Positions 1 through 24,000 of a DNA stretch of 24,000 nucleotides are shown in pieces (the stretch's first letter is position 1; each line of letters opens with the position of its first letter). Origin of the DNA: Bacillota bacterium (GTDB lineage: Bacteria > Bacillota > Dethiobacteria > DTU022); the NCBI GenBank assembly GCA_029782095.1, contig JAKOVL010000223.1, positions 34,637 through 58,636 of the forward strand, read 5' to 3'. The notes beneath the pieces are model-generated. The model was not told where the DNA came from. It made no database searches and was given only the letters and a program-made list of their open reading frames with translations. The translations under genes were made by a program, and so were the position numbers.

Positions 1-1060
1 CTTTCCCGGCTAAGGCGAAAACCTTGGTGCCTTTGCTCTCTGCCGTGCCCATGGCGCTGAAGGCATCGGCTCCCTGGTGCAGGATGCGGGGCACGTTGGC
101 TAAAGTCTCCACGTTGTTGATGGAGGTAGGGCAGCCGAAAAGCCCTTTCTGGGCCGGGAAGGGCGGGCGGAAGCGGGGCATGCCCCGCTTGCCTTCGATG
201 GACATGAGCAGCGCCGTCTCTTCCCCGCAGACAAAAGCTCCAGCCCCCTCCCGGATGATAACCTTAAAACTAAAATCAGAGCCGAGAATGCGCTCCCCCA
301 GCAGGCCGCGCTCTTCTGCCTGGCGCAAGGCCAGTTTCAGCCTGCGGATGGCCAGGGGATACTCGGCCCGGATATAGACGTAGCCTACCGAGGCGCCGAT
401 GGCGTAACCGGCGATGAGCATACCTTCAAGAACGCTGTGCGTATCACCCTCGAGGATGCTGCGGTCCATGAACGCCCCCGGATCGCCCTCATCGGCGTTG
501 CACACGATATACTTTTGCTCTCCCGGCGCCTCGCGGGTGAAGCGCCATTTTAAATGAGTGGGGAACCCTGCGCCGCCGCGGCCGCGCAGGCCGGAGCGTT
601 CAATTTCGGCGATTACCTCCTGCGGCGTCATGGTGGTTAAGGCCTTGCGCAGCCCTTCGTAGCCGCCTGCGGCCATGTAGCTGTCTATATCTTCAGGGTC
701 AATATGACCGCAGTTTTTTAAAAGGATGCGATGCTGTTTTTCCAGGAAGGAGCGATCGTCGGCCTCAGCCCCCTCACCCAAAATGAGCAAATCCTTTACG
801 GGCCGGCCTTGCCGGAGATGCTCTTCCACGATCCGCCGGGCAGCGGCGGGATCCACCTTGCCGTAAAGATAGCTCCTGCCGCCCTCTTCGATTACCTCCA
901 CCAGGGGCTCAATATAACACATGCCGATACAGCCCGTCCGCTCTAGGGGCACCCCCGTATCTTTAAGCTCTTCCTGCAGCGCATCGTACACTTTAGCCGC
1001 CCCGCTGGCGATGCCGCAGGTGGCCAGCCCAACTTTAACGCGGTAGTTCTGCTCAGGCAC
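1..1060 (-). CDS. NuoF-like NADH-binding flavoprotein subunit (HydB/HndC-type, with an N-terminal thioredoxin-like 2Fe-2S domain). Partial: the C-terminus runs off the left edge of the window.
   Basis: My translation of the minus strand is open from 1060 to position 1. It reads VPEQNYRVKVGLATCGIASGA...GCIGMCYIEP (2Fe-2S thioredoxin-like), then GLRGRGGAGFPTHLKW, IVCNADEGDPGAFMDR and GAGAFVCGEETALL (NuoF FMN/NADH motifs). The GTG at 1060 follows a GGGGAGGGTG SD by 5 nt and overlaps the upstream stop (GTGCCTGA). It is absent from the ORF track because it is edge-truncated. Confidence 0.85.
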   Translation of the reverse strand, partial: MPEQNYRVKVGLATCGIASGAAKVYDALQEELKDTGVPLERTGCIGMCYIEPLVEVIEEGGRSYLYGKVDPAAARRIVEEHLRQGRPVKDLLILGEGAEADDRSFLEKQHRILLKNCGHIDPEDIDSYMAAGGYEGLRKALTTMTPQEVIAEIERSGLRGRGGAGFPTHLKWRFTREAPGEQKYIVCNADEGDPGAFMDRSILEGDTHSVLEGMLIAGYAIGASVGYVYIRAEYPLAIRRLKLALRQAEERGLLGERILGSDFSFKVIIREGAGAFVCGEETALLMSIEGKRGMPRFRPPFPAQKGLFGCPTSINNVETLANVPRILHQGADAFSAMGTAESKGTKVFALAGK

Positions 1061-1598
1061 CGGCGCACCCTCCCCTGCCTTCTTCTTTTTGTGCTGACTG
1101 CTTGCGGGTCGCCTTGATAATTTTTTTCACTTTATCCGGCGTGAGGCGCCCAAATGTTTCGTCATTGATCGTAATCACCGGGGCCAGGCTGCAGCAGCCC
1201 AGGCAGGCCACCTTTTCCAGGGTGAACTTGCCGTCAGGGCTGGTCCGCCCGGCGGGCGCCTTCGTTTCAAGCTGCAGCGACTCCGTGATCTTCTCCGCGC
1301 CGGCCAAATGGCAGGCGGTGCCGTGGCAGACCTGGATCAGGTTTTCTCCGATGGGCTCGAGGCGGAACTGGGCATAAAATGTGGCAATGCTGTACAGTTC
1401 GCCCACCGGGAGACCCGAAAAATCCGCCGCCCGCTGCAGCATCTCCGGTGAGATATAGCCGAAAGCATTCTGAATATCCTGCAAAATGGGAATAGCGGCG
1501 CCCTTTTGGGCACTGTGGCGCCGCACAATCTCGTTAAGGGCGAAGAGAGGCTGTTCCCTGGCCAACTTTTTTAAATCTTTCTGCCTTTCTCCTTCCAA
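1053..1598 (-). CDS. NuoE-like 2Fe-2S ferredoxin subunit (HydC/HndA type, 24-kDa subunit family)
   Basis: 181-aa ORF with IPILQDIQNAFGYI, VCHGTACHLAG and ACLGCCSLAP cysteine motifs typical of NuoE. TTG start, with an AAAGGAG SD 10 nt upstream. Translationally coupled to the NuoF-like gene. Confidence 0.85.
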   Translation of the reverse strand: MEGERQKDLKKLAREQPLFALNEIVRRHSAQKGAAIPILQDIQNAFGYISPEMLQRAADFSGLPVGELYSIATFYAQFRLEPIGENLIQVCHGTACHLAGAEKITESLQLETKAPAGRTSPDGKFTLEKVACLGCCSLAPVITINDETFGRLTPDKVKKIIKATRKQSAQKEEGRGGCAGA

Positions 1599-1660
1599 GA
1601 GGCATCAGCTCCTTTAAATCTCAAATCCCTGTCCTCCTGTCTCAACTTCCCGCACCATTG

Positions 1661-1929
1661 CTCTCCCCTGCCAGGGGCTCTTAGAAGTTAGAGGTTAGAG
1701 GTCGGAGGTTAGAATAAAAACCTTCTTCTGGCTTTTGGCTTCCCTCAATCCGTCCAAAATCTGGCTTTCCGGTTGTTCCCCCTCCCCTGGTGGGAGAGGG
1801 CTGGGGAGAGGGGGAAAATTCCAAAGCAGGGCGATCCCTAAAACGATCACCCCCTCCTCGACCCTCCCCGTCAAGGGGGAGGAGTTTTTAACCCCAGTTC
1901 CCGGCATTTCTTCTGGTTCCTGGATTCTA
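1661..1929 (-). repeat. Composite mosaic repeat, copy L1, in minus orientation. Modules read on the minus strand: H heptads 1929-1906, B nested palindrome 1884-1778, short C 1770-1725, A heptads 1713-1681, degenerate D hairpin 1680-1661.
   Basis: The reverse complement of 1681-1713 is TCTAACCTCCGACCTCTAACCTCTAACTTCTAA, matching the A modules at 10944, 19286 and 23297. The reverse complement of 1778-1884 aligns arm for arm with the B modules at 19321, 21102 and 23078. No ORF with a protein signature is present. Confidence 0.8.
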
Positions 1930-2027
1930 TTTCCCGAAACCAGTACATAACCTGCTTCTCTGCTACTCCTGTTTTCTAAAAGTATAACATTCTTGACCCA
2001 AAACAAAATCCCTTTTCTAGTGAAATT

Positions 2028-2984
2028 TTAAACGCACCCGGCTCGGGATCTCATTTTTCGCGCGGCCTGAACGGCGATGCCCACGGCATTGTCGGCGGAA
2101 AACGGCGCGGCGGCGAAGGCAATTTTCAAATCCGGCAGGGTTTGCGAAAGCGCTGTTTGCAGGCGCTCCCGGATATAGTTGTTGGCCGCCACCCCGCCCA
2201 CTACCAGGATCGCCTGGTAAGGCCCTGACCTGGAGGCATGGCTTAGCGCTTTGGCCAGCGAATCGGCAATACAGCGCTCCACGGCCCGGGCCAGCTCCGC
2301 GCTGGGGCAGCCTTTGGCCAGCAAGCGCTGGGCCTGGCTTTCCGGCCCGGAGAAGCTGATCTGCGCCCCTTTGACCGCCACCGGCAGGATGATGCTGCCA
2401 TCCGTTACTCCCTGGGCCAAACGCTCCAGCTGCGGGCCCGCCGGAAACGGCAGCCCCATGGCCACACCCACGCGGTCGACAAATTGTCCTGCATGCAAAT
2501 CGGTGCTGCCTCCCAGCTGCCGGATTGCCAGCGTTCCCGGGGGCGACTCCTCCACTGAGAGGATCTCGGTGGTGCCGCCGGAAAGGTGGGCCACCAGGAA
2601 GCGTCCAGGCGGCAGCCCGGCGGACCAGAGCCCCGCGATTAAATGGCCTTCCTGGTGCGACGAGGGCAAAAAAATAAGGCCCATTGTCTGCGCCGCAAAG
2701 AGGCCGAAAGCCTCGCTCACCTTAAATACAGGCATGTACGATCCTTCTACCGGGCGGGGGCGGGTTGCAGCCGCCACCGCTTCCAGGGAAGCGTTTTTCA
2801 GCTGTGCGGCCCCTTCAGCCCAGAGGCGGGGCAGGTTTTGCAGGTGGGCAAACACCGCCTCCGACTGGCGCAGTCCCAGGGCGCCTTCCTTGACGGGCAA
2901 GAGCAGCCTTTTTTCCCAGACCAGGCGCTCCTCCTGGTCCACCAGGGCTGCAGCAGTGGTGTAGGCTGACGTATCCAGTCCCAA
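2028..2984 (-). CDS. Kae1/TsaD-family (peptidase M22, ASKHA fold) protein; divergent TsaD paralog
   Basis: Motifs: GLDTSAYTTAAALVD (N-terminal ASKHA phosphate loop), SHQEGHLIAG (compare TsaD HMEGH), VVGGVAANNYIRERL and FSADNAVGIA. I place the start at TTG 2984, 9 nt after a GAAAGG SD and just after the nusB stop. The 3107 start in the ORF track would overlap nusB by 110 nt. Confidence 0.6.
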   Translation of the reverse strand: MGLDTSAYTTAAALVDQEERLVWEKRLLLPVKEGALGLRQSEAVFAHLQNLPRLWAEGAAQLKNASLEAVAAATRPRPVEGSYMPVFKVSEAFGLFAAQTMGLIFLPSSHQEGHLIAGLWSAGLPPGRFLVAHLSGGTTEILSVEESPPGTLAIRQLGGSTDLHAGQFVDRVGVAMGLPFPAGPQLERLAQGVTDGSIILPVAVKGAQISFSGPESQAQRLLAKGCPSAELARAVERCIADSLAKALSHASRSGPYQAILVVGGVAANNYIRERLQTALSQTLPDLKIAFAAAPFSADNAVGIAVQAARKMRSRAGCV

Positions 2985-2997
2985 AAAGAGGCGCCTT

Positions 2998-3414
2998 TCA
3001 ACTTTCCCGGCCAAGGGCTTCGCCCACCACCCGATCCAGCAGGCCGTTGATGAAGGCAACGGACTCCGCGGTACTGCCATATTTTGTGGCCAGTTCCAGC
3101 GCTTCATTTATGGAAACAGCCACCGGGATATCGGGCCGGTGTAAAATTTCAAACAAAGCCAGGCGTAATAGGTTCCTGTCCACCGCGGAGATGCGCTTCA
3201 GTTCCCAGTTAACCAGGTGTTTTTCAATGATCTCGTCAATGGCCTGCTTATGCTCGAGGGTGCCGTAAACCAGTTCATTGATAAACTGCATCTGCTCCGG
3301 GGTGAAGCTGTAACCTTCCGCGGCGTAATTGAGGGCCGGCCGGGGATGAGCATTCCCCACATCCACCTGAAATAAGGCCCGGAAAGCCACATCACGGGCA
3401 AGGCGACGGGACAT
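2998..3414 (-). CDS. nusB: Transcription antitermination factor NusB
   Basis: SRRLARDVAFRALFQVDV...NWELKRISAVDRNLLRLALFEIL...INEALELAK-like sequence is typical NusB. The ATG at 3414 has a GGGGGT SD 7 nt upstream. The alternative ATG is at 3429. Confidence 0.9.
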   Translation of the reverse strand: MSRRLARDVAFRALFQVDVGNAHPRPALNYAAEGYSFTPEQMQFINELVYGTLEHKQAIDEIIEKHLVNWELKRISAVDRNLLRLALFEILHRPDIPVAVSINEALELATKYGSTAESVAFINGLLDRVVGEALGRES

Positions 3415-3488
3415 TTGTACTACCCCCATACGTTAGTTGGATTTAGTAGTGCGGTTCTTATTCTCACTCAATACCTTTCTAGGGAACA

Positions 3489-3516
3489 CAGAATTCAGAA
3501 TCCAGAATACAGAATA
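3489..3516 (+). repeat. Perfect 7-nt tandem repeat, (N)CAGAAT x4, followed by an A8 run; H-type heptad module
   Basis: CAGAAT occurs at 3489, 3496, 3503 and 3510, an exact period of 7. It is preceded by TAGGGAAC, the same lead-in as the C/H modules (TAAGGGAACTAGAAGCCAGGA at 23201). Confidence 0.85.
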
Positions 3517-3528
3517 AAAAAAACATGT

Positions 3529-3974
3529 TTACTTTAGTGAAAGGCTTATTTTTGTTGCATAGGATTCCAAGAGTTTGCTCGTTTCTTCGAGCTTTAACAT
3601 CATATCTGTCGTGCTGCCGTAATGTAAATCGCCGGCTAAGATAAGATAATAGCGGCATTCTTCAGGGAACCCTGGGCTATGTTCAGGTAGTGTATTTTTT
3701 CTGCTTTACTTTTTTTCTTGAAACCTTCCGCTATATTGGCGGGGACGGAGACCGCTGCTCTGCGAAATTGAGCAGTCAAACAAAACTCTTCATTCCTGGG
3801 AAAACCACTGGTATACTGGTAAACATCCAAAACAATCGGTGTGCTTTTTGCCAGACTACCAGATCCTGAAAACTTTTTGCCGACCTGTTCATTTTCCTCA
3901 TTTCCCGCAAGCTGCAAAATTTCAAATCCGCTTTTTATCTTTTGTTCTGAATTCTGGGTTCCCTTAATCGGCAA
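3529..3974 (-). pseudogene. Four-helix-bundle protein gene (23S rRNA intervening-sequence protein family, PF05635-like) with a frameshift
   Basis: Frame 1 reads ...FPRNEEFCLTAQFRRAAVSVPANIAEGFKKKSKAEKIHYLNIAQGSL, then stops at 3636. A shift of one base at about 3662-3665 continues as EECRYYLILAGDLHYGSTTDMMLKLEETSKLLESYATKI, ending at TAA 3529-3531. That is the expected C-terminal helix of this family. A sequencing error cannot be excluded. Confidence 0.7.
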
Positions 3975-4029
3975 AACTTCACATAAGCATATACTGCGCT
4001 ATAATGGCATAACTTATCATCCATACGTC

Positions 4030-4260
4030 CTACAGTTCATCCTTATGGCCGAAGATCTTTTCCAGCCACTGGCGCAGGCCTTTGTTCGCGTCCAGGCGCC
4101 AGCCGATAAAGATGCCGACAGCCACACAAAAGTAGATGAACACCGCCCACCAAAATGATTTCAAGGTGATCACCAGGATCGCAAAAATCAGGCCGAGCAG
4201 CCCGCCCAGCAGCTTTCCCCAATGCTTGCTCATTAGGGTCCACCAGTTCAGTTCGGTCAC
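4030..4260 (-). CDS. DUF2273 small integral membrane protein
   Basis: 76 aa with two TM helices (WGKLLGGLLGLIFAILVI...AVFIYFCVAVGIFIGW). It lies downstream of asp23/amaP, as is usual in Firmicutes. GTG start. Confidence 0.75.
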   Translation of the reverse strand: MTELNWWTLMSKHWGKLLGGLLGLIFAILVITLKSFWWAVFIYFCVAVGIFIGWRLDANKGLRQWLEKIFGHKDEL

Positions 4261-4273
4261 GGCGCTCTCCCCC

Positions 4274-4825
4274 CTAGTTGGGCCGAATTTTCTTGGAAGG
4301 CACCTGGTCCAGGATAATATTTTCCACCAATACTCTTACTTCGTGGACCACGAGTCCCGTAATTTGCTCCAGGTAGCCTTTCACTTTTTCCTGCAGCTCG
4401 GATACCAGGCCGGGCAGTTCCAGGTCGGGCATTACTTTGATCTTAACCTGAACGACCAGTCCTTCGGGGGTTGGATAGACGCGGCGACCGCCGTCTTTAA
4501 CCCCCTGAATCTGCTGAACCACCCTTAAAACCATATTTTCCATGGCCACAATGGTGATGCGGATTTCACCCAGCGCGCTGGTTTGCAGAACCGAATCGGG
4601 GACAGGCTTCCCGGTGCTGCGCAAACCCAGAGACAACAGGATTACAGCGACCAGCAGCAGTCCGCCTCCCACAACAGCCGCAACCGGATCACCGGCCAGC
4701 GCGAATAAGCTTGTCCTCAGGCCTGGCTCTTGCACCAGGCCAAAAACAAGGGCCAGCGCCAGCAGCCCTGCTGCGGCAAGCAATAATCCCAACAAGACAA
4801 GGAACAGCCTTGCTGCGCTGCTCAT
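4274..4825 (-). CDS. amaP: Alkaline shock response membrane anchor protein AmaP
   Basis: N-terminal double TM segment followed by GEIRITIVAMENMVLRVVQQIQGVKD. It sits immediately downstream of the Asp23-family gene. Confidence 0.7.
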   Translation of the reverse strand: MSSAARLFLVLLGLLLAAAGLLALALVFGLVQEPGLRTSLFALAGDPVAAVVGGGLLLVAVILLSLGLRSTGKPVPDSVLQTSALGEIRITIVAMENMVLRVVQQIQGVKDGGRRVYPTPEGLVVQVKIKVMPDLELPGLVSELQEKVKGYLEQITGLVVHEVRVLVENIILDQVPSKKIRPN

Positions 4826-4848
4826 GTTTGAGAGAACCCTCCTTCAGG

Positions 4849-5265
4849 TTATTTTAACTCTCTGGCGGGGGCGCTCTCCTCTGCTTCCTTGTCTGTGTCG
4901 TCTTTGGGGAAACTGACCCCCTGCACGTGGACGTTTACCTGCAGCACCCGCAGCCCGGTCATCGTCTCCACCGCTTTTTTGACATTCTCTTGTATTTCCC
5001 AGGCAACATCGGGAATACGCACCCCGTACTTAATCACGATAAATATATCTATCTTGGTTTCTTCCGTGCCCACCTCTACCTTGACGCCCTTGGACAGGTT
5101 GCGCCGCCCCAGGACTTCGGCGATACCGCCGGCAATCCCGCCGCTCATGGCAGCTACTCCCTCTACTTCCATCGCCGCCAGTCCGGCGATGGTTGAGACC
5201 ACGTCATCGGCAATGCGAATGGTTCCAATATCCGAAGGCAACGCCCGTCCTGTTTCCGACATCAT
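4849..5265 (-). CDS. Asp23/Gls24-family envelope stress protein
   Basis: IRIADDVVSTIAGLAAMEVEGVAAMSGG...VKVEVGTEETKIDIFIVIKYGVRIPDVAWEIQENVKKAVETMTGL is the Asp23 (DUF322) signature. GGAGG SD lies 7 nt upstream. Confidence 0.9.
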   Translation of the reverse strand: MMSETGRALPSDIGTIRIADDVVSTIAGLAAMEVEGVAAMSGGIAGGIAEVLGRRNLSKGVKVEVGTEETKIDIFIVIKYGVRIPDVAWEIQENVKKAVETMTGLRVLQVNVHVQGVSFPKDDTDKEAEESAPARELK

Positions 5266-5360
5266 GAAAAAACCTCCTCTTGGATTGATCTCTTAAGCAT
5301 AACTCCGCAAACCGCTGCCAGGGTAAGCTTAAACCCCTGTAAACACAATATTTATGCTTT

Positions 5361-5389
5361 ATTATACCAAAGTGTGGCATCCAGTTCAA
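5361..5389 (-). promoter_or_regulatory. Sigma-A-type promoter for the asp23-amaP-DUF2273-(nusB) unit
   Basis: The minus strand reads TTGAAC (5389-5384), a 17-nt spacer, then TGgTATAAT (-10 at 5366-5361 with an extended TG). It lies about 95 nt upstream of the asp23 ATG. Confidence 0.6.
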
Positions 5390-5408
5390 TTTGGCATTTT
5401 GCCGCCTT

Positions 5409-5939
5409 CTAATAACGGGAGATAACCTGGATCTCTTCTTTGTCCACGCCGGCTACCCCGGCCACTGTTTCAGTAATCTGAACAAATTCCCTTTCGCTTA
5501 GCTCCTGCTTTTTTACCATGACTGTGGCGATGCGGTTGCGGTAAAAAAAGATGGCATCCTCGTAACCCTGCGCTTTGATCATATTCTCGATGAGCAGTTC
5601 CTGCTCCATCAGCTTGACCAGCTCAATAAGCATATTTTCCGCTTCTTCCTTGGCTGCTGCGCTGGCATTGGGATTGTTAATGATATCTTCCAGCATCTCC
5701 ATCTCCTGGGCCCTAACCCGGTCACGCTGCAGGCGGTATTCGATAAAGAAAGCTCCGCCTTCATCGTAGCCCCAATCACCGTCCTCGGCCATGCCCGTGA
5801 GGACTTCCTGCAGCTCGTCGTCTAAAAGCACATCATAACTGGTCTGCCGCTCCCGCTCCAGCCCGCTGATAACCCAGGCGGTGACCCCGGCAAGCAGCAG
5901 CAGCAAGGCAATCCACAGCGTTTTCTTGGACCGCTTCAC
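5409..5939 (-). CDS. spoIIIAH: Stage III sporulation protein AH
   Basis: N-terminal TM segment, FFIEYRLQRDRVRAQEMEMLEDIINNPNAS..AKEEAE coiled region, C-terminal YscJ/FliF-like fold region, and last position in the spoIIIA operon. The GTG at 5939 has a GGGAG SD 9 nt upstream. The ORF-track start at 5948 abuts the SD. Confidence 0.85.
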   Translation of the reverse strand: MKRSKKTLWIALLLLLAGVTAWVISGLERERQTSYDVLLDDELQEVLTGMAEDGDWGYDEGGAFFIEYRLQRDRVRAQEMEMLEDIINNPNASAAAKEEAENMLIELVKLMEQELLIENMIKAQGYEDAIFFYRNRIATVMVKKQELSEREFVQITETVAGVAGVDKEEIQVISRY

Positions 5940-6016
5940 CCTAACCACTCCCTTCTTGATTTAAGAATTGCTCCAAGGCCTGCGCCATGAGGCACAAAGC
6001 AGGATCCCCGGCGCGT

Positions 6017-6607
6017 CTAATTCCCCCGGGGCAGAACGGTAATGCGGTGGTACGGCAGGTTCAGAACAGCCCGCAGCGCTTCCACCACGCTGGCTCTAAC
6101 CGCCGGATCTTCCACCCCGTCGGCCACTACCAGCACGCCGCGATAGCGGGGCTGGTTTTCGCGCACCACCAGGGGGACCTCCCTACCCTGAGCGTCACGG
6201 AGGATCACATGGGTCAGCCGTGATGTATCTTCGATAATCTCCCGCGTTCCGCCCCCGCTGTCCTGCTCGACGGTCTGCCGCCGCGTCTGCTCCCGGTCAT
6301 AGGCCAGCTCCGCCCTCCCGGAATCTTCCAGGGTAAGGCGCACCGCCGCATTATTGACGCCTCGGATCTGGTTCAACAGCGCCGCCAGCTCCTGCTCCTG
6401 TACATCGGGCGGCACAACTTCCATTGCCGGAGGTGCGGCATGTTCCATGGGAGCAGCCCTGTCATTACTGCAGCTTAAATACGAATTAAAGGTAATCAAA
6501 GCAACCCCCAGGAGGAGCAAAAGCAACAACCTGGAGTTGTATTTTGAGCCGGCGCCGCCTTCGCCGGGCGACATAAACATTTTTTTCAGCCGCTCCAGAA
6601 AGCTCAC
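6017..6607 (-). CDS. spoIIIAG: Stage III sporulation protein AG
   Basis: C-terminal PRYRGVLVVADGVEDPAVRASVVEALRAVLNLPYHRITVLPRG is the SpoIIIAG signature. It has an N-terminal TM segment and a GTG start with a GGGGG SD. Confidence 0.9.
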   Translation of the reverse strand: MSFLERLKKMFMSPGEGGAGSKYNSRLLLLLLLGVALITFNSYLSCSNDRAAPMEHAAPPAMEVVPPDVQEQELAALLNQIRGVNNAAVRLTLEDSGRAELAYDREQTRRQTVEQDSGGGTREIIEDTSRLTHVILRDAQGREVPLVVRENQPRYRGVLVVADGVEDPAVRASVVEALRAVLNLPYHRITVLPRGN

Positions 6608-6680
6608 TTAAGATTCCCCCTTCACCTGACGCTACAAACCGCCGGCTGCCTGGCCCGGCACGCCGCAACAGCGGCGGCAT

Positions 6681-7289
6681 TTACTTTACCGTAACGCAGA
6701 CAATATCCGGCGAAACCTGGAAGCGCCGGGCCAGCTTTTGCTCCAGCACTTCCACCCGTACCTGTTTGCTAACTTCCGGCGCCTCTGTCCGCTCTGCTGC
6801 ACCGCCGGATGCGGTAATCGAAGCGATATCCACCGGCTCCACCGCGCCCCAGGCACCGCCGGCCGCCTGCACCTGCAGCTCCATGCCGTATATGGATCCG
6901 TAATTTTCCACATCCGGATTTTCCTCCAAAATAAAGCGGGCTGACACCAGCTGCCACTGCCCATCCGCTTCCACTTCTTCCCGGGCCAGCTGCTGCAGCG
7001 CTTCGCGATAAAGGGAGAGGGTCTGATCCCGGCTAACCCGGATGAGATCACTTTGCTGAAAGACCGCCAGGTCCGGAAGCGGACCCTGCTGCGGCAGCAG
7101 TGCAGCCACCGAAGGGCCCCGCCCCAGTAGCCCGGCCATAGCATTCACCACCAGCAAAATTACCACCAGGCCGGTAATGAGCCGGATGTAACGGTGATAC
7201 TGCCCCCGGGGCAGCAGCATCTCCAGCAGCACGTTTACAAACAGGATTACCAGCAGGTTCCGGGTAAGCTCGCCCAGCAAGGATACCAT
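6681..7289 (-). CDS. spoIIIAF: Stage III sporulation protein AF
   Basis: N-terminus LTRNLLVILFVNVLLEMLLPRGQYHRYIRLITGLVVILLVVN (two TM segments) is typical SpoIIIAF, and the operon position fits. Confidence 0.85.
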   Translation of the reverse strand: MVSLLGELTRNLLVILFVNVLLEMLLPRGQYHRYIRLITGLVVILLVVNAMAGLLGRGPSVAALLPQQGPLPDLAVFQQSDLIRVSRDQTLSLYREALQQLAREEVEADGQWQLVSARFILEENPDVENYGSIYGMELQVQAAGGAWGAVEPVDIASITASGGAAERTEAPEVSKQVRVEVLEQKLARRFQVSPDIVCVTVK

Positions 7290-7317
7290 GCTTCCACCCC
7301 AGATTTAATTATTCGCC

Positions 7318-8502
7318 TCAGCGGAACATCACCGTGGCGTTGCCAGCACCCACCACCACCGTCACCGCCAGGATAAACAGCACGGCCGCACAGGCCAGAA
7401 CGCCAAAAATCATGACCAGGCTGCTGCCCATGGTGTTGATGGCATCACCGAGGCTGCCCTCTCCCAGAGGCTGTACCAGGGCAGCGCTAAGCTTAAAGAC
7501 GATGGCCATGGCCGCCAACTTGAGCAGGGGAAAAAACGCCAGCAGCAGCAGGACTACCGTTCCGGCAAGGAATATTCCGTTTTTTAGCATGAGTGATGCT
7601 CCGGCCACCGTTTCCACAGAATCGGCCAGCAGCTTTCCCACCACCGGGATAAAAACACCGGTCATATACTTGGCCGTGCGCAGGCTGACGGCGTCGCTGA
7701 CGCTGCCCGCAGCCCCATGGAGGGCCACGATACCCATAAAGATGGTCATGAACAAGCCGATGCCCCAGGTGCTTAAATCCCGAAAAAAATCGGATAGCTT
7801 TCCCACTTTAAAATGCGGCGAAAAGTGGTTGGCCAGCCCCAGTACAGTGCTTAAAAAAATCAGGGGAAAAATCGCTCCCCGGATGGCTGTGCTGAAAAAG
7901 TTAATGCCGAAAACAACCAGGGGATGGAGCATGGCCGAAGAGGCGAGGCTTCCCTGGGCTGCCAGCAGCGCTGCCAGGGTCGGCAGCATGGCCAGGGTGA
8001 AATCAACCATATTGTTAATGGCGCTGCCGGCCACACCCACGGCAGCCCTAAAGGTGTAAAGGCAAATACCCACCAGAACGATAAAGATTATGCCGCGGGT
8101 CAGCGCTGCCACCTGCTCCCGTTCAAATGCGGTCTCCAGGTTTTTCAAAAAGGCGGCGGCCACTGCCAGAAGCAGCAGCTGCCCCATTAATTTCAGGTTG
8201 AGCAGCACTTCGCCGGCGAGAAAACGGCCCATGCCGCTTAGCAGCGCCCCCAGATCCAGCGCCGCTTCCCCCTCCCGCAGCCGCTCCAGGAAGTCGCGCC
8301 AGTGCAGGCCCGGCAGATATTCATTGATCTCCTGTTCCAGTTCGGACCAGTAGCGGTCGAAATAGGTGAAGTCCAGCTCCTCTTCCAGCTCCCGTACCAG
8401 GGGATCCGGCGCTGCCTCTGCCTTTAGCGGCAGCAGGCAGAGCAGCAGTACAACTGCGGCCAAAACCGGCATCTTTTTGAAAAAGCCCGCCTGCTCCGTC
8501 AT
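7318..8502 (-). CDS. spoIIIAE: Stage III sporulation protein AE (polytopic membrane protein)
   Basis: 394 aa with a signal-like N-terminus and many TM helices. Operon position between AD and AF. Confidence 0.85.
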   Translation of the reverse strand: MTEQAGFFKKMPVLAAVVLLLCLLPLKAEAAPDPLVRELEEELDFTYFDRYWSELEQEINEYLPGLHWRDFLERLREGEAALDLGALLSGMGRFLAGEVLLNLKLMGQLLLLAVAAAFLKNLETAFEREQVAALTRGIIFIVLVGICLYTFRAAVGVAGSAINNMVDFTLAMLPTLAALLAAQGSLASSAMLHPLVVFGINFFSTAIRGAIFPLIFLSTVLGLANHFSPHFKVGKLSDFFRDLSTWGIGLFMTIFMGIVALHGAAGSVSDAVSLRTAKYMTGVFIPVVGKLLADSVETVAGASLMLKNGIFLAGTVVLLLLAFFPLLKLAAMAIVFKLSAALVQPLGEGSLGDAINTMGSSLVMIFGVLACAAVLFILAVTVVVGAGNATVMFR

Positions 8503-8530
8503 GTTTTAAAACCCCGCCTGTTATCTCTAT

Positions 8531-8917
8531 TTATGGAATTAAAGCCATAATGTTTTCCATTACTTCCACCACCACCGGCACCGCCATAACCAGGATGATC
8601 ACTTTGGCCGCCAGCTCAATGCGCGAAGCGATGCTGCCCTCTCCGGCGTCGCGGCAAACCTGGGAACCGAATTCAGCCAGGTAGGCGATGCCGATAACCC
8701 TTAGCAGTGTTTGCAGGTAGACCAGGTTTACCCCCGCACCCACTGCTGTTTCCGTTATAACCTGGACCACGCCCGCAACATGACGGATCACCAGCAGCAT
8801 GATGATGACACCGGCTACCAGGGATACCTGCATGGCCATCTCGGGCCGGTACTCCCGTAAAATGATTACCAGAACAGCAGCAATCAGGCCCAGGCCCACA
8901 ACCTGCACTATCTCCAT
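8531..8917 (-). CDS. spoIIIAD: Stage III sporulation protein AD
   Basis: 128-aa membrane protein, MEIVQVVGLGLIAAVLVIILREYRPE..., comparable to B. subtilis SpoIIIAD (IVQIAGLGLV...). Confidence 0.85.
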   Translation of the reverse strand: MEIVQVVGLGLIAAVLVIILREYRPEMAMQVSLVAGVIIMLLVIRHVAGVVQVITETAVGAGVNLVYLQTLLRVIGIAYLAEFGSQVCRDAGEGSIASRIELAAKVIILVMAVPVVVEVMENIMALIP

Positions 8918-8963
8918 CTGCTCGAAACATCTCCGTGATAATTTGACGTTTGCACTCAGCCGT

Positions 8964-9007
8964 AAAAAAGCGGACCTCCTTATGGAAGGCAGCAGGCCGC
9001 TTTTTTT
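8964..9007 (-). terminator. Terminator-shaped hairpin (A-tract, stem, U-tract) between spoIIIAC and spoIIIAD; contains an orphan SD
   Basis: Directly after the spoIIIAC TGA the minus strand reads AAAAAAA GCGG CCTGCTGC CTTCC ATAA GGAGG T CCGC TTTTTT. This gives an outer GCGG/CCGC stem extendable by A:U pairs and an inner CUUCC/GGAGG stem. The symmetry means the plus strand folds likewise. Confidence 0.35.
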
Positions 9008-9213
9008 CAGAAAAGGTTGAAGATAGTCTTTATGCTGTTGAACAGATCGTTGATCAGCTGCAGGACCATCAATAAGACGATCACCACCCCCACCAGGGTC
9101 AGCATCTGGGCCTGCTCCTGTTTATCCGCCTGCTTCAGCACAATATTTAAAACGGAAATAAAAATACCGATGCCGGCAATTTTAAACAGCAGATCAATAT
9201 TGAATCCGTTCAA
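9007..9213 (-). CDS. spoIIIAC: Stage III sporulation protein AC
   Basis: 68-aa protein with two TM segments: IDLLFKIAGIGIFISVLNIVLKQADKQEQAQMLTLVGVVIVLLMV. TTG start with a GGGGGGA SD 7 nt upstream. Confidence 0.85.
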   Translation of the reverse strand: MNGFNIDLLFKIAGIGIFISVLNIVLKQADKQEQAQMLTLVGVVIVLLMVLQLINDLFNSIKTIFNLF

Positions 9214-9231
9214 CTTTTATTCCCCCCGCTT

Positions 9232-9762
9232 TTATAACAAAAGAATAACCAGGGCCGCCCCGCCGATGAATCCAAGATAACGCCACAGCCGGGCGTGGCG
9301 TTCCCGGTCTTCCCGCGCCTTGGCCAGGGTAAAAGATAAGTGCTGCTCCACCAGGCGGATTTGCTTGAGTTGACCTTCCCGCTCGCTCACGCCCAGGAAA
9401 TCCCCCAGGCTGCGGATGGTTTCCCGGTCCAGCGCGGAAAAACAGCTTTGCGGGTAAATCCGACTCAGCGACTGCTCCCAGGCTTTCCCGGCGCTCCATT
9501 CCGGGTGTGCCTTCAGGAGCTCCGCTGCATTTAAATATAGTTCGCGCACCGGCGCAGCGCACTGGCGGCCCACATTGGTAAAAGCGGCCGGCAGCAGCGA
9601 CCGGGCAAAAGAGATCTCGGTAGTGAGAAGCTTTAGCGAGTGCTGAAACTGCTCCAGCTGCTGCACCCGCTTTTCCAGGATACGGGCCCTGTTTTCGCCA
9701 AATGCCGCTGCAGCGGCCATAATGCAGGCGGCGCCGGCTGTTTTCAGAGCCAGTTCAAACAT
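9232..9762 (-). CDS. spoIIIAB: Stage III sporulation protein AB
   Basis: MFELALKTAGAACIMAAAAAFG..RVQQLEQFQHSLKLLTTEISF parallels the B. subtilis SpoIIIAB N-terminus. The ATG at 9762 has a GGGGG SD 6 nt upstream and overlaps the spoIIIAA stop (ATGTTTGA). The ORF-track start at 9801 is less likely. Confidence 0.8.
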   Translation of the reverse strand: MFELALKTAGAACIMAAAAAFGENRARILEKRVQQLEQFQHSLKLLTTEISFARSLLPAAFTNVGRQCAAPVRELYLNAAELLKAHPEWSAGKAWEQSLSRIYPQSCFSALDRETIRSLGDFLGVSEREGQLKQIRLVEQHLSFTLAKAREDRERHARLWRYLGFIGGAALVILLL

Positions 9763-10744
9763 CGCTGCCCCCATAAACGACTTTGCCGCTGCGCGGATCA
9801 ATGATCCGCTCCACCGTGCCGGGGCCGCGGCTGCGCCCTAAAAATAAAACCCGCTCAAAGATATGCATCTGCATCAACCGGCGCAGCCCCGGCCTGGCGC
9901 GCAACTCTTCGAGGGTGCCGGCGTGAACGGTGGCTATAACCGCTACCCCGGCATGGATTACCTCTTCCATGGCCCGGACATCTTCCTCCAGGCCGATCTC
10001 GTCGGTAACAATGACCTGGGGCCCCATGGACCGCAGCAGCATCATCATCCCTTCAGCCTTGGGACAGGCGTCCAGAACATCGGTGCAGTGGCCCACATTG
10101 AGCTGGGGCTCACCCTGAAAAGAGCCGGCCAGCTCCGAGCGCTCATCCACCATCCCCACTTTGAACCCGCTGAAGCCCAGCTCGGGCACACCGTCGCTGA
10201 TCAGGCGCGCCAGGTCGCGCAAAAAAGTTGTCTTCCCGCAGCGGGGCGGGGAAATGATCAGGGAGTGCCTGACCCTCCGGCGGCGGTAGTCAATAAAATA
10301 ACGGACATAGGGCAGCGCCGCCCCGTTAATCTCCCGGGCGATGCGATAATTCAAGCCGGTAATGTGCTTAAGCCGCGCCACCCGGCCCTGCTCCAGTACC
10401 GCCTGGCCGCACAGGCCGACGCGGTGCCCTCCGGGGATGGTGATGTAGCCGCAGCGCAGCTCCTGCTCAAAGGCGTAAAGCGAAGCGCTGCTGATCAGGT
10501 GCAAGGCCTGTTCCAGGTCTTCCCGCCCGGGGCGGTAAGCCTCTGCCGCGGCGACGGCCGCCCCCCTGCTGTCCAAAAAAAGATCGCCCTGCCGCCCGTG
10601 CAGCGCCAGGGGCCGTCCCAAGCGCAGCCTGATCTCCTCCAGGCTTTCCCACAGGCAGACGGGGTGGCGATCAATGATTTCACCTATGTTCCGGGGCACG
10701 TAAGAGATGATCTGATCCCGAATCGAAACAGCCAGATCTTGCAT
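9755..10744 (-). CDS. spoIIIAA: Stage III sporulation protein AA (secretion-type AAA+ ATPase)
   Basis: Walker A PPRCGKTTFLRDLARL and Walker B-like VIVTDEIG. It is the first gene of the operon. Confidence 0.9.
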   Translation of the reverse strand: MQDLAVSIRDQIISYVPRNIGEIIDRHPVCLWESLEEIRLRLGRPLALHGRQGDLFLDSRGAAVAAAEAYRPGREDLEQALHLISSASLYAFEQELRCGYITIPGGHRVGLCGQAVLEQGRVARLKHITGLNYRIAREINGAALPYVRYFIDYRRRRVRHSLIISPPRCGKTTFLRDLARLISDGVPELGFSGFKVGMVDERSELAGSFQGEPQLNVGHCTDVLDACPKAEGMMMLLRSMGPQVIVTDEIGLEEDVRAMEEVIHAGVAVIATVHAGTLEELRARPGLRRLMQMHIFERVLFLGRSRGPGTVERIIDPRSGKVVYGGSDV

Positions 10745-10801
10745 GCAGCGCTAATGCCTCCGCTTCTGGCCGGATGCTTGTTTCCCGACCCGTAGTAGTA
10801 A

Positions 10802-10830
10802 TGTATATGTGTAGGTGCAGGGCGATATTA
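10802..10830 (-). promoter_or_regulatory. Candidate sigma-E-type (mother-cell) promoter of the spoIIIA operon
   Basis: The minus strand reads TAATATC (10830-10824), 14 nt, then CATATACA (10809-10802). The B. subtilis sigma-E consensus, as I recall it, is ZHATAXX-N14-CATACAHT, which makes the -10 a 6/8 match. It lies about 58 nt upstream of the spoIIIAA ATG. spoIIIA is sigma-E dependent in B. subtilis. Confidence 0.4.
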
Positions 10831-10873
10831 TGAATCTTTTTAGGAACCAGAGTTTTTAGCGCAAGTAAACGTT

Positions 10874-11004
10874 GAAGGGAATCCTGAATTCAGAAGGGTC
10901 GAAAAGTTTTAGAAGCGGGATAAGCAGTAAAGGGAGTTTTTATCTAACCTCCAACCTCTCACCTCTAACTTCTAAATTCGACCCTCTCCCGCCGGGAGAG
11001 AGGG
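10874..11004 (+). repeat. Composite mosaic repeat, copy L2, in plus orientation and antisense to both flanking genes. Modules: H/C-like 10874-10931, SD-like GGGAGTT plus T-run 10932-10941, A 10944-10975, D hairpin 10982-11004.
   Basis: CTAACCTCCAACCTCTCACCTCTAACTTCTAA differs at one base from the copy at 23297. It is followed by CGACCCTCTCCC-GCC-GGGAGAGAGGG. There is no B module. Confidence 0.8.
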
Positions 11005-11049
11005 AGAATACGGTTTTAAGGAGCCGGGGCTGCCTTAGCCGGGAGTGCA

Positions 11050-11079
11050 GAAAAGGGCTGCCCCTTTTGGACAGCCCCC
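11050..11079 (-). terminator. Candidate intrinsic terminator after the acidic zinc-ribbon gene (end of the efp unit)
   Basis: The minus strand reads GGGCUG U CC AAAA GG GG CAGCCC followed by UUUUCUG, about 40 nt after tandem TAG TAG stops. Confidence 0.5.
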
Positions 11080-11116
11080 GCTTAATATTGTAATGGTTAT
11101 GTACGTTGGCGGGCTA

Positions 11117-11590
11117 CTATTCTTTTTCCTGATCTTCTTTCTCTTCCTCTTCTTCCGTCAAATCGACCAGGTCTTCCTCTTCCCAATCTTCATCGTCCAC
11201 CAGGACCACGGCGCCGCAGCCGGGGCAGGTTACTTCAATGGCACTATCCTGGTCGAGCAGATCTTCACTAACAACTACGACTTCGCGGCAGTTGGGGCAC
11301 TCCATGGAAAAACCGCCCTCAAAATCTTCATCGTCAAAATCCTCGTCTTCTTCCTCCGCATCGTCATCTTCATAGAAATCCTCTTCCAGTTCGCTCAGAT
11401 CTTCATCAATGGCCTCGGCGTATTCAAACAGTTCTTCATAGTTGTCTTTGAGCTGTTCAAGTTCATCCACAATCTCGTCAAGGATGTCCATGATTTTATG
11501 CAAAACCTTAGCTTCTTTGCCTTCTCCCAGGTCCAGGCCTTCGGCCAAACCCCTTAAATATGCCGTCCTCTCTTTTAAACTTTCCGCCAT
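11117..11590 (-). CDS. Highly acidic zinc-ribbon protein of unknown function; resembles the clostridial 'CD1247 N-terminal domain' family
   Basis: 157 aa. N-terminus is TAYLRGLAEGLDLGEGKEAKVLHKIMDILDEIVDEL. The central region has CPNC...CPGC (four-Cys ribbon). Long D/E runs flank it. It occupies the efp-to-spoIIIAA slot. The family assignment is from memory only. Confidence 0.6.
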   Translation of the reverse strand: MAESLKERTAYLRGLAEGLDLGEGKEAKVLHKIMDILDEIVDELEQLKDNYEELFEYAEAIDEDLSELEEDFYEDDDAEEEDEDFDDEDFEGGFSMECPNCREVVVVSEDLLDQDSAIEVTCPGCGAVVLVDDEDWEEEDLVDLTEEEEEKEDQEKE

Positions 11591-11630
11591 TTAATAATGC
11601 CTCCTTTTCAACTTAAGCCATATTATTCCA

Positions 11631-12188
11631 CTACACCCGTTCAATATATTCACCGGAGCGAGTGTCAATTCTTAAAATATCTCCCTCGTTAATAAAGAAG
11701 GGCACCTGCACGACTATTCCTGTCTCCAGGGTCGCCGGCTTGCTTCCGCCGGCGGCGGTGTCGCCCTTTACGCCCGGTTCTGTCTGCACAACTTTTAACT
11801 CCACGGTATTGGGCAGCTCCACCCCGACCACCTTCTCACCGTGCATCACTACCGTCAGAACCATGTTTTCTTTAAGGTAGCTGAGCGCCCCTTCCATCTG
11901 CTCCTTACTCAAAGCGAGCTGTTCATAGGTTTCCATATCCATGAGGTAATACTCATCGCCGGTGCTGTAAAGGTATTCCATGCTTTTGCGTTCCATAATC
12001 GCCCGGGGAACTTTTTCCCCGGCGCGGAAAGTCCTCTCCGTGGTGGCTCCGGTGCGCAAATTCTTAAGCTTGGAGCGGACAAAGGCGGCCCCTTTGCCCG
12101 GCTTGACGTGCTGGAACTCAACCACGGTATACAACTCGCCATCCAGTTCAATGGTCAGACCGGTGTGAAAATCATTGGTTGAAATCAT
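11631..12188 (-). CDS. efp: Translation elongation factor P
   Basis: [47 protein letters not shown] is canonical EF-P, including the KPGKG loop. Confidence 0.97.
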
Positions 12189-12210
12189 TTCTTCCCATAC
12201 CCCCTAACAT

Positions 12211-13275
12211 CTAGATGGAAATCAATTCCCGGGTGCTTCGGGTCATCGCTTCCGCCCCGGTTTCGGTAATCAGGATCATATCTTCAATGCGCACTCCGCC
12301 CCAGCCGGGGATATAGATGCCGGGCTCAACGGTGACGACCATGCCCGGTTGAAGCACCGTTTCCGCTTGGGGCGACAGGCGCGGCAGCTCGTGGGTTTCC
12401 AGGCCGACGCCATGCCCGAGGCCGTGCCCGAACTGCTTTTCAAAACCGGCCTCTTTGATCATTTCCCGCGCCACGGCATCTGCTTCTTTGCCGGTCATCC
12501 CGGGCTTCAGCGCTGCCGCAGCCCGCTGCTGCGCTTCTTTAACCGTATTATAAATCTCGACCTGCCGCGGGTCGGGTTCGCCCAGGCAGACGGTGCGAGT
12601 CATGTCGGTGGCGTAAGCATTAAATACCGCGCCGAAATCTATGGTTAAAAGCTCCCCCCGGGCCACCTTTTTTTCCGAAGCGACGCCATGGGGCATGGCC
12701 CCCCGCACTCCCGAGGCGACTATGTAGCGAAACGAAGTCCCCGCGGCGCCCATACGGCGCAGGTAAAATTCCAGCTCCAGGGCGATCTCCTGTTCACTTT
12801 GCCCCGGTTCGATAAATTTTAATATATGCTGGTAAGCCCGGTCAAGGCAGGCCGCACCCCGTTTTAAAATCTCGATTTCAGTGCTGTCTTTAATCATGCG
12901 CAGCTCTTCCACCAGCCCATCTACCGGTACCAGCTCCGCCTTTAGCTTTTGTGAAAGTTCACGGTAAAGGCCGTAGCTAAGATGCTTCTCTTCAAAGCCA
13001 AGCTGGGTCACGCCGGTTTCGGCCAGGACCGGAGCCAGGCTCTGGGGCAAATTGTCTTTCCAGGGAGCCAGGCGGCAGTGGGGCGCCTGCTGTTCAGCCT
13101 GTTCGCGGTAGCGAAAATCGGTGAAAAGAAAACATTGCTCCTGCCCCACCAGCAGCACACCGCTGCTGCCGTCGAAGCCGCTTAAATACTGTCGATTGGC
13201 CGGGTGTGAAACCAACAGCGCTTGCAAATTTTGCTGCTGCAACTTCTCCTGCAGTCGTTGAACCCGTTCTTTCAA
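12211..13275 (-). CDS. Xaa-Pro aminopeptidase/dipeptidase (M24B family)
   Basis: Creatinase-like N-terminal domain plus metal ligands in DFGAVFNAYATDMTRT, HGLGHGVGLETHE and VEPGIYIPGWGGVRIED. TTG start overlaps the aroQ stop (TTGA). Confidence 0.9.
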   Translation of the reverse strand: MKERVQRLQEKLQQQNLQALLVSHPANRQYLSGFDGSSGVLLVGQEQCFLFTDFRYREQAEQQAPHCRLAPWKDNLPQSLAPVLAETGVTQLGFEEKHLSYGLYRELSQKLKAELVPVDGLVEELRMIKDSTEIEILKRGAACLDRAYQHILKFIEPGQSEQEIALELEFYLRRMGAAGTSFRYIVASGVRGAMPHGVASEKKVARGELLTIDFGAVFNAYATDMTRTVCLGEPDPRQVEIYNTVKEAQQRAAAALKPGMTGKEADAVAREMIKEAGFEKQFGHGLGHGVGLETHELPRLSPQAETVLQPGMVVTVEPGIYIPGWGGVRIEDMILITETGAEAMTRSTRELISI

Positions 13276-13730
13276 TTCTGGTCTCCTTGTTTTTCGCGGA
13301 TGATCCTGACCAGCGCTTCCAGGCCCAGCAGGTAGCCGTGCGGGCCGAGGCCGCAGATAACGCCAGCGGCCAGGGGCGAAATAACCGAGTGGGCGCGGAA
13401 TGCTTCGCGGGCAAAAATATTGCTTAGATGCACCTCCACCAGCGGCAGCCCCACCGCGGCCAGGGCGTCACGGAGGGCGTAGCTGTAATGGGTCAGTGCG
13501 CCCGGATTAATCAGGATGCCGTCACTATAACCGGCGGCCTGGTGAATCTTATCTACCAGCACCCCTTCATGGTTGGACTGGAAACTTTGCACCGCGACGT
13601 CCAGTTCGCGGCCGCGGCGCTCCAGCGCCCGGTCAATTTCGGCCAGGGTGGTCGACCCGTAGATCGATTTCTCCCGGCTGCCGAGCAGGTTCAGGTTCGG
13701 TCCGTGTAAGATTAGCACATGATTCCGCAT
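13272..13730 (-). CDS. aroQ: Type II 3-dehydroquinate dehydratase
   Basis: ILHGPNLNLLGSREKSIYG, QSNHEG, INPGALTHYSYALRDA and EVHLSNI are AroQ signatures. Confidence 0.95.
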   Translation of the reverse strand: MRNHVLILHGPNLNLLGSREKSIYGSTTLAEIDRALERRGRELDVAVQSFQSNHEGVLVDKIHQAAGYSDGILINPGALTHYSYALRDALAAVGLPLVEVHLSNIFAREAFRAHSVISPLAAGVICGLGPHGYLLGLEALVRIIREKQGDQN

Positions 13731-13819
13731 TTCGCCCAGCTGACCAAGCCTCCTTATAATTTAACATTCCCTCGGCCGTCCAAAAATTCCTGCCTGGGCC
13801 ATGGATAAATTTTCATCGG

Positions 13820-14341
13820 TCACAGGGAGGACAGCCGGGCCACTATTTCCGCGGCAACCTGGGAGGGGGTCTTGGCGGCGGTGCTGACAATCAAATCACA
13901 GTCCCGGTAATAGGGTTCCCTTTTCTGGAGCAGGGTACGCACAGTATCCGCAGGCGACGTGCTGGACAAGAGGGGCCGCCCCGGTTTGCCGGCGATGCGC
14001 CTTAAAATTTCTTCAGGCGGGGCGGTTAGCAAGATAATAATCCCGACAAGCCTTAAATTGCGGCGGTTGCCTGCCTTGAGGACAGCTCCGCCCCCGGTGG
14101 CCACCACTAAGCTGCCCGGCGGGTAGCGATGCAGGGCGGCGATAACCGTGCTTTCTCGCTGGCGAAAGTAGTCTTCGCCGTGCCGCTTAAAAATTTCAGG
14201 GATAGAAAGCCCTGTCAGCTGCTCCACCAGGGCGTCGGTGTCGATGAAGCGCCTGTTTAAGCGGCGGGCCAGGATTTGGCCCACCGATGTCTTTCCTGTA
14301 CCCATGAAACCGGTAAGAATGATATGGCGATCCATGTTCAT
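13820..14341 (-). CDS. aroK: Shikimate kinase
   Basis: Walker A GFMGTGKTSVGQILARRL, plus FIDTD and GGGAV motifs. Confidence 0.9.
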   Translation of the reverse strand: MNMDRHIILTGFMGTGKTSVGQILARRLNRRFIDTDALVEQLTGLSIPEIFKRHGEDYFRQRESTVIAALHRYPPGSLVVATGGGAVLKAGNRRNLRLVGIIILLTAPPEEILRRIAGKPGRPLLSSTSPADTVRTLLQKREPYYRDCDLIVSTAAKTPSQVAAEIVARLSSL

Positions 14342-14347
14342 ACTCGC

Positions 14348-14845
14348 TTAGGACACCTCCCAGTGGTCCGGCGGCTCATTGGAGATGCGCACACGGCCGG
14401 TGGCCGGAGTGACGATAACATAGCGGCGCTCGCCGCGCCCGTTCCGCAAACAGACCGTTCCGCCCCGGTTGGGCGCACCGGAACGCAGAAAACAAAGGTT
14501 ATATGTGCCCCCGCCTTCGGCAAAAGTGATATGGCTGACGCTGATTCCATCGGGCAGGTAGACCCGTTTTGCCGTATTGGCGGCGCTGTCAACAATGCGA
14601 TAGCTGTCGTTTTTATCAGGGTCGCCAAGATAAAACTGCAGGCAGCTGGTATACCCCGAAGTTATGGCCGCCTGCTGCACCCGCCGCATATCCAGGGCCA
14701 CAGTGCGGGCGGCCAGCTCCAGCTGCCGCGTCTCGCTCCAGCCGGCAAAAGAGGGCGCCGCTATGGCGGTGAGCAGGGCCAGGAGAGCCAGCACGCAGAG
14801 CAGCTCAGCCAGGGTATAGGCAGATTCATTTTTTCCCCGGATCAC
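14348..14845 (-). CDS. Minor pilin / pseudopilin, GspH/FimT-like, with a prepilin-type N-terminus
   Basis: MIRGKNESA|YTLAELLCVLALLALLTAIAAPSF places Glu at +5 if cleavage follows Ala. The C-terminal region reads LRSGAPNRGGTVCLRNGRGERRYVIVTPATGRVRI (GspH/FimT-like). It lies 13 nt downstream of pilB, with a GAGGAG SD. Confidence 0.7.
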   Translation of the reverse strand: MIRGKNESAYTLAELLCVLALLALLTAIAAPSFAGWSETRQLELAARTVALDMRRVQQAAITSGYTSCLQFYLGDPDKNDSYRIVDSAANTAKRVYLPDGISVSHITFAEGGGTYNLCFLRSGAPNRGGTVCLRNGRGERRYVIVTPATGRVRISNEPPDHWEVS

Positions 14846-14858
14846 TTCTTCTGTCTCC

Positions 14859-16628
14859 TCAATCTACCTGTCTTTCCCTGCCGTTAGCTTCCAGGCAGGG
14901 GACCGGCGCGTAGGAGGCGGTTTCGCTATCAAAGACACTGCTGAAAACAGCGCGAACCACTTCCTCCAGGGTGGTAACCCCCTTCTCCAGGAAGTGCCGT
15001 CCGCTTTGCACCAGGGTAATCATCCCCTGGGCTACCGCTTTTTCCTGCAACTGCTGCGCCGTAGCCCCGGCCAGAATAAGGCTGTGCATTTCCCGGTTCA
15101 GCACCATAAGCTCCTGAATGCTGGTGCGGCCGCGGTAACCGCTCTGATTGCAATATTTGCAGCCCGTCCCCCGGAATAAGGCTTCGGGCGGATCCACCGC
15201 AAAGAGATGACGGTAAAGCAACTGCTCTTCGGGGCTGAGAGGCTGCGGCATGGAGCAATGGGGACAGAGTTTGCGGATAAGCCGCTGGGCCACCACTCCG
15301 ACCAGCGCCGCAGTAATAAAGTAGCGCTCCACCCCCATATCCATCAGCCGGGTGATGGCGCTGGCGGCGCTGTTGGTATGCAGGGTGCTTAAAACCAGGT
15401 GCCCGGTCAGGGCGGCCTGGGTGGCGATGCGCGCCGTTTCCAGGTCGCGGATCTCTCCGACCATGATAATGTTCGGGTCCTGGCGCAAAATGGAACGCAG
15501 GGCGCTGGCAAAGGTCAGGTTGATACGGGGGTTGACCTGGACCTGGTTGATGCCATCGAGGCGGTACTCCACCGGATCTTCAACGGTGATGATGTTGTCC
15601 TCGGGGCGGTTTAAATAATGCAGGATCGAGTAAAGGGTGGTGGTCTTGCCGCAGCCGGTAGGCCCGGTAACCAGGATCATTCCCGAAGGGTTCATTAGCA
15701 GCCGCCGCAGAAGGCGGTAATTCTGGTCGGAAAAACCCAGTTTGCTTAGAGGCAAAACGATGCGCGTTTTGTCCAAGATCCTGATTACCACCTTTTCGCC
15801 GTGAATGGTCGGCATGGTGGAGACCCTTAAGTTGATCTCTTTGTTTCCCGCAGGACCGCTCTTCAGAGTAATATTCCCGTCCTGGGGGCGGCGACGCTCG
15901 GCGATATCCATGTCAGCCATGATCTTGATGCGCGAGATAATCAACTGCTGCGTATCCTTGGGCGGCGCCATCAGATCGTGCAGCATGCCATCAATGCGCA
16001 GGCGGATGCGCAGCCCCTCACCGGTGGGCTCCAGGTGGATATCGCTGGCCCCTTCCCCGGCAGCCCGCTCGATTAGCGCGTCAACCACCTTAACAATGGG
16101 CGCCTCTTCCACGCGGGCCTTGAGCTGCTGCGGCCGCTCGGCCTCGCGGCTGCGTTCCTGCCGCTCCGCGGCGCTGCTCTCCAGCGACTCTTTCAAGCCG
16201 TAGTACTGGTTAATGACGTGGGTTATCGCGCTTGGCGCCGTGATGAAGGGCTCCACCTCCATGCCGGTATACGCGGCCACATCGTCCAGGGCGGCCAGGT
16301 TCAGGGGGTCGGCCATGGCCAGGCGCAAGACCCGGGCCTCTTTTTCAAAGGGGACAACTCGGTAGCGCTCGGCCATATTGCGGGGGATAGAGGTGGCTAC
16401 TTCGGGGTCGATGGTGCGGCTGTAGAGGTTGACCTGGGGGATCTGCAGCTGCTCTTCCAATAGCGAAACTAACTGTGTTTCGCTGAGCAAGCCCTTCTCC
16501 ACCAGGATTTGACCAAGGCGCCGGCGGCTGATTTTCTGCTCCGCCAACAGGGCTTCAAGCTGCTCCGGCGTAAGAAGGCCTGCCTCCAGCAACATTTCGC
16601 CCAGTTTGCGGCGCTTCGGACCAACCAC
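14859..16628 (-). CDS. pilB: Type IV pilus assembly ATPase PilB (GspE family) with an N-terminal MshEN-type domain
   Basis: Walker A GPTGCGKTTT, Asp/His boxes and a tetra-Cys motif (CPHC...CKYC). I place the start at GTG 16628, with a GGAGGGG SD 6 nt upstream and no overlap with aroE. The ORF-track start at 16721 adds an implausible Cys/Arg-rich extension that overlaps the aroE 3' end by 8 nt. Confidence 0.92.
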   Translation of the reverse strand: MVGPKRRKLGEMLLEAGLLTPEQLEALLAEQKISRRRLGQILVEKGLLSETQLVSLLEEQLQIPQVNLYSRTIDPEVATSIPRNMAERYRVVPFEKEARVLRLAMADPLNLAALDDVAAYTGMEVEPFITAPSAITHVINQYYGLKESLESSAAERQERSREAERPQQLKARVEEAPIVKVVDALIERAAGEGASDIHLEPTGEGLRIRLRIDGMLHDLMAPPKDTQQLIISRIKIMADMDIAERRRPQDGNITLKSGPAGNKEINLRVSTMPTIHGEKVVIRILDKTRIVLPLSKLGFSDQNYRLLRRLLMNPSGMILVTGPTGCGKTTTLYSILHYLNRPEDNIITVEDPVEYRLDGINQVQVNPRINLTFASALRSILRQDPNIIMVGEIRDLETARIATQAALTGHLVLSTLHTNSAASAITRLMDMGVERYFITAALVGVVAQRLIRKLCPHCSMPQPLSPEEQLLYRHLFAVDPPEALFRGTGCKYCNQSGYRGRTSIQELMVLNREMHSLILAGATAQQLQEKAVAQGMITLVQSGRHFLEKGVTTLEEVVRAVFSSVFDSETASYAPVPCLEANGRERQVD

Positions 16629-16713
16629 AACATTCCCCTCCCTCTCATGGCCGCGCTCCCGGTAAACATCGGAAAAGGGAACCACCCCGCACCCCAGCCG
16701 GCAGCGCCGCCCT

Positions 16714-17580
16714 TTAACCAAGTTTTACGCCGGGTAGATCGCTGCAGCCAAGGGCGCGGCGCATTTCTTCCAGCGGCGCCTCACGCCCGCTGAACTGATT
16801 AAAAGACAGCGCCGCCTGCCACAGCAGCATCCCCTTGCCGTTATAGGCGGTGCCGCCCTGCTCTTGGAAGCGGCGCATCAGCGCGCTCCGGGGAGGATGA
16901 TAGCGCAGATCGAAAAAATACCTTCCCCGGCAAGAAGAAAACCCGAGGACCTCCGCCACGGCCGCGCTGTCGCCGGGCAGGCAATAGATCATGGTCCGGC
17001 ACGCTTCCCAGCAGCGCCTTAGCTCTTGCGGATGCCATTCAACCGCTGCGCCCGCTTTAAGCGAAGCGTTCCGCCGCAGCAGCTCCACCAGCTCAACAGC
17101 CCGCGCTGCGGTGCGGTTGGCCACAAACACTGCCGCACCTTCCTTGGCCAGGCTAAAGGCTACAGCCCGCGCGGCACCGCCCGCACCGACAATCATAACC
17201 GGTTCATCCAACAAGTCCGGCGGTCCCGCCTCGCGCAAGGCGAGGATAAAGCCAGGGCCATCGGTGCTGTCGCCGTAGAGCCTGCCCTCCCGGTTAACCA
17301 CGGTATTGACCGAGCGGATTAACTGCGCCTGCGGCGCCAGATCATCCAGGTGTGCCATAACAGCCTCTTTGTACGGAGCAGTAATATTAGCCCCGCCCAC
17401 TTTAAGGGCCCTCAAGCCCGCCACCGCGTGCGGCAGCGCCTCCTGCTCCACCGTGGCGGCAAGGTAAACGCAGTTTAAGCCCAGCGCCTTAAAGGCGGCA
17501 TTGTGCAGCAGCGGTGAGAGCGAATGGCTCACCGGATTGCCCAGGAGAAGGAAAAGCTTGGTGGAACCGTCGATACGCAC
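16714..17580 (-). CDS. aroE: Shikimate 5-dehydrogenase
   Basis: LLGNPVSHSLSPLLHNAAFKALGL, NITAPYK and GAGGAARAV (Rossmann) motifs. GTG start. Confidence 0.92.
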   Translation of the reverse strand: MRIDGSTKLFLLLGNPVSHSLSPLLHNAAFKALGLNCVYLAATVEQEALPHAVAGLRALKVGGANITAPYKEAVMAHLDDLAPQAQLIRSVNTVVNREGRLYGDSTDGPGFILALREAGPPDLLDEPVMIVGAGGAARAVAFSLAKEGAAVFVANRTAARAVELVELLRRNASLKAGAAVEWHPQELRRCWEACRTMIYCLPGDSAAVAEVLGFSSCRGRYFFDLRYHPPRSALMRRFQEQGGTAYNGKGMLLWQAALSFNQFSGREAPLEEMRRALGCSDLPGVKLG

Positions 17581-17726
17581 TTTTATAGCACCAACTTTTG
17601 AGAGTCAGCAGCCCGCAGAAATACCGCGGCATGCTGCTGCCAACAATTTGCAAAGCAGTTGTGGTAGAAGTTTAGGCGCACTCTCATCCTTATTCAATCA
17701 CAGTTCTGCTGGCTACTGGCTACTAA

Positions 17727-17755
17727 ATTATAACATTAATCTTCCTCCTTCGAAA
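17727..17755 (-). promoter_or_regulatory. Sigma-A-type promoter with an extended -10, reading toward aroE-pilB
   Basis: The minus strand reads TTTCGA (17755-17750), 17 nt, then TGtTATAAT (17735-17727). This predicts a leader of about 140 nt before the aroE GTG. Confidence 0.5.
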
Positions 17756-17832
17756 GGGAAATCCCTCCACTTGACAGCCATTAATTGTCATCGATCCCAA
17801 ATAAAGCAGGACTTTAGCATCTGCTGTCGAAT

Positions 17833-18648
17833 ATGTATAGAACCATGTCCACAGAGCAATATTTTTTTTACATGATTGTGTTTCTTTGCGGTCTCTCCGT
17901 CGGCAGCTTTCTCAATGTACTGATTTACCGGCTGCCGCGGGGCCTTTCCCTGGTTAGGCCGCCCTCGCGCTGCCCCTCCTGCGGGCGGCGCCTCGGCGTC
18001 CTGGAGCTGATCCCGGTGTTGGGCTACCTCTTTATAAAAGGGCGCTGCCTGCAGTGCCGGCAGCCCGTCAGCCCCCGCTATCCCCTGGTGGAGCTGGCTA
18101 CAGCCTGCCTCTTTACCGCCGTATACCACCGCTTTGGTTTCAGCCTGGCCGGCCTGGGATACCTGCTGCTGCTGTCACTTTTGCTGGCCGTAGCGTTGAT
18201 CGACCTGGATCACCGCATCATCCCCAATTCCCTGGTCCTGGCAGGATTGATTGCCGGGCTGATCCTGCAGCTGCCCGCTGCGGGAGCACGCTGGTTCGAC
18301 CTGCCTTCCCGGCTGGCTCCCGCCATTCCATTGACCGATGCCCTGGCCGGGCTGACGCTGGGCGGCGGGCTGCTGCTCATAATCATCCTGGTCAGCCGCG
18401 GCGGCATGGGCGCGGGCGATATGAAGCTCATGGCCATGATCGGCTTTTATGTAGGCCTGCGCGGCACAGCGGTGGTCATGATGCTCGGTTTTATGCTGGG
18501 CGCCATAACCGGGTTAGTCCTCATCGCCGCGCGCCGCCTTACCCGCAAGGATGCGGTGCCTTTCGGCCCCTTCCTCTCCCTGGCGGCGCTGATCGAGATA
18601 TTCTGGGGCCCGCTGCTGTGGGACTGGTATATCAACCTGCTGCGCTGA
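17833..18648 (+). CDS. pilD: Prepilin peptidase / N-methyltransferase (A24 family)
   Basis: SFLNVLIYRLP, CPSCGRRL...CLQCRQ zinc motif, and catalytic Asp contexts LIDLDHRIIPN and GAGDMKLMAMIG. Confidence 0.93.
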   Translation: MYRTMSTEQYFFYMIVFLCGLSVGSFLNVLIYRLPRGLSLVRPPSRCPSCGRRLGVLELIPVLGYLFIKGRCLQCRQPVSPRYPLVELATACLFTAVYHRFGFSLAGLGYLLLLSLLLAVALIDLDHRIIPNSLVLAGLIAGLILQLPAAGARWFDLPSRLAPAIPLTDALAGLTLGGGLLLIIILVSRGGMGAGDMKLMAMIGFYVGLRGTAVVMMLGFMLGAITGLVLIAARRLTRKDAVPFGPFLSLAALIEIFWGPLLWDWYINLLR

Positions 18649-18733
18649 TTGACCGGCGCTGCCAAGCGGTAATAAACACAGCCTGCTTGAAGAAACGGAT
18701 CCACCCTGCACCTTGGCGAAAGGACAGAAGCGG

Positions 18734-19153
18734 ATGCGTTTTCTGAAAAGAGGCGAAGGTTATACCTTTATTGAACTTCTGCTGGCCGTTGCCATCCTCG
18801 CTATGATCGCAGCCCCCCTCCTCGGACTTCTTGCCACAGCCTGCACCGCCATCCGCTCTGCCGGAGACCAAACGGCAGCGGTCAACTTTGCCCGTTCAGC
18901 CATGGAGACAGTAAAAGCCGCGGGCTTTGATGCCGCCTACGAAACCTATATCACCGGCGGCCAGTCACCATTGATCGAAGAATCCCTGCCCGAAGATCCC
19001 CGGATGCGCCGGGAGATTGCAGTAACGCTGCCGCCCTCCCCTTCCGGCATGGTGCAGGATCTGGAGCTGCTGCATATCCGGGTCACCGTATCCTGGCCGG
19101 CCCGGAGTGCGGAGCGGGTTGTCGTTTTGGAGAGTTATTTGTGTAGAAGATAG
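18734..19153 (+). CDS. Minor pilin, PilV/GspI-like, with a prepilin-type N-terminus
   Basis: MRFLKRGEG|YTFIELLLAVAILAMIAAPLL is a class III signal with Glu at +5. The C-terminus LLHIRVTVSWPARSAERVVVLESYL is PilV/GspI-like. The ATG at 18734 has AAAGGA 9 nt upstream. The ORF-track TTG at 18713 is an alternative. Confidence 0.75.
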   Translation: MRFLKRGEGYTFIELLLAVAILAMIAAPLLGLLATACTAIRSAGDQTAAVNFARSAMETVKAAGFDAAYETYITGGQSPLIEESLPEDPRMRREIAVTLPPSPSGMVQDLELLHIRVTVSWPARSAERVVVLESYLCRR

Positions 19154-19194
19154 GTGGCAGGTGACAGGAGAGGCTGGGAAACTGGCCTTGTGCA

Positions 19195-19405
19195 GGCTAA
19201 GGGAACTCATAAGCCAGGAGATGGTTTTAAGACGGGATAAACGGCACTGATAACTACAGAAGATAAAGGTAAGGAGGTTTTTAATCTAACTTCCAACCTC
19301 TTACCTCTAACTTCTAAGAGCCCCCGGTGGGGGAGGGCTAGGGTGGGGGGGATCTAAAGCCCAAACGCCCCCTCTCCCCCCCCCTCTCCCACCAGGGGAG
19401 AGAGA
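19195..19405 (+). repeat. Composite mosaic repeat, copy L3. Modules: C 19195-19270, orphan SD plus T-run 19271-19282, A 19286-19317, B (5'-truncated, ending in the D hairpin) 19321-19404.
   Basis: By eye, 19195-19317 is about four-fifths identical to 23197-23328. 19321-19404 aligns with 21102-21191 and 23078-23165. Confidence 0.85.
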
Positions 19406-19474
19406 GAAAAAAAGCGCCGAAGGGAGAGTAGTACGCTGAAACTGTACGTTAATCTATTCTACCGCCAGGATGGC

Positions 19475-19930
19475 TTGACCCTGATCGAGCTGCTGGCGGC
19501 GCTGGCGATCCTCGGTTTTGTGGTCGGATCTCTTTCCACTTTCTATTTCGCCGGGCTGAGCAGCTTTGAGCGCAGCATTGGCCGCATGGACAACCAGCAA
19601 AGCGCGCGCATCGCCATGGATAAAATAATCCGCGAGCTGCGCTGCGCTTATGATATAGATCTCTCCTCTGGACAAGAGGCGGATGCTATTCATTTCAAAG
19701 TGAAAGGGGACAGCAGGACGCATCGTTTCCGCCACTACGGAAAGGATGAAATTGTATTTGAAAGCATCTACAACAATAAAATCGATGCACACACCAAAAT
19801 TGCCCTCGGTATTTCCGCCCTGCAATTCACCATTGACGAATCTGGCACCATCTTCATAACCATTAGCGCCGGCAGCGAGCCTTCAGAAGCAACCCTAACC
19901 GGAGCGGTGCGCCCCCGCAACCTTCCCTGA
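19475..19930 (+). CDS. Minor pilin, PilW/GspJ-like. The coordinates give the minimal ORF from TTG; the prepilin leader lies upstream, where there is no canonical start codon.
   Basis: (G)LTLIELLAALAILGFVVGSL...MDNQQSARIAMDKIIRELR. The in-frame upstream codons read LKLYVNLFYRQDG, with no ATG/GTG/TTG from 19382 (the limit of my hand check) to 19474. CTG 19436 follows a GGGAGAG SD by 7 nt. Confidence 0.7.
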   Translation: MTLIELLAALAILGFVVGSLSTFYFAGLSSFERSIGRMDNQQSARIAMDKIIRELRCAYDIDLSSGQEADAIHFKVKGDSRTHRFRHYGKDEIVFESIYNNKIDAHTKIALGISALQFTIDESGTIFITISAGSEPSEATLTGAVRPRNLP

Positions 19931-19940
19931 GGGGGGCAAA

Positions 19941-21086
19941 ATGAAAGCCGAACGAACAAGTGCAAAGGGCATGGCCCTAGTGCTAGTGCTCTTCTTCAGC
20001 ACTACCCTACTGTTGCTGGGCACGGTCTTGATCTCCTTTGCCTTTAACGAAATAATCATCTCCGGCTACCAGGAAGAAGAAGTGCGGCTTTACTATATCG
20101 CTGAAGCAGGCCTGGAAGCCGGCCTGGCCGCCTTGCAGAACGACTTTAACCGCCAGGTGCCCTTAAACGGCGCATTAAACGGCGGCTCCTTCCAGGTGAA
20201 TTTCACCGCCCCCGTCCCGGGAAAGCGCGGCATTAGCAGCGAAGGATCGCTGGGCCGCTATCGTAAAACTATCACCGCCACCGCCACCCTGGCGCTCCCG
20301 GAGGCCTGCGACGCCCTGTCTGCGGACAAAATTTTCCTGCGCAGCACGGCCATAAATGGCAGCGTCCATGTAAACGGGCCGCTAACAGCGGAGCAAGGGT
20401 CCAATTACATAAGCGGCGACCTCCATTATCCGCAGGATGCGCCGCCCCGGGAAACGGGCGAGGCTCACCTGGAAGTGGGCGGGGAAACTGTCGCCGCCGC
20501 ACCGCTGAAACTGCCCCGGATCAACCTGGAGCTGCTGGCCGGGCGGAGGCAGTTGACCATAGCCGGGGGCACCCTTAACCAGCCTCCAGCAGGCTACCCG
20601 GCCGCCAACCTCTTTCATGTGGCCGGTGATCTGGTCATAGCCCCCCAGGAGGAAGAAGTTTTTGATTTTTCCGGGATGCTTTACGTGGAAGGTGATTTAA
20701 TCATTAACCCCGCCGCCGGATCAACACTGCTCCTGGAGGGTATCCTCGCCGCAGAAGGCGATATCGCCATCAATTTGCAGGCCCCCATCAACGCCGACGA
20801 CCACTGGCGGGTCCTCCTCCTTCTGGCCGGCGATACGTTAGAAATAGTACCGGCGGACGAAGCGGCTTCATCTTTTGGAGGCAAACAGATTGCCTATGCC
20901 CTCAACACCATGGTGCTGCGGGGCGCAAGCTCAGAAGCGCCCCTGGAGCTGCACGGCGCATACCTGGCAAAAGAGTTTCACCTGGAAAACTGCGCCTTGG
21001 TTTATGAGGCGGCGCTGCTGCACGACTATATCAACGACCTGCCCGGGCTGGGCATTTTGAAGGTCGAGTGGGAGAGGGTAGAGTAG
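19941..21086 (+). CDS. PilX-N-terminal-domain / GspK-like large minor pilin
   Basis: MKAERTSAKG|MALVLVLFFSTTLLLLGTVLISFAFNE...LYYIAEAGLEAGLAAL has a hydrophobic N-terminus without Glu5, followed by the AEAG motif. 381 aa. It follows the PilV- and PilW-like genes. Confidence 0.7.
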   Translation: MKAERTSAKGMALVLVLFFSTTLLLLGTVLISFAFNEIIISGYQEEEVRLYYIAEAGLEAGLAALQNDFNRQVPLNGALNGGSFQVNFTAPVPGKRGISSEGSLGRYRKTITATATLALPEACDALSADKIFLRSTAINGSVHVNGPLTAEQGSNYISGDLHYPQDAPPRETGEAHLEVGGETVAAAPLKLPRINLELLAGRRQLTIAGGTLNQPPAGYPAANLFHVAGDLVIAPQEEEVFDFSGMLYVEGDLIINPAAGSTLLLEGILAAEGDIAINLQAPINADDHWRVLLLLAGDTLEIVPADEAASSFGGKQIAYALNTMVLRGASSEAPLELHGAYLAKEFHLENCALVYEAALLHDYINDLPGLGILKVEWERVE

Positions 21087-21101
21087 CAGCAGGCAGTAAT
21101 C

Positions 21102-21301
21102 CCTTCCCCCCTGGTGGGGGAGGGCCAGGGTGGGGGGGATCTAAAGCCCAAACACCCCCTCTCCCCACCCCTCTCCCACCAGGGGAGAGGGAAAATAATG
21201 CGGAAATCCAGGCTTGGGCGCTCTAAAGGAAACTAGAAGTCAGAAACCAGAAGAAAAGATGAAAGAGGTTGTGACGGTGTACCCCCTTTTGAAAAGGGGG
21301 G
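21102..21301 (+). repeat. Composite mosaic repeat, copy L4. Modules: B 21102-21191, C/H-like heptads 21221-21257 (CTAGAAG TCAGAAA CCAGAAG), then a separate palindrome ACCCCCTTTTGAAAAGGGGGGT at 21281-21302.
   Basis: The B module is more than 90% identical by eye to the copies at 19321 and 23078. The heptads have an exact period of 7. Confidence 0.8.
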
Positions 21302-21331
21302 TCAGAGGTTTTTCGTCAAAGGAGGGTAGTA

Positions 21332-22408
21332 GTGGTGATTAAACTCTCGCAGCCACATCACATCTTTAAACCGATACAAACCAGGACAGCAGGCCGGAGG
21401 GCCTTTTCACCCATCGGCCTCGACCTGGGCAGCTCTCAAATCAAATTAATGCAGCTGCAGCGAAAAAATGGTGTCGTTTCCATTTATCGCTGCGCCTCTT
21501 TCCCCTCCCCTGCCGGCCGCGACGGTGACCTGGCCGATACAATTCAAAGGGCCCTTAAAGAAGCCGGCTGCCGCGGCCGCAGGGTTGTTGCGAGTCTGCA
21601 CGGCCAGGCGGCAATCCTGCGCCGCATCACCCTGCCGCCCCTCTCTCCGCCGGAAGTGTCCCGCGCTATGCGCTGGGAAGCGGAAAAGCAGCTGCCGCTT
21701 CCCGCAGAAGAATTTGTCTATGACTATGCCTTTTTAGAAAAACGCAATTTCCGGGGTAAAACAGTTCTTGATTTTATCCTGGCCGCGGTGCCGCGTTCTG
21801 TGGCGGAGAACTGCACGGAAGCCGTGCTTAAGGCCGGATATTTTCCCGAAGCCATAGAGGCGGCGCCACTGGCCCTGCGCCGCGCCGTGCACTGGTGTGG
21901 TTCCCATAACTTGCCTCCCTGCAACGGTACTGTGCTGGTTATCCATGTGGGCAGAGAGAACAGCGACCTGCTGGTGCTGCACCGGGGGCGCCACCGTTTC
22001 TATCGCCCCGTAAATGTGGGGATCAACCACTTCTGCAAGGAGGCGGCAAAGTCAAGTAAGCTATCCCCTGCGGAAGCGGAATGCTGCCTCTTCTCCACCG
22101 CACCGCACCAGCACCGCGGCCTGGGTGCAGCAGTGTCAAAGCTGGCCCGGCAGGCCGCCCGCTCCCTGGAATTTTATACCCTGGAGACAGAATTCCCGGA
22201 AAAACACTGCGAAGCGGTGCTGTTGTGCGGCGGTGGGGCCCTTATTCCCGGGCTGGAAGAGCGCCTCAGCAGCGAACTGGGTCTGCCGGTATCCCGCTTC
22301 AATCCCTTCGCTGCCTCCTGCTTCCCCGACGGGCCTGGCAACGGGTTCGAAAGCGGGCCCCTGTATAGTATCGCCCTGGGCCTGGCCCTGCGGGGGTGGG
22401 CCGGGTGA
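21332..22408 (+). CDS. pilM: Type IV pilus assembly protein PilM (actin-like ATPase fold)
   Basis: IGLDLGSSQIKLMQL (phosphate 1), LLCGGGALIPGLEERLSSELGLPV, and the position before pilN. GTG start with a GGAGGG SD. Confidence 0.85.
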   Translation: MVIKLSQPHHIFKPIQTRTAGRRAFSPIGLDLGSSQIKLMQLQRKNGVVSIYRCASFPSPAGRDGDLADTIQRALKEAGCRGRRVVASLHGQAAILRRITLPPLSPPEVSRAMRWEAEKQLPLPAEEFVYDYAFLEKRNFRGKTVLDFILAAVPRSVAENCTEAVLKAGYFPEAIEAAPLALRRAVHWCGSHNLPPCNGTVLVIHVGRENSDLLVLHRGRHRFYRPVNVGINHFCKEAAKSSKLSPAEAECCLFSTAPHQHRGLGAAVSKLARQAARSLEFYTLETEFPEKHCEAVLLCGGGALIPGLEERLSSELGLPVSRFNPFAASCFPDGPGNGFESGPLYSIALGLALRGWAG

Positions 22409-22953
22409 AAACAGAGATAGATCTGCGCCCCCGGGAGTACATGCTAGCCTGGTATAAACGGCGCCGCCGCCCGCTCCTGGTGCTTATCGCCGTTATTGCC
22501 GCTGCAAGCATACTGCTCTGCACCGCTCTGTGCGAGAAACACCTTGAGCGCAGCGCCGCGGCCAACAGGAGGCTGCGCCAGGCCAACGCACTTCTGGCTG
22601 AAGAGGCGGCGCCCCTGATGCGGCTGGAAGCAGACATCGCCATTCTCAAAGAAAAAGCGGCACTGGAGGAAGCCCTGCGCCGGCAGCAAATCCCCTGGAG
22701 CGATATCCTGCGCCGCGCGGAGGCTGCTCTGCCGGAAGGTTTATACCTCTCATCGTTCAGTGCCGGCGGGCAAGGCCGTCTCACCATAACCGGCCGCGGC
22801 CAGGCCATGCCGCAAGTGGCTTCCTTCAGCCAGGCCTTAAGCGCCCTGGGCTATTTCAGCAGCGTCACTGTCAGCCGCATCGAACGGGAGGCGGAAGGCA
22901 GTTACCGCTTTGTGTTCGAGGTTGAATTGATGATAGCAGGCGGGGATGATTGA
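22396..22953 (+). CDS. pilN: PilN-like pilus assembly protein
   Basis: IDLRPREY plus a basic stretch, a single TM segment, a coiled coil and a C-terminal ferredoxin-like region. The alternative start GTG 22405 overlaps the pilM stop (GTGA). Confidence 0.75.
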   Translation: MGRVKTEIDLRPREYMLAWYKRRRRPLLVLIAVIAAASILLCTALCEKHLERSAAANRRLRQANALLAEEAAPLMRLEADIAILKEKAALEEALRRQQIPWSDILRRAEAALPEGLYLSSFSAGGQGRLTITGRGQAMPQVASFSQALSALGYFSSVTVSRIEREAEGSYRFVFEVELMIAGGDD

Positions 22954-23015
22954 GGCAGGAAACAGGCGCGGTGTGCAACCGGCTTGGGAAGGAATAAAGG
23001 AATTCAAAAATCAAT

Positions 23016-23357
23016 AAGCCAGAAGCCGGAATACGGAAACCAGAGGTAAGCAGTTTAAAGTCGGGGATCCGAAAGTCCCCTCCCCCCTGGTGGGGGAGGG
23101 TTAGGGTGGGGGGGATCATGCCCAAACGCCCCCTCTCCCCGACCCTCTCCCACCAGGGGAGAGGGAGAATAAAGCGGGCAAAGCCAACCTTTATGCGGCT
23201 TAAGGGAACTAGAAGCCAGGAAAAGGTTTTTAAGATGAGATAAACAGCGCCGACAACTATAGATGGCAGAAGCAAAGGAATAAGGAGGTTTTTTTTCTAA
23301 CCTCCAACCTCTTACCTCTAACTTCTAAAATCGACCCTCTCCCACCAGGGGAGAGGG
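23016..23357 (+). repeat. Composite mosaic repeat, copy L5, with the full architecture. Modules: H 23016-23050, B 23078-23165, C 23197-23281, orphan SD plus T-run 23282-23296, A 23297-23328, D 23335-23357.
   Basis: Every module recurs elsewhere in the window (see the other repeat features). P1 CCCTCCCCC/GGGGGAGGG, P2 CCCTCTCCC/GGGAGAGGG and the D hairpin are each perfect 9-bp palindromic stems. Confidence 0.85.
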
Positions 23358-23385
23358 AGAAAAAGACTGGGAATGAGCGGTTAAA

Positions 23386-23991
23386 ATGAAATTAGCGAGT
23401 AAATTGAACTTGAGCAAACGGGAAGCGCTGCTGCTGCTGGCGGCGATCTTGCTGGCCTTCTCCCTGGCCGGCTGGCGCTGCCTTGTGGCTCCCCTGCTGC
23501 ATACCGCCTCAGAGCTGCGCCTTGAGCGGGAATCCCTGCTGCAAGAACAAAAACAGCTGCAAGGGCGGCTGCAGCGCAAAGGCGACCTCTTCGTCGCTGC
23601 CGAGCGGTGGCAGGACCGCGCGGCAGAGCTGCATAGGGCCCTCCCCGCCCCGGAAGATCTGCCGAAAGTGCTGGAAAATCTGGAAGCACTGCTCCATCAA
23701 TCTCCAGTTATAGTTCATACACTCCAAGCCGCAGAGCCGGAAACAGAAGAAAACTATGCCGCCCTGCCGCTGCAGCTGCGTGTTTCCGGGGAGCCGGCCG
23801 CCCTGCTGGATTTGCTGGAGCAGCTGGAGCAGTTCGAATCCCTGCTGTTGGTGGATCAGCTCGGCTGGTCCCGTGAAAGTGAAACCGGGGCTTCGCTGGA
23901 GCTATCTTTCCGTTTAATCTTGCATCCATCTTCCCAGCCGGCTGGCAGCTATCCCGCTGAGGAAGGCCAAAAAAAAGACTTGGCGGACTAA
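23386..23991 (+). CDS. pilO: PilO-like pilus assembly protein
   Basis: N-terminal TM segment (LLLLAAILLAFSLAG), coiled coil (ELRLERESLLQEQKQLQGRL), then LPAPEDLPKVLENLEALL...LPLQLRVSGEPAALLDLLEQLEQ. This layout is typical of PilO. The SD is weak. Confidence 0.75.
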   Translation: MKLASKLNLSKREALLLLAAILLAFSLAGWRCLVAPLLHTASELRLERESLLQEQKQLQGRLQRKGDLFVAAERWQDRAAELHRALPAPEDLPKVLENLEALLHQSPVIVHTLQAAEPETEENYAALPLQLRVSGEPAALLDLLEQLEQFESLLLVDQLGWSRESETGASLELSFRLILHPSSQPAGSYPAEEGQKKDLAD

Positions 23992-24000
23992 GGCAAGCAT

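What the first reader, a model, noticed from the sequence alone, without database searches (positions are those of the whole stretch)
1599..2027. The same composite occurs inverted in the leader of the NuoE/NuoF-like operon, so element orientation tracks the downstream gene
Read on the minus strand, 1929 to 1661 gives H-B-C(short)-A-D. That is the same order as the pilO copy, and it ends 62 nt before the NuoE-like start at 1598.

All four B-containing copies are co-oriented with the gene that follows. Distances to the next start codon are:
- L1: 62 nt.
- L3: 30-70 nt.
- L4: about 140 nt.
- L5: 28 nt.

A possible extended -10 (TGtTATACT, minus strand, 1989-1981) lies upstream of the element. 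If used, the whole composite would be in the 5' UTR.

The short C in L1 looks like a deletion between the two GGTTTTT direct repeats present in the long C. Co-orientation plus placement before start codons is what a transcribed cis-acting RNA element would show. It is not what a neutral DNA repeat would show.
Basis: partly seen in the sequence, partly recalled or inferred. Interest (0 to 1): 0.68.

Follow-up and report, generated by a model that had tools for sequence, protein, structure and literature searches.

The report
Mosaic BoxC-type intergenic repeat, not a leader RNA
The sequence in front of the NuoE-like gene is one copy of a recently expanded mosaic intergenic repeat whose core is the already known pan-bacterial BoxC/triplex-motif inverted pair, and it shows no sign of being a conserved regulatory RNA.

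Summary
Read on the minus strand, 1929-1660 carries the same modules in the same order as the pilO copy (23017-23357). It has a 56-nt deletion in C. Its "D" is really a truncated left arm of B.

**Module identities**
- B is an inverted pair of the known BoxC/PIT/"TM" triplex-G4 motif. It aligns end to end with E. coli and deltaproteobacterial copies.
- A is a 7-nt × 4.7 tandem array, a type found in many unrelated metagenomes.
- Only the ~150-nt H-C-A unit is lineage-specific.

**The composites are insertions**
- The orthologous nuoE leader in a relative with 90% identical NuoE lacks B, A and D.
- The pil junctions are 0-96 nt in relatives.
- An 81% relative lacks L4 entirely, and at L3 it differs by a 58-nt B/D indel.

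**Orientation**
- In the window, 4 of 4 B copies follow the gene (p = 0.125).
- Of three further composites, one is antisense and two sit between convergent genes.
- Across phyla neither the TM motif (20:25) nor the heptamer array (29:25) shows a bias.
- There is no Rfam hit, no covariation and no unusually stable fold.

**Verdict.** This is a DNA-level mosaic repeat that is transcribed passively. Any sense bias most likely reflects which insertions are tolerated. It is a new variant of a known kind, of modest interest.

The parts
1981..1989 (-). Extended -10-like site TGTTATACT, upstream of the composite.
   Evidence: Read. Conserved as TGATATACT in L247/L248 (NuoE 90% identical), inside an ~85-nt conserved block. 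The sigma-70 scan, which needs a -35 match, did not flag it.
1905..1929 (-). H: short heptamer-like run (ATCCAGG AACCAGA AGAAATG), related to the NCAGAAN arrays.
   Evidence: Inverted match 1907-1935 / 21228-21256, 83%. Alignment.
1848..1884 (-). Left arm of B: BoxC/TM motif in sense, CCTCCCC-CTTGAC-GGGGAGG-GTCGA-GGAGGGG.
   Evidence: Sequence. Aligns with the E. coli and deltaproteobacterial left arms.
1815..1847 (-). Spacer of B: 33 nt here, 13-16 nt in L3-L5.
1778..1814 (-). Right arm of B: reverse complement of a TM motif, CCCCCTCTCCCC-AG-CCCTCTCCC-ACCAG-GGGAGGGGG.
   Evidence: (I4, I6, I7). With the left arm it folds into a long hairpin, -63.7 kcal/mol, z = -2.97.
1727..1777 (-). Short C: 5' part of the H-C-A unit, with a 56-nt deletion between the two GGTTTTT repeats.
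   Evidence: Alignment. nhmmer hit to model positions 2-56.
1681..1726 (-). Imperfect GAAGGTT/AACCTCC hairpin (one A-C mismatch) followed by A, the heptamer array (TCTAACC-type, 7 nt x 4.7, 1681-1713).
   Evidence: TRF. I2 and I5..
1660..1680 (-). "D" of L1: truncated left arm of B (GAGCCCCTGGCAGGGGAGAGC).
   Evidence: Aligns with GAGCCCC(C/T)GG(T/C)GGGGGAGGG, which follows A in L3 and L233.
1596..1615 (-). SD AAAGGAG (1615-1609) and TTG start (1598-1596) of the NuoE-like gene.
   Evidence: Conserved in L247 and L249. ORF 1053-1598. PF01257.
10868..11004 (+). L2: partial H-C-A unit plus a single TM hairpin, antisense to the flanking genes. It lies between a hairpin after the Zn-ribbon gene and the conserved spoIIIAA upstream region.
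   Evidence: Absent in L247.
19174..19405 (+). L3: H-C-A unit (19174-19317) followed directly by B (19321-19405), in a pil operon junction.
   Evidence: The 81% relative L252 has H-C-A plus a single hairpin and lacks 58 nt.
21101..21256 (+). L4: B (21101-21192) plus an H-type run (21226-21256), upstream of pilM.
   Evidence: The whole insertion is absent in L252.
23017..23357 (+). L5: H, then B (23078-23165), the H-C-A unit (23176-23328) and the D hairpin (23335-23357), between pilN and pilO.
   Evidence: pilN and pilO overlap or lie 18 nt apart in relatives. B folds at -76.2 kcal/mol, z = -6.0.

Best explanation
**What it is.** Region 1660-1929 is one copy of a mosaic extragenic repeat that expanded recently in this uncultured spore-forming Firmicute. 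It has three kinds of building block:
- An inverted pair of the pan-bacterial BoxC / PIT / G-C-rich triplex motif (module B). Single or truncated arms of the same motif make up the "D" modules.
- A lineage-specific unit of about 150 nt, H-C-A.
- The heptanucleotide tandem array in which that unit ends (module A).

**How it behaves.** The repeat works at the DNA level, as a selfish or recombination-prone sequence.
- Copies appear as insertions in intergenic spacers, including junctions between cistrons.
- They are reshuffled by small indels at the hairpins and between short direct repeats.

**Effect on expression (inferred).**
- Copies inside transcription units are transcribed passively and give very stable GC-rich RNA hairpins.
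- They are not an operon-specific regulator.
- The co-orientation with genes seen in this window is best read as chance plus a tolerance filter. Terminator-like hairpin-plus-T-tract sites are found only on the antisense strand of the composites, so antisense insertions inside operons would be polar and would be lost.

**Status of the steps.** Shown: the identity of B, the insertion/absence polymorphism, and the lack of conservation, covariation and general orientation bias. Inferred: the way the repeat spreads and the filter.
For: **B is BoxC/TM**
- The 19-mer CCCTCTCCCACCAGGGGAG hit at least 120 genome stretches from many phyla, against about 4 expected by chance. 97 of 127 hits carry the third C-block just upstream.
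- The TM_ECO table in PMC4666352 shows the same three-block motif and inverted pairs.
- The window's B matches 5359 of 5426 E. coli genomes, with a median of 16 places per genome and nothing annotated under the listed best matches.
- It aligns end to end with an E. coli flgG-flgH copy and a deltaproteobacterial copy.

**A is a generic heptamer array**
- TRF reports 7 nt x 4.7 copies.
- The A pattern hit at least 120 metagenome stretches. Nearly all are plain (CCTCTAA/CTTCTAA)n arrays.

**The copies are insertions**
- The L1 modules are absent from the 244-250-nt leaders of L247/L248 and L249.
- The L2 modules are absent in L247.
- pil junctions are 0-96 nt in L253 and L255.
- L4 is absent and L3 differs by a 58-nt indel in L252.
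- There are 7 TM hairpins in the 24-kb window and none in about 100 kb from the more distant relatives L247, L249, L250, L253 and L255; the closer relative L252 has one, at L3.
- Short-read contigs of the same species break at the repeats.

**No RNA signature**
-.

**No general orientation bias**
-.
- The E. coli literature agrees.

**Counter-examples**
- L2, L165, L231 and L233.

**Terminator-like sites**
- They occur only on the antisense strand of the composites.
Against: - In the window all four B copies follow the gene, across a switch of gene strand and against the replication strand.
- Counting eight composites against the transcript most likely to cover them gives 6 sense and 2 antisense. 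Both antisense copies sit just behind strong hairpins. This pattern could also mean that the RNA has a function.
- My gene caller for the cross-phylum counts is crude. On the window it missed 3 of about 30 genes and put 1 on the wrong strand, so a weak bias would be diluted.
- No target-site duplication and no transposase were found, so the way the repeat spreads is unknown.
- The terminator-like sites are few (4) and weak. Their total number is not above the shuffle expectation.
Confidence: 0.6

Rival explanations
1. The composite is a transcribed cis-acting RNA element in 5' UTRs and between cistrons. Its hairpins set mRNA processing or stability, for example RNase III cleavage at the ~40-bp B stem or a protective hairpin upstream of the next cistron. 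Orientation is therefore selected.
For: - 4 of 4 B copies are sense in the window. 6 of 8 composites are sense relative to the covering transcript.
- Orientation follows the genes, not the replication strand.
- L1 lies downstream of a conserved extended -10-like site.
- B and D fold into very stable hairpins.
Against: - Absent from the orthologous leader at 90% protein identity and from the pil junctions of relatives.
- No covariation, no excess fold stability on the sense strand and no Rfam family.
- L165 and L2 are antisense. L231 and L233 are not followed by a start codon.
- BoxC/PIT showed no promoter or terminator activity and no orientation bias in E. coli (PMC4666352).
- A B hairpin forms in either orientation, so B by itself would not impose one.
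Confidence: 0.17
2. The elements act through non-B DNA structure (intrastrand triplex, G-quadruplex or cruciform). They would affect replication, recombination or nucleoid organisation, and their position between genes is what matters.
For: - Each B arm has the three-block triplex layout and four G-tracts.
- The TM oligonucleotide forms a stable triplex in vitro, and TM loci are hot spots of small rearrangements in E. coli (PMC4666352).
- A G4/hairpin switch has been proposed for the same motif (PMC5100583).
- Here, indels map to the hairpins: the 58-nt B/D indel and the 56-nt deletion in C.
Against: - Double-stranded TM showed no triplex signal, and in vivo footprinting gave no evidence of triplex formation.
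- Instability is equally a by-product of a selfish repeat.
- This view does not explain the H-C-A unit or any orientation relative to genes.
Confidence: 0.13
3. The composite is a MITE-like non-autonomous transposon. The two inverted TM arms are its terminal inverted repeats, H-C-A is the cargo, and B is the empty minimal element.
For: - L231 has left TM arm, H-C-A, right TM arm.
- B is the same two arms with a 13-33-nt spacer.
- Presence/absence polymorphism at orthologous sites.
- Burst-like abundance in one lineage only.
Against: - No target-site duplication could be recognised at the L4 filled/empty pair.
- Most copies are not bounded by two arms. H-C-A occurs with one arm on either side.
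- No transposase is known. BoxC was not found associated with mobile elements in E. coli.
Confidence: 0.1

Closest known systems
BoxC / PIT element / G-C-rich intrastrand triplex motif TM_ECO (Bachellier 1990s as cited; Hoyne and Maher 2000; Holder et al. 2015, PMC4666352), also described as a G-quadruplex-hairpin-duplex switch (Kaplan et al. 2016, PMC5100583)
   Same: - Same three-block sequence: CCCTCTCCC, loop, GGGAGAGGG, a 2-4-nt loop, then a G-rich mirror block.
- Same inverted-pair layout with a short spacer.
- Strictly intergenic.
- Small indels at the motif.
- Aligns end to end with E. coli copies.
   Different: - Found here in a Firmicute, where it is joined to a lineage-specific H-C-A unit and a heptamer array to form larger composites.
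- The third block reads GGGTGGGGG or GGGGAGAGG rather than GGGTGAGGG.
- Three copies sit inside one pilus operon.
BIMEs (REP/PU mosaics) of enterobacteria and BOX elements of Streptococcus pneumoniae
   Same: Extragenic mosaics built from a few short modules in variable combinations. They are palindromic, often co-transcribed, and variable between relatives. This comparison rests on my own knowledge.
   Different: No sequence relationship. No GTAG-type REP head. An association with a RAYT transposase was not examined.
Intergenic heptamer direct repeats (TAACTGA repeats of Beggiatoaceae, cyanobacteria and Bacteroidetes, PMC4679880; cyanobacterial STRR)
   Same: - Module A and the H runs are tandem arrays with a 7-nt period in intergenic DNA.
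- The same kind of array turns up in unrelated lineages.
   Different: - Different unit (TCTAACC/CCTCTAA).
- Not placed directly at start codons.
- No orientation bias in my sample (29:25).

Membership tests
BoxC / PIT / TM triplex motif | Three consecutive blocks: a pyrimidine block, its purine complement, and a second purine block in mirror symmetry, separated by short loops. | tested here: met
   - L5 left arm: CCCTCCCCC-CTGGT-GGGGGAGGG-TTA-GGGTGGGGG.
- L1 left arm: CCTCCCC-CTTGAC-GGGGAGG-GTCGA-GGAGGGG.
- Right arms are the reverse complement of CCCTCTCCC-CTGGT-GGGAGAGGG-NN-GGGGAGAGG.

BoxC / PIT / TM triplex motif | Sequence similarity to the E. coli consensus. | tested here: met
   blastn against E. 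coli genomes found 5359 of 5426 genomes with matches. The best match covers 85-93% of B at 70-78% identity, E = 2e-11. Alignment. Table 1 of PMC4666352.
BoxC / PIT / TM triplex motif | Intergenic location; frequent inverted pairs on opposite strands. | tested here: met
   All window copies lie between called genes. Four inverted pairs with 13-33-nt spacers.
BoxC / PIT / TM triplex motif | Forms an intrastrand triplex or G-quadruplex as an oligonucleotide. | not testable with these tools
   Needs CD or NMR. Only RNA and DNA hairpin folding could be computed.
cis-regulatory leader RNA (riboswitch, attenuator and similar) | Conserved at the orthologous leader in related species. | tested here: not met
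   L247/L248 (NuoE 90% identical) and L249 (76%) lack B, A and D in leaders of 244-250 nt.
cis-regulatory leader RNA (riboswitch, attenuator and similar) | Secondary structure supported by covariation, or a match to a curated family. | tested here: not met
   RNAalifold covariation term +2.44, with compensatory changes at 2 of 30 pairs. Sense fold z = -0.46. No Rfam hit at the gathering threshold, and only chance-level miRNA-like hits below it.
MITE | Terminal inverted repeats bounding the element. | tested here: inconclusive
   L231 has TM arms on both sides of H-C-A. Most other copies have one arm, or a complete B on one side.
MITE | Target-site duplication at filled versus empty sites. | tested here: inconclusive
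   The L4 filled site (window) was compared with the empty site (L252). The junctions have diverged and no duplication is visible.
MITE | A cognate transposase in the genome. | not tested
   No complete genome of the source organism was available.
REP / BIME / REPIN | An imperfect palindrome of about 35 nt with a conserved 5' GTAG-type head, associated with RAYT. | tested here: not met
   The palindromes are present, but no GTAG head is seen in any copy. RAYT was not examined.
Heptamer direct-repeat arrays (TAACTGA-like) | Tandem array with a 7-nt period in intergenic DNA. | tested here: met
   TRF reports period 7, 4.7 copies, at 1681, 10943, 19285 and 23296, and a second type at 3484-3516.
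Heptamer direct-repeat arrays (TAACTGA-like) | Located within a few nucleotides upstream of the start codon, sense-oriented. | tested here: not met
   A ends 82 nt (L1) and 57 nt (L5) before the start codon. L2 is antisense. The metagenome sample gives 29 sense against 25 antisense.

The most novel reading that the evidence does not exclude
The inverted BoxC/TM arms are the ends of a mobile, MITE-like element. That element can carry cargo (the H-C-A unit) and has recently invaded operon junctions in this Firmicute. Transcription then filters which orientation survives. If so, this lineage would give the first handle on how the pan-bacterial BoxC/TM family spreads, and would show that in strongly SD- and terminator-dependent bacteria its orientation is not neutral.
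Probability: 0.12. Interest if true: 0.6.

Novelty: new variant of a known kind. Interest (0 to 1): 0.33.

Why it matters
BoxC/PIT/TM motifs are among the most widespread short repeats in bacteria, yet their origin, spread and function remain unexplained.

This lineage shows three things:
- The motifs are fused to other modules.
- They were inserted recently, and filled and empty orthologous sites are available for comparison.
- Three copies sit inside one operon.

That makes it a usable natural system for asking how these repeats move and whether transcription constrains their orientation.

For annotation there are practical consequences:
- Such composites should not be read as leaders or riboswitch candidates.
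- They generate spurious ORFs, such as 1695-2006.
- They break short-read assemblies.

Tried and rejected
- **Rfam.** Gathering threshold on the whole window, and E-value threshold on 1500-2100. The only hits were chance-level miRNA-like matches to the long hairpin.
- **Protein-coding reading of ORF 1695-2006 (103 aa).** No Pfam match, and it is made up of the repeat modules. Rejected.
- **Promoter inside H-C-A.** One CCGACA-17-TATAGT match in L165 only, not conserved in other copies. Rejected.
- **Conserved RNA structure of H-C-A.** No covariation.
- **Orientation tied to the replication strand.** GC skew stays negative across the gene-strand switch, while L1 and L3-L5 lie on opposite strands. 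Rejected.
- **More copies of the composite.**
  - The metagenome scan with the A pattern returned mostly unrelated heptamer arrays and only three true composites.
  - An nhmmer model of H-C-A found no copy in about 100 kb from relatives.
  - The weak hit in L227 is an unrelated heptamer hairpin next to 5S-rRNA-like sequence.
- **Target-site duplication at L4.** None recognisable.
- **Terminators upstream of L2 and L165.** The terminator scan did not flag them. The hairpins are real: -40.1 kcal/mol, z = -9.5, for L165, and -23.4 kcal/mol for L2. Their T-tracts are only about 4 nt, so calling them terminators is an inference.
- **Tool failure.** The first Pfam call failed on a wrong frame. The gene identities were taken instead.
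Full report
**1. Context**

The window comes from an uncultured spore-forming Firmicute.

- The nearest named relatives of its NuoE-like protein are Dethiobacter/Dethiobacteria, at 63-67% identity.
- Genes on the minus strand from 1 to 17580:
  - a NuoF-like and a NuoE-like gene (1053-1598);
  - a TsaD-family gene (2028-3107), then nusB and asp23;
  - spoIIIAH to spoIIIAA, and a Zn-ribbon gene;
  - efp, an M24 peptidase, aroQ and aroK;
  - a pilin, pilB and aroE.
- From 17833 onwards a type IV pilus operon runs on the plus strand: prepilin peptidase, pilins, pilM, pilN, pilO.
- In relatives, nuoE and nuoF are followed by a 1129-1145-aa protein with ferredoxin, pyridine-nucleotide oxidoreductase and molybdopterin domains. 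The "NuoE/NuoF-like operon" therefore looks like a soluble formate-dehydrogenase-type module rather than complex I. This last point is an inference.

**2. Observation check**

The repeats are real.

- The repeat finder links 1649-1727 to 19271-19349 (79 nt, 85%), 1681-1735 to 23274-23328 (55 nt, 87%), and 1776-1814 to 21155-21193 (39 nt, 95%).
- Five loci carry modules:
  - L1: 1660-1929, minus strand.
  - L2: 10868-11004, plus strand.
  - L3: 19174-19405, plus strand.
  - L4: 21101-21256, plus strand.
  - L5: 23017-23357, plus strand.
- An eight-sequence alignment puts L1, read on the minus strand, in register with L5 in the order H, B, C, A, terminal hairpin.
- The quoted distances to start codons and the position of TGTTATACT (1989-1981, minus strand) are correct.
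- One correction: "D" in L1 (GAGCCCCTGGCAGGGGAGAGC) is the truncated start of a left arm of B, as found after A in L3 and in L233. It is not the CCCTCTCCCACCAGGGGAGAGGG hairpin of L5.

**3. What the modules are**

*Module B*

- B is an inverted pair of a three-block motif. In L5 the left arm is CCCTCCCCC-CTGGT-GGGGGAGGG-TTA-GGGTGGGGG. The right arm is the reverse complement of CCCTCTCCC-CTGGT-GGGAGAGGG-TC-GGGGAGAGG.
- The hits come from Delta-, Beta- and Gammaproteobacteria, Chloroflexi, Nitrospirae, cyanobacteria, Planctomycetes and others.
- 97 of 127 hits carry the third C-rich block just upstream, and some carry the complete pair.
- A full-text search for the block sequences led to Holder et al. 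2015 (PMC4666352). This is the BoxC repeat of E. coli, rediscovered as the PIT element and then as the G/C-rich triplex motif TM_ECO. According to that paper:
  - E. coli K-12 has 23 copies, always intergenic.
  - The copies show no strand bias.
  - Five of them form inverted pairs.
  - The motif occurs in more than 260 genomes.
  - It has no promoter or terminator activity.
  - It is associated with small local rearrangements.
- Kaplan et al. 2016 (PMC5100583) describe the same motif as a G-quadruplex/hairpin switch.
- Direct tests confirm the identity. The window's B matches 5359 of 5426 complete E. coli genomes, with a median of 16 places per genome and nothing annotated under the listed best matches. 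It aligns end to end with an E. coli copy between flgG and flgH and with a deltaproteobacterial copy.

*Module A*

- A is a tandem array with a 7-nt period and 4.7 copies (unit TCTAACC).
Nearly all hits are plain (CCTCTAA/CTTCTAA/TCTCTAA)n arrays in unrelated organisms, and some form long inverted heptamer hairpins.
- H is a second heptamer-type run (NCAGAAN). It occurs on its own at 3484-3516 and 3945-3970.

*The lineage-specific part*

- Only the ~150-nt stretch from H through C to A is lineage-specific.
- Besides the window, it was found in three metagenome contigs (L165, L231, L233), in the same-species contigs L001-L006, and in the 81% relative L252.
- H-C-A is always next to at least one TM arm:
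  - a right-arm hairpin follows it in L5, L2, L231 and L252;
  - a left arm follows it in L3, L233 and L1;
  - a left arm precedes it in L231 and L165.

**4. The composites are recent insertions, not conserved leaders**

- **L1 site.**
  - In L247/L248 (NuoE 90% identical) the TsaD-nuoE spacer is 244 nt, against 429 nt in the window.
  - The first ~85 nt, including TGNTATACT, and the SD/start region are conserved.
  - B, A and D are absent. Only H-like heptamers occur.
  - L249 (76%) also lacks them.
- **L2 site.** The A-D segment is absent in L247, while the region upstream of spoIIIAA is almost identical.
- **pil junctions.**
  - In L253 and L255 (PilM 57% and 50% identical) the three junctions measure 0-6, 58-96 and 0-18 nt.
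  - In the window they measure 321, 245 and 432 nt.
  - The L5 insertion has separated pilN and pilO, which overlap in L253.
- **L252 (PilM 81% identical).**
  - It lacks the whole L4 insertion.
  - At L3 it has H-C-A followed directly by a single hairpin. The window has 58 nt more there: a left arm, a spacer and a C-block. This indel turns "D" into "B".
- **Density.** A simple hairpin search finds 7 TM hairpins in the 24-kb window and none in about 100 kb from the more distant relatives L247, L249, L250, L253 and L255. L252 has one, at L3.
- **Assemblies.** Short-read contigs of the same species end at these repeats.

**5. Orientation**

- In the window the four B copies follow their genes. 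Two-sided p is 0.125, and three of the four lie in one operon.
- GC skew stays negative across the switch of gene strand, so the pattern follows transcription and not replication.
- Exceptions inside the window:
  - L2 is antisense.
  - The H-type arrays at 3484-3516 (antisense) and 3945-3970 (sense) lie in one run of co-directional genes.
- The three extra composites, with flanking genes checked by Pfam:
  - L165 is antisense, between ileS and a DUF5665/dksA pair.
  - L231 follows a PIN-domain gene in sense and faces a convergent aminotransferase gene.
  - L233 follows pilC in sense and faces a convergent Wzy_C gene.
- "Co-oriented with the gene that follows" therefore holds for 4 of 8 composites.
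- Relative to the transcript most likely to cover each copy, the count is 6 sense and 2 antisense.
- Both antisense copies lie just behind strong hairpins (-40.1 kcal/mol, z = -9.5, in L165; -23.4 kcal/mol in L2). I read these as terminators by eye. The scan tool did not flag them.
- Across phyla I used a simple self-trained ORF caller. On the window it missed 3 genes and put 1 on the wrong strand. With it:
  - the TM 19-mer lies between co-directional genes 20 times in sense and 25 times in antisense (p = 0.55);
  - the heptamer pattern does so 29 and 25 times (p = 0.68).
- Reading the K-12 tables, the inverted pairs there take either orientation relative to tandem genes.

**6. RNA-level tests**

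- No Rfam family reaches its gathering threshold. Relaxed thresholds give only chance-level miRNA-like matches to the long hairpin.
- RNAalifold on six H-C-A copies gives a covariation term of +2.44 and compensatory changes at 2 of 30 pairs. The GGAGGTT/AACCTCC stem decays by mismatches.
- The 382-nt L1 leader folds no better than shuffled sequences on the sense strand (z = -0.46). On the antisense strand z = -1.9.
- B does fold into a hairpin of about 40 bp: -76.2 kcal/mol, z = -6, in L5, and -63.7 kcal/mol in L1. It would do so in either orientation.
- Terminator-like sites (hairpin plus T-tract) appear only on the antisense strand of the composites:
  - 1863-1882, plus strand, in L1;
  - two on the minus strand in L5;
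  - one in L231.
- None is on a sense strand. These sites are few and weak, so they are a lead rather than proof.

**7. Interpretation**

- The best-supported reading is a mosaic extragenic repeat that expanded recently in this lineage. It is built from BoxC/TM arms, a lineage-specific unit and heptamer arrays.
- It is remodelled by indels at hairpins and between short direct repeats, in line with the instability reported for TM loci.
- Copies in operons are transcribed passively.
- The co-orientation seen here is chance, or a filter against antisense insertions that would be polar. It is not evidence for a dedicated cis-acting RNA.
- How the repeat spreads is not known.
  - The arrangement in L231 (arm, cargo, arm) suggests that the arms could act as terminal inverted repeats.
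  - Against that, no target-site duplication or transposase was found.

**8. Novelty and score**

- B is a member of a known family.
- The composite with H-C-A, its burst in a Firmicute and its insertion into pil operon junctions amount to a new variant of a known kind.
- The specific claim of the finding, that orientation tracking implies an RNA element, is not borne out.
- Interest is modest.

Noticed in passing
window 19436-19474 (plus strand); L252 about 2295-2333: The pseudopilin gene listed as 19475-19930 (TTG start) probably starts at a CTG at 19436.
- That start would give a normal prepilin leader (LKLYVNLFYRQDG|LTLIELL) behind an AAGGGAGAG Shine-Dalgarno sequence.
- The CTG and the reading frame are conserved in the 81% relative.
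- There is no ATG, GTG or TTG in frame upstream.
   Followed up: partly
window 1695-2006 (minus strand); L002 11903-12115: A 103-aa ORF spans the repeat modules and has no Pfam match. A 70-aa gene was called at the same place in a public assembly. These repeats generate spurious proteins rich in P, S, G, E and R.
   Followed up: yes
L127-L246 (for example L139, L183, L195, L222): Heptamer arrays of the CCTCTAA/CTTCTAA/TCTCTAA type are widespread in metagenomes from very different habitats. They often form long inverted heptamer hairpins. I found no paper that quotes these units.
   Followed up: partly
L007-L126: Across phyla, the partner hairpin next to the searched TM arm most often has a TTGAT or TTGAC loop (CCCCTCCC-TTGAT-GGGAGGGG). 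L1 of the window has TTGAC. A conserved loop is not what a purely structural motif would be expected to show. The ACCAG loop of the searched arm was fixed by the search pattern itself.
   Followed up: no
L099 about 2860: One TM hit lies inside what reads as an RHS/YD-repeat protein (…YDPFGRRIKKTITPSPTRGEGGVEGGTTLYLY…). This suggests an in-frame TM insertion in a coding sequence.
   Followed up: no
window 22954-23385, compared with L253 11645-11658 and L255 11595-11614: The 432-nt L5 insertion separates pilN and pilO. In relatives these genes overlap or lie 18 nt apart, so any translational coupling has been broken in this species.
   Followed up: partly
window 10745-10865 (minus strand): The ~120 nt upstream of spoIIIAA are almost identical to L247 (90% relative), although the adjacent repeat differs. 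This is probably the sporulation promoter region.
   Followed up: no
L256 (E. coli R32_14_1F, NZ_CP074749.1 3858615-3858713): In this E. coli strain a complete BoxC inverted pair sits between flgG and flgH, inside the flagellar operon. It has the same arm order relative to the genes as the window copies.
   Followed up: partly
window 21281-21301; L252 about 3975-4005: A small C/G hairpin (ACCCCCTTTTGAAAAGGGGGGT; CCCTCCCCTTGAAAAAGGGGG in the relative) lies just before pilM in both species. It directly adjoins the L4 insertion point, so the insertion may have targeted or grown from a pre-existing hairpin.
   Followed up: no
L001 (end at 1-151); P0121 contigs: Short-read (Logan) assemblies of the same species break exactly at these repeats. 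L001 ends inside L3, and contigs carrying the identical PilM are at most 2.5 kb long.
   Followed up: yes

Follow-up and report, generated by a model that had tools for sequence, protein, structure and literature searches.

In the DNA examined here, a window of 24,000 nucleotides from a Bacillota bacterium, the genes pilN (22396-22953, PF05137) and pilO (23386-23991, PF04350/PF10741) are separated by a gap of 432 nt. The question raised by this locus is what fills the gap and what it means for the two genes. An earlier note on this DNA had stated that pilN and pilO normally abut, and in L138, a related species, only 2 nt separate them, which confirms this for one case. Two kinds of selfish intergenic repeat, both non-coding and unrelated to each other, have probably piled up in the spacer, namely BoxC elements and the remnant of a heptad-armed cassette; they would wedge pilN and pilO apart and be passive on the pil transcript. 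The features of the spacer are as follows.

22954-23385, plus strand: whole pilN-pilO spacer (locus L5), a mosaic of repeat units
23016-23050, plus strand: H, purine-rich heptads AAGCCAG AAGCCGG AATACGG AAACCAG AGGTAAG, read directly; the last heptad extends the end at 23043 given earlier
23078-23165, both strands: B, a nested palindrome pair of two units on opposite strands
23078-23112, plus strand: left arm of B, assigned to BoxC/TM_ECO type A, CCCTCCCCC-CTGGT-GGGGGAGGG-TTA-GGGTGGGGG, by the published pattern with one position relaxed
23131-23165, minus strand: right arm of B, assigned to the BoxC/TM_ECO B-type position, CCCTCTCCC-CTGGT-GGGAGAGGG-TCG-GGGAGAGGG, an exact pattern match
23140-23169, plus strand: first copy of CGACCCTCTCCCACCAGGGGAGAGGGAGAA, a 30-nt direct repeat with two exact copies, one on either side of C-A (the other at 23332-23361)
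23170-23288 (start approximate), plus strand: C, comprising the left end (...TTAAGGGAAC and the purine heptads TAGAAGC CAGGAAA), the core and an orphan Shine-Dalgarno (SD) site, delimited by alignment of eight copies and the end of the IVP cassette described below
23281-23288, plus strand: the orphan SD site TAAGGAGG within C
23289-23328, plus strand: T8 run, then the A array (23297-23328) of 4.7 TCTAACC-type heptads, found by TRF and copy search
23335-23357, plus strand: D, the hairpin CCCTCTCCC-ACCAG-GGGAGAGGG, assigned to the BoxC B-type position and ending after the second loop (TCG) at the junction with the A array; its 3' end lies 28 nt ahead of the pilO ATG

The positions proposed earlier for every module of the spacer were borne out, with the run after the orphan SD site corrected from nine T to eight (23289-23296). 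The division into five modules was an over-split: H and the left end of C are one motif, D is a truncated half of B, and the SD site, the T-run and A form one block. The view that the spacer contains no credible ORF was supported, and the ORFs that overlap the repeats had no Pfam match. The ORFs in loci L1 and L5 are read from opposite strands of the element, so that no single conserved product is possible.

It had also been claimed that the modules recur across the window in different combinations, and this recurrence was indeed far above chance. The 23-nt hairpin has eight copies in the window at three mismatches or fewer (0 expected, 100 shuffles), and the 33-nt A array has four (0 expected in shuffles), with a TRF period of 7 and 4.7 copies in all four places. 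Module B is present as three direct copies at 76-92% identity and one inverted copy. The repeats make up 5.1% of the window, or 7.1% if the IVP cassette is counted; about 30 kb of the species were examined in all. The other loci are listed below.

1649-1936, minus strand: L1, H - BoxC pair - short C - A - degenerate hairpin, inverted, between a tsaD-like gene and a 2Fe-2S gene
3481-3970, minus strand: heptad-armed (IVP) cassette with a four-helix-bundle gene ('23S rRNA intervening-sequence protein', PF05635/TIGR02436); 5' arm 3970-3945, ORF 3892-3529 with two frameshifts, T8 3523-3516, 3' arm 3515-3481
10874-11004, plus strand: L2, short C - A - D, between a zinc-ribbon gene and spoIIIAA, in the orientation opposite to both neighbours
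19163-19411, plus strand: L3, C - A - BoxC pair, the left unit lacking its first bases, 3' of a pilin-like gene
21102-21279, plus strand: L4, BoxC pair (21102-21191) and the truncated left end of C, upstream of pilM

The earlier description of L3 and L4 stood only in part. The start of L3 was moved to about 19163 and the end of L4 to about 21279, and the composition given for L4 was wrong, as its supposed H module is really the truncated left end of a C unit.

The repeat family was not recognised in the earlier note, although B and D match elements that are already described as BoxC, PIT (potential intrastrand triplex) or TM_ECO, both by the published pattern and by BLAST matches in E. coli. 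Judged by sequence, module B is an inverted pair of these G/C-rich triplex-motif elements, and module D is identified as a single truncated unit of the BoxC/TM_ECO family. The published BoxC pattern, CCCTCNCCC N3-6 GGGNGAGGG N3 GGGNGAGGG with one mismatched triplet permitted, was found exactly at 21157-21191 and 23131-23165 (minus strand), and with one relaxed position at 23078-23112, where 0 matches are expected by chance. The second loop of this last unit is TTA, the loop that defines type A. When B was compared with E. coli by blastn, matches of 77-79% identity over 90-95 nt were obtained, with E values down to 1e-11, in 3931 of 5426 genomes. These matches included the K-12 hrpB-mrcB pair, a site given in Table 1 of PMC4666352. 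In the L5 pair, one unit has the TTA loop and the other lies in the B-type position, the arrangement of every one of the five inverted pairs in E. coli. Copies of the same architecture were found in Azospirillum and Vitreoscilla, with both the CGA loop and the AGAA tail.

The units in the window thus share with the E. coli elements the three-block pattern, the intergenic sites, the AGAA tail and 77-79% identity over the pair, as well as a TTA-loop unit inverted against a differently looped unit and strain-level deletions that leave a hairpin. The differences are in detail and in host. The block variant here is CCCTCCCCC / GGGGGAGGG / GGGTGGGGG, unlike that of E. coli BoxC, and all three blocks co-vary relative to E. 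coli (T:A.A to C:G.G). In L5, L4 and L3 the A+B arrangement is retained, but the second-loop triplets depart from the E. coli definition of TTA/CCG: for the left and right units they are TTA/TCG in L5, CCA/GTG in L4 and CTA/GGG in L3. In the B position the loop is TCG or GTG here, whereas CCG prevails in E. coli type B, two of whose listed copies have TCG. The BoxC units of the window are fused to heptad arrays, whereas the Azospirillum and Vitreoscilla copies have no arrays nearby, and single-hairpin truncated forms such as D are common here, unlike in E. coli. The published BoxC hosts are Proteobacteria (the pattern census covered 262 proteobacterial genomes; PMC4666352), whereas the host here, a relative of Dethiobacter, is a spore-forming member of the Bacillota. 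A repeat family that had seemed unknown is placed among known elements, and the range of BoxC/TM_ECO, so far proteobacterial, now takes in a Gram-positive spore-former, with nearly 80% identity. The question of how BoxC elements, to which no transposase has been linked, spread between phyla becomes the sharper.

A BoxC unit of the form C-block, loop, G-block, loop, G-block may fold into a hairpin or a cruciform, and as single-stranded DNA it could potentially form an intrastrand triplex or a G-quadruplex. All eight copies of the 23-nt hairpin are intergenic and both strands are represented, among them plus-strand copies at 21169, 23143 and 23335 and minus-strand copies at 21102 and 23078. Across the eight copies, 93.7% of cells pair, with one compensatory pair, probably a single event; this covariation is too little to argue for selection at the RNA level.

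Modules were gained and lost between strains. In L121, a strain about 90% identical to that of the window, the L4 element of about 178 nt was absent at the orthologous site, and in its copy of L3 module B was reduced to a single hairpin, a difference of 58 nt. Deletions within palindromic sites that leave one hairpin were also described by Holder et al. 2015 (PMC4666352). These indels probably arise by slippage or recombination between the repeated hairpins; in E. coli, BoxC elements are hot spots of small deletions, plausibly through replication slippage. The locus offers a natural example of BoxC instability within an essential-looking operon. The earlier note had seen neither terminal inverted repeats nor target-site duplications. 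No target-site duplication was found when the filled L4 site was compared with the orthologous site of L121, nor was there a clean empty site that would define an insertion mechanism; the difference could be a deletion in L121. As a correction, C-A is bracketed by the exact 30-nt direct repeat, whose sequence is that of a BoxC hairpin. In 20 kb from each of three related species, the hairpin, B, C and the A block were all absent. One of these, L136, has plain heptad arrays at the same sites and a decayed cassette at the site corresponding to 3481-3970, where L134 has none.

The spacer was 100% identical in two independent metagenome contigs, L121 and L122. This was considered as a sign of selection or recent transfer and was rejected; the identity is uninformative, because the alignment is mosaic and the spacer falls within a stretch of 1.4 kb that is identical throughout.

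Heptanucleotide tandem arrays make up H, A and the left end of C. They form a long-known repeat class, defined here by a period of 7 and at least four head-to-tail copies in non-coding DNA. TRF reported a period of 7 and 4.7 copies at 1681, 3484, 10943, 19285 and 23296. A scan of a genome collection with the core of the A array returned heptad arrays from many phyla, and no match was obtained in the phage records searched. With the cyanobacterial STRR, the Beggiatoaceae TAACTGA repeats (PMC4679880) and the Geobacter repeats (PMC2700814), the arrays have in common the period of 7, about 4-5 copies and an intergenic location, often just 5' of start codons. Among the four- and five-heptad elements of G. 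metallireducens (PMC2700814), the class-3 consensus MTYCTGA is complementary to the heptads NNCAGAA, which occur in H and at the left end of C. Another member of this heptanucleotide class is the LSSR of Mrazek et al., as cited in PMC4679880. Unlike the STRR, TAACTGA, Geobacter and LSSR repeats, the arrays here are parts of a larger copied unit with the copy number fixed at 4.7. They are also tied to a cassette with a four-helix-bundle gene, a link that is absent from the papers on the published heptad repeats.

This cassette, at 3481-3970, had been recorded earlier as H alone at 3489-3516. That segment is actually one arm of an inverted pair, its partner at 3945-3970, and the two arms bracket a PF05635/TIGR02436 gene, which occurs only here in the window. 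The arms pair at -29.5 kcal/mol (z = -5.6). Intervening sequences of 23S rRNA with an S23p/IVP ORF occur in Leptospira and Coxiella. As in these, the PF05635 gene is enclosed in inverted repeats with a predicted long closing RNA stem. Unlike them, the cassette lies between protein-coding genes and its arms are heptad arrays, and RNase III excision is putative only. The cassette, the complete form in this window, consists of a purine-rich heptad arm, a 5' UTR with an SD site, the four-helix-bundle gene, T8 and a complementary pyrimidine-rich arm.

In a multiple alignment of eight copies, the left end of C aligned with the 5' end of the cassette, TTTTGCCGATTAAGGGAACCCAGAATTCAGAA, with local alignment z scores of 2.0-7.2 over 15-37 nt, and the two are homologous. 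C-A and the cassette also share their ending, T8 followed by about 4.7 heptads (3523-3481, minus strand, in the cassette). Demonstrable homology extends over only about 20-37 nt at the left end, and the core and right end are alike in layout only. C-A is probably a gene-less derivative of the heptad-armed cassette that arose by ORF loss, in which case it would retain the left arm, the UTR with a relic SD site, and then T8 and the right arm; this would account for the orphan SD site and the T-run. H is probably a solo arm of the cassette. Neither C-A nor H in the spacer contains an ORF, which makes them derivatives of the IVP cassette at most. A closing stem of the rRNA intervening sequence type was considered for C-A and was rejected. 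The left end of C and A showed no better complementarity than shuffled sequences (z = +1.1 to -1.1). Unlike 23S rRNA intervening sequences, C-A has neither the gene nor complementary arms. Such a stem holds for the gene-bearing cassette, and weakly for H paired with A in L5 (z = -2.45).

No evidence was found for a dedicated regulatory role of the spacer. It is unlikely that the spacer is a cis-regulatory RNA for pilO, in which the perfect SD site UAAGGAGGU would be sequestered by CCUCC heptads that mimic the anti-SD tail of 16S rRNA, and which, together with D, would tune translation or act as a ribosome decoy or standby site. The spacer as RNA has a predicted fold of -174.8 kcal/mol (z = -5.2), and the minimum-energy fold contains the GGAGGUU:AACCUCC hairpin that this role would call for, in addition to pairing of the H tail AGAGGTAAG with CTTACCTCT of A. 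The SD-like motif is retained in 5 of 7 copies, D lies close to the pilO start, and heptad arrays of other phyla often finish directly at a start codon, as is reported for TAACTGA repeats (PMC4679880). Six of the 7 units are oriented with their flanking genes. Together with the position of D, this could point to selection on the RNA, but the bias is short of significance (one-sided binomial p = 0.06). Against such a role, the orphan SD site is followed by no start codon, the block recurs at sites that have unrelated neighbours (tsaD / 2Fe-2S, spoIIIAA, after pilC), once, in L2, in antisense, the hairpin carries uncompensated changes (GGGAGTT in L2, GAAGGTT in L1, AACATCC in L121), and strains that are about 90% identical differ in which units they have. 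Rfam gave no match at gathering thresholds in the window, and a permissive scan gave only sub-threshold matches of generic microRNA hairpins to B. It is highly improbable that the ratio of pilMN to pilOC is set by transcription signals within the operon, whether through termination or attenuation at the hairpins or through C acting as an internal promoter. The stems are very stable, and D on the minus strand followed by TCGATTTTAG scores as terminator-like and in L2 faces the upstream gene, but this orientation is antisense to the genes in L5 and most copies, and the hairpins on the coding strand are not followed by a T-run. A scan of the spacer found neither a sigma-70-like promoter nor a plus-strand terminator, and PIT elements are reported to have no promoter or terminator activity in E. 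coli (PMC4666352).

BoxC is a family separate from REP in enterobacteria. The earlier note had likened the mosaic to enterobacterial BIMEs, and this holds for style: palindromes in alternating orientation are combined with other short motifs, in combinations that vary from site to site, between the genes of operons. The likeness is in grammar only, as the hairpin sequence is that of BoxC/TM_ECO and is unrelated to REP. A REP/BIME system, in which a RAYT (IS200/IS605-like TnpA) encoded at another genomic site would mobilise the 23-nt hairpins as REPs and the mosaics would be BIMEs, is very unlikely, even though the palindromes are short, G/C-rich, intergenic and locally dense, and although the window has two hairpin subtypes, each tied to orientation, that resemble the Y and Z units of BIMEs. 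A RAYT gene was absent from the 24-kb window and the 5 kb beyond, and Holder et al. 2015 observed no transposase or integrase remnants near the E. coli sites (PMC4666352). There is also some likeness to MITEs, in that the short copies lacking a gene have one end in common with a longer unit that carries one, are multicopy and show presence/absence polymorphism; unlike in MITEs, neither a transposase nor a target-site duplication was found, and C-A has no clear terminal inverted repeat. Finally, the spacer is almost certainly not a chimeric or collapsed repeat of metagenome assembly. Short-read (Logan) contigs do break at the repeats, contig L001 joins B straight to the pilO leader, and the identity between the window and L121 is mosaic, but the window, ERZ795060 and Ga0116166, which are independent assemblies, all have the full 432-nt spacer in identical form.

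The preferred explanation remains that of two kinds of repeat stacked in one spacer, the BoxC units (the B pair and D) and derivatives of a heptad-armed cassette (C-A and H). These would have pried pilN and pilO apart and would ride passively on the transcript of the pil operon. Effects on the cell would be incidental only, namely the loss of translational coupling between pilN and pilO, and very stable stem-loops in the mRNA, which might be sites for RNase III or barriers to decay. The spacer would then be mostly ordinary, with the possible exception of what may be an undescribed link between heptad repeats and four-helix-bundle genes.

For this link, no paper describing heptad arrays that flank four-helix-bundle genes was found in the literature. 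It is possible, though tentative, that TIGR02436/PF05635 genes are the cargo of pan-bacterial cassettes bounded by complementary heptad arrays and placed between the genes of operons, much as intervening sequences lie in mRNA, and that scattered heptads (C-A, H, and perhaps STRR, TAACTGA and Geobacter repeats) are their gene-less footprints, fused here with BoxC. If arms and gene are arranged in this way genome-wide, several puzzling families of heptanucleotide repeats would have a common origin, and a very large protein family would gain a testable role in binding or processing its own heptad arms.

Heptad arrays flanked most of 16 four-helix-bundle genes sampled from six phyla. Lag-7 periodicity on at least one flank was observed in 14 of the 16 (at least 0.62, against a control 95th percentile of 0.52), and complementary arms (z of -3.8 or below) in nine. 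The association was clear only with the genes, not the arrays, as the starting point: in the reverse approach, a four-helix-bundle gene was adjacent to only 4 of 116 heptad loci, so that most arrays are gene-less. A strict regular expression under-counted inverted arrays relative to the lag-7 detector, which identified a purine-rich partner array upstream of 16 of these 116 loci and downstream of two.

The repeat-filled spacer between pilN and pilO (22954-23385, copy L5) is a real feature, but its family is not a new one. The most fitting classification is of BoxC/TM_ECO elements, here in a phylum new for them, that are joined to heptad-armed cassettes lacking their gene. The last base of pilN is 22953 and the first of pilO 23386; that these genes normally abut was borne out in a related species (L138), where the gap was only 2 nt. 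As previously noted, the spacer holds no credible ORF; the ORFs overlapping the repeats had no Pfam match. Scans of the repeats and spacer detected no RNA-family match, no promoter and no coding-strand terminator, and the predicted minimum-energy fold of the spacer RNA was -174.8 kcal/mol. The host is a spore-forming, G+C-rich (57%) member of the Bacillota. Genes of the window include the spoIIIA operon, efp and aroQ/aroK/aroE, together with a type IV pilus cluster made up of pilB, a prepilin peptidase gene, pilins, pilM, pilN and pilO. By its EF-P homologues the host falls near Dethiobacter and Dethiobacteria metagenome-assembled genomes (MAGs).

All five modules (H, B, C, A and D) lie in the spacer where the earlier note had placed them, and their recurrence exceeded chance. 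The 23-nt hairpin CCCTCTCCC-ACCAG-GGGAGAGGG was present in 8 copies at ≤3 mismatches and the 33-nt A array in 4 copies, with none of either in shuffled sequences; B was found in three direct copies (76-92% identity) and one inverted copy. The repeats make up 5.1% of the window, close to the 5-6% first estimated. The Logan contigs obtained were short and ended inside repeats, which is behaviour typical of multi-copy sequence. A is a period-7 repeat of 4.7 copies in all four places (TRF). H shares with the left end of C the motif AAGGGAAC and, after it, NNCAGAA-type heptads. Several details required correction: the T-run is T8 rather than T9, the H motif at 3489-3516, thought to stand alone, has an inverted partner at 3945-3970, and what was called 'H' in the L4 copy (21102-21279) is the left end of a C unit in truncated form.

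The family, which the earlier note did not recognise, was identified by BLAST comparison of the spacer with plasmid and E. coli records and by a sequence-string search of the literature. B was matched end to end in E. coli, with 77-79% identity over 90-95 nt; of 5426 complete E. coli genomes, 3931 had such a match, and one match lies in the hrpB-mrcB intergenic region of K-12. The element is the G/C-rich intrastrand triplex motif named BoxC, PIT or TM_ECO (Holder et al. 2015, PMC4666352), with the published pattern CCCTCNCCC N3-6 GGGNGAGGG N3 GGGNGAGGG. That study counted 3610 copies in 262 proteobacterial genomes; MG1655 has 23 copies, with five inverted pairs of type A and type B. It reported neither promoter nor terminator activity for the elements, found no transposase remnants in their surroundings, and linked them to local genomic instability, including palindromic-site deletions after which a hairpin remains (PMC4666352). 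In the window, the pattern was matched exactly at 21157-21191 and 23131-23165, and at 23078-23112 with one position relaxed, and B is therefore an inverted pair of units:

23078-23112, plus strand, B unit: CCCTCCCCC-CTGGT-GGGGGAGGG-TTA-GGGTGGGGG
23131-23165, minus strand, B unit: CCCTCTCCC-CTGGT-GGGAGAGGG-TCG-GGGAGAGGG

Compared with the E. coli elements, one base triple in B is altered jointly across the three blocks (T:A.A to C:G.G). In D, a unit in the B-type position is reduced to its hairpin, being cut off after the second loop, where the A array joins. By sequence, both B and D thus belong to this known family. Azospirillum and Vitreoscilla plasmids have the architecture of B, including the CGA loop and AGAA tail, but unlike those in the window their copies have no heptads nearby. 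The hairpin, B, C and A-block modules were absent from three related Bacillota species, the 23-nt hairpin being missing from the 20 kb searched in each. At the level of similarity seen in E. coli, copy number varied from 0 to 4 per genome; K-12 has one pair between hrpB and mrcB, and the phnD-phnE spacer of E. coli S51 (L151, 1204-1418) has two complete inverted pairs in tandem. On the minus strand, D (10982-11004 and 23335-23357) is followed by TCGAATTTAG or TCGATTTTAG and has a terminator-like score. In the L2 copy (10874-11004) this orientation faces the upstream zinc-ribbon gene, for which the hairpin could serve as a terminator.

The AAGGGAAC/heptad motif of H and C also makes up the two inverted arms of the IVP cassette (3481-3970), which enclose a PF05635/TIGR02436 four-helix-bundle gene:

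3970-3945, minus strand: 5' arm
between 5' arm and ORF, minus strand: 5' UTR with Shine-Dalgarno (SD) site
3892-3529, minus strand: four-helix-bundle ORF, legible only across three frames
3523-3516, minus strand: T8
3515-3481, minus strand: 3' arm

The three frames imply two frameshifts, the frame-switched reading being MNRSAKSFQDLVVWQKAHRL / VLDVYQYTSGFPRNEEF...AQGSL / EECRYYLILAGDLHYG...SLSLK-stop; the gene is either a pseudogene with two 1-nt deletions or affected by sequencing errors. The arms have a predicted duplex energy of -29.5 kcal/mol (z = -5.6). The left end of every C unit aligned with the 5' end of the cassette, TTTTGCCGATTAAGGGAACCCAGAATTCAGAA (z 2.0-7.2), indicating homology at sequence level, which was demonstrated at this end only. 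The right end of C-A has the cassette layout of T8 plus 4.7 heptads. The simplest reading of these sequences is that C-A is a gene-less cassette derivative, consisting of left arm, UTR with relic SD, T8 and right arm, which would account for the 'orphan perfect SD plus T-run' of the earlier note. The C-A arms paired no better than shuffles; the sole duplex signal, a modest one (z = -2.45), was between H and A of L5, and the same pairing occurs in the minimum-energy fold. An A block with the leader GGAAGGTTT was also found in another Bacillota MAG.

Modules are gained and lost between strains. In two syntenic contigs of one strain, ~90% identical to the window (L121 and L122), L4 (~178 nt) was missing at the orthologous L121 site, and comparison of filled and empty sites revealed no target-site duplication. 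At L3 (19163-19411), the window has a full BoxC pair and L121 a single hairpin, a 58-nt difference. One more C-A-half-B unit lies after pilC. The L5 spacer was 100% identical in all three contigs, but the alignment is a mosaic and the spacer falls within a 1.4-kb block of complete identity, so that nothing about selection follows. Across 22080-23480 this block is 99-100% identical, with flanks at 80-90%, and identity returns to 99-100% from ~23780, which points to recent inter-strain recombination or chimeric metagenome contigs. The C-A of L5 (23170-23331) lies between exact 30-nt direct repeats made of BoxC hairpin. In contig L001 (1-110; Logan SRR13522559), the pilO leader follows the BoxC pair immediately, C-A and one copy of the 30-nt repeat being missing; the junction reflects a naturally occurring deletion allele or else a k = 31 assembly collapse. 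In a species more distantly related (L136), plain heptad arrays (ATTCTGA, AGGATTC, GAATTCT) occupy the intergenic sites of L2, the IVP cassette and L1, those at the IVP site belonging to a decayed four-helix-bundle cassette:

11302-11335: array, L2 site
18327-18372 with 18540-18565: arrays, IVP site, with a four-helix-bundle C-terminus remnant between them
20057-20085: array, L1 site

It follows that the heptad arrays predate both the BoxC units and the C-A block. A separate small hairpin type (ACCCCC-TTTTGAAA-AGGGGGGT and GTCCCC...GGGGAT) occurs just 5' of pilM, pilC and a 2Fe-2S gene (window 21283-21304; L121 ~9951-9975; L001 ~818-845 and ~870-900; L136 20190-20240), and is conserved in the related strain that lacks L4.

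Most likely, selfish repeats of two types, nested in the spacer, have parted two normally coupled genes. C-A would have arisen by loss of the ORF from a cassette, and the variants probably by slippage or recombination between repeated hairpins. Any effects on the pil operon would be incidental, and might include loss of pilN-pilO translational coupling and very stable mRNA stem-loops acting as RNase III or exonuclease barriers. Orientation agrees with that of the flanking genes in six of seven units, which with so few copies is not significant (one-sided binomial p = 0.06).

The heptad-arm architecture of four-helix-bundle genes in general is a more interesting lead than the spacer itself. One genome per species was scanned with the 22-nt core of A, yielding >116 loci that span many phyla. 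Among these, iterative HMM searches detected six genes for four-helix-bundle proteins (L034, L048, L051, L053, L058, L071), each with a purine-rich heptad array upstream and a complementary one downstream; the heptads are lineage-specific. A second, heptad-blind sample comprised ten such genes on plasmids of Cyanobacteria, Riemerella, Gemmatirosa and Azospirillum (L140-L149; Nostoc, Riemerella, Pseudanabaena, Geminocystis, Stanieria, Picosynechococcus, Gemmatirosa, Leptolyngbya, Azospirillum). By eye, the architecture was inverted in seven, with direct arrays in two and a one-sided array in one. Lag-7 identity was ≥0.62 on one or both flanks of 14 of the 16 genes (control 95th percentile 0.52), and arm duplex z was ≤ -3.8 in nine. 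In these loci, four-helix-bundle genes are almost always bracketed by heptads, purine-rich upstream and complementary downstream; the heptad sequence varies from locus to locus. The arrays themselves are mostly gene-less; a purine-rich partner array lay upstream in 16/116 A-core loci and downstream in 2/116. Heptanucleotide repeats as such are well described, but a literature search found no paper tying them to the PF05635/TIGR02436 family.

Exceptions to the inverted rule were Pseudanabaena (L143), with same-orientation flanks of (AAAAGCT) x ~15 and (AAAAGCC) x ~9, and Gemmatirosa (L147), with direct CTCCTGC arrays. CRISPR-Cas operons contain two of the cassettes, one located between cas6 and cas4 in Pseudanabaena (L143, 383-742) and the other between cas10 and cmr3 in Picosynechococcus (L146, 377-733), and that of L141 lies between two ribonucleotide reductase genes. 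TCTAACC-type arrays in gut and rumen Clostridia MAGs (L005, L074, L091, L081, L096, L110) adjoin, before or after, G-rich or GC-rich hairpin motifs (e.g. GAAGGGGTTAGGGGGTTGGGG) and other local repeats, and such heptad-plus-hairpin mosaics may be common in Clostridia.
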